39,676 bases of DNA, taken from the NCBI GenBank assembly GCA_023267435.1, contig JAHFNH010000006.1, positions 1 to 39,676 of the forward strand, in the 5' to 3' direction. This document shows positions 1 through 39,676 of the stretch, piece after piece. The stretch is from Candidatus Nomurabacteria bacterium (GTDB lineage Bacteria; Patescibacteriota; Minisyncoccia; Phycocordibacterales; UBA9973). Position 1 is the first letter of the stretch. The number at the start of each line of letters is the position of its first letter. The notes beneath the pieces were generated by a model that was not told the DNA's origin, ran no database searches, and worked only from the letters and a program-made list of their open reading frames with translations. Position numbers and translations under genes: made by a program.

Positions 1-760
<760 letters not shown>

Positions 761-775
761 ATTTGAAAGTCACAG

Positions 776-874
776 TACGCCGATGAGGCGTATAAATAAA
801 AAACAACTCGCCTCAACGGCGAGTGCGCCGAAGAGGCGCAAAACAAAACAAACTGAGTGTGCCGATGAGGCACA
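776..874. repeat. Four short GCC-(5-nt loop)-GGC hairpins in the 23S-5S spacer
   Basis: TACGCC-GATGA-GGCGTA (776-792), ACTCGCC-TCAAC-GGCGAGT (806-824, inverted), TGCGCC-GAAGA-GGCGCA (824-840), TGTGCC-GATGA-GGCACA (858-874). Confidence 0.85.
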
Positions 875-888
875 AAATCAAGTTTTCA

Positions 889-998
<110 letters not shown>

Positions 999-1058
999 CG
1001 AGTACTTGATTTTTATCTCTTAAATTTAAACCTTTGAAATATAAGGTTTTTTGTGCTA

Positions 1059-1087
1059 TTGACTTTTTTGTATAAAAATGCTAATAT
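1059..1087 (+). promoter_or_regulatory. Sigma70-type promoter
   Basis: TTGACT-17 nt-TAATAT with extended TG. Confidence 0.65.
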
Positions 1088-1236
1088 GTTGGTAGGTTTT
1101 TCTACTTCCTTGATTAGTAGATATGGGGTGAATTGATAAACTCCCTTAAAGCCTAAAGGAAAAAAATAGTCTCGGTGCATGTTCCGATTAACAAGCTAGT
1201 CCTTAAGTACTTGGACGAAAATATGTACATTGAAAA

Positions 1237-1683
1237 ATGAAAACTATCAGCCAAATCGGGAGACAGGTCATTAACCGTCTTTTCAACGAAAAGTATAGAG
1301 TTGATCAACCATCTTATCCAGTTCACAGAACCGTTTGTTTTCCACAAGAAAACATAGATGAGTTCAAGAAAGATTTTTATTTAGAGAAATCAATAGAAAG
1401 TCAGAGTTCCCTTGATGGAATGGGAGTAGGATTGAAACGAACATTGATCTATGTGTGGGGGATTGAATTCGGATTGGTGTTTATTCCGACAAATGGAAAG
1501 GAATCGTTGTTGAATGCTTTTTTAAGAGACAAAGAAAATTTCAAGTTGAGACGAGGTATTCCTTCCCACATTGTTATGATTGATGGTTGGAATCATGTTG
1601 AAAAACAAAAATCTTTTGAGATTGTTTCTGTTTTTCGTATTTCTTTAAACCAAGAAGCGATAATTCAAAAACTTGTCAAGTAA
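1237..1683 (+). CDS. Hypothetical protein (148 aa)
   Basis: ORF between a consensus promoter and a terminator. No motif recognised. Confidence 0.65.
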   Translation: MKTISQIGRQVINRLFNEKYRVDQPSYPVHRTVCFPQENIDEFKKDFYLEKSIESQSSLDGMGVGLKRTLIYVWGIEFGLVFIPTNGKESLLNAFLRDKENFKLRRGIPSHIVMIDGWNHVEKQKSFEIVSVFRISLNQEAIIQKLVK

Positions 1684-1701
1684 TGTCATAAGATATATTG
1701 T

Positions 1702-1732
1702 AGGCTCATGTTGTAAAAACATGAGCCTTTTT
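1702..1732 (+). terminator. Intrinsic terminator
   Basis: AGGCTCATGTT...AACATGAGCCT followed by a T tract. Confidence 0.75.
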
Positions 1733-1792
1733 ATTTTATGTTATACTGTTTTTAAATAATCTTGTTTTGTATAAACTAAAAAATAAATAAAA

Positions 1793-1990
1793 ATGGCATC
1801 ACTAAACGAAGACCTTAAACAAAAGCTTACTAAATTAGCAAAAGATGGAAAACTCTATGCTGTACCTGATGAGGAGGCAAAGAGTGCATTTGATGCAATA
1901 CGGAAAGAGCTTGAACCATTAAATCGTGAATCAAAATTAAAACAATTTGGTTCTGAAATGAAGGCAAGAGATAGATTTTTTAATATATAA
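1793..1990 (+). CDS. Small hypothetical protein (65 aa)
   Basis: Charged helical ORF with an upstream TGtTATACT -10 box and a downstream terminator. Confidence 0.65.
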   Translation: MASLNEDLKQKLTKLAKDGKLYAVPDEEAKSAFDAIRKELEPLNRESKLKQFGSEMKARDRFFNI

Positions 1991-2006
1991 TCTTCTCTTT
2001 TAAAAC

Positions 2007-2042
2007 AAAAATCCCTTAGTAAAATAACTAAGGGATTTTTTT
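2007..2042 (+). terminator. Intrinsic terminator
   Basis: AAAAATCCCTTAGT...ACTAAGGGATTTTT. Confidence 0.75.
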
Positions 2043-2076
2043 ATTTAAACCAAATTAACATTAGGTTTTTTGTTGT

Positions 2077-2105
2077 TTGACTTTTTAATATCTACGTGCT
2101 AATAT
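2077..2105 (+). promoter_or_regulatory. Sigma70-type promoter
   Basis: TTGACT-17 nt-TAATAT with extended TG. Close copy of the promoter at 1059. Confidence 0.65.
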
Positions 2106-2154
2106 GTAAGAAATAAATTGTTAGTGAATATTCACCCTTTAAAATTATAAAATC

Positions 2155-2610
2155 ATGAAAAATAAAACTTATGTCGCTTCCATTTTTTTTGGATTAATTA
2201 CTTTTTATGTATTTCATTCCTCACTCCATTTTGACCTAATTCAATCAGGTCTTTTGTCCGGAATGGTTATATGCTGTTGTTCTATAACAGGCTTAGTGTC
2301 TAAGGATATATACGAGCGTGAAGCTACAGGTAAACCGGAAAAGGAATCTGTGCTTAAAAAACATTCTGGTAAAAAACTCAAAGTAGAGGCAAGTTTTTAT
2401 TATGAAAAAAAATCAGGCGATAACACAGTTGCAACTTTGTTTTCTTATCCCGGTAGTCGTGGAAATAATGGTAGTGGTGGTATTGAATTAATTTTCTGTT
2501 ACACAAGTAATAAATTTGAACCCGGTGATGTTATTGATATAACTTATCACGAGGAAGATAACAAATTGTGCTTTGTAGGAAAAGGAATTTTTAAAACTTC
2601 TGCTTTGTGA
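2155..2610 (+). CDS. Hypothetical membrane protein (two N-terminal hydrophobic segments, beta-rich C-terminal domain)
   Basis: Hydropathy pattern. Has its own promoter and terminator. Confidence 0.65.
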   Translation: MKNKTYVASIFFGLITFYVFHSSLHFDLIQSGLLSGMVICCCSITGLVSKDIYEREATGKPEKESVLKKHSGKKLKVEASFYYEKKSGDNTVATLFSYPGSRGNNGSGGIELIFCYTSNKFEPGDVIDITYHEEDNKLCFVGKGIFKTSAL

Positions 2611-2633
2611 ATTATTTCATTGTTAAAAATTTT

Positions 2634-2669
2634 AAGCCCCGAGTATCATTGATACCAGGGGCTTTTTTT
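2634..2669 (+). terminator. Intrinsic terminator between convergent genes
   Basis: AAGCCCC-GA-GTATC-ATT-GATAC-CA-GGGGCTT followed by a T tract. Confidence 0.7.
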
Positions 2670-2686
2670 ATTTCTATTTTTAAATT

Positions 2687-3421
2687 TTATTTAATCTGAA
2701 ACGAAGCTTTGACTGTCACCATTATTTCTTTCTGGATTTTGGAAGTGTCATACATTCCATAATCACTGACTTCAGCTGAATTGGGAGCCATGACTTGCAC
2801 CACGCCACTCGAGGCTGATTTTAATGTTCCGATTTTCTTTCCACCAGCTTCAGCGAGTTTATTTGCGCGAGCTTTAGCATCAGCAATCGCATCTGTTAAG
2901 AGTTCAATGCGAGCATCGGGAAGTTTGGAATAATAGTACTCAAGAGAATTTGTTACAAAAATAACACCTTTGTTGATAACAAGAGAATTGGTATTTTTAG
3001 CTAAGTCAGAAATTTTTTGAACATCGGCTGATTGTACTTCGATATTTTGTACGAGATTATAACTTTTCTCTGCTTGGCTGTTGTTGTCATAAATTTCATT
3101 CATCAAAACAGGGGAGACATCGATTTGTTCTGCGGGTATTCCATTGGAAGCTAAAAAGTTTTTTACTTCTTTCAAGTCGGCATCTAGTTTTACATATCCG
3201 TCTTTCACGGTGGAGAGTTTTACTACGCGAGTGATATTAGAAGTCCATTTTACTTTATCAGATGTATATTCTCTTTTAGCGGATCCGGTAGTAGTGATGT
3301 TATCTGTCGAACGAAGTGAATAAAATGTATAAGATGCGAGAGCAAAACTTATGATAATAGACAGACCTAAGATTAATCCGAAACCAATCAACTTTTGACT
3401 TGTTTTTTCTTTATTTTCCAT
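2687..3421 (-). CDS. SIMPL (DUF541) domain protein
   Basis: N-terminal TM. 'ITTTGSAKRE..SD', 'AIADAKARANKLAEAGG..IG.LKSAS.GV.Q', and C-terminal 'VTVKASFQIK'. Confidence 0.85.
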   Translation of the reverse strand: MENKEKTSQKLIGFGLILGLSIIISFALASYTFYSLRSTDNITTTGSAKREYTSDKVKWTSNITRVVKLSTVKDGYVKLDADLKEVKNFLASNGIPAEQIDVSPVLMNEIYDNNSQAEKSYNLVQNIEVQSADVQKISDLAKNTNSLVINKGVIFVTNSLEYYYSKLPDARIELLTDAIADAKARANKLAEAGGKKIGTLKSASSGVVQVMAPNSAEVSDYGMYDTSKIQKEIMVTVKASFQIK

Positions 3422-3490
3422 AAGCCTATTTTATAAAATATCAGGAATATAAGCAATTTATTTTGTTTTTAAATATGTTATCATAACCAT

Positions 3491-4273
3491 ATGACTTGGG
3501 CTTTCAGACGACAGCTTTTTTATTTGAGTATTTTTGTTGCCTTTTTGGCAATTTTGGGATTTTTAATAATTTACCCGCGTTTAACTAAAGCACCATCTTG
3601 TTCGGATGGAAAACAAAATGGTACCGAGACAGGGGTGGATTGTGGAGGTTCTTGCCAGATAGCCTGTACTTATCAAGTGGATCAAGTTTCGATACTTTGG
3701 TCTCGTGCTTTTGAAGTTGTGCCTGGACGATACAATGCTGTGGCTTATTTAGAAAACCATAATCAAAATACTGCGATCTATAAAATAGCTTATCGATTTC
3801 GTTTTGCTGACAAGGATAATATTTATATCGGCAAGAGAGAAGGCGAGGCTTATGTTCCTCCGTCAGGTAAATTTGCTATTTTTGAACCAGCTATCGATGT
3901 CGGGAATTCCGTTCCTGTTTATACAACTTTTGAATTCACTCAAGCTCCGACTTGGATACAAGTTTCTCAAGACAAGATTGATCAGTTGAAAGTCGCTGTC
4001 AGCCAGATTTCTTTGCAGAATGAAACTGTCAGTCCGAAATTAACCGCTACCATAAAAAATAATTCTCTTTTCCAAATTCCTGAAATAAACGTCGTGGCAA
4101 TTTTATACAACGCGGCCGGCAATGTCGTTTCAGCTAGTCGTACATATCTGGATGTGTTAAATGGAGAGGAGAGCGCTCCAGTCAGTTTTACTTGGCCGGA
4201 ACCTTTTACAGATAAAGTCATCGCTGAAGAAATAATTCCAGTTTACAACATTTTTAATGTTAAGTTGAAATAA
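3491..4273 (+). CDS. Membrane-anchored hypothetical protein with Cys-rich CSDGKQNG.ETGVDCGGSC motif
   Basis: N-terminal TM, Cys motif, two beta-sandwich-like repeats. Abuts rodA. Confidence 0.8.
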   Translation: MTWAFRRQLFYLSIFVAFLAILGFLIIYPRLTKAPSCSDGKQNGTETGVDCGGSCQIACTYQVDQVSILWSRAFEVVPGRYNAVAYLENHNQNTAIYKIAYRFRFADKDNIYIGKREGEAYVPPSGKFAIFEPAIDVGNSVPVYTTFEFTQAPTWIQVSQDKIDQLKVAVSQISLQNETVSPKLTATIKNNSLFQIPEINVVAILYNAAGNVVSASRTYLDVLNGEESAPVSFTWPEPFTDKVIAEEIIPVYNIFNVKLK

Positions 4274-5407
4274 ATGGCTAAGACTTCTTTTTTCAGGAGA
4301 ATAGACTGGCTTCTGTTGCTTTTTATTTTGCCGATACTTTCCGCTGGACTTGTTACGATGAAGTCTTTCGTGCCGGGTTCGTCCGAAGAAAATTTTTTCG
4401 GCAGACAGCTCATTTGGATCGGTGTTTCACTTGTCATATTTTTTATTTTTTCCTTCATTGATTTTAGATTTTTAAAGAGGACGGATATACTTGTTTCACT
4501 TTTTGTTTTTTTCTCGTTTCTCTTATTGTTACTTTTCGTCTTAGGTCATGCATCGCACGGAGCGAGAAGTTGGTTTTCATTAGGTTTCTTTTCTTTTCAG
4601 CCGTCGGATATGATGAAATTGGTAGTTATTTTGATTTTGGCAAAATATTTTTCTCGTCGCCATGTTGAGATTCGTAACTTAAAGCATATATTTATTTCTG
4701 GACTTTACGCTCTCATTCCTTTTCTTTTGGTTTTTTTTCACCCCGATTTCGGCTCGGCAATAATTATATTTTTCATCTGGTTCGGTATGACTTTAGTTTC
4801 CGGTATTTCCAAAAGGCATTTGGCTATCGTGGGAGCCGGAGGTCTTATCGTATTTTTTGTCTTATGGACTTCCGTTTTTGCTCCTTATCAGAAAGCCCGC
4901 ATTGTAAATTTTTTGAATCCCTTGGCCAATATTCACGGCTCAGGTTATAACGCTCTGCAGTCGACGATCGCTGTTGGTTCCGGACAAGTTCTTGGAAAAG
5001 GTTTAGGTTTCGGCACTCAGTCTAGATTAAAATTCTTGCCGGAATATCAGACAGATTTCGTCTTTGCGGCATTCTCAGAAGAGTGGGGCTTCATCGGTTC
5101 TATTTTAATAATTATTCTTTTTGGTCTGGTGGTCTGGCGTATTTTGTATAATGCTTCACTCGGAGCGACAAATTTCGAAATGCTTTTCGGTATCGGTGTT
5201 GCTATTTTTTTTATGAGTCATATATTTATAAATATCGGTATGAATTTAGGGCTTCTGCCTGTGACTGGAATCACTCTGCCTTTCATGAGTTATGGTGGTT
5301 CGCATCTTTTGACTGAATTCATGGCGCTTGGTATTCTCATGAGTATGCGTGGATATGCCAGACCGGCACATCGCGATGACATGAAGAATGAATTTTTAGG
5401 GGCATGA
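4274..5407 (+). CDS. rodA: Rod shape-determining protein RodA (SEDS family)
   Basis: GARSW, FQPSD..K, PDFGSA, GYNALQSTIAVGSG, LPEYQTDFVFA..EEWG, LPVTGITLPFMSYGGS. Confidence 0.92.
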   Translation: MAKTSFFRRIDWLLLLFILPILSAGLVTMKSFVPGSSEENFFGRQLIWIGVSLVIFFIFSFIDFRFLKRTDILVSLFVFFSFLLLLLFVLGHASHGARSWFSLGFFSFQPSDMMKLVVILILAKYFSRRHVEIRNLKHIFISGLYALIPFLLVFFHPDFGSAIIIFFIWFGMTLVSGISKRHLAIVGAGGLIVFFVLWTSVFAPYQKARIVNFLNPLANIHGSGYNALQSTIAVGSGQVLGKGLGFGTQSRLKFLPEYQTDFVFAAFSEEWGFIGSILIIILFGLVVWRILYNASLGATNFEMLFGIGVAIFFMSHIFINIGMNLGLLPVTGITLPFMSYGGSHLLTEFMALGILMSMRGYARPAHRDDMKNEFLGA

Positions 5408-6264
5408 TTATTTTAAACGGAAAAAAAATACAAGAAGAAATTTTAGCTTCAGTAAAAACTGAAGTGGCTTTTTTAGGTTTTCAGCCAGTTTTCTGCGATG
5501 TTTTCGTCGGGGAAGATCCAGTGTCTTCGCAGTACGTGCGTATGAAAGAAAGAATGGCAGAATCAGTCGGTATTAGTTTTCATAAAGCTTCTTTTCCTGC
5601 ATCTATCAGCACAGAAGATTTAATAAAAGAAATAAAAAAAATAAATGAGATGCAAAATATGTGCGGAGTTATTGTTCAGCTTCCTTTGCCAGATTCTTTA
5701 GATCGTAGAGCTGTTTTAGATGCAATAGATCCAGAGCTGGATGTTGATTGCTTAGGGACTGTTTCGAGTGAAAAATTTTACAGTGGTAAGCCGGCATTAA
5801 GTTTCCCGACAGCCTTGGCTTGTATGACTCTTTTAGATTCGACCGGTTTGGATTTGAAAGGCCTGTCTGCCGGTGGGGCAGATAAAAAAATAGTTGTTTT
5901 AGGTAATGGGGAATTGGTAGGCAAACCCGTTTCAGCACTGTTGCATTTTCGTGGATTGAGTTCTGTGACAGTTACTCGTGATACTCAAAATAAAGAAGAA
6001 CTTATCAAGCAAGCTGATGTGATAATTTCTGGCATGGGCAATGGAAAATATATAACTGGTGATATGATTAAAAATGGAGCAGTCTTGATTGATGCTGGTA
6101 CTTCGGAATCAACCGGTGGTATTGTCGGTGATGTTGATTTAGAATCAGTCAGAGATATTGCTGGATATGTCTCACCAGTGCCTGGGGGAGTAGGACCGGT
6201 TACCGTAGCTCAGCTTCTTAATAATGTATTACAAGTAGCTAAAACAAAAAACAATGAACAATAA
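5404..6264 (+). CDS. folD: Bifunctional methylene-THF dehydrogenase/cyclohydrolase
   Basis: YVRMK, GVIVQLPLP, DVDCL, LVGKP, IVGDVD, SPVPGGVGPVTVA. Confidence 0.93.
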   Translation: MIILNGKKIQEEILASVKTEVAFLGFQPVFCDVFVGEDPVSSQYVRMKERMAESVGISFHKASFPASISTEDLIKEIKKINEMQNMCGVIVQLPLPDSLDRRAVLDAIDPELDVDCLGTVSSEKFYSGKPALSFPTALACMTLLDSTGLDLKGLSAGGADKKIVVLGNGELVGKPVSALLHFRGLSSVTVTRDTQNKEELIKQADVIISGMGNGKYITGDMIKNGAVLIDAGTSESTGGIVGDVDLESVRDIAGYVSPVPGGVGPVTVAQLLNNVLQVAKTKNNEQ

Positions 6265-6802
6265 TATTTTTTTCTTTTTTTATAATCTCGCACATCACTT
6301 TGCTTTTTTCGATAAGCTAGTAGTTTTTATTGCTGATATTTTTCCGTACTTAGTTATTTTGTCATCTGGTTTATTCTTGGCTATATATTTAAAAATTTCT
6401 TTTTCAAAAAATATCTTTAAAGATTTACTAAACAAATGGAGAGAAATTAGTTTTGTTTTTTGTTCTGTAGTTTTTGCTACAGTATTTGATCAAATATTAA
6501 AATTTTTAATTCATACCCCTAGACCATTTTTAGCATTACCAAATGTTCAGGCTCTTTTTTCTGAAACAGGTTTTGCTTTTCCGTCTGGGCATGCGACTTT
6601 TTTTTCAGCGCTCGCATTTTCAATTTTCTTTTTAAATAAAAAAGCCGGTTATGTCTTTATGTTTTTCGCATTACTCATAGGCTTGGCGCGCATCATTGCC
6701 GGAGTGCATTTTCCTATAGATATCTTGGGGGGATTCATTTTAGGAATTGGAACAGCTTATTTAGTAAAGTCCATATTTGCATATTTTTTTAAAAATGTAT
6801 AG
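6254..6802 (+). CDS. PAP2 family phosphatase (undecaprenyl-diphosphatase-like)
   Basis: K.....PRP, FPSGHA and ARIIAGVHFPIDI motifs. Confidence 0.88.
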   Translation: MNNNIFFFFYNLAHHFAFFDKLVVFIADIFPYLVILSSGLFLAIYLKISFSKNIFKDLLNKWREISFVFCSVVFATVFDQILKFLIHTPRPFLALPNVQALFSETGFAFPSGHATFFSALAFSIFFLNKKAGYVFMFFALLIGLARIIAGVHFPIDILGGFILGIGTAYLVKSIFAYFFKNV

Positions 6803-6817
6803 AATAGCTCTATCGTT

Positions 6818-8179
6818 ATGTGGAAGAAAAGAATTTTAGCTTTAATAATACTTATTTTAGGCGCAGGAGTTGCCTTTTTTGTCTTCAAGACTGAGCCTCA
6901 ATTAAACAAACATTTTTCAACTCAAAGTTCATTTTGGAAGCAGACTCCATTCCGCCTTGGTTTAGACCTTTCCGGTGGAACACATTTGATCTACAAAGCT
7001 GATATTTCTCAAATCAAACCAGGACAGGTGAGTGATTCAATGAATGCTCTCCGTGATGTTATTGAACGCCGCGTGAACCTTTTCGGAGTTTCTGAGCCAG
7101 TCGTACAAGTACAAGAAGGTGGTTTTGTTTCCGGTGGGGAAGAGAAGTTGATCGTTGATTTACCTGGAGTTACTGATGTTGAAAAAGCTACACAAATGAT
7201 CGGTCAGACTCCACTATTGGAATTTAAAACTGAAGCACCTAAAGACGCTCCACAGAAATTAAATGTAGACAAAGATGGTAAGGCGACTTTAGACGTTGGT
7301 TCTCAATTCGTTTCCACAGAACTTTCAGGTAGATATTTAAAACAGGCTACTTTAGAATTCGATCAGAACACTAGAGAGCCAAAAGTTAGCTTGCAATTTG
7401 ATGATACAGGTACAGCTCTATTCGCAAAAATCACTAAAGAAAATATTGGCAAGATGGTTGCTATTTACTTGGACGGAGCACCAATTTCCACTCCCGTCGT
7501 TCGAGAAGAAATTCCAAACGGTCAAGCTGTCATCTCTGGTAATTTCACTCCAACCGAAGCAAAACAACTAGTAGGTAGATTAAATTCTGGTGCTCTTCCT
7601 GTTCCTATTTCTCTGCTTTCCAGACAAACAATCGGAGGTACATTAGGTATTAGTGCTGTGCATGCTGGAGTAAAAGCTGCTATTATCGGTTTCTTGATCG
7701 TCGCACTCTTCCTTCTTCTTTGGTACAGATTGCCTGGATTAATCGCAGTGCTTTCACTTTGTATTTACATTGTTATAATTTTAGCTTTGTTTAAATTATT
7801 GCCAGTTACTTTGACTGCTGCCGGTATTGCTGGATTCATTATTTCAATCGGTATTGCCGTGGATGCGAACGTTCTTATTTTCGAACGTGTGAAAGAAGAG
7901 CTTAAAGCTGGACGAACCGTTTCTGATGCAGTTGCTTCAGGTTTCGCCCGCGCATGGTTCTCTATCCGCGATTCAAATACTTCCAGTATTATCACTGCTA
8001 TTATTCTTTTCTGGTTCGGAACATCACTCATTAAAGGTTTTGCTTTGACGCTTGGTATGGGAGTCTTGGTTTCAATGTTCTCAGCTATCACAATCAGTAG
8101 AATTTTCCTTTCAGCTATTTCATTCGTAGGGGAGGGCAAGGTCGCTAGATTTTTATTTAATTCTGGCATTTCAAAATAA
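6818..8179 (+). CDS. secD: Protein translocase subunit SecD
   Basis: LGLDLSGG, RRVNLFGVSEP, GIAVDANVLIFERVKEE, IRDSN, KGFALTL. Confidence 0.97.
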   Translation: MWKKRILALIILILGAGVAFFVFKTEPQLNKHFSTQSSFWKQTPFRLGLDLSGGTHLIYKADISQIKPGQVSDSMNALRDVIERRVNLFGVSEPVVQVQEGGFVSGGEEKLIVDLPGVTDVEKATQMIGQTPLLEFKTEAPKDAPQKLNVDKDGKATLDVGSQFVSTELSGRYLKQATLEFDQNTREPKVSLQFDDTGTALFAKITKENIGKMVAIYLDGAPISTPVVREEIPNGQAVISGNFTPTEAKQLVGRLNSGALPVPISLLSRQTIGGTLGISAVHAGVKAAIIGFLIVALFLLLWYRLPGLIAVLSLCIYIVIILALFKLLPVTLTAAGIAGFIISIGIAVDANVLIFERVKEELKAGRTVSDAVASGFARAWFSIRDSNTSSIITAIILFWFGTSLIKGFALTLGMGVLVSMFSAITISRIFLSAISFVGEGKVARFLFNSGISK

Positions 8180-8188
8180 AAAAATCAT

Positions 8189-9094
8189 ATGTTTATCATA
8201 AAATACAAAAAAATATTCATCAGTATCTCAATGGCTTTGGTTGCTCTTTCTGTTATTTTCCTTTTAACTTTTGGCTTAAAGGTAGGTATTGATTTTAAAG
8301 GAGGTGCATTGATCGAAGTTTCTTATAAAGATGCTCGCCCTGTCCAAGCTGATTTAACTCCAGCACTTGAAGCCATGAATATCGGTTCAGTTCTTGTTCA
8401 ACCAACAGGTGACTCAGGTTATCTTATAAAGACTCGTGATTTATCTGAATCTGAACACACCACCCTTTTAAACACTCTTTCCGAAGGTGGTAAATTTCCA
8501 GTTGAAGAAAAGAGTTTCAATTCCATCGGTCCATCCGTCGGACGCGAGCTTACTCGTAAAGCAATCGTAGCTATTATATTAGTTTCACTTGCTATCATTA
8601 CTTTCATCGCTTACGCTTTCCGAAAAGTTTCCAAACCAGTTTCTTCTTGGAAATTCGGAATCATTGCGATCATCACACTTTTGCACGATGTTGCTATTCC
8701 TATCGGACTTTTCACATTGCTTAGTCATTACCAGGGAGCAGAAGTGGATACGTTGTTTGTGGTGGCAGTATTGACTGTATTAGGTCTTTCCGTTTCTGAC
8801 ACTATTGTTATCTTCGATCGTATTCGAGAAAATATCAAAAATAAAATGTCAGCAAACTTTGATGAGATAGTTGGACGTTCCTTGGAACAATCTTACCGCC
8901 GATCCATCAATACTTCTTTGACTGTTATCCTAGTACTTCTTTCTCTGTTCTTCTTCGGTCCTGCTTCTACTAGATACTTCTCTTTAATGCTCGTAACTGG
9001 AATGTTCTTCGGAACTTACTCCTCAATTTTCCTTGCTTCTCCTTTACTGGTTTGGGTTCAAGAGGCTCAAGATAGAAAAAAAGCTAAGAAATAA
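8189..9094 (+). CDS. secF: Protein translocase subunit SecF
   Basis: GIDFKGG, IGPSVG.EL, LLHDV, DTIVIFDRIREN, GTYSSIFLASP. Confidence 0.97.
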   Translation: MFIIKYKKIFISISMALVALSVIFLLTFGLKVGIDFKGGALIEVSYKDARPVQADLTPALEAMNIGSVLVQPTGDSGYLIKTRDLSESEHTTLLNTLSEGGKFPVEEKSFNSIGPSVGRELTRKAIVAIILVSLAIITFIAYAFRKVSKPVSSWKFGIIAIITLLHDVAIPIGLFTLLSHYQGAEVDTLFVVAVLTVLGLSVSDTIVIFDRIRENIKNKMSANFDEIVGRSLEQSYRRSINTSLTVILVLLSLFFFGPASTRYFSLMLVTGMFFGTYSSIFLASPLLVWVQEAQDRKKAKK

Positions 9095-9099
9095 TTTAT

Positions 9100-9130
9100 A
9101 AAAAACCGACTGTAATAGGTCGGTTTTTTT
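9100..9130 (+). terminator. Intrinsic terminator after secF
   Basis: AAAAAACCGAC...GTCGGTTTTTTT. Confidence 0.75.
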
Positions 9131-9236
9131 GTGATATAATGTACGTATATTATTAATAACTTAAATTAGCGTCGCGCTTCAACAGTACGCATACCCCAAG
9201 GGTGATTCTGTTGAATCACGTTATTCGCAAAATCAT

Positions 9237-9785
9237 ATGATGTATTTTTGGATAATTTTATTGGTAGTTTTGTTTTGGGCTGTTTTTTCTTTTAACGGTC
9301 TTGTCTCATTGCGCAATCGTGCCAAGGAAGCTTGGGCGGATATCGAAGTGCAATTAAAGCGCCGTTATGACCTTATTCCTAATTTAGTGAATACAGTGAA
9401 AGGTTATGCCACTCATGAATCTAGTGCCTTTGAAAATGTCACCAAGGCTCGCAGTGCTGCGATGGGCGCAGGGAATATCACAGACAAAGGTGTGGCTGAG
9501 AATCAACTTGCTGGCGCATTGAAATCTGTTTTTGCTATTGCTGAAGCGTACCCAGAATTAAAAGCCAACCAAAACTTTTTAGCTTTGCAATCAGAACTTT
9601 CCGACACTGAAAATAAAATTCAATCCGCTCGCAGATTTTATAATGCAAATGTCCGTGATCTGAATACTAAAGCAGAAGTTTTTCCATCAAATATAATAGC
9701 GAAAATATTTAATTTTTCTAAAATGGATTTCTTTGATCTAGGTGACAACGACGCCGCTCAGAATCCTGTAGAAGTAAAATTTTAA
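9237..9785 (+). CDS. lemA: LemA family protein
   Basis: AWADIEVQLKRRYDLIPNLV, AEAYPELKAN.NF, ARRFYN, FPSNIIA. Confidence 0.95.
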   Translation: MMYFWIILLVVLFWAVFSFNGLVSLRNRAKEAWADIEVQLKRRYDLIPNLVNTVKGYATHESSAFENVTKARSAAMGAGNITDKGVAENQLAGALKSVFAIAEAYPELKANQNFLALQSELSDTENKIQSARRFYNANVRDLNTKAEVFPSNIIAKIFNFSKMDFFDLGDNDAAQNPVEVKF

Positions 9786-9801
9786 TATTTTTTTAAATTC
9801 A

Positions 9802-10317
9802 ATGAAAAAAAATTATAAATCAGGAATAGCTATAACTACTTTAATATTAATTATTGCAACAGTGGCGGTTGGCGGTCTTTATTTATTTAGTAAAAAACAA
9901 ACATCACAAGTTAAAGAAAATCAAAAGACAGTTTCTAATCAGAACTATGTAAAAAACAATAATATTATTCCAAATCCAAATAGTACCTCAAGTAAAAATA
10001 TTACTCTCGGTAAAGAATTTATTGCACATAAAGGAGAGAAATTTGTAGTTGATGGATCTTACGGAGATATCTTTGAGATAACTGATTTTTACAATGTAGG
10101 TCCTTGTCCTACTGGTGCAAATTGTTTTTTGATGAGTGGCCAAGCTGTCTTTTATCAAATAAAAACAGCAGATAGTCCTTATGGAAACAAAGGAAGATTA
10201 TATAATAGTCAACTAGAAGAGGATTTAAAAATTATGCCGTATTCAGTTTTTGTAAATGGTTCTGATTATGAAACATATGCCAGAATAGTTCTTCAAATAC
10301 AAGGCAAAAATCAATAA
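9802..10317 (+). CDS. Hypothetical exported protein with prepilin-like N-terminus
   Basis: KKNYKSG|IAITTLILIIATVAVGG, an N/S/Q-rich linker, and a C-terminal domain with CPTGANC. Confidence 0.75.
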   Translation: MKKNYKSGIAITTLILIIATVAVGGLYLFSKKQTSQVKENQKTVSNQNYVKNNNIIPNPNSTSSKNITLGKEFIAHKGEKFVVDGSYGDIFEITDFYNVGPCPTGANCFLMSGQAVFYQIKTADSPYGNKGRLYNSQLEEDLKIMPYSVFVNGSDYETYARIVLQIQGKNQ

Positions 10318-10326
10318 ACATTTTTG

Positions 10327-11250
10327 ATGGCAACGCTATACACTCAACAATCAAAAAATGTGACGAAGACTTGGTTTTTGATGACCTTGTTTTTGGTCGT
10401 GGTTATTTCTATCGGTTTTGTTTTTGCACAATATTACAGAAATTCAAATATTCTTTATTTTTTTATAATTTTTAGTGTTGGCATGAACATCGCGAGTTAT
10501 TGGTATTCCGACAAGATTACTCTCGCCGTGAATCACGCTCGTCCCGTAAAGAGGGAAGAAGACCGAGAACTTTGGAATATTGTTGAGAATCTTTCAATTA
10601 CTGCCGGTTTACCGATGCCGAAACTTTATATTATCGATGATCCATCACCTAATGCTTTCGCGACCGGTAGAGACAAAGAACACGCAGTCGTGTGTGTGAC
10701 TTCTGGAATTATGCAAATACTCGACAGGTCTGAACTCGAAGGTGTGATAGCGCACGAGCTTTCGCATATCGGTAACAGAGATATTTTACTTTCGACTGTC
10801 GTGGTTGTTCTTGTGGGTTTTGTTTCGCTTCTGGCGAATGTTTTTTTACGTTCGATGTTTTGGGGAGGAGGAAGAAACAGGGATGACAATAATAATAGTA
10901 ATGCAATATTTATGATTTTAGGAATTGTACTTTCAATTCTTGCACCGATTTTTGCGACACTCATCCAGCTCGCAATTTCCCGCAAGAGAGAATTTTTGGC
11001 TGATGCATCTGGTGCACTACTCACTCGTTATCCTGAAGGTTTAGCGAATGCATTAATAAAAATAGATAAATATTCTCAGCCGATGAAATATGCCAACCCA
11101 GCCACCGCACATCTTTTTATTGCAGATCCGTTTGCTTCGTCCCGCCGAAGCCTTGGCGAAGGGGGAGAGAGAATGGTAAAAAAAGCAACTAGCCTTTTCG
11201 CAACTCATCCTCCTGTAGAATTGAGAGTTAAAGCACTTTTGGGAAAGTAA
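10327..11250 (+). CDS. htpX: Zinc metalloprotease HtpX (M48)
   Basis: PNAFATGR, HELSH, SRKREFLADA, THPP. ATG at 10327 preferred over TTG at 10324. Confidence 0.94.
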   Translation: MATLYTQQSKNVTKTWFLMTLFLVVVISIGFVFAQYYRNSNILYFFIIFSVGMNIASYWYSDKITLAVNHARPVKREEDRELWNIVENLSITAGLPMPKLYIIDDPSPNAFATGRDKEHAVVCVTSGIMQILDRSELEGVIAHELSHIGNRDILLSTVVVVLVGFVSLLANVFLRSMFWGGGRNRDDNNNSNAIFMILGIVLSILAPIFATLIQLAISRKREFLADASGALLTRYPEGLANALIKIDKYSQPMKYANPATAHLFIADPFASSRRSLGEGGERMVKKATSLFATHPPVELRVKALLGK

Positions 11251-11275
11251 AATTTCCATTTTCCCTTTATTTTGC

Positions 11276-11319
11276 TATACCCCAACACCAATTTTGAATT
11301 AAATTGGTGTTGGGGTATA
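11276..11319. repeat. Perfect 19-bp inverted repeat at the gatC promoter
   Basis: TATACCCCAACACCAATTT-TGAATT-AAATTGGTGTTGGGGTATA. Confidence 0.85.
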
Positions 11320-11327
11320 CTTTCTTT

Positions 11328-11600
11328 ATGGAAATTAAGGATATAGAAAACCTAGCGGAATTGGCGAAAATTGAGCTCACAGACGCAGAAAAAGAGACTG
11401 TCTTAAAAGATTTAGACGGTGTTTTGGGTTATGTGAAGCAGATTGAGTCTGTGGAGGTGAGTGATATAACACCAGCCTATGCAAACAGAAATATTTCTCG
11501 CGAAGATGTACTTGAACCTCGAGAATTTTCCCGTGAAGAAATTATTTCACAGTTTCCAGATAGTCAGGATGGGTTTGTTAAGGTGAAAAAGATTTTATAA
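11328..11600 (+). CDS. gatC: Asp/Glu-tRNA amidotransferase subunit C
   Basis: IENLAELAKIEL, REDV, FVKVKKIL; upstream of gatA. ATG at 11328 preferred because the 11304 TTG lies inside the palindrome. Confidence 0.9.
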   Translation: MEIKDIENLAELAKIELTDAEKETVLKDLDGVLGYVKQIESVEVSDITPAYANRNISREDVLEPREFSREEIISQFPDSQDGFVKVKKIL

Positions 11601-11607
11601 TATGAAA

Positions 11608-11694
11608 TGCAAAATTTCTTAAAATTTTTGAGCCTTCGCCCTCGGAGTCATAGGACAGGGAACCCACGACTTTTAAAATTTTAAAAATTTTGCA
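11608..11694. repeat. MITE-like inverted-repeat element between gatC and gatA
   Basis: TGCAAAATTT(C)TTAAAATTTT ... AAAATTTTAAAAATTTTGCA enclosing a GC-richer core. Confidence 0.55.
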
Positions 11695-11703
11695 AACAAA
11701 AAA

Positions 11704-13116
11704 ATGGATATAAAAAATTTAACAATTACGAAAGCAGGAGAGATGATGAAAAAAGGAGAATTAACTTCTTTGGATTTAGTCTCAGCTTGTTTAAAAAATA
11801 TTGAAGAAAAAAATAAAGAATTAAATGTCTTCTTGGAAGTTTTTGGTGATGCATTAGATCAAGCTAAAAAAGCAGACGAGATCATTAAAGCAGGGAAGGG
11901 TGGAAAATTAACAGGTATACCAATAGCAATCAAAGACAATATTTTAATCATTGGCAAAAAAGTTAGTGCTGGTTCCAAGATGCTCGAGAATTATTCTGCG
12001 AGTTATGATGCTTTTGTAATTACAAAATTAAAAGCCGAAGGTGCCGTTTTAATCGGAAGAGTAAATATGGATGAATTCGCGATGGGCTCTTCGACAGAAA
12101 ATTCTGCTTATGGAGTAGTCAGAAATCCAATAGACCCGACTCGTGTTCCAGGAGGATCTTCGGGTGGCTCCGCTGCGGCAGTCGCAGCTGGTATGTGTTT
12201 AGGTGCTCTAGGAAGCGATACAGGAGGCTCTATTCGCCAACCAGCGAGCTTTTGTGGACTTGTCGGTATGAAGCCGACATATGGCGCAGTTTCTCGTTCT
12301 GGACTCATTGCTATGTCTTCTAGCTTGGATCAAATTGGTCCGATCACAAAGACTTCCGAAGATGCTCAAATTATTTTTAATGCGATAGTTGGTAAAGATA
12401 AAATGGATGCAACATCTATTGAATTAACTCCCCACCTTAATAAGGAGGGGGTTGGGGGTGGTAAAAAAATCGGTGTGCCACGAGGATGGCTCAAAGAAGG
12501 AGTAGATACAGAAATTCTGAAAAACTTTGAAGAGTCACTAGAAAAATTAAAAAATAAAGGTTACGAAATAGTAGATATTGATTTACCTTATTCGAAATTC
12601 TCTTTGGCTGTTTATTATATTCTGATGCCAGCAGAAGTTTCTACAAACCTATCGCGTCTCGATGGTGTGCGTTATGGATTGCGAGTAGAAGGGAAGGATG
12701 TGGCTGATACATACAAAAAAAGCCGTTCCGCTGGTTTTGGTATTGAAACTCGCCGAAGAATTATTTTAGGTACTTATGTTTTGTCACACGGATATTATGA
12801 TGCTTACTACAACAAAGCTTGGAAAGTGCGCCACGCTATCGAAAAAGAATTTGAAGATATTTTCAAAAAAGTTAATTTCATTGCAACGCCGACGACACCG
12901 ACACCCGCTTTTAAATTTGGAGAAAAGAAAGATCCTTTGCAAATGTATTTGTCAGATATTTTCACCGTGCCAGCCAACATTGCCGGAGTGCCGGGTATCT
13001 CTGTGCCGAGTGGATTTTCTAAAGAAGGCTTGCCACTAGGTGTTCAATTTATGGCTCCTTGGTCAGTTGATCAATCATTATTTGCTATCGGGCAAGATTT
13101 AGGAGAAAATATATAG
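11704..13116 (+). CDS. gatA: Asp/Glu-tRNA amidotransferase subunit A
   Basis: Amidase signature GIPIAIKDN, NMDEFAMGSSTENS, PGGSSGGS, GSDTGGSIRQPA; RRIILGTYVLS.GYYDAYY. Confidence 0.97.
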   Translation: MDIKNLTITKAGEMMKKGELTSLDLVSACLKNIEEKNKELNVFLEVFGDALDQAKKADEIIKAGKGGKLTGIPIAIKDNILIIGKKVSAGSKMLENYSASYDAFVITKLKAEGAVLIGRVNMDEFAMGSSTENSAYGVVRNPIDPTRVPGGSSGGSAAAVAAGMCLGALGSDTGGSIRQPASFCGLVGMKPTYGAVSRSGLIAMSSSLDQIGPITKTSEDAQIIFNAIVGKDKMDATSIELTPHLNKEGVGGGKKIGVPRGWLKEGVDTEILKNFEESLEKLKNKGYEIVDIDLPYSKFSLAVYYILMPAEVSTNLSRLDGVRYGLRVEGKDVADTYKKSRSAGFGIETRRRIILGTYVLSHGYYDAYYNKAWKVRHAIEKEFEDIFKKVNFIATPTTPTPAFKFGEKKDPLQMYLSDIFTVPANIAGVPGISVPSGFSKEGLPLGVQFMAPWSVDQSLFAIGQDLGENI

Positions 13117-13119
13117 TAT

Positions 13120-13764
13120 ATGGATCTATTAAAATATTTAAATCCTAATTCTACTTCTGGCCAACCTCCTTTTAGTCCGACATTTCTTAACCTTGAATAT
13201 ATATTCAATCAGATTTTGCATTTTTTCCAAAGTTTATTTGGCGGTTTTATTTCTGACAGCTTCCTTCTTTTTTTGAAACTTTTTTTCGCTCTTTTAGCTA
13301 TTTTTTTCATCATCATTATCGGCTATTCTCTTTCCAGAATAATGGAAATACAAAAAAAAGAGAAAGAGCATTTAGAACATGAAATAGCCGAGTATGCTCA
13401 TAAACACGCTGAGAAAGAAAAAACTGGAGGAGAGGGAACTGACAGACCTAGAAATGAGCGCTGGGTGAATGTTTTGAAATATCTTTCATCAATTAATTCG
13501 AGCGACTGGAAGCTGGCAGTTATGGAAGCTGATTCGATGCTTGAAAATTTAACTGATCAGATTGAATTACAGGGAGACAATTTGGGCGAGCGTTTAAAGG
13601 CAGCCGATAAGGAAAAATTTAAATCTTTAGACGATGCTTGGGAGGCGCACATTGTCCGCAATAAAATAGCTCACGGAGGATTGAGCTATGACTTGACTCA
13701 ACATGAAGCAAATAGGGTGGTAGTCCTATACGAAAACGTATTTCGAGAATTTGGTTATATATAG
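13120..13764 (+). CDS. Conserved hypothetical membrane protein
   Basis: One TM followed by a helical domain 'WKLAVMEADSML...LGERLK...AWEAH.VRNKIAH'. Confidence 0.75.
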   Translation: MDLLKYLNPNSTSGQPPFSPTFLNLEYIFNQILHFFQSLFGGFISDSFLLFLKLFFALLAIFFIIIIGYSLSRIMEIQKKEKEHLEHEIAEYAHKHAEKEKTGGEGTDRPRNERWVNVLKYLSSINSSDWKLAVMEADSMLENLTDQIELQGDNLGERLKAADKEKFKSLDDAWEAHIVRNKIAHGGLSYDLTQHEANRVVVLYENVFREFGYI

Positions 13765-13816
13765 TTTACTTTTTTAAAATTTCAGGTATACTATTTTAGT
13801 GCTAAAAGCTATCTAT

Positions 13817-13887
13817 AGCGGGATAGAGAAGAGGCATCTCGCAAGGCTCATAACCTTGAGACGGCCGTTCGATTCGGCCTCCCGCAA
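13817..13887 (+). tRNA. tRNA-fMet (CAT), initiator
   Basis: Mismatched 1:72 pair (A:A), GCGGGA/TCCCGC stem, CAAGG-CTCATAA-CCTTG anticodon arm, GGCCG-TTCGATT-CGGCC T arm. CCA not encoded. Confidence 0.88.
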
Positions 13888-13990
13888 CAAGCAAGTGCTA
13901 AAAACGACGGCTCTGCCTTAGGCATCGCAACGTCGTCATGCTTTACTCGGTGGTAACGCTCTCGACAAAAAGCAAAGCAGTTTGCTTTTT

Positions 13991-14064
13991 GTCGGCGTAG
14001 CTCAGACGGTTAGAGCGTGGGACTCATAAGCCCAAGGTCGGAGGTTCGATTCCTCCCGCCGACA
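13991..14064 (+). tRNA. tRNA-Met (CAT), probably elongator (Ile2 not excluded)
   Basis: GTCGGCG/CGCCGAC acceptor, TAGCTCAG..GGTTAGAGC D arm, CTCATAA loop, GGAGG-TTCGATT-CCTCC T arm. Confidence 0.88.
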
Positions 14065-14108
14065 CAACAAATTGGAAGATTTTTCCATTTGTGGTAGATT
14101 ATATCAAT

Positions 14109-14180
14109 GCGACTGTAGCTCAACGGTAGAGCACCCGCCTGTCACGTGGGAGGCCGTGGGGTCAGCACCCATCAGTCGCG
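14109..14180 (+). tRNA. tRNA-Asp (GTC) with atypical T loop
   Basis: GCGACTG/CAGTCGC acceptor, G73 discriminator, CCCGC-CTGTCAC-GTGGG anticodon arm, GTGGG-GTCAGCA-CCCAT T arm. Confidence 0.85.
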
Positions 14181-14183
14181 CAG

Positions 14184-14217
14184 AATAAAAAAACACTCGA
14201 AAGAGTGTTTTTTTATT
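14184..14217 (+). terminator. Intrinsic terminator of the tRNA cluster
   Basis: AATAAAAAAACACTC-GAAA-GAGTGTTTTTTTATT. Confidence 0.8.
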
Positions 14218-14361
14218 GCGACTGAAGAAATATCTGTGAGATATTTCGTTGGGTGCTGACGGTCGGAACGATGTTTTGTCAGCAGACAAAACCGTGAGAC
14301 GGGGTCGCGAAATTTTCGAGCGACGGCGAGAAAATATTTGTGACCTAGCCCATCAGTCGCG
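14218..14361. repeat. tRNA-Asp-linked palindromic element bounded by inverted and direct copies of the tRNA 3' end
   Basis: GCGACTGA (14218-14225) plus TGGGTGCTGAC (14250-14260) are the reverse complement of tRNA nt 14161-14179. CCCATCAGTCGCG (14349-14361) is a direct copy of 14168-14180. Confidence 0.75.
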
Positions 14362-14391
14362 TCAATTCTATATACTTGTTATAATAAAAAC

Positions 14392-14823
14392 ATGGAAGAT
14401 GAAAAATTTGTTATAAAAGCTAGGGCAGTTATTCTACATGAAGGGAAACTTTTAGCAGTACAACATCCGCATGATGCTAGTTTTGTGGCGCTTCCGGGAG
14501 GAAAATTGGAATGGGGAGAAGATATAAAAGGATGTCTGTCTAGAGAGATGATTGAAGAACTTGGAGTGAAGCCAGACATAGGTAGGTTGTTTTATATAAA
14601 CAATTATACCCAATCTGATGGTAAACAATATGTGGAATTCTTCTTTGAAGTAAAAAATGGTGCAGATTATTTAGATACTGAAAAACTTGCTCGTTCTCAT
14701 GCTCATGAAATTGCAAAAATAGTTTGGGTAAGTCCCAGTGATGATTTTAATATGCTTCCAAAAACTTTTGCTGAAGACTTTAAAGCAGGGAAGGTGGTTT
14801 CAGACGAGGTTATATTTATTTAG
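14392..14823 (+). CDS. NUDIX hydrolase
   Basis: Nudix box LPGGKLEWGEDIKGCLSREMIEELGV. Confidence 0.9.
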   Translation: MEDEKFVIKARAVILHEGKLLAVQHPHDASFVALPGGKLEWGEDIKGCLSREMIEELGVKPDIGRLFYINNYTQSDGKQYVEFFFEVKNGADYLDTEKLARSHAHEIAKIVWVSPSDDFNMLPKTFAEDFKAGKVVSDEVIFI

Positions 14824-15226
14824 TCTTACACTTCTCACACTTACATCCAATAGGTTTGATATGTTCATCAAAGTATTCTTTTCCGTAGTCGAAGGTTAAT
14901 TCTTCACCATTTTTTATATTTTTTTTGGCCATATAAAATACTCGTCCTTGCCATATTTCTGGTTCGACATTTGGCCGGCAAGAATGGTTTACATAACGAG
15001 CAGTATTTGATCGTATTGCGCCATCGATGGTTCTTCTGGAATTTATTTCAAAAAGATATTTACTATTGCTTTTGTATTCTTCTTCTTTAGATATTGTCCT
15101 GCCGAAATATTCTATAATACAGGTTCCTTTTTTTATGTCTTCCATTGCGAAAAGTCCCAAGCCCGCACTAGAACGCTTAGCTTTTACTTTACAGTCACTT
15201 ATTTTGTACTTATCTTTTTTTATCAT
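14816..15226 (-). CDS. SET-domain protein (putative lysine methyltransferase) with post-SET cysteines
   Basis: GLGLFA, IIEYFG, ARYVNHSCRPN, GEELTFDYG, C-terminal GCKCEKC. Confidence 0.92.
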   Translation of the reverse strand: MIKKDKYKISDCKVKAKRSSAGLGLFAMEDIKKGTCIIEYFGRTISKEEEYKSNSKYLFEINSRRTIDGAIRSNTARYVNHSCRPNVEPEIWQGRVFYMAKKNIKNGEELTFDYGKEYFDEHIKPIGCKCEKCKTK

Positions 15227-15314
15227 GAGTGCTTTCGATTATACATTGTTTATTAAAAATATAAAAACATTAAACCCTTTTATATTTTTTGTATTTGTGT
15301 TATTGTGAAAATAC

Positions 15315-16010
15315 ATGCCAGACAAGCAGAAAAAAAATATATGCTTCTTTATTCTTCCGGGATTCAACCCGGATTCTAATTCTGTGGGTGGTATAAAGCA
15401 GGCGCTTGAATCTCTGGGCTATCCGGCTTTTTCAGCAAATTTTTGGGGTAATAATGAAAAGAAAGATTTTTCTAAATTGACGATAGAAGAATGCAGAATT
15501 GGAATTAAAGAAGAAATAGAAAAACTTTCAAAAAATTATGAATATATTATCGGTATTGGTATAAGCCTAGGGGGAGCGCTTCTGCTTGATTATGCGAAAA
15601 ATGAAGATGGGCTTTATTGTGTGGTTAGCGTGGGCACTCCTTTTAAATTAAGATATGAACTTTCTATTAAATTTGGATTGATTATTTTACCATTATTGAG
15701 ATTGTTCTATAAATTAACAAACAGAAAATCTAAATGGGTTGCTTCTGGGAAGGTTGTGCGTTATTTAACGAGAGATTTTATTCAAGATGTCGACCGAGTA
15801 CGTACGAGAGTTTTGTTGTTACACAGTACTTTTGATTTCGTGGCAGAGCGCGAAGTTGTCGATGAATTTTTAAATATGATGTCAAGCACTGATAAGCAAG
15901 TCGTATATATAAAAGATACAGATCATGTTATCAATTATGATAGTGAGATCATTCTCCCAGCTATGTTTGATTTCTTAAGCTTACCTGGTGACAACCTAGA
16001 TGTTATTTAA
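15315..16010 (+). CDS. Alpha/beta hydrolase (carboxylesterase/lysophospholipase-like)
   Basis: GISLGG nucleophile elbow, candidate catalytic Asp (HSTFD) and His (TDH). Confidence 0.8.
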   Translation: MPDKQKKNICFFILPGFNPDSNSVGGIKQALESLGYPAFSANFWGNNEKKDFSKLTIEECRIGIKEEIEKLSKNYEYIIGIGISLGGALLLDYAKNEDGLYCVVSVGTPFKLRYELSIKFGLIILPLLRLFYKLTNRKSKWVASGKVVRYLTRDFIQDVDRVRTRVLLLHSTFDFVAEREVVDEFLNMMSSTDKQVVYIKDTDHVINYDSEIILPAMFDFLSLPGDNLDVI

Positions 16011-16011
16011 T

Positions 16012-16725
16012 TTATTTTTTACTCTTGGTTCTTGAGAAGAAAATTACTTTTAAAAAATGAAATAAATAAAGTACACTGATCTTGAAAGTACCTTCAGCTT
16101 TAAATCTGCGGGCAGAAGTTTTCATTGTGAATGATTTATTGAAAACAACTTCTCCTTTTTTTGAAACTCTTTTTGCTGTATCTGTGTCTTCTCCATAAAA
16201 AAGAATATCCGTATTGTATCCGCCAATTTCATTTAACACACTAGCTCTGATCATATTATTTCCTCCGATCAAGATTGCTCCACGTTTCGTAGTGTTCATT
16301 GTTTTATTTGCCCAAGAGTAAATATTTTTTTGAATAAAGAGGGAGAAACTCCTGAAGAAAGGGGAGCCATCAAAATAATCATAAGGGCCAGTGACTGCGA
16401 CAGTTTCCTTATCTTTAAAAGATTCTACTCCTTTTTTTATCCAATCTTTTTCTGGCAAGCAGTCAGCATCCATATTAGCAATAATTTCTCCAGTGGCATT
16501 CTTTCGTCCACATTCTCTCGCATATAATAGTCCCTTTTTCCCTTCATATGCCAATTTTACTGGAAAGTTTTTAGCCACTTCTTCTGTTTTATCAGTACTA
16601 GCATTATTAACGACAATAACTTCGAAATTTTTATAATCTAAGGCACAGACAGCTTTAAGTGTGTCTGCTAGATATTTTTCTTCATTATGAGCCGGTATAA
16701 CAATACTAACTTTTAGTTCTTTCAT
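16012..16725 (-). CDS. Glycosyltransferase family 2
   Basis: SIVIPAHNEE, VVNNASTDKT, DAD, GEDTD, TSARR. Confidence 0.9.
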   Translation of the reverse strand: MKELKVSIVIPAHNEEKYLADTLKAVCALDYKNFEVIVVNNASTDKTEEVAKNFPVKLAYEGKKGLLYARECGRKNATGEIIANMDADCLPEKDWIKKGVESFKDKETVAVTGPYDYFDGSPFFRSFSLFIQKNIYSWANKTMNTTKRGAILIGGNNMIRASVLNEIGGYNTDILFYGEDTDTAKRVSKKGEVVFNKSFTMKTSARRFKAEGTFKISVLYLFHFLKVIFFSRTKSKK

Positions 16726-16740
16726 ATTTTTTTTAAATAA

Positions 16741-17430
16741 TTACTTTATACGCAATTTACGCATTTTAATAAACTGATTAATGAGTTCAAAAATAGATGC
16801 TGTAGTTAAAATATTAAAGAACATAGTAATGTCTTTTTTCATTCCAGTAATTATTCCATATTTTTTTGATTTTAATGGACTACGAACATTGTCCCAAAAA
16901 ACTATTTTTATTCGGCATTTATTTTTTATTAATATTCTATTTAAAAAAGTTTCTAGACCAAAACCCGGTAGGTGAGACATTTCTTCTAGATTATTTTTAA
17001 TTAAATCTTTTTTAAAGGCCCTTTCACCAGAAAAAAAATCAAATCCAGTTATTTGATAAAATTTATCCATTGTCGGACTGATTTTTCTGACACTCATGGC
17101 GATATCTGTTTTATTTGAAATAACAGGTTCGATAAGGTTCGTAATATTTTCTGCAGTTAAACCGATAAGATCAGCATCGATGAGACAAAGAATATCACCA
17201 GTTGATTCTTTGATACCTCTGACGATAGTAGCACTTTTACCTTTATTTTTTTCATTATTAATAAGGCGAACATTTTTAAATTTCGCAACCACTTCAGCAG
17301 TATTGTCAGTCGAACAATCATTTATTACTATTACTTCGTTTATTAATGGGTGACCACAAATAACTTCGAGAACGCTTGCGATTCTAGCTCCTTCATTATA
17401 TGCTGGGATTAGGCACGAAACTTTATTCAT
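16741..17430 (-). CDS. Glycosyltransferase family 2 (polyprenyl-phosphate/GPG-synthase-like)
   Basis: LIPAYNEG, INDCSTDNT, NKGKS, DADL, FSGERA, FGLE. Confidence 0.88.
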   Translation of the reverse strand: MNKVSCLIPAYNEGARIASVLEVICGHPLINEVIVINDCSTDNTAEVVAKFKNVRLINNEKNKGKSATIVRGIKESTGDILCLIDADLIGLTAENITNLIEPVISNKTDIAMSVRKISPTMDKFYQITGFDFFSGERAFKKDLIKNNLEEMSHLPGFGLETFLNRILIKNKCRIKIVFWDNVRSPLKSKKYGIITGMKKDITMFFNILTTASIFELINQFIKMRKLRIK

Positions 17431-17463
17431 CTTATTATCTTACTATAAAAACACAAAAATCCC

Positions 17464-18030
17464 ATGTCTATTAGCTTAACAGCAATATCTTTATGGATAA
17501 TCCGTTATGGATATTTGATTATTTTACCTATTTCAATTATCGAGGGTCCGATTATTACAGTAATTGCGGCCTTTTTGGCTCATCAGGGGTATTTTAATAT
17601 TTTCATTGTGTACTTTGTGGTAGTTTTGGGTGATTTGATTGGAGATCTTTTATTTTATTTTATAGGTCATTTTGGAAAAAAACTTTCCAATACTGCCTTG
17701 GGTCGTTTTTTTGGTCTGACGGACGAACGCATAAAGAAATTGTCGGAACATTTTGATGTTCATAGCGGCAAGACTATTTTTTGGGGTAAATTAACTCATT
17801 CGATGGGATGGGCTGTTCTTCCCGCTGCGGGATTAGCAAAAATGCCAATAGGAAGATTTTTATGGTTTAATCTGCTTGGTACACTTCCGAAGTCTCTTAT
17901 TTTTTTGCTCATTGGATATTATCTGGGATATGCGTATCAAAGTATCGATTCATATATAAGCAAAATAGCGTTGGCACTTTTTATTGTTTTAGCTGCTGCG
18001 ATTTTCTTTTACTTTAAAAAGAAGAAATAG
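17464..18030 (+). CDS. DedA/VTT family membrane protein
   Basis: YGYL..IEGP, GDLIGD..FYFIG, AAGLAKMP..RFLWFN. Confidence 0.88.
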   Translation: MSISLTAISLWIIRYGYLIILPISIIEGPIITVIAAFLAHQGYFNIFIVYFVVVLGDLIGDLLFYFIGHFGKKLSNTALGRFFGLTDERIKKLSEHFDVHSGKTIFWGKLTHSMGWAVLPAAGLAKMPIGRFLWFNLLGTLPKSLIFLLIGYYLGYAYQSIDSYISKIALALFIVLAAAIFFYFKKKK

Positions 18031-18053
18031 TGTTATAATATCGGTAAATATTT

Positions 18054-18692
18054 ATGGAAAATATAATCAAAGGTTACAAACTGCATTTCAAAAATAGAGG
18101 ATTTGTCATCTCTGTGGTTTTTGCTATGGCAATGCTTGTTGTTAGTTTGTTTGTAAATTTTTATGCCGGTATGTATGCGACCAATAGGGCAAGTAATGCC
18201 GTATCGGATATTATTTTGAGTAATATTAGAACTTTCGACGTTGACGGATTATTTGTTTATGGTGGATTCTCCCTTTTTATTTTTATCGTTATTCTTTGCC
18301 TCGTTAATCCAAAAAAAATTCCTTTCACTGTAAAATCAATCAGCTTATTTATTGTAATTCGTTCAATTTTTATTTCTCTCACTCATTTGGGTCCGTTTCC
18401 GACACAAGCCCTCGTCCCTGCAGAAAATATTATAAGCTATGTCAGTTTTACTGGTGACTTGTTTTTTTCAGGCCACACCGGTTTGCCATTTTTAATGGCT
18501 CTTATTTATTGGGATAATAAATTTATTCGTTATTTATTTTTTGCCTTATCTTTATTTTTTGGTGTTGTGGTTTTGCTCGGTCATTTGCATTACTCGATCG
18601 ATGTTCTTTCCGCATTTTTCATAACTTATACTATTTATCATATTTCAGAAACAATTTTTAAAAAAGATTATAAAATTTCCGTGCAAAATTAA
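18054..18692 (+). CDS. Sphingomyelin-synthase-like (PAP2_C) membrane phosphotransferase
   Basis: GDLFFSGHTG and HLHYSIDV match the SMS-family D3/D4 motifs; RSIFISLTHLGP; about six TMs. Confidence 0.78.
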   Translation: MENIIKGYKLHFKNRGFVISVVFAMAMLVVSLFVNFYAGMYATNRASNAVSDIILSNIRTFDVDGLFVYGGFSLFIFIVILCLVNPKKIPFTVKSISLFIVIRSIFISLTHLGPFPTQALVPAENIISYVSFTGDLFFSGHTGLPFLMALIYWDNKFIRYLFFALSLFFGVVVLLGHLHYSIDVLSAFFITYTIYHISETIFKKDYKISVQN

Positions 18693-18700
18693 TATCAAAT

Positions 18701-18883
18701 ATGGGACATATACTAGAGTCAATTTTATACGCAATAGTTTTCTTGCCGACAATGCTCATTTTGGCGGGATTGAAGAAGGTTTCAGAATTTTTCCAAAAAA
18801 GGGGAGAGGCAGGTAAAGTTATCGGATTTATTGTTTATGTAATAAGTTTGCCATTTGATTTTATAATCAAGCGATTTAAATAA
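18701..18883 (+). CDS. Small membrane protein (60 aa)
   Basis: Two hydrophobic segments, operon-like spacing. Confidence 0.55.
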   Translation: MGHILESILYAIVFLPTMLILAGLKKVSEFFQKRGEAGKVIGFIVYVISLPFDFIIKRFK

Positions 18884-18969
18884 TCAAATAATTATAGTTA
18901 TTTTAGCAGATAGATTTTGGACGCATAAATTGCTATACTAGGGACTAATTTAATAATTAATATATACAT

Positions 18970-19350
18970 ATGGAATCTGTTAGAGAAAAAAAAGCTTGGG
19001 CGACAGTTATGAAAGGGAAGAGGTTTTTAGATGCCTTCAGGGGTATTCGGATTGTAGTAGCTACGACCAGCCATTTCGTTGTGCATTTATTTTTTGCAAT
19101 ACTCTCTATTGTTTTAGGTTTTTATCTAAATATTTCTGAAATGGAATGGATTGCTATAATTTTTGCGATTGGTTTTGTCATAGCTGCAGAAGCCTTCAAT
19201 ACTGCGATTGAAATAGATATAGATCTAACTTCGCCCGAATATCACCCATACGCTCGAGACACCAAAGATGTTGCTGCCGGAGCGGTACTTATTGCCACAT
19301 TCACTGCAATAATTATCGGATTGATAATTTTTATTCCTAAGGTTTTTTAG
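18970..19350 (+). CDS. dgkA: Diacylglycerol/undecaprenol kinase (DgkA family)
   Basis: F.DAFRGI, EAFNTAIE..ID, KDVAAGAVL. Confidence 0.85.
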   Translation: MESVREKKAWATVMKGKRFLDAFRGIRIVVATTSHFVVHLFFAILSIVLGFYLNISEMEWIAIIFAIGFVIAAEAFNTAIEIDIDLTSPEYHPYARDTKDVAAGAVLIATFTAIIIGLIIFIPKVF

Positions 19351-19365
19351 TGTATAATTAAAGTT

Positions 19366-19749
19366 ATGAAACAATCAATATTATTTTTTAGTTTAGTCAC
19401 AGTTTTAGTTTTAGGCGGTATTTTTACTTTTATTTTTAAAAGTACACCCGGAAGTGTGCCAGGTAAATATGATACTTTTGCTACTTGTTTGAAAGATAAA
19501 GGTGCAACATTTTACGGCGCTTTCTGGTGCCCTCATTGTAAAGCGCAAAAAGAACTTTTTGGTCCTTCAGTAAAATTATTACCTTACGTTGAGTGTTCTA
19601 CTCCAGATGCATCAGCTCAGACACAGATTTGTAAAGATAAAAAAATAACTGGTTATCCGACTTGGGAGTTTGCTGATGGTACCCGTTCGGAAGGGGAAGT
19701 TTCACTTGAAAAATTGGCTGAGAAAACCAGTTGTGTTTTGCCTCAATAA
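19366..19749 (+). CDS. Membrane-anchored thioredoxin-like protein (VKOR-associated Trx type)
   Basis: FYGAFWCPHC..QK.LFG, YVEC, GYPTW. Confidence 0.85.
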   Translation: MKQSILFFSLVTVLVLGGIFTFIFKSTPGSVPGKYDTFATCLKDKGATFYGAFWCPHCKAQKELFGPSVKLLPYVECSTPDASAQTQICKDKKITGYPTWEFADGTRSEGEVSLEKLAEKTSCVLPQ

Positions 19750-19755
19750 TTATTT

Positions 19756-20307
19756 ATGCCAGACTGGATTCATATTTTTAATTTAACATTGGGAATACTA
19801 GCTGTAGTATTGCAGGTTATTTCTGTGGCGGTATTAATTTTGCTTATCTTTGCACCGAAAGAAAATGAAGTTGTTTTGTTTATTAAAAAACATTTCTTGT
19901 TTTTTGGTTTCTTGACGTCTCTCTTTGTTGTATTACTTTCTCTTTTTTATTCTGAATTTCTACACTATGCTCCATGTTTCTTGTGTTGGCTGCAACGTAT
20001 TTTTATGTTTCCACAGGTAATTCTTCTTGGCATAGCTTATTTTAAAGACGATCGGAAGATTGTTATTTATTCCTTTCCACTTCTTCTAATTGGTTTTTTG
20101 ATTGCCGCTTATCACGAATACATTTACATTTTTAGCGAAGGTGCTGGACCATGCGATGCTTCCGGTGTTTCTTGTGTTCATCGTTTAGTGTCCGAAATTG
20201 GCGGTTACATTTCTATTCCAATGCTTTCACTTACAAGTTTCGCAGCCTTAATGGCAATACTCCTTGTTGGTCACTATGGAGGAAGAAGTTTTAGAAATAG
20301 TTTATAA
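19756..20307 (+). CDS. dsbB: Disulfide bond formation protein, DsbB/BdbC family
   Basis: PCFLCWLQRIFMFP, second Cys pair (CDASGVSC), ISIPMLSL. Confidence 0.88.
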   Translation: MPDWIHIFNLTLGILAVVLQVISVAVLILLIFAPKENEVVLFIKKHFLFFGFLTSLFVVLLSLFYSEFLHYAPCFLCWLQRIFMFPQVILLGIAYFKDDRKIVIYSFPLLLIGFLIAAYHEYIYIFSEGAGPCDASGVSCVHRLVSEIGGYISIPMLSLTSFAALMAILLVGHYGGRSFRNSL

Positions 20308-20333
20308 TTTTTATTAGCTAATTAAATTTATTT

Positions 20334-20900
20334 ATGGATATACAATCTTGTACTATTGAAGAATCTCCAATTACTCACTTTTTATTTTCGAATCCAAAAA
20401 TGGCTTGGTTTTGGCTTATTGTTCGTGTTTATGTAGGCTGGTCATGGCTGGAAGCGGGCTGGGGTAAATTAGGCAGTCCTATGTGGACAGGTGATCAAGC
20501 AGGCGGAGCGTTGAGCGGCTTTATTCAAGGAGCTTTACAAAAGACAGCTGGTGCTCATCCAGATGTTCAAGGTTGGTATGCTTCATTTTTACAAAATGTC
20601 GTGCTTCCTCATGCTAGCTTTTGGTCACACTTGGTTACATATGGAGAAATATTAGTTGGTGTCGCTTTAATACTAGGTATTTTTACAGGTATCGCTTCTT
20701 TCTTTGGTTTATTTATGAATTTCAGTTATCTTTTAGCTGGTACAGTAAGTACTAATCCCATCTTATTTATCTTGGGCTTAGGTCTAGTTATGGCTTGGAG
20801 AATTGCCGGACAATTTGGCCTCGATTATTTTGTTTTGCCATGCGTGGGTACTCCTTGGTTTAAGGGAAGTCTTTTTAAGAAAAAAGAATCGACAGCTTAA
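20334..20900 (+). CDS. DoxX/DoxD-like membrane protein
   Basis: VRVYVGWSWLEAGWGKL, GEILVGVALILG, LAGTVSTNP. Confidence 0.85.
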   Translation: MDIQSCTIEESPITHFLFSNPKMAWFWLIVRVYVGWSWLEAGWGKLGSPMWTGDQAGGALSGFIQGALQKTAGAHPDVQGWYASFLQNVVLPHASFWSHLVTYGEILVGVALILGIFTGIASFFGLFMNFSYLLAGTVSTNPILFILGLGLVMAWRIAGQFGLDYFVLPCVGTPWFKGSLFKKKESTA

Positions 20901-20927
20901 CAATTTCTCAATAAAAAAGTTATTCAC

Positions 20928-20956
20928 TTGACTGATACCCCCAGGGGGTATATACT
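20928..20956 (+). promoter_or_regulatory. csoR-copA promoter with CsoR operator
   Basis: TTGACT-17 nt-TATACT. The palindrome ATACCCCC-A-GGGGGTAT (20935-20951) fills the spacer. Confidence 0.88.
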
Positions 20957-20962
20957 TGGCGT

Positions 20963-21226
20963 ATGCAAAATAACAAGCAAAAACTCGTACGCAGATTAAA
21001 AATTATTGAAGGGCAGGTGAGGGGATTGATAAATATGATCGAAGACGGAAAATATTGCATTGATATTATTACTCAGACTTCTGCTATTAAACAAGGTCTT
21101 TCAGGAGTAGAAGATTCTCTTTTAGAAGATCATCTGGGATGTTGCGCTGTGAATCAAATAAAAAAAGGTCAGACTGAAAAAGCAATAAAAGAAATATTAA
21201 AAGTTTATCAGCTAAAAAGAAAGTAA
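20963..21226 (+). CDS. csoR: Copper-sensing repressor, CsoR/RcnR family
   Basis: RRLKIIEGQVRGL..MIE..KYCIDIITQ..A, H...C ligands. Confidence 0.92.
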   Translation: MQNNKQKLVRRLKIIEGQVRGLINMIEDGKYCIDIITQTSAIKQGLSGVEDSLLEDHLGCCAVNQIKKGQTEKAIKEILKVYQLKRK

Positions 21227-21323
21227 TTATAAATATTTTATATATTTAAAGATTTAAAAATTCTGAAGTTCTCAGCTCGACAGCTTCGAAACCCCCTTTA
21301 AAAACATAAAATATTAAAAATTT

Positions 21324-23606
21324 ATGAAAAAAGACACATACAAAATAAAAGGAATGCATTGCGCTTCGTGTGCTGGGATTATTGAAAAGACTTTCAAGAA
21401 AACAGAAGGAGTAAGTTTAGCTGAAGCAAACTATGGCACTGAATCTGTGAAAATTTCTTTCGATGAAACAAAAACAAATCCTGAAAATCTTTCTAAGAAA
21501 ATTGAACCATTAGGTTATTCTCTTGTTACTGAAACTGCGGAAAGTATGGGTATGTCTGCAGAAGAACATGCTGCGCATACGGGCATCGGGCAATCAAAAA
21601 AAGAAAAGCTTGCTGAGATTTTAGCAATGAGAAACACTGTCATGTCAGCCATTCCTTTGGCTGTTATCAGCGTTTTTGTAATGGGCTGGGAAATTCTTTC
21701 TAAATATGGAGTTGTCGGAGGTATGGGTGATGTTTCAAAAGAATTTTTTCATCACTTGATGCCACTTTTGGCGACTTATGTATTGTTTGTCGTAGGAAAA
21801 CCTTATCTATTAGGCGTAGTTAGATTTTTACGCTACGGCAAGGCAAATATGGATACTTTGATCGGTATTGGTACATCGGTGGCTTTTATTTATAGTTTTA
21901 TTGTGAGCGCATTTGAAGAAACTTGGCTGAAAAATTTTCCAAATGTCGGAGTGACTTATTTTGATGTTACGATTATTGTTATTACTTTTATCGCTCTTGG
22001 AAAATATTTGGAAGCAAAGTCAAAATTAAAAACAGGTGATGCGATTGAAAAACTTTTGGGCCTGCAAGCGAAAACTGCTCTTGTAATACGCGATGGTAAG
22101 GAAGTAAAAATTTCCATAAATGAAGTGATTCACGGTGATTTTATTATTATCAAGCCGGGAGCGAAAATTCCTGTTGATGGCATAGTGACAGAAGGCGAAT
22201 CATACATAGACGAATCAATGATCAGTGGAGAACCGATGCCAGTTCATAAAAAAACAGGTGACGCCGTTTCAGCTGGTACAATAAACACAAATGGAACTTT
22301 TAATTTTAAAGCGACAAAGGTTGGTGCAGAAACATTACTGGCGCATATTATTAAAATGGTGGAAGACGCGCAGGGAAGCAAGGCGCCGATTCAAGCTTTG
22401 GCAGATAAAATTTCTAGTATCTTTGTACCAATTGTTTTAGTTATTTCTTTTCTCACATTAGGACTTTGGCTTTTATTTGGATCAGGCCCACTTGGTTTTT
22501 CACAAGCATTTTCGTATGGTTTAGTTTCGTTTGTCGGTGTATTGGTAATAGCTTGTCCGTGTGCTTTAGGACTCGCTACTCCGACAGCGATTATTGTCGG
22601 TGTTGGTAAAGGAGCGCGAGAAGGCATTTTAATAAAAGATGCGGCGACACTAGAAAAACTGCATCAAGTAAACGTGGTGGTGATTGATAAAACTGGGACG
22701 ATTACAAAAGGTAAACCGGAAATTGTAGATATTAAAGATTTAGATGAATCAATGATGTCTGTTCTGATCTCATTAGAAAATAAATCAGAACATCCTATTG
22801 CTCATGCCATTGTGACTTATGGTAAAGAAAAAAATCTTCCAAGTCAAAATGTTTCGAATTTTGAAATTATTAAAGGAAAAGGTTTAAAAGGTGTGGTGAA
22901 CGGTATAGAGTATTTTGCTGGTAATACTAAACTTGTTGAAGATCTTAAAATTACTTTTGATCGAAACATTATTGAACAATATACAGCTCAAGGTAAAACT
23001 CCAGTAATTCTTGCTTCAACAGAAAAAGTTCTTGGCTTTGTGATGGTTGCAGATGAGATAAAACCGGAATCACAAAAAGCAGTGAAAGATCTTCATGCTT
23101 TAGGTATAAAAGTGATAATGCTGACGGGTGATGAAAAGAAGACCGCTCAGTATATAGCTGACTTGGTGGGTATTGATGAAGTTGTACCGCATGCTCTGCC
23201 GGAAGATAAAATTAATAAAGTGAAAGCTTTACAGGCTGAAGGTAAAATCGTCGCGATGGCAGGGGATGGTATTAATGATGCTCCGGCTTTAGCTCAAGCG
23301 GATGTGAGTATTGCCATGGGTACTGGCACGGATGTGGCGATTGAAACGGCTGGTATTACTTTACTTAATGGTGATATTTCCAAATTAGTTAAGGCAATTA
23401 AATTATCAAAAATAACAATGAGAGGAATAAAGCAAAATCTTTTCTGGGCATTCTTTTACAATATTATCGGTATTCCTTTAGCATCTGGTTTATTTTTCCC
23501 GATTTTCGGTTGGCTCTTGAGTCCAGTCTTTGCTGGTTTTGCTATGGCGATGTCGAGTGTGTCAGTCGTGTCGAATTCATTAAGAATTAAAGCTAAAAAA
23601 TTATAA
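21324..23606 (+). CDS. copA: Copper-translocating P1B-type ATPase
   Basis: GMHCASC HMA domain, SGE, CPCALGLATP, DKTGT, SEHP, GDGINDAPAL, YN and MAMSS (Cu(I) P1B-1 signature). Confidence 0.95.
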   Translation: MKKDTYKIKGMHCASCAGIIEKTFKKTEGVSLAEANYGTESVKISFDETKTNPENLSKKIEPLGYSLVTETAESMGMSAEEHAAHTGIGQSKKEKLAEILAMRNTVMSAIPLAVISVFVMGWEILSKYGVVGGMGDVSKEFFHHLMPLLATYVLFVVGKPYLLGVVRFLRYGKANMDTLIGIGTSVAFIYSFIVSAFEETWLKNFPNVGVTYFDVTIIVITFIALGKYLEAKSKLKTGDAIEKLLGLQAKTALVIRDGKEVKISINEVIHGDFIIIKPGAKIPVDGIVTEGESYIDESMISGEPMPVHKKTGDAVSAGTINTNGTFNFKATKVGAETLLAHIIKMVEDAQGSKAPIQALADKISSIFVPIVLVISFLTLGLWLLFGSGPLGFSQAFSYGLVSFVGVLVIACPCALGLATPTAIIVGVGKGAREGILIKDAATLEKLHQVNVVVIDKTGTITKGKPEIVDIKDLDESMMSVLISLENKSEHPIAHAIVTYGKEKNLPSQNVSNFEIIKGKGLKGVVNGIEYFAGNTKLVEDLKITFDRNIIEQYTAQGKTPVILASTEKVLGFVMVADEIKPESQKAVKDLHALGIKVIMLTGDEKKTAQYIADLVGIDEVVPHALPEDKINKVKALQAEGKIVAMAGDGINDAPALAQADVSIAMGTGTDVAIETAGITLLNGDISKLVKAIKLSKITMRGIKQNLFWAFFYNIIGIPLASGLFFPIFGWLLSPVFAGFAMAMSSVSVVSNSLRIKAKKL

Positions 23607-23607
23607 T

Positions 23608-24627
23608 ATGCAAAAATATAAATTTCATGTTCAGGGTATGCATTGCAAGGCTTGTGTGATGATGACCGAGAGCGAGATTGCTGAGCTTGTGGGTGTAAGT
23701 TTTGTTAAAACAAACCTTAGTAATCATTCGATGGAAGTGGAAGGTGATTTTGGTGACAAAACTGTAGAAGAAATTATAAAAGAATTTAATGGTGCTTTGA
23801 ATAAACACGGATACAGAGTGTCACAAGAGAAAGAAGAAAAGAAAATAAATTGGAGTGAATTTAAAATTGCTATTCCAGTCACGATAGCTTTTGTTGCATT
23901 CTATATACTTTTGCAAAAGATTGGCTTGGTGAATTTGATTAATGTTTCAAAAGTGACTTATGGCACAGCTTTTGTCGTCGGCATTATCGCTTCGCTTTCG
24001 ACCTGTATGGCTGTCGTCGGAGGATTGGTCCTTTCCATGTCAGCTTCCTTTGCGAAGGAAGGCGACAAAGTTCGTCCACAGATTATGTTTCATATTGGAA
24101 GAATACTTTCTTTTTTTGTTTTGGGTGGAGTGATCGGTCTGCTCGGAGCATCTTTTCAATTAAACACTTTTGGAACTTTTATTTTAAGTTTCATTATTGC
24201 TTTAGTGATGTTGATACTAGGTATTAACCTACTAGATGTTTTTCCTTGGGCGAAAAAATTACAGCCAGGTATGCCGAAGTTCTTATCCAAACATGCATTA
24301 GGTGTTTCAAAATTAAATCACAGTCTGACTCCGCTTCTAGTTGGTGTGGCGACATTTTTCTTACCATGTGGTTTTACTCAATCAATGCAGATTTATTCTC
24401 TTTCGACTGGTAGTTTTATGCAAGGTGCATTAACAATGCTTTCATTCGCATTGGGCACGCTTCCAGTTTTAGGTCTGCTTTCTTTCAGTTCTTTCTCAAT
24501 TCAGAAGAGTTCCAAGTCGGGAATTTTCTTCAAATCTGCTGGATTGATTGTAATTCTTTTTGCATTATTTAACCTTATCAATGCGTTGGTGGTAATAGAT
24601 GTCTTGCCTCCAATTTTTAACTTCTAG
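23608..24627 (+). CDS. HMA domain plus DsbD_2/TauE-like transmembrane protein
   Basis: GMHCKAC, STCMAVVGG, FHIGRILSF, LPCGFTQ, FALGTLP. Confidence 0.85.
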   Translation: MQKYKFHVQGMHCKACVMMTESEIAELVGVSFVKTNLSNHSMEVEGDFGDKTVEEIIKEFNGALNKHGYRVSQEKEEKKINWSEFKIAIPVTIAFVAFYILLQKIGLVNLINVSKVTYGTAFVVGIIASLSTCMAVVGGLVLSMSASFAKEGDKVRPQIMFHIGRILSFFVLGGVIGLLGASFQLNTFGTFILSFIIALVMLILGINLLDVFPWAKKLQPGMPKFLSKHALGVSKLNHSLTPLLVGVATFFLPCGFTQSMQIYSLSTGSFMQGALTMLSFALGTLPVLGLLSFSSFSIQKSSKSGIFFKSAGLIVILFALFNLINALVVIDVLPPIFNF

Positions 24628-24636
24628 TATGATACA

Positions 24637-25086
24637 ATGAAAAATATGAAATCAAACGTAAAACAAAATACAAATTCAAATACATTGATAATTGTCGTGG
24701 CTATCATTATTGCTAGTCTTATTATCGGTAGTGCTATTTATTTTTCCGGATCAAAACAAAGATCAGAGCAGGGTGTGGAGGAAGAAAATGTCGTAAATGC
24801 AAATAATGTTTCCATAGTGGACGGCAAGCAGATTATTGAAATTACTGCCAAGGGTGGATATCGCCCAGCGCATAGTGTTGCGAAAGCAGGGATTCCAACC
24901 ATTCTTCGTTTGAACACAAATGGCACTTTCGACTGTACTTCCATTGTGCGTATTCCTAGTTTAAATATCAGTCAGAACCTACCTATTTCTGGAAGTACTG
25001 ACATAAGTCTTGGAACACAAAAAGCCACAGTTCTCCAAGGCACTTGCGGTATGGGTATGTATCCTTTTGATATTACTTTTCAGTAA
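24637..25086 (+). CDS. Membrane-anchored cupredoxin-domain protein (CupA-like)
   Basis: N-terminal TM, GGYRP...AKAGIP, DC, CGMGM. Confidence 0.85.
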   Translation: MKNMKSNVKQNTNSNTLIIVVAIIIASLIIGSAIYFSGSKQRSEQGVEEENVVNANNVSIVDGKQIIEITAKGGYRPAHSVAKAGIPTILRLNTNGTFDCTSIVRIPSLNISQNLPISGSTDISLGTQKATVLQGTCGMGMYPFDITFQ

Positions 25087-25168
25087 ATTGATTTTGGGTA
25101 GTTGAGTATTTACGTTATTTATGGTATTATGAATATATAATTATTAATTAATCAAATTAAATAAATTT

Positions 25169-25696
25169 ATGAAATTTGACGGAGCACCAAAACTAAATAT
25201 AACTAAAAAAGAAGAAAAAGCAGAGCCACAAAAATTAGACGACATGCTTCCTTTCTTAAAAATTTCACAGGATCAAATAAATCACAATAAGCAATTAAAA
25301 GCTGGTAATGAATTATTTTTGTCTGGTAAGTTTAATGAGGCAATAGAAGCTGCAAAAGATTTAAAAGAAGGTGGTTTTAAAAAGAAAGAATTTACAGAAG
25401 ATGAATTTGAAAAATTTAGTGAAGCTAGGGAGAATCTTGCTACACAATTAGGGTATACAGTTACTGTAAATGAAGGAAAGTGGTTTAATATTGAAAATGA
25501 AAATTGTTGGGTTTCAATGAAACATTCTATGACTCCCATTTTTAATGGGTATAAAGGCGGAAGAATCTCTGAAATCGCTATAGTGGATAAAGAAAATAAA
25601 AAGAATTTGATTGAATTTATTGGTAGTAATGTTATTGGTTTGAAAAACGAGGAGTTGAAAAAGTATTTTGATGAAATAATTAAATATTTTAATTAA
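25169..25696 (+). CDS. Hypothetical protein (175 aa)
   Basis: Long K/E-rich ORF. No motif recognised. Confidence 0.65.
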   Translation: MKFDGAPKLNITKKEEKAEPQKLDDMLPFLKISQDQINHNKQLKAGNELFLSGKFNEAIEAAKDLKEGGFKKKEFTEDEFEKFSEARENLATQLGYTVTVNEGKWFNIENENCWVSMKHSMTPIFNGYKGGRISEIAIVDKENKKNLIEFIGSNVIGLKNEELKKYFDEIIKYFN

Positions 25697-25762
25697 AAAA
25701 ACTTTCTGTGCTAAAATATAATAGGTCAAAATTATAAATTTAATTTTTTAGAATCAAGTTAT

Positions 25763-25825
25763 ATGGCAAAAGGAAATAATGCTCACAAAAAGGAAGTAAA
25801 GAAACCAAAGAAGGCAAAGAAATAA
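25763..25825 (+). CDS. Putative 20-aa lysine-rich microprotein MAKGNNAHKKEVKKPKKAKK
   Basis: ATG...TAA between an upstream AT-rich -10-like region and a strong terminator. Below the ORF-track length cutoff. Confidence 0.6.
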   Translation: MAKGNNAHKKEVKKPKKAKK

Positions 25826-25869
25826 TCTTTGAAAAGCCCCCGAGCATAGCTCGGGGGCTTTTTGTTATT
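25793..25869 (+). repeat. 77-bp direct repeat, copy 1 (3' end of microprotein gene plus terminator)
   Basis: Identical to 26662-26738. Contains AAAAGCCCCCGAGC-ATA-GCTCGGGGGCTTTT. Confidence 0.95.
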
Positions 25870-25943
25870 TTTTTATTTAATGCAATATATTAGTAAAATA
25901 ATTGGGTGTTTTGATTTAAAAAGTTTTGTGATATGCTGCAGCT

Positions 25944-26639
25944 ATGCGAAAAATTTTGGATGACATATTAAGTTATAGAGAAATGTGTGAAGCAGAAAAT
26001 CAGGAAGTTATGCAACACGGAATGAATTTTCATATGAATCATTTTTATTCTGTTGTATTAATGTCTCAAAAATCAAATGCCCCGTATTATGACAAAATTC
26101 ATAATGATGGAATAACTATAGAATATGAAGGTCATGATTTAGCAACAAATTATTCTGAAAATCCTAAAGAACAAGATCAGCCTGAAAAATTACCAAGTGG
26201 AAAATTAACACAAAATGGTTATTTCATTAAAGCAGTTAATGAATTTAAAAAAAATAAAAGTAAACCAGAGTTAGTTAAAGTTTATGAAAAAATATTACCA
26301 GGAACTTGGTCATTAAAAGGATATTTTGATTTGATTGATTATAATGTTGTTCATGATGGAAAACGTAATGTATTTAGATATATTTTAAAATTAGCTAATC
26401 GAGAAGAAAATTCTAGTACAGAAAAAGTAAAACTCGAACACACTAGATTAATTCCTTCACAGGTTAAAAGGGAAGTTTGGAAACGAGATCAAGGAAAATG
26501 TGTTTTGTGTAATGATACAAAAAACCTACATTTTGATCACGATTTACCCTTCTCAAGAGGTGGTACAAGTTTGTCGGTAAATAATGTTCGATTGCTTTGT
26601 ATGAAACATAATCTTCAAAAGTCGGATAAAATTGAATAA
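25944..26639 (+). CDS. HNH endonuclease with SRA/PUA-like N-terminal domain (putative modification-dependent restriction enzyme)
   Basis: C-terminal RDQGKCVLC...HFDH.LPFSRGG...NVRLLC..HN..KSD. N-terminal SVVL....YYD....IEYEG...DQ...N resembles SRA. Confidence 0.8.
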   Translation: MRKILDDILSYREMCEAENQEVMQHGMNFHMNHFYSVVLMSQKSNAPYYDKIHNDGITIEYEGHDLATNYSENPKEQDQPEKLPSGKLTQNGYFIKAVNEFKKNKSKPELVKVYEKILPGTWSLKGYFDLIDYNVVHDGKRNVFRYILKLANREENSSTEKVKLEHTRLIPSQVKREVWKRDQGKCVLCNDTKNLHFDHDLPFSRGGTSLSVNNVRLLCMKHNLQKSDKIE

Positions 26640-26661
26640 AAAATATCTTTATAAAAAGAAA

Positions 26662-26738
26662 GAAGTAAAGAAACCAAAGAAGGCAAAGAAATAATCTTTG
26701 AAAAGCCCCCGAGCATAGCTCGGGGGCTTTTTGTTATT
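26662..26738 (+). repeat. 77-bp direct repeat, copy 2
   Basis: Identical to 25793-25869. Confidence 0.95.
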
Positions 26739-26795
26739 ACTTGTAATTTTTGTTATAATTTAAGTATTAAAAGAATTTAATTATATGAATTAGTT

Positions 26796-27317
26796 ATGGC
26801 AACAAATTTCAGTACAAAAAGTGGTGGAAATATAAAAAGTAAAACAGAACTTAGGGGTAACGAATACGGCAAAGCAGAAAAGGGCGTGATTGTTTGCAGT
26901 GTTTGCCATAATGTTTATTTTAAAAAAGGATGGCACAAGGCTGGCAGTGAACCAATAACAGAAACCAAGCTTTCTGGTACAGGAGTTCATTTTGATTTAT
27001 GTCCTAGTTGTAAAATGAAAAAGGGTAATCTTTACGGAGGAAAAGTAACTATCAAAAATGTTCCAGCTCTAACTCGTGATGAATTATTTAATCTTGTTGC
27101 TGGTTTCGGAAGACGTGCTACAGATCGTAATCCTCAAGACAGAATTATGGATGTAAAAACTACAGGAGGGAATTTTGTGGTAACTACAAACAATGACCAA
27201 CTTGCTGCAAAACTTGGACGCAAGATACACGAGACTTTTAAAAAGACAGAAATAAAAACTTCTTTTACTTCTGAGCCTCAAGAGGTTAGTAATGTAGAAA
27301 TAGTTTTTGCTAAATAA
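26796..27317 (+). CDS. Zinc-ribbon protein, BCAM0308/NMD3-like
   Basis: CSVCH.VY.KKGW, LCPSC, G.VTI, RNPQDRI, VTT..QLA.KLG..I...F. Confidence 0.7.
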   Translation: MATNFSTKSGGNIKSKTELRGNEYGKAEKGVIVCSVCHNVYFKKGWHKAGSEPITETKLSGTGVHFDLCPSCKMKKGNLYGGKVTIKNVPALTRDELFNLVAGFGRRATDRNPQDRIMDVKTTGGNFVVTTNNDQLAAKLGRKIHETFKKTEIKTSFTSEPQEVSNVEIVFAK

Positions 27318-27319
27318 AT

Positions 27320-27934
27320 TTGAATCTTTTTACTAAAAAAGAAGAAGCCTTGCTCAAGAAATTAAATACACCCACCAAGGTGCAGGACTTTTTAAATAGT
27401 CTGGAATTCAATTTTGAGCGGGATGGAAAAGATACTCTAAAATCACCAATTATGACCTTACGAGCAGGGAATGCGCATTGTATCGAAGGTGCAATTTTAG
27501 GGGCGTATATTCTCTCATTACACGGTTTTAAACCTCTTATAATGCATTTAGAGACCATTAAAGACAGGGATTTTGACCATGTTGTAGTTCCTTTCCAGCA
27601 AGATGGACTTTGGGGTGCATTATCGAAAACAAACCACGCAGTATTGCGTTATCGCGAGCCAGTGTATAAAAATATCCGTGAACTTGTGATGTCGTATTTT
27701 CATGAATACTTTTTAGATAATGGTACGAAAACCTTGCGCAGATATTCTCGTCCGCTTAATTTAAATGTTTTTGAAAAAAAATGGTTTCAAGAAGATGGCG
27801 ACTTGTGGGGGATAGATGAAGAACTCGATAAGATAAAGCACTACGATATAGCACCAAAAAGTGTTTTTAAAAAAATGCGCAAAGCAGACAAAATAGAAAT
27901 AGAAGCCGGTAAGATTTCAGAATATAAAATATAA
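27320..27934 (+). CDS. Transglutaminase-like protein (TTG start)
   Basis: LNTP.KVQDFL, AHCIEGA, DHVV, WGALSKTNH.VLRYREPVY. Confidence 0.75.
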   Translation: MNLFTKKEEALLKKLNTPTKVQDFLNSLEFNFERDGKDTLKSPIMTLRAGNAHCIEGAILGAYILSLHGFKPLIMHLETIKDRDFDHVVVPFQQDGLWGALSKTNHAVLRYREPVYKNIRELVMSYFHEYFLDNGTKTLRRYSRPLNLNVFEKKWFQEDGDLWGIDEELDKIKHYDIAPKSVFKKMRKADKIEIEAGKISEYKI

Positions 27935-27962
27935 ACCACATAGGATAATCCTATGTGGTGTT
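27934..27962 (+). terminator. Probable terminator hairpin
   Basis: ACCACATAGGAT-A-ATCCTATGTGGT. Confidence 0.6.
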
Positions 27963-28039
27963 GTGTACTTTTTATATAATATGGAGGGTAGTCCTTGATG
28001 TTTTATTAAAAAACATACGGAGGGGAACCCTTCGTATGT

Positions 28040-28069
28040 TTGACAAATGACTATATTTTGTGCTACTAT
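28040..28069 (+). promoter_or_regulatory. Sigma70-type promoter
   Basis: TTGACA-18 nt-TACTAT with extended TG. Confidence 0.6.
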
Positions 28070-28141
28070 TTTTAGTAGGTAAAGAAACCGATTCCTTATA
28101 TCGGCTCAGCATGTAATTCGTAAACTTAATACTTAAGCAAA

Positions 28142-28846
28142 ATGGCAAAAGCTGCAACAAGCGGTCAGGCCCGCGCTTTTAATGCGATGACAGTGTCTCG
28201 TATTGATGAGGAAGCCTTGAAACAAATTGATGGTGAAAAACTTCAAAAAATCATCGATAAACCGGAAGAATTTATACCAAACTTTATTGCTTGGATAAAT
28301 AACGGATGTAAAATATCAAACCAAAATACTGTACAAACCTTAAAAAATCTAGCATTCATTTGTGAGATTTTAATAAGAGATTTTTCAGAATTCGTGGTTT
28401 GGGATAGATTCCAACCAAGAGCTGAAGATAAAGTTAGTATCTCACTACGCTTTGGAGGCAATTTTATAAATTGGATTCTAAACCCAATGAAAATGAAAAA
28501 AGTATCGCTTGTAAATGGTTTAAAACTGAAGAAATTTAGTTTGTTAAAATCAATGAATGATACTGAAATCCAAAATGAGTTACAAAATCCAAAACCAATA
28601 GATGTGGAAATATTTTTACCACTGATATGGGCAATGATGCTTTCACAGAAGAACGGTGAAGTAAAAGAAAATGGATTACTTAATAATGGATATGCAAATA
28701 TTTTTCATGTGAAATTGGATGACAATCGTGTTGTTGCTGTGAGCGTGTTCTGGCACACTTCCGGGTGGCGTTTGGGCGCAGATGGGTTTGACTATCTCGG
28801 TCGTTTTGAAGTTGGCGGTGCGTTCTTTACTCCCGCTACTGCGTAA
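28142..28846 (+). CDS. Hypothetical protein (234 aa)
   Basis: ORF with its own promoter and terminator. C-terminal 'GLLNNGYANIFHV...VAVSVFW..GWRL'. Confidence 0.7.
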   Translation: MAKAATSGQARAFNAMTVSRIDEEALKQIDGEKLQKIIDKPEEFIPNFIAWINNGCKISNQNTVQTLKNLAFICEILIRDFSEFVVWDRFQPRAEDKVSISLRFGGNFINWILNPMKMKKVSLVNGLKLKKFSLLKSMNDTEIQNELQNPKPIDVEIFLPLIWAMMLSQKNGEVKENGLLNNGYANIFHVKLDDNRVVAVSVFWHTSGWRLGADGFDYLGRFEVGGAFFTPATA

Positions 28847-28868
28847 ATTGTGTAGCTTAAAATTATTT

Positions 28869-28906
28869 AGACCCTTCGTATCTTTTGATACTTTGGGTCT
28901 TTTTTT
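28869..28906 (+). terminator. Intrinsic terminator
   Basis: AGACCC-TTC-GTATC-TTTT-GATAC-TTT-GGGTCT followed by a T tract. Confidence 0.6.
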
Positions 28907-28926
28907 ATGTTAAAATAAAACTATAA

Positions 28927-29541
28927 ATGAACAAGCCATCTAAAGGAATAATAATTGCACAGATCTTTTTAATCTTTATATTGCCCGTGGCACTGCTTTA
29001 TTTTAAGATTTTATCTTATGACTGGAGGATGGTTTTGTTGTTGATTGACTCTTTAGTTATTTATGGAATCATTCGGCATGAAAATTGGACTTATGAAGAT
29101 CTGGGTTTGCATCATCACAATATTAAAAAGGCTTTGCCGTTTTACGCATTCTTCACTGTTTTAGGTCTTATTGCTCTTTTTGTGATTGATCATAGGGTGA
29201 ATATGCCGGATGTTGAAACAAGGATTTTTTTTATAAAAACTTTCGCTTTTTTCATACCGATTTCTTTCTTTCAAGAATTTGCTTTCAGAGCTTTTCTCAT
29301 ACCCAGGCTGAGAGAAATTTCTAAAAATAATTATATAATAATTTTTTCAAATGCAGTTTTATTTACTCTCATTCATATAATATATCCTTATCTGGGAATC
29401 AGCTTGCCGATCGCTTTCGTGTCCGGTATTTTCTTCGCTTGGCTTTATGTAAAGTATCCAAATTTATTACTCATATCAATATCGCACATGATTTTAAATG
29501 TAACTGCGTTACTGCTCGGCTTCTTTTATATAGCTAATTGA
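28927..29541 (+). CDS. CPBP (CAAX/Abi) family intramembrane metalloprotease-like protein
   Basis: QEFAFRAFL (QE instead of EE), FTLIH, HMILN motifs. Confidence 0.82.
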   Translation: MNKPSKGIIIAQIFLIFILPVALLYFKILSYDWRMVLLLIDSLVIYGIIRHENWTYEDLGLHHHNIKKALPFYAFFTVLGLIALFVIDHRVNMPDVETRIFFIKTFAFFIPISFFQEFAFRAFLIPRLREISKNNYIIIFSNAVLFTLIHIIYPYLGISLPIAFVSGIFFAWLYVKYPNLLLISISHMILNVTALLLGFFYIAN

Positions 29542-29617
29542 AAATAGTAGGAACCTGCTATAATATTAGTATTACTAATTAATTTTCCTGCCCAGCAGGA
29601 TTTAAAATTTAAAAATT

Positions 29618-30004
29618 ATGATTTATTTATTTGTTTTAGGACGCATTTTGTTTGGAGGTTTTTTCTTAATGAGCGGATATAGTCATATGAAGAATATGAA
29701 AATGATGTCAGGCTATGCAGGCTCGAAAGGAGTGCCAATGCCTACCGCAGCAATATTTGTTACCGGACTGCTACTTCTTTTAGGCGGAGCGGGAGTGATT
29801 TTAGGGGTTTATGTTAAATTTGCTCTTCTTTGTCTTGCACTTTTCTTAATTAGTGTAACATTTAAAATGCATGATTATTGGAATGTTCAGGATCCAATGC
29901 AGAAAATGACTCAAGAGTTAAATTTCAAGAAAAATTTAGCACTTCTTGGAGCGGTATTTATGGCCTTAATGATTCCATTACCTTGGGCTGTAACATTGTT
30001 TTAG
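29618..30004 (+). CDS. DoxX family membrane protein
   Basis: GRILFGGFF..SG..H, GVPMP, MHDYW, FKKNLALLG. Confidence 0.88.
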   Translation: MIYLFVLGRILFGGFFLMSGYSHMKNMKMMSGYAGSKGVPMPTAAIFVTGLLLLLGGAGVILGVYVKFALLCLALFLISVTFKMHDYWNVQDPMQKMTQELNFKKNLALLGAVFMALMIPLPWAVTLF

Positions 30005-30011
30005 TCTCTTT

Positions 30012-30052
30012 AAAATAAAAACACGAAAGCAAAGCTTTCGTGTTTTTATTTT
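30012..30052. terminator. Bidirectional terminator between convergent genes
   Basis: AAAATAAAAACACGAAAGC-AAA-GCTTTCGTGTTTTTATTTT. Confidence 0.8.
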
Positions 30053-31200
30053 ACGTCTTTTAGTCGAAGTGTTATTAAAAATCCGCAAAACATAACAGCA
30101 CCTAAAATAAAAAATAAATATTCAAAAGATGGTATTAAAAAAAGAATCGGCACGGCTAGAAGGGGAGCTATGATATAAGAAAGAGGATAGGTATTTCTAA
30201 AAAAACTGATAGCATCTGCTCTTTCAGAGTTCACAACTTTAAAGAAATAACTTTCAGACATAACTTCTATTATGGCAGCTCCGACACGAGTGCCAAAAAG
30301 GATTATTGCCCAAAGTATTAAGTCTGCTCCTTTTATGAAAGGAATCATTAAGGCGAAAAATGCAGTTATTAGAAATCCGGACAAGAGCATTTTTTTCTCG
30401 CCGATTTTATCCGACAATTTACCGAGAGGGAATTCTAAAATAACGAAAGGTAATAACATGATAGTGAAAATTAAACCTATTTTATCCCAAGTGAAGCCTA
30501 TATGTTCGTGCAAAAAGATCGGGGTGTAAATAACCATCCAAGCGAAGAAAAACTTCAATATAAAATTTATAAAATATATTCTAGAAATATTTTTATCTTG
30601 GCGGAAAAATGACAGAGTTTTTAATACAGGAACTTTTTTATATACAGGATCCTTGAAATCTTTCAAGAACATAATAAATATTCCTGCTACTAACGCCATA
30701 AACACTGCGGCAAAAACATATATTCCTTTGTAAGAACTTTTATCTATGATGGTACCAGAAACCATTTGGGCGACAACCCAAGCTGAATTTGCGACGACTA
30801 AAAAAAGCCCGCGAAGCTTGCCAATATTTTTATCTTTAGAAAATTCTTCAACAAAAATATCTAAAGTTGCAATAATGAAATTACCTGAAGCGAAGTAGGC
30901 GATAAATGCCAAAATAACTGGAATTTTCTGGTTGAGAACACTAAGCGCAAGAAGTGATACTAGGCAGATTAAACTGAATATCAGAGTGGCATAGCGGTTG
31001 CCGGTACGTCGAAGAAGCCTGGGCATTTCCAGGAGGCCGATTATTGTCACAATAGAAGCTAGAACATAAACTAGTCCGACATAATTTTCACTGACATAAG
31101 ACTGCAAGAAGCTCGAATTGACGTATGAAGTCAAAGCCAAGTGGATGGAAAATAAGAACCCAGCTAGATATACTATTTTTCTGTCATTTTTAAGGGTCAT
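30046..31200 (-). CDS. MFS transporter
   Basis: About 12 TMs; GKLSDKIGEK motif A. Confidence 0.88.
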   Translation of the reverse strand: MTLKNDRKIVYLAGFLFSIHLALTSYVNSSFLQSYVSENYVGLVYVLASIVTIIGLLEMPRLLRRTGNRYATLIFSLICLVSLLALSVLNQKIPVILAFIAYFASGNFIIATLDIFVEEFSKDKNIGKLRGLFLVVANSAWVVAQMVSGTIIDKSSYKGIYVFAAVFMALVAGIFIMFLKDFKDPVYKKVPVLKTLSFFRQDKNISRIYFINFILKFFFAWMVIYTPIFLHEHIGFTWDKIGLIFTIMLLPFVILEFPLGKLSDKIGEKKMLLSGFLITAFFALMIPFIKGADLILWAIILFGTRVGAAIIEVMSESYFFKVVNSERADAISFFRNTYPLSYIIAPLLAVPILFLIPSFEYLFFILGAVMFCGFLITLRLKDVK

Positions 31201-31212
31201 TTTTGAGTAATT

Positions 31213-33153
31213 TTAGACACTTAAAACAACTGGAATAACGAGAGGGCGCTTGGCTGTTTTTTGGTAAAGGAATTTTGAGACAGTTTCTCCGACATTGTTC
31301 TTAATGTAGTCAAAATCAACCGGATTCATATTAGCCGTAGAATCTTCTACGCTTTTTTTAATAATTATTCTGACTTGGCGCAAGAGCTCTTGGTTTTCTT
31401 TAAGATAAACGAATCCGCGAGAGATCAAATCAGGAGATTTTTTTAGCTTGCCGGTATTTTGGTCAACTAGTGCAATGATAACAAACATACCATCTTGAGC
31501 TAGCATTTGGCGGTCACGAATAACGACATCTTGCACATTACCGATAGCGAATCCTTCCACCATCATAGGTGCTGATGGAGCTTTTTCTTTTAAGACTACT
31601 ATTTTTTTTCCTTCATTTTGAATTTCAATGATTGAGCCGTTGTCTGGAACAATAATATTTTCTCCCGACATTCCCAAAGACATTGCAAGTTCTTTGTGTA
31701 ATACAAGCATGTAATGGTTTCCGTGAATTGGAATAAAGAATTTAGGATGAGTTTTTCGGTGCAACCATTTTATGTCTTCTTGGTTTCCATGACCTGTCGC
31801 ATGAATATATTCTTCACTTGTACGATAGCTGATTATTTTTACTCCTTGGCGGGAAAGATTATCTTTTAATCCTTGCACAGCCATTTCATTGCCGGGAACA
31901 ATAGATGCTGAAAGAATAATAGTATCTCCTTTTTGGAGACTAAATTTTGTATGTGTCTTGTTTGCGGCACGATTGAGTGCGGCGAATTCTTCTCCTTGAG
32001 CTCCAGTCATCAGTACTAAGATTTTATTGGGAGGATAATTATTGGCTTCTTCAACAGGAATAATCGTGCCTTTTTTTGGTTTAAAAATTCCAGCTTGTTC
32101 GCAGACTTCTAAGTTTGTTTTCATAGAGCGTCCTTCAAGAATAACTTTTTTCCCCAATGATTCAGCAATTTCAACAATTCTTACCAAGCGAGTGATGTGC
32201 GAAGCGAAAGCTGCGATGATGATTCTACCGCTTATTTTTTTTATTAAATTTTCCATTCCTTCATGCACTTTCACTTCTGCTAAAGCAAATCCTTCGTTTT
32301 CCACATTGGTAGAGTCAGTCATAAGGAGCAGAACATTTTCTTTATCAAAAAATGCATATTCTTTTTCTTCTTCTGCGCTTACTACGCCATCAATTTGGTC
32401 AAGTTTATAGTCACCCGGATTTATAATATCTCCGTACGGAGTTTCTATGACGACTCCGATAGAGTCGGGCACTGTATGAGTCACACCGAAAAATCTTATG
32501 CGAATTTTACCTGCATAAACTACGCTATCTTTTTCAATAATATTAACATTGAGAGGAGGTAGGTGAGTGAATTCAGCTTGACGCTTTTGCATCAATAGGA
32601 TTGTTAGGTTTCTGGAATAAACTGGTGGATTGCCTATACGTGACATCACAATAGGAACACCCCCGATATGGTCTAAGTGTCCATGAGTTATTATGACTGC
32701 GCGAATTTTTTCTTTTCTTTCTTCAAGATAAGTGGTATTTGGAATAATATAATCTATACCCGGAGTGTCTTCAGTCTTGAATTGCATACCAGCATCGATA
32801 ATGATGATATCATCTCCGATTTCAATGGCGGTCATATTTTTTCCAACTTCTTCAACTCCACCTAAAGGTATAATACGAATATTACCATTTTCAAGTTTAG
32901 GAATTTTTTCACCAGAGCTTCTTGAAGCTATTGATTTTCCATGACTAAGAACCGGAGTTGGTGTGTGTCGTTTTTTACCAAATTTAGAAAATTGAAAGGT
33001 AGAATTTTTAGGCTGGAATTTTTTATGCGGATTGTTCTGCGCAGGATGGTGCGGTGTTTTGTGTTCTATTTTATGTTCGACTTTGTGTTGTTCTTGTTTT
33101 TTATCTTCAATACTGACTGAGCTGAAAGATAGTCTTGTTTTTTTTCTTATCAT
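31213..33153 (-). CDS. rnj: Ribonuclease J
   Basis: IPLGGVEEVGKNM, THGHLDHIG, HTVPD, DSTN, TGAQGE, HATGH, FIPIHG. Confidence 0.96.
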   Translation of the reverse strand: MIRKKTRLSFSSVSIEDKKQEQHKVEHKIEHKTPHHPAQNNPHKKFQPKNSTFQFSKFGKKRHTPTPVLSHGKSIASRSSGEKIPKLENGNIRIIPLGGVEEVGKNMTAIEIGDDIIIIDAGMQFKTEDTPGIDYIIPNTTYLEERKEKIRAVIITHGHLDHIGGVPIVMSRIGNPPVYSRNLTILLMQKRQAEFTHLPPLNVNIIEKDSVVYAGKIRIRFFGVTHTVPDSIGVVIETPYGDIINPGDYKLDQIDGVVSAEEEKEYAFFDKENVLLLMTDSTNVENEGFALAEVKVHEGMENLIKKISGRIIIAAFASHITRLVRIVEIAESLGKKVILEGRSMKTNLEVCEQAGIFKPKKGTIIPVEEANNYPPNKILVLMTGAQGEEFAALNRAANKTHTKFSLQKGDTIILSASIVPGNEMAVQGLKDNLSRQGVKIISYRTSEEYIHATGHGNQEDIKWLHRKTHPKFFIPIHGNHYMLVLHKELAMSLGMSGENIIVPDNGSIIEIQNEGKKIVVLKEKAPSAPMMVEGFAIGNVQDVVIRDRQMLAQDGMFVIIALVDQNTGKLKKSPDLISRGFVYLKENQELLRQVRIIIKKSVEDSTANMNPVDFDYIKNNVGETVSKFLYQKTAKRPLVIPVVLSV

Positions 33154-33197
33154 TTTTTATTTTTACTTACTTTTAATTAGCTTATAATATTTTTAGA

Positions 33198-33214
33198 TTA
33201 GCCGATGAGGCTGA
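33198..33214. repeat. GCC-GATGA-GGC hairpin, same family as the rRNA spacer hairpins
   Basis: TTAGCC-GATGA-GGCTGA directly after the SBP stop codon. Confidence 0.7.
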
Positions 33215-34978
33215 TTATTTTGAAAATATTTTCCAAACGTTGTCTTTTTCTGTATACCACAAATATGAATTCAAGAAACGATCAGAAGGGGAGATGATGT
33301 GATCTATCGAAATACCTTCTAGATTGTTTGAAACGACGTATATAAAATCTGGACTGTAGATAAATACTGCCGGCATATCTTTTTTTATTTCATCTTCAAA
33401 AGCCGCATATTTTTTAACGCGATTTTTTTCATCAAGCGTTATTAGTGCATCTTCTAAAAGTTTGTCTACTTTAGTGTTGGTATACATTGCCACATTAAGT
33501 CCTGGATCTTTTCTTTGAGAAGAATGCCAGAAAGCAAAAAGATCTGATTCGTGGTTTATAATCTGCCCGAAAAGAAGCGAATCATATTTGCGCGGACGGA
33601 TGACTGTCTGATTTAGATTTCCTATTTCAAAAGTTTTTACGTCAACTTTTATACCGATACTTTCCAAATCTGTTTTTATTAGATCAGCAGTTTTAACAAG
33701 CTCCGGCGCATTACCAGTGGAGATTGAAAATTCTAAACTAGCTTTTGCTTTTGTGGTCTTACCTTTTTTCTTGGCAGTGGTTGTCTTTTCTAAGAATCCG
33801 TCTGCGCCTTTTGTCCAGCCGTCTTTTGCTAATATGCTTTGTGCTTTTTGTAGATTATCTTCGTGTGAAGTTTTATCTTCTACACTTAGTTTTTGATAGG
33901 CAATCATGTTTGGTGGAATAGGGTCGTTTATGACTACTCCATAACCCTTCAAAACTTCTGTGACGATCTTGTCTTTATCTATTGCTTGATTGATAGCTTC
34001 GATGACGTGTTTATCAGTGAATATTTGCGCTTGGTTCTGGTTGAAGAACAATCCAAATACGCGTGGCAAGACAGAGGATTCTATGCGATATCCTTTTTCT
34101 TTCAACATCTCTGCGTTTTCCGGAGTTATGGAACTCACTTGATTTACTTCTCCATTTTGCAGTGCTGATATAAGATCGTTTTCATTTGGATAAAATCTTA
34201 ATGTTATATTTTTAATATAAGGTTTGCCCAATATGAATTTTTTAAATAATGAAAGATTGTAATAATCGATTATTCCAGATGATTGCTTGCTGACATCAGA
34301 TACTTGGTAAGGCCCCGATCCGATTGGATTTATATTTGCGTCGTTCAATTCGACAGGGGAATCTTTCCACACATGTTCAGGCATGATACCGAGAGTCATA
34401 TTTTCCAAAAATGATGCATACTGCCTCTTTAAAGTGAACTTAATTGTTTTTGCATCTACTATTTCTACAGAGACGCCATCCCAATTTCCTTTAATCGGAC
34501 TTTTAATAAGAGGATCTTTAGCTTCGTTGATAGTGAATAAAATATCTTCAGCTGTGACGGGCTTTCCATCGTGGAAATATATTTTATTTTTCAAAGTGAA
34601 AGTGTAAGTGAGCCCGTCTTTTGAAACATCATAGCTTTCCGCTAAATCTGGAATGAGCGTGCCGTCAGGGTTTTTTCTCATAAGGCCGGAATAAATGAGC
34701 GATACTAGATCACGGTCAGCGTCGGATAATGCCAATAGTGGATTTACGAAACGGGGAGTACCCACGATACCTTCGGAGATAGCTCCGCCTTGCATTGGCA
34801 CTTCTGTCATGAATGATTTATTTATTTTTTCTAATATTACTACTGTGCTGACAAAAAGAACAATTGTCAGACCAAGAAAAATAAACCATTCTTTTTTTGA
34901 AAAGTAGGAAAAGGTAGACCTTATTTCGTGTTTTTTAGGCAATTTAAAATTGCGTATGCGGCTATAGAAATTTTCCAT
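33215..34978 (-). CDS. Peptide ABC transporter substrate-binding protein (family 5), TM-anchored
   Basis: LIYSGL, PDLAESY, YTFTL, FHDGKPVTAEDILFT, PIGSGPY. Confidence 0.92.
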   Translation of the reverse strand: MENFYSRIRNFKLPKKHEIRSTFSYFSKKEWFIFLGLTIVLFVSTVVILEKINKSFMTEVPMQGGAISEGIVGTPRFVNPLLALSDADRDLVSLIYSGLMRKNPDGTLIPDLAESYDVSKDGLTYTFTLKNKIYFHDGKPVTAEDILFTINEAKDPLIKSPIKGNWDGVSVEIVDAKTIKFTLKRQYASFLENMTLGIMPEHVWKDSPVELNDANINPIGSGPYQVSDVSKQSSGIIDYYNLSLFKKFILGKPYIKNITLRFYPNENDLISALQNGEVNQVSSITPENAEMLKEKGYRIESSVLPRVFGLFFNQNQAQIFTDKHVIEAINQAIDKDKIVTEVLKGYGVVINDPIPPNMIAYQKLSVEDKTSHEDNLQKAQSILAKDGWTKGADGFLEKTTTAKKKGKTTKAKASLEFSISTGNAPELVKTADLIKTDLESIGIKVDVKTFEIGNLNQTVIRPRKYDSLLFGQIINHESDLFAFWHSSQRKDPGLNVAMYTNTKVDKLLEDALITLDEKNRVKKYAAFEDEIKKDMPAVFIYSPDFIYVVSNNLEGISIDHIISPSDRFLNSYLWYTEKDNVWKIFSK

Positions 34979-35016
34979 ATGTTATGTATGAATGAAAACG
35001 ATGCCCGTTGGCAGTT

Positions 35017-35262
35017 TTAGTAGTTGTTAGCTTTTATTATTATAGCTAGGAATGCAGACAACGCAAATAATATTCCAGAAACTATTGAAAGAATAAAAAG
35101 GAATTTTTCAAAACCTCGGCGAGTATGGTGGAAAGATCCGCCATCGCCCCCGCCCAAAGCGCCACCTACGCCTGCGCTGGATTGCTGGAATAAGATAGCT
35201 AATATGAGAACTATTGAAAGTATTACCTGCGCGTACGGCAGTATTTTGGCTACTAAATGCAT
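35017..35262 (-). CDS. secG: Preprotein translocase subunit SecG
   Basis: ILFQQSSAGVGGALGG..HTRRGFEKFL; two TMs. Confidence 0.92.
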   Translation of the reverse strand: MHLVAKILPYAQVILSIVLILAILFQQSSAGVGGALGGGDGGSFHHTRRGFEKFLFILSIVSGILFALSAFLAIIIKANNY

Positions 35263-35338
35263 GAGGCTATTATTGCATATATGAGGTTTAAATGCAAATA
35301 TCCTGCATTTTTAAGGGTAGAATTCCTAGGATAGGAGC

Positions 35339-35368
35339 TTGACAAATGGGTAGTGGTTGTGCTATACT
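35339..35368 (+). promoter_or_regulatory. Sigma70-type promoter
   Basis: TTGACA-18 nt-TATACT with extended TG. Confidence 0.65.
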
Positions 35369-35586
35369 TTCCCCAGTATTTGTACCTTGAAAATCTTCAT
35401 TTCTTAAGTCGGAAACAGCACTTTGGGCATCTCTATTTTATAGAGACGTCTAAAAAGCTGTTTCCGACCCTGATTAATTTTTGATTTTTCATGGGTTTGG
35501 TCTAGCGGACCGGTTCAATTGAACCGGTTCAATAAAAAATTGTAGATAACTAAATAAAATAATAATTTTTTAAAAACCAAAACAAA

Positions 35587-37407
35587 ATGAAAAAACAACT
35601 ATTAATTGTGTTGATATCCTTAATGGGATTTAACACGTTCGCTTTGACAGTAACTGTGTCAGCAAACTTTTCGAGTACAACCAGTACTCAAGCAATTAGC
35701 TCTATTGGCTGGACGATACATGGCGGTGTTACTTTATGGAACTCTGCCAATTATTTTGAGCTTTATTACCAGGTGGTAGACTCTACTACTGGAGTTACTT
35801 CACCAGTTCAAATGTTAACTTATGGGGGTACTGCGGGAGATTCAGTTAATACTACCGGAGTTTCTTTTACTTTGACAGGATTAACTGCGGGAGATTATTA
35901 CAAAATAATTCCGCGTCTTGATTTATGGCAGAATAATGTGCTTGTAACAATGGCAGTTGGTGTACCAATGGTTTTTCAAACCCAGTGTGCTCCGCCTACA
36001 TTAAGTGCAAGTCAAACATCAGTGTGCAGTGGAAGTTCTGTAAACTTAATTGCAAGCGGATCAAACACATACACATTGGATAACACAGGTCAGACAGGTT
36101 CATCATTTATTGTTAATCCTGCTGCTACTACTACTTATACAGTAACAGCAGTGACAGCCAGTGGTTGTTCAAGTACAAATAGTATTACAATAACAGTGAA
36201 TTCAGTGCCGACCATTACCGTTTGTCCTGATCCTACCATTTGCCATGGAACTTCAACAGTTTTGAGTGCCAGCGGTGCAACGACCTATTCATGGTTACCA
36301 GCTACTGGATTAAGCAATGCAACAAGTGCATCACCGACTTCATCAGCAACAAGTACGACTGTTTATACCGTAACTGGTACCACAGGAGGCTGTAGCAATA
36401 CGGCTACCGTAACAGTTAATGTAACTGGCATTTCATTGAATACAGGTTCTAATGTAACTATTTGCCAGGGAGGTTCGACAACTTTAAGCTCTTCAAATGC
36501 AACTGTTTATTCTTGGTCACCGACCAATGGTTTGAGCGATCCGACTATTGCAAACCCGGTTGCCAATCCCAATGTTACAACTGTTTATACAGTAACTGGG
36601 ATAAATGGAAGTTGTACAGCAAAAGATAGCGTTAAGGTGAATGTGAATGTAAACAATACGAATGCAACTCTGACTGTTCCATCATCGAATCCTTGCAAGA
36701 TAGCCATGAATCACACTGTGACTCTTTCCGGCTCTCCGGCTCTTGGAGTATTTAGCGTCAACGGGAACCCTTTATCGGGAACTTCGCTTGATTTGTCTAC
36801 AATACCAGCAGGGAATACAGTTGTAGATTATACTGTGACCAACACTTATGGTTGTACAAAAACAGTATCGGCTAGTTTCGTCAACGATTCTGCGCCGATT
36901 GTGTATAGTTCAACAGCACCTGTTGGTACTACCAGTAAATCGTTCGATGCTAAAGGAGCATTCATTGATGATCTTAAAGTTATGGTTGTTGGTAGCAGTA
37001 CCATTTACAGTGCTTCTTTGCAAAACATGACATCTGCATCGTTTAATAATCTTCCGGCAACGTTAGTTCCGGGATCGAAAATTAAATTTTTGTATGGTGG
37101 TGTTGGAACTTCATGTTTTACAGATCAGGAAGCTGTGAGCGTACAGGAAGTAGTTAAGAATGAAGATGTTTACATTTATCCGAATCCTTTTGTTAGCGTA
37201 TTGCATATCGGAGTTCCTTTCGGGGAATATAAGATTACAATTACTAACATGCTTGGACAAGTAGTTCAAGATCTATCAGCACAGGGAGATAATTTCGAAG
37301 TAGAGAAGGGAGATTTATCCCCCGGTAAATACTTTGTAACTATCGTTTCTGCTAAGAATAAGGACGGAAAAAGCTCAACGGTTGTAAAACCGATTGTTGT
37401 TCAGTAA
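35587..37407 (+). CDS. Secreted beta-repeat protein with T9SS type-A C-terminal sorting domain
   Basis: Signal peptide; repeats TIC.G.ST.LS.S.AT.YSW.P..GLS....A.P...TT.YTVTG..G.C; C-terminus IYPNPF...ITNMLGQVV...LSPGKYFVTI...KPIVVQ. Confidence 0.85.
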   Translation: MKKQLLIVLISLMGFNTFALTVTVSANFSSTTSTQAISSIGWTIHGGVTLWNSANYFELYYQVVDSTTGVTSPVQMLTYGGTAGDSVNTTGVSFTLTGLTAGDYYKIIPRLDLWQNNVLVTMAVGVPMVFQTQCAPPTLSASQTSVCSGSSVNLIASGSNTYTLDNTGQTGSSFIVNPAATTTYTVTAVTASGCSSTNSITITVNSVPTITVCPDPTICHGTSTVLSASGATTYSWLPATGLSNATSASPTSSATSTTVYTVTGTTGGCSNTATVTVNVTGISLNTGSNVTICQGGSTTLSSSNATVYSWSPTNGLSDPTIANPVANPNVTTVYTVTGINGSCTAKDSVKVNVNVNNTNATLTVPSSNPCKIAMNHTVTLSGSPALGVFSVNGNPLSGTSLDLSTIPAGNTVVDYTVTNTYGCTKTVSASFVNDSAPIVYSSTAPVGTTSKSFDAKGAFIDDLKVMVVGSSTIYSASLQNMTSASFNNLPATLVPGSKIKFLYGGVGTSCFTDQEAVSVQEVVKNEDVYIYPNPFVSVLHIGVPFGEYKITITNMLGQVVQDLSAQGDNFEVEKGDLSPGKYFVTIVSAKNKDGKSSTVVKPIVVQ

Positions 37408-37422
37408 AGAATAAAGAATGCA

Positions 37423-37458
37423 TAAGCCTTGAATGAAAATTCAAGGCTTATTTTTTTT
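37423..37458 (+). terminator. Intrinsic terminator
   Basis: TAAGCCTTGAAT-GAAA-ATTCAAGGCTTA followed by a T tract. Confidence 0.8.
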
Positions 37459-37483
37459 GTATTTTTTATAATGTATTTACACA

Positions 37484-37521
37484 AATTAAAAACCCTCCAA
37501 ATGAATGGAGGGTTTTTAATT
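37484..37521 (-). terminator. Intrinsic terminator of the surface-protein gene
   Basis: AATTAAAAACCCTCCA...TGGAGGGTTTTTAATT. Confidence 0.75.
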
Positions 37522-37530
37522 ATTTAATCT

Positions 37531-39675
37531 TTAAGCTTTAGGATGTGTGATGTATAACTTTCTTCCGATGATAGCTAATGCTATGATCGCAAGTATTAGA
37601 AATAGCCATCCGATCAATCGAGGCAGGGAACTTAATGCGAAGATAGAGTTCGCTTCAAGTCCGGTGCCTGTTGTCACAGAGTTTGTCACATAAGATATTT
37701 CATCTTTACTCAAGCTTGATCCGGTGACATTATAAGATGCCACTGCGGTAGTCACAAGAACATTCTGAAGGGAAGCATTAGAGTTAACTTTGCCTTTTAT
37801 TGTCATTGTACTTGTCTGATTTGGAGCCAAAGCTTTTATGTCGAAGGTTACAATGTTATTGCTTTCTAGCGTGCCTAGATCAGATTCAGTGAAATCAATC
37901 TCACTTGGAAGCTGGACGGTCAATTTTATATTTTCAAGATTCTTTGAAGCGACATTTTCGAAAGTTACAGAATAATCTACTTCATCTCCGACTGCGAGCT
38001 TTTCTTTCGTGGTTGTGATTCCAAGCTTGGCTGTCGCAACTCCAGAATAATCTTGAGAAGAATTGTTTGTGTCGTTTATAACTGGCACGTTATCCATGGA
38101 ATTTATAACATTAACATTTGATCCGTCTCCTGCTGTTGGAATTGTATTTGTATTGTCTGTCACTAGGACTATGTTGGGAGTTTGGAAGACAAGAATGTTT
38201 CCGTCATGAATCACACCTTGATTCACAGCTACTGCTCGGAAGTAGTAGATCGTATTTGGAGTTAAGTTCGTAACTACTTCTGAGAAGCTTATTGAAGCAG
38301 CTGTGCCTAAAGATTTTTGAGGTGTTGATAGATTTAAAGCAGATGTCTTTCCATATTGGAAATATCCTGTTGTTGCGGATCCATTTTGATTGATAAATAA
38401 TCCGTTCAGTTTTGCTGAAGTGGAAGTTTTCTGAGTTGCTTGAATTGTGGTGATTACTCCATTTAAGGAAGTTGAACCATTGGTAGGTGTGGTTGTGTTT
38501 GTTGTTGCGGGAGTAGTGGTTGTAGTTGTCTGGAAAGAAAGAATATTTCCTTTGACTGTGCCATAAGAATTGTTTGCGACAGCACGGAAATAATAAGTTG
38601 TGTTGGGAGTGAGGCCTGTAATATTTTGTATTAAAGATGAAACTACACTTGCTGTGCCTTGAGATGTGTGAACTGTCTCACTTGGAGTTCCTGCTAAAGT
38701 GCTTGAAGTGTTGTATTCAAACCAAGCTGTTGTCGGTGATCCATCTGGATTGATTGAACCGCCCAATGTTGCTGAAATGTTTATAACGTTTGTAGCATTC
38801 TGAGTGATGACTGTAGGTAGGAATACAATTCCACCACCTCCACCCCCGCCTCCACCACCGCCTATTGGGTTAATAGTGAAAGTAGAAGAACCAGATGTGC
38901 ATCCGCCATTGGCAACAGTAATATTTCCAGTACCAGCAGTAGTTGTGTCAGCTACGGTTAGACTAATAGTTAAAGAAATTGGACTCAAGACATTTGTTGT
39001 TCGTGCTGTTCCATTGAACAATGCAGAAGAAGTTCCGTTTACAAAATTGTTACCTGTGACAGTGACAAGAGTTGCTCCAGCTCCAGCTGTGACTGAATTA
39101 GGAGAAAGTAAAGTGATAGATGGACTTAATCCGCAACCGCCTCCTCCGCCAACTGCCAAAGTTGTAAAACTAATATTTGAGTTAACAAGATTTGGTCCGT
39201 CAGTAGCGACAAGCTTGTAGGTATATGAAGTGTTCGCTGTAAGTCCAGTCAAAGAAAAAGGAGGCAAGGTGACATTACCAATTCCTGTGATTCCGTTGAC
39301 TTGTGATCCCGGAAGGGTATTACCATTTTGATCTTGATACCAAACATTGATAGTTGTTCCATTTGGATTAACTACGCCGTTTAGAGTAGCTGTAGTTTGA
39401 GTGACGCCTGTTGCAGTGGCGGAGATGATGGAAGCGACAGGAGCTACTAGAGTTGTAAAACTAATATTTGAGTTAACAAGATTTGGTCCGTCAGTAGCGA
39501 CAAGCTTGTAGGTATATGAAGTGTTCGCTGTAAGTCCAGTCAAAGAAAAAGGAGGCAAGGTGACATTACCAATTCCTGTGATTCCGTTGACTTGTGATCC
39601 CGGAAGGGTATTACCATTTTGATCTTGATACCAAACATTGATAGTTGTTCCATTTGGATTAACTACGCCGTTTAG
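37531..39675 (-). CDS. Large surface protein, 5'-partial (FN3-like repeats, IPT/TIG domain, Gly and Thr linkers, DUF11-like domain, C-terminal TM anchor)
   Basis: GLTPNTTYYFRAVA-type FN3 motifs and PSITLLSPNS IPT. The frame stays open to the window end because 39559-39676 is an in-frame copy of coding 39268-39385. Confidence 0.88.
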   Translation of the reverse strand, partial: LNGVVNPNGTTINVWYQDQNGNTLPGSQVNGITGIGNVTLPPFSLTGLTANTSYTYKLVATDGPNLVNSNISFTTLVAPVASIISATATGVTQTTATLNGVVNPNGTTINVWYQDQNGNTLPGSQVNGITGIGNVTLPPFSLTGLTANTSYTYKLVATDGPNLVNSNISFTTLAVGGGGGCGLSPSITLLSPNSVTAGAGATLVTVTGNNFVNGTSSALFNGTARTTNVLSPISLTISLTVADTTTAGTGNITVANGGCTSGSSTFTINPIGGGGGGGGGGGIVFLPTVITQNATNVINISATLGGSINPDGSPTTAWFEYNTSSTLAGTPSETVHTSQGTASVVSSLIQNITGLTPNTTYYFRAVANNSYGTVKGNILSFQTTTTTTPATTNTTTPTNGSTSLNGVITTIQATQKTSTSAKLNGLFINQNGSATTGYFQYGKTSALNLSTPQKSLGTAASISFSEVVTNLTPNTIYYFRAVAVNQGVIHDGNILVFQTPNIVLVTDNTNTIPTAGDGSNVNVINSMDNVPVINDTNNSSQDYSGVATAKLGITTTKEKLAVGDEVDYSVTFENVASKNLENIKLTVQLPSEIDFTESDLGTLESNNIVTFDIKALAPNQTSTMTIKGKVNSNASLQNVLVTTAVASYNVTGSSLSKDEISYVTNSVTTGTGLEANSIFALSSLPRLIGWLFLILAIIALAIIGRKLYITHPKA

Positions 39676-39676
39676 A
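39160..39676. repeat. Intragenic tandem repeat, 291-bp period
   Basis: 39160-39385 is identical to 39451-39676 (226 bp visible; the second copy is cut by the window end). Confidence 0.93.

Follow-up and report, generated by a model that had tools for sequence, protein, structure and literature searches.

The window analyzed here is the whole stretch of 39,676 nt from contig JAHFNH010000006.1 of a Candidatus Nomurabacteria genome. Within it, an ATG-start open reading frame at 35587..37407 on the forward strand encodes a 606-aa protein in an intact frame, with the same ends as in the original prediction. From N- to C-terminus, a signal peptide is followed by a rare N-terminal domain, a set of three Ig_7 repeats, two domains without assignment, and a type A T9SS C-terminal domain (CTD). 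The gene and its control signals have the following features:

35339..35368, forward strand: sigma-70-type promoter, TTGACA-18-TATACT with TG before the -10 hexamer (11 of 12 positions match)
35375..35586, forward strand: putative structured 5' leader of ∼212 nt, from the inferred transcription start and folding
35587..35643, forward strand: Sec-type signal peptide, residues 1-19, read by eye from the translation
35647..35991, forward strand: N-terminal domain, residues 21-135, outside known families (profile search, AlphaFold model)
35986..36657, forward strand: three Cys-paired Ig_7 (CHU_C-associated) repeats, residues 134-357 (PF19081)
36658..37167, forward strand: two more beta-rich domains, residues 358-436 and 437-527, unassigned (model, pairwise BLASTP)
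37168..37404, forward strand: type A T9SS CTD, residues 528-606 (PF18962, TIGR04183, motifs, model)
37422..37451, forward strand: intrinsic terminator, a hairpin with a 13-pair stem followed by the T-run TTTTTTTGTA

The N-terminus reads, by eye, as MKKQ, a hydrophobic stretch, and NTFA, after which the protein continues with LTV. Relatives P0245, P0247, and P0248 share an MKK plus hydrophobic N-terminus, and together the pattern and the matching N-termini bear out the predicted signal peptide. In the database gene call (P0001, 594 aa), the start is placed at Met13, which gives a shorter product that would lack the signal peptide. Past the signal peptide, reading of the sequence revealed no TM segment, lipobox, or other evident anchor.

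The promoter ranks first of 47 sites in positions 25000-39676 (14.7 kb). A composite of 15 bases, TTGACAAATG-N11-TGCTA, is common to this promoter and the one at 28040 and occurs at these two sites alone, so the likeness claimed between the two promoters holds for a pattern defined from both sites; a shuffle statistic would be circular because the composite was drawn from the sites themselves. The leader has a long hairpin (35408-35468) and a palindrome at about 35508-35527; its inverted repeat I1 has 29-nt arms that are 83% complementary. Its predicted fold of -67.9 kcal/mol corresponds to a z of -7.7 versus 200 shuffles, and an Rfam search of the leader at E<=1 returned chance-level matches only and no family. 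Like the window's other genes, the target has no Shine-Dalgarno sequence. Beyond the terminator, a second hairpin (37484-37521) lies behind the convergent gene.

PF19081 matches the Ig_7 region with 31.1 bits (cut-off 27.3) in three tandem stretches, each with one Cys pair, in agreement with the Cys-containing beta repeats first noticed in the translation, and pLDDT in the AlphaFold model is 88-98 across residues 131-355. The Aureispira grappling-hook protein GhpA is the sole PDB sequence match at E<=0.01 (E 6.9e-22), and its fragments occupy eight of the 12 top Foldseek ranks. A Pfam search with residues 21-135, 358-436, and 437-527 gave zero matches at E<=10. The N-terminal domain, modeled with pLDDT <60, is matched at E<=0.001 by five proteins besides the window's own among 1.84 billion representatives. 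Three of the five are genuine relatives (P0245, P0247, and P0248, at 50%, 38%, and 31% identity); P0246 and P0249 were rejected as fn3/PKD repeat matches over ∼30 residues. For residues 358-436 and 437-527, pLDDT is mostly 39-74. Pairwise BLASTP aligned these two domains with P0245 at 35% and 34% identity, respectively, and with P0058 at 40% and 34%, and a phmmer search with the two joined found no match at E<=1 except the target.

By profile score, motifs, and predicted fold, the C-terminus of the protein is a complete type A T9SS CTD, as the original prediction had it. PF18962 (32.6 bits, cut-off 27) and TIGR04183 (31.9 bits, cut-off 23) both match residues 530-592, the latter being the profile that had been proposed as a check, and the end of the domain is the last residue of the protein. 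In an alignment with 29 Bacteroidota CTDs, the shared elements are PNP, the Gly of NMLGQ, G-x-Y, and a Lys located six residues from the end. A Gly in the beta3-beta4 loop and a near-invariant Lys near the C-terminus are reported as conserved in CTDs (PMC11285876 and PMC10994853). In the alignment, the Gly of NMLGQ is this loop Gly and is invariant, and the Lys of VVKPIVVQ occupies the near-C-terminal Lys column of the Bacteroidota CTDs. The type A fold is described as a compact seven-strand Ig-like 3+4 beta-sandwich (PMC11285876), and the target has this arrangement in the predicted model. When modeled separately, the CTD reached a pLDDT of 84.8. Foldseek matched this model to the CTD of mirolase (8qb1_A, TM 0.68/0.73) and that of translocon-bound NucA (8glk_D, TMt 0.73), and also to the RgpB CTD (7pq4), PorU, PorZ, and the RemA CTD; the top match is a DUF3244 protein (4g5a_A), and generic fn3 and beta-glucuronidase sandwiches likewise match.

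The genome in which this gene resides, that of an ultra-small bacterium, is, by its sequence features, CPR and Paceibacteria-like. To the left, secG (35017..35262, reverse strand; TIGR00810, 43.3 bits) is located upstream of RNase J and on the same strand, and the order secG-SBP-RNase J is syntenic in 68 of 80 loci. RNase J shares 70-85% identity with these 80 loci, whose titles name a CPR taxon in 67 cases, no phylum in 13, and another phylum in none. The 23S rRNA has a 352-nt insertion. To the right, the product of the gene at 37531..39675 (reverse strand) is a surface protein whose conserved C-terminal TM anchor combines an FLPSTLLGW-type motif with a TM helix and basic residues. Among the matches listed, 13 of 14 organism-named relatives of this protein are CPR, at 40-50% identity over near full length, and atlas leads for the gene also point to CPR phyla. 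PF18962 is absent from all 120 relatives listed for this family. The synteny on the left and the named relatives on the right thus confirm that the flanks are of CPR type. Profile searches showed that the window encodes SecD, SecF, and SecG; DsbB and a thioredoxin-fold protein are encoded as well. None of the 40 ORFs in this 39.7-kb window of the genome matched a T9SS component at E<=1e-5.

Relatives of the target point elsewhere. All 22 organism-named matches among the 120 listed are from Bacteroidota, a set that does not include the closest collinear relatives P0245, P0058, P0247, and P0248. P0245 (458 aa) has the domain order and CTD of the target, with 34-51% identity domain by domain; in P0248, the CTD is not recognizable. 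Many of the relatives listed end in the type B domain PF13585; the target ends in type A. A tblastn search of the target against 80 related CPR loci (1.29 Mb) gave no match at E<=1e-3 and no orthologue, and the target's protein cluster has two member sequences, from one contig. Bacteroidota matches and CPR genes on both sides fit the original claim of horizontal acquisition with Bacteroidota affinity.

Composition of the gene is informative about the age of the transfer. GC3 of the target is 0.288 (window range 0.145-0.386), and its codon-usage z of -1.43 falls within the range of -3.13 to +4.56 over 41 genes. With no more than 31-50% identity to the best collinear relatives, and with GC3 and codon usage like those of the window, the gene was not transferred recently. 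These data fit an old, domesticated transfer of a Bacteroidota-type gene into CPR. Tetranucleotide usage of positions 35263-37530 is atypical (r 0.73; median 0.94 in 65 chunks), but the CPR-family gene of the right flank is as atypical (r 0.69), so this profile does not discriminate foreign origin.

CTD proteins in CPR extend beyond the target. A survey of CPR for such proteins had been proposed with the original prediction and, as carried out with our own CTD HMM on 5,031 ORFs of 81 neighborhoods, it was fruitful in one respect: CTD genes were found on two CPR contigs, that of the target and L075, a Paceibacteria contig of 156.8 kb. The rest had no match save L059, which was dropped as a CTD carrier because its weak match (E 0.11) is internal rather than C-terminal. 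The L075 protein has 633 aa, is unrelated to the target, and matches PF18962 with 45.8 bits. Its gene, located between a CPR-type surface gene and a 16S gene, is 3.7 kb from a secG-SBP-RNase J cluster of the same type as the target's and has a 12/12 sigma-70 promoter and a terminator. Full-length comparison of the L075 16S with the 16S of a Nomurabacteria locus gave 82-87% identity. This CTD protein is recorded on seven contigs, and four members of its family keep the CTD. In one member, P0124, the CTD is more diverged (44-55%) than the passenger (58-90%). Judging from these sequences, the divergence in P0124 and the loss of the CTD in P0248 could reflect relaxed selection on the CTD. A 505-aa protein of locus L051, in the slot of the L075 CTD gene, was considered as a decayed CTD protein and rejected, since neither BLASTP nor Pfam supported it. 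No report of CTD proteins in CPR was found in the literature searched.

We suggest, with a probability of about 70%, that a Paceibacteria-type CPR chromosome has horizontally acquired a gene of Bacteroidota type, since domesticated, whose product is an extracellular multi-Ig protein with an orphan CTD. The gene would most likely have come from a neighbor or host. The protein would leave the cell through the window-encoded Sec system (SecD, SecF, SecG) with its signal peptide cut, and its Cys pairs would be oxidized by the window's DsbB/thioredoxin pair. It may then form an extracellular adhesin-like stalk capped by the rare N-terminal domain and, at the opposite end, by the CTD. An outer membrane is proposed to be absent from CPR (10.1101/2025.01.22.634366), and a second source reports T9SS genes as absent outside FCB phyla (PMC11285876); both statements agree with the premises of the original prediction. 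In a lineage held to be without an outer membrane and without T9SS, the CTD is not expected to serve as an export signal for its own cell. Most likely, the orphan CTD would be retained either as a module for binding or as a stable beta-sandwich at the end of the protein.

Artifact and decay were weighed as explanations of the gene. An erroneous join of a Bacteroidota fragment to a CPR contig, by assembly chimera or binning contamination, is highly improbable. With CPR genes on both flanks, a chimera presupposes two junctions no more than 2.3 kb apart. The gene does not stand out from the window in GC3 or codon usage, the 15-base promoter composite is shared with another of its promoters, and the independent contig L075, with a CTD protein recorded on several contigs, has a like insertion. 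The exclusively Bacteroidota affiliation of the organism-named relatives among those listed is what a chimera would produce, as is the atypical tetranucleotide usage, but the latter is matched by the CPR gene on the right. It is quite unlikely that the gene is a neutral passenger or decaying relic, one that is not or no longer useful and in which the CTD persists for want of time. A cluster confined to one contig, the lack of an orthologue in 80 related loci, and family members with diverged or missing CTDs are consistent with a relic. However, the frame of 606 codons has stayed open although the genome is reduced, and since the full amelioration seen in codon usage and GC3 takes time, an unused gene should have broken. 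A promoter that is the top sigma-70 match in 14.7 kb, together with a clean terminator, also argues for a gene in use. If the CTD is a mere leftover, the case is one of ordinary horizontal transfer of a surface protein.

Other explanations assign a function to the CTD. In one, the exported CTD mimics cargo of a host T9SS and binds free PorV loops or is processed by the PorU complex of a Bacteroidota host, tethering the CPR cell or the protein. We regard this as unlikely, even though profile score, motifs (the loop Gly and the near-C-terminal Lys among them), and predicted fold all indicate an intact CTD. According to PMC10994853, the CTD binds extracellular loops of PorV in solved translocon complexes and the near-invariant Lys contacts PorV, but ∼1,000 of the 1,850 square angstroms buried belong to SprA inside the pore, out of reach for an outside ligand. 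Additionally, PMC11285876 indicates that CTDs are not always compatible even from one Bacteroidota species to another. In one aquifer study, Bacteroidota count among the commoner donors predicted for Patescibacteria (six events in 33 MAGs; PMC12455944), and the unrelated CTD protein of L075, with its four CTD-keeping members, is in line with mimicry. The CTD divergence in P0124 and its loss in P0248 are counter to it. Since nothing evident anchors the target protein to the CPR cell, attachment to PorV would not in itself tether the cell. More broadly, and with equally slim odds, some Paceibacteria may have captured T9SS cargo repeatedly with the CTD as its business end, docking from outside on a host with T9SS, at the extracellular loops of PorV or at the PorU/PorZ attachment complex. 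If so, the host's surface-display machinery would be a receptor for an epibiont or its secreted proteins, and two unrelated CTD families by the secG cluster in two CPR genomes would mark host range.

It is also unlikely that the CPR cell has repurposed the CTD, such as for non-covalent anchoring to its wall, S-layer, or surface glycans, to yield a displayed adhesin without a TM anchor. Such a role is consistent with the absence of a TM segment, lipobox, or other evident anchor past the signal peptide, with the use of a TM anchor in the neighboring native CPR surface family (PF18962 in none of the 120 relatives listed), and with strong promoters on both CPR CTD genes. However, we found no precedent for it, the Ig-like sandwich is a generic fold without known wall-binding activity, and CTD genes are on just two CPR contigs in the 81 neighborhoods. 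We know of no host or attachment mechanism for most Paceibacteria, and a domesticated Bacteroidota surface protein, apparently well expressed, is a clue to their neighbors. For annotators, the label "T9SS type A sorting domain" does not mean that a T9SS is present.

The target is similar to known systems in some but not all respects. It shares with Bacteroidota type A CTD cargo (TIGR04183/PF18962) a Sec signal, a passenger, a CTD of ∼80 residues, its motifs, and the predicted fold, but it is encoded in a CPR genome and, in that cell, its CTD is not expected to direct export. Cys-paired Ig-like repeats are common to the target and GhpA of Aureispira (PDB 9flp and fragments) by sequence and predicted fold; GhpA has 5,898 residues whereas the target has three repeats in 606 residues. 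The native CPR family represented by the gene at 37531..39675 likewise comprises large secreted beta-rich repeat proteins and is found beside the target as well as beside the L075 CTD gene, but differs in having the motif, TM helix, and basic anchor in place of a CTD. The closest parallel for a CTD outside T9SS organisms is in Poribacteria. PMC3909097 reports TIGR04183 domains without T9SS genes in this phylum, making the premise that such a CTD is unheard of too strong; orphan CTDs as such are consequently not new. As described there, CTD proteins occur in a symbiotic lineage without T9SS structural genes, as in the case presented here, but Poribacteria are not CPR and their CTDs are mostly on eukaryote-like repeat proteins. 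The target instead has a Bacteroidota-type Ig_7 array as passenger, in a lineage held to be without an outer membrane. Besides Poribacteria, orphan CTDs are now found in at least two CPR contigs.

The gene at window 35587..37407 (+) is an uninterrupted open reading frame of 606 codons with an ATG start. The encoded protein has the following layout.

Residues 1-19 (+): signal peptide, read from the sequence
Residues 21-135 (+): N-terminal domain of no known family (no Pfam match at E<=10)
Residues 134-357 (+): three Cys-paired Ig_7 repeats (PF19081)
Residues 358-436 and 437-527 (+): two further beta-rich domains (no Pfam match at E<=10)
Residues 528-606 (+): type A T9SS C-terminal domain (CTD; PF18962, TIGR04183)

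In Pfam, Por_Secre_tail (PF18962) matches residues 530-592 with 32.6 bits (cut-off of 27), and the CHU_C-associated Ig-like domain Ig_7 (PF19081) matches three stretches with 31.1 bits (cut-off of 27.3). The original prediction, a T9SS cargo protein in a CPR genome, had named the NCBIfam profile TIGR04183 for type A T9SS sorting domains as a check, and this profile matches with 31.9 bits (cut-off of 23). The N-terminus reads MKKQ, a hydrophobic stretch, and NTFA, followed by LTV, and is by inspection a standard Sec signal. The public gene call (protein P0001, 594 aa) begins at Met13 (window 35623 versus 35587) and so lacks the signal peptide. Because three relatives also open with MKK and a hydrophobic stretch, the start at 35587 is the better one, and Met13 is likely a miscalled start codon in a genome that lacks Shine-Dalgarno sequences. 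The predicted signal peptide thus agrees with inspection and with the N-termini of these relatives, as the predicted Cys-containing beta repeats do with three Cys-paired Ig_7 stretches above the profile cut-off.

The terminal domain belongs to the type A CTD family on all sequence and fold criteria tested. An AlphaFold2 model of the whole protein, built from a 32-row alignment, has pLDDT values of 88-98 in the Ig_7 repeats and 90-95 in the CTD and is poor elsewhere (mean 69.1). In the PDB, only the grappling-hook protein GhpA of Aureispira, a Bacteroidota predator, matches by sequence at E<=0.01 (E 6.9e-22), and fragments of GhpA take eight of the top 12 Foldseek ranks for this model. When the last 95 residues are modelled on their own (pLDDT 84.8), the model matches the mirolase CTD (8qb1_A; TM 0.68/0.73), the translocon-bound T9SS NucA CTD (8glk_D; 28% identity), the CTDs of RgpB and RemA, PorU, and PorZ in Foldseek; its top single match is a DUF3244 protein, and many generic fn3-like sandwiches match too. 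Aligned with Bacteroidota CTDs, the domain has P-N-P, the Gly of NMLGQ, G-x-Y, and a Lys six residues from the C-terminus in place. The Gly and the C-terminal region are described as the two elements shown to be important for secretion in Porphyromonas (PMC11285876), and the Lys as the one conserved CTD residue that contacts PorV in solved complexes (PMC10994853). Profile scores, conserved motifs, and predicted fold therefore confirm in every part the earlier observation of a complete type A CTD.

The following features bear on whose genome carries the gene.

Window 1-760: 3' end of 23S rRNA with an insertion at ~121-472, by rRNA model
Window 891-997: 5S rRNA, followed by ordinary genes, not tRNAs
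Window 31213..33153 (-): RNase J
Window 37531..39675 (-): right-flank surface protein with DUF11, fn3-like, and CoaZ domains and a C-terminal TM anchor

Near position 2620 of the bacterial model, which has 6 nt there, the 23S carries its 352-nt insertion. Insertions within rRNA genes have been described as a CPR hallmark (PMC11270868). RNase J has 167 relatives in a species-representative genome collection, and the best 80 of these share 70-85% identity. Their titles give a CPR taxon in 67 cases (Paceibacteria, Paceibacterota, Nomurabacteria, Parcubacteria, Patescibacteria, Komeilibacteria, and Saccharibacteria), only "bacterium" in 13, and another phylum in none. In 68 of the 80 loci, as in the window, RNase J has a secG homologue upstream, in the same orientation; most of the other 12 have insufficient upstream flank. 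Relatives of the right-flank protein share 40-50% identity over nearly its full length. Among the matches listed, 13 of the 14 with organism names are CPR and one, low-ranking, is from Deltaproteobacteria, and Atlas leads are to CPR phyla. These patterns of gene order and relatedness uphold the proposal of CPR-style flanks. The CTD gene is therefore embedded in CPR DNA on both sides, and a chimeric assembly would need two junctions within 2.3 kb.

The surface-protein family of the right flank (P0126-P0174 and, in locus L075, 365-520) has a conserved C-terminal signal of F-L-P-S/T-T-L-L-G-W, a TM helix, and Arg/Lys, often with D-H-I-D/N-N-L-P-M at the extreme C-terminus. This looks like a sorting signal. 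The right-flank protein has the variant LPRLIGW (window 37531-37640).

Relatives of the CTD protein point elsewhere. Among 120 matches listed, all 22 with organism names are Bacteroidota (Chitinophagaceae, Rufibacter, Nibribacter, Fluviicola, Flavobacterium, Cytophagaceae, Sphingobacteriales, and others), and one more is labelled just "anaerobic digester metagenome". The listed alignments fall mainly in the repeats, with 31-54% identity and query coverage of 25-77%. The 80 CPR RNase J loci yielded no relative. When the N-terminal domain alone was searched against 1.84 billion representatives, five proteins besides the window's own reached E<=0.001, of which P0245, P0247, and P0248 are true relatives (50%, 38%, and 31% identity); P0246 and P0249 match fn3/PKD repeats across ~30 residues. 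The domains of P0245 (458 aa) follow the same order, with a single Ig_7 repeat and a CTD (PF18962, 49.3 bits), and each is 34-51% identical to its counterpart. P0058 matches from the repeats through the CTD at 39% identity. Bacteroidota relatives of a gene between CPR flanks favor the horizontal acquisition proposed originally, but ameliorated codon usage speaks against a recent transfer.

GC3 of the gene is 0.288 (0.145-0.386 across 41 window genes) and its synonymous-codon likelihood z-score of -1.43 is inside the window range of -3.13 to +4.56. Shine-Dalgarno sequences are generally absent from window genes, this one included. Region 35263-37530 stands out in its tetranucleotide profile (r 0.73 versus a median of 0.94 over 65 chunks). 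Because the CPR-family gene on the right flank is equally atypical (r 0.69), we attribute this to Thr/Ser/Asn/Gly-rich repeat proteins and not to foreignness. The promoter, TTGACA-18-TATACT with TG, is the best sigma-70 match in 14.7 kb. Its likeness to the promoter at 28040, noted previously, is reflected in TTGACAAATG-N11-TGCTA, a pattern defined post hoc that occurs in the window only at these two promoters. Housekeeping promoters of Bacteroidota have a different consensus (-33 TTTG, -7 TAnnTTTG), so a canonical sigma-70 promoter would be a recipient-side signal. The predicted ~212-nt leader (window 35375-35586) is strongly structured (z -7.7 versus shuffles), an Rfam search of it returned no family match, and a clean intrinsic terminator follows the gene. 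Together, GC3, codon usage, promoter, leader, and terminator fit an old transfer that was kept, and the gene is probably expressed.

The leader has a hairpin with 29-bp arms, then a T-rich tract, and then a perfect palindrome, ACCGGTTCAATTGAACCGGT, and could be an attenuator, small RNA, or protein-binding site. The 28040-28141 promoter region precedes an ORF of 234 aa (28142-28846) without Pfam/NCBIfam match. Elsewhere in the window, two identical 35-nt GC-rich terminator hairpins (25830-25864 and 26699-26733) are 869 nt apart, and the ORF between them (25944-26639) has a weak IscB/HNH-like match.

When 5,031 ORFs from the window and the 80 loci were scanned with an HMM of 29 Bacteroidota CTDs plus that of the window, one additional protein emerged, L075 2200..4101 (+), of 633 aa, whose CTD is at its extreme end (PF18962, 45.8 bits). 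L075 comes from a 156.8-kb contig that shares the window's order of secG, SBP (the gene between secG and RNase J), RNase J, and MFS. Its CTD gene is 3.7 kb from secG and between two CPR features: a surface-protein gene with fn3-like regions and the C-terminal anchor of the right-flank family, and a 16S rRNA gene with 82-87% identity over its whole length to that at the equivalent position of a Nomurabacteria locus. A 12/12 sigma-70 promoter is 37 nt upstream of the start and a terminator is 3' of the stop. The passenger is unrelated to that of the window. The nearest Atlas clusters of the L075 protein are leads to fn3 and Por_Secre_tail families, most commonly of Bacteroidota, and its three full-length relatives (70%, 59%, and 55% identity) all have PF18962. 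Signal peptides of every family member end in FA-Q, a pattern described as the Bacteroidetes Q-rule (PMC5837995, PMC10653852). Within the family, identity is 44-74% in the CTD versus 58-90% in the passenger, and the CTD of member P0124 is clearly more diverged. Thus, two of 81 Paceibacteria-type neighborhoods (80 loci and the window) have a CTD gene, both in an equivalent variable slot. In locus L051, a secreted protein lacking a CTD (604-2121) occupies the slot beyond 16S. Both L051 and L075 have 16S upstream of secG, and signal peptides of their slot proteins end in Ala-Gln, the Q-rule pattern.

CPR have been proposed to have no outer membrane (10.1101/2025.01.22.634366), and T9SS genes are reported as absent outside FCB phyla (PMC11285876, PMC11205867). 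The CTD therefore cannot be the export signal in this CPR cell, and a functional T9SS cargo is not expected. The original prediction also raised mimicry, in which the CTD engages PorV or PorU of a host. This is physically conceivable because CTDs are described as binding extracellular loops of PorV, but in the same solved complexes SprA inside the pore supplies more than half of the buried surface (PMC10994853). CTD incompatibility between species is reported to occur (PMC11285876), and no anchor of the protein to the CPR cell is evident; we consider such engagement possible, though unlikely. One aquifer study predicts Bacteroidota to be one of the commoner donors to Patescibacteria (PMC12455944), which makes a Bacteroidota neighbor plausible but does not make that neighbor the host.

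We favor, with a probability of about 0.7, an adhesin-like protein with an orphan CTD. The protein would be exported by the Sec system encoded in the window (SecD, SecF, and SecG), its Cys pairs would be oxidized by adjacent thioredoxin-fold and DsbB proteins (window 19366-20307), and it would act outside the cell as an adhesin-like stalk, with the CTD retained as a stable terminal sandwich or binding module. The adjoining thioredoxin-fold and DsbB-family genes themselves suggest extracytoplasmic disulfide formation in the CPR cell, of relevance to Cys-paired surface proteins.

Our literature search for CTD proteins in CPR found no report, and a survey of fibrillar adhesins describes Por_Secre_tail as "mostly" in Bacteroidetes (PMC8286594). 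Orphan TIGR04183 domains have already been described for Poribacteria (PMC3909097) and, as in the protein described here, occur in a lineage reported to be without T9SS genes.
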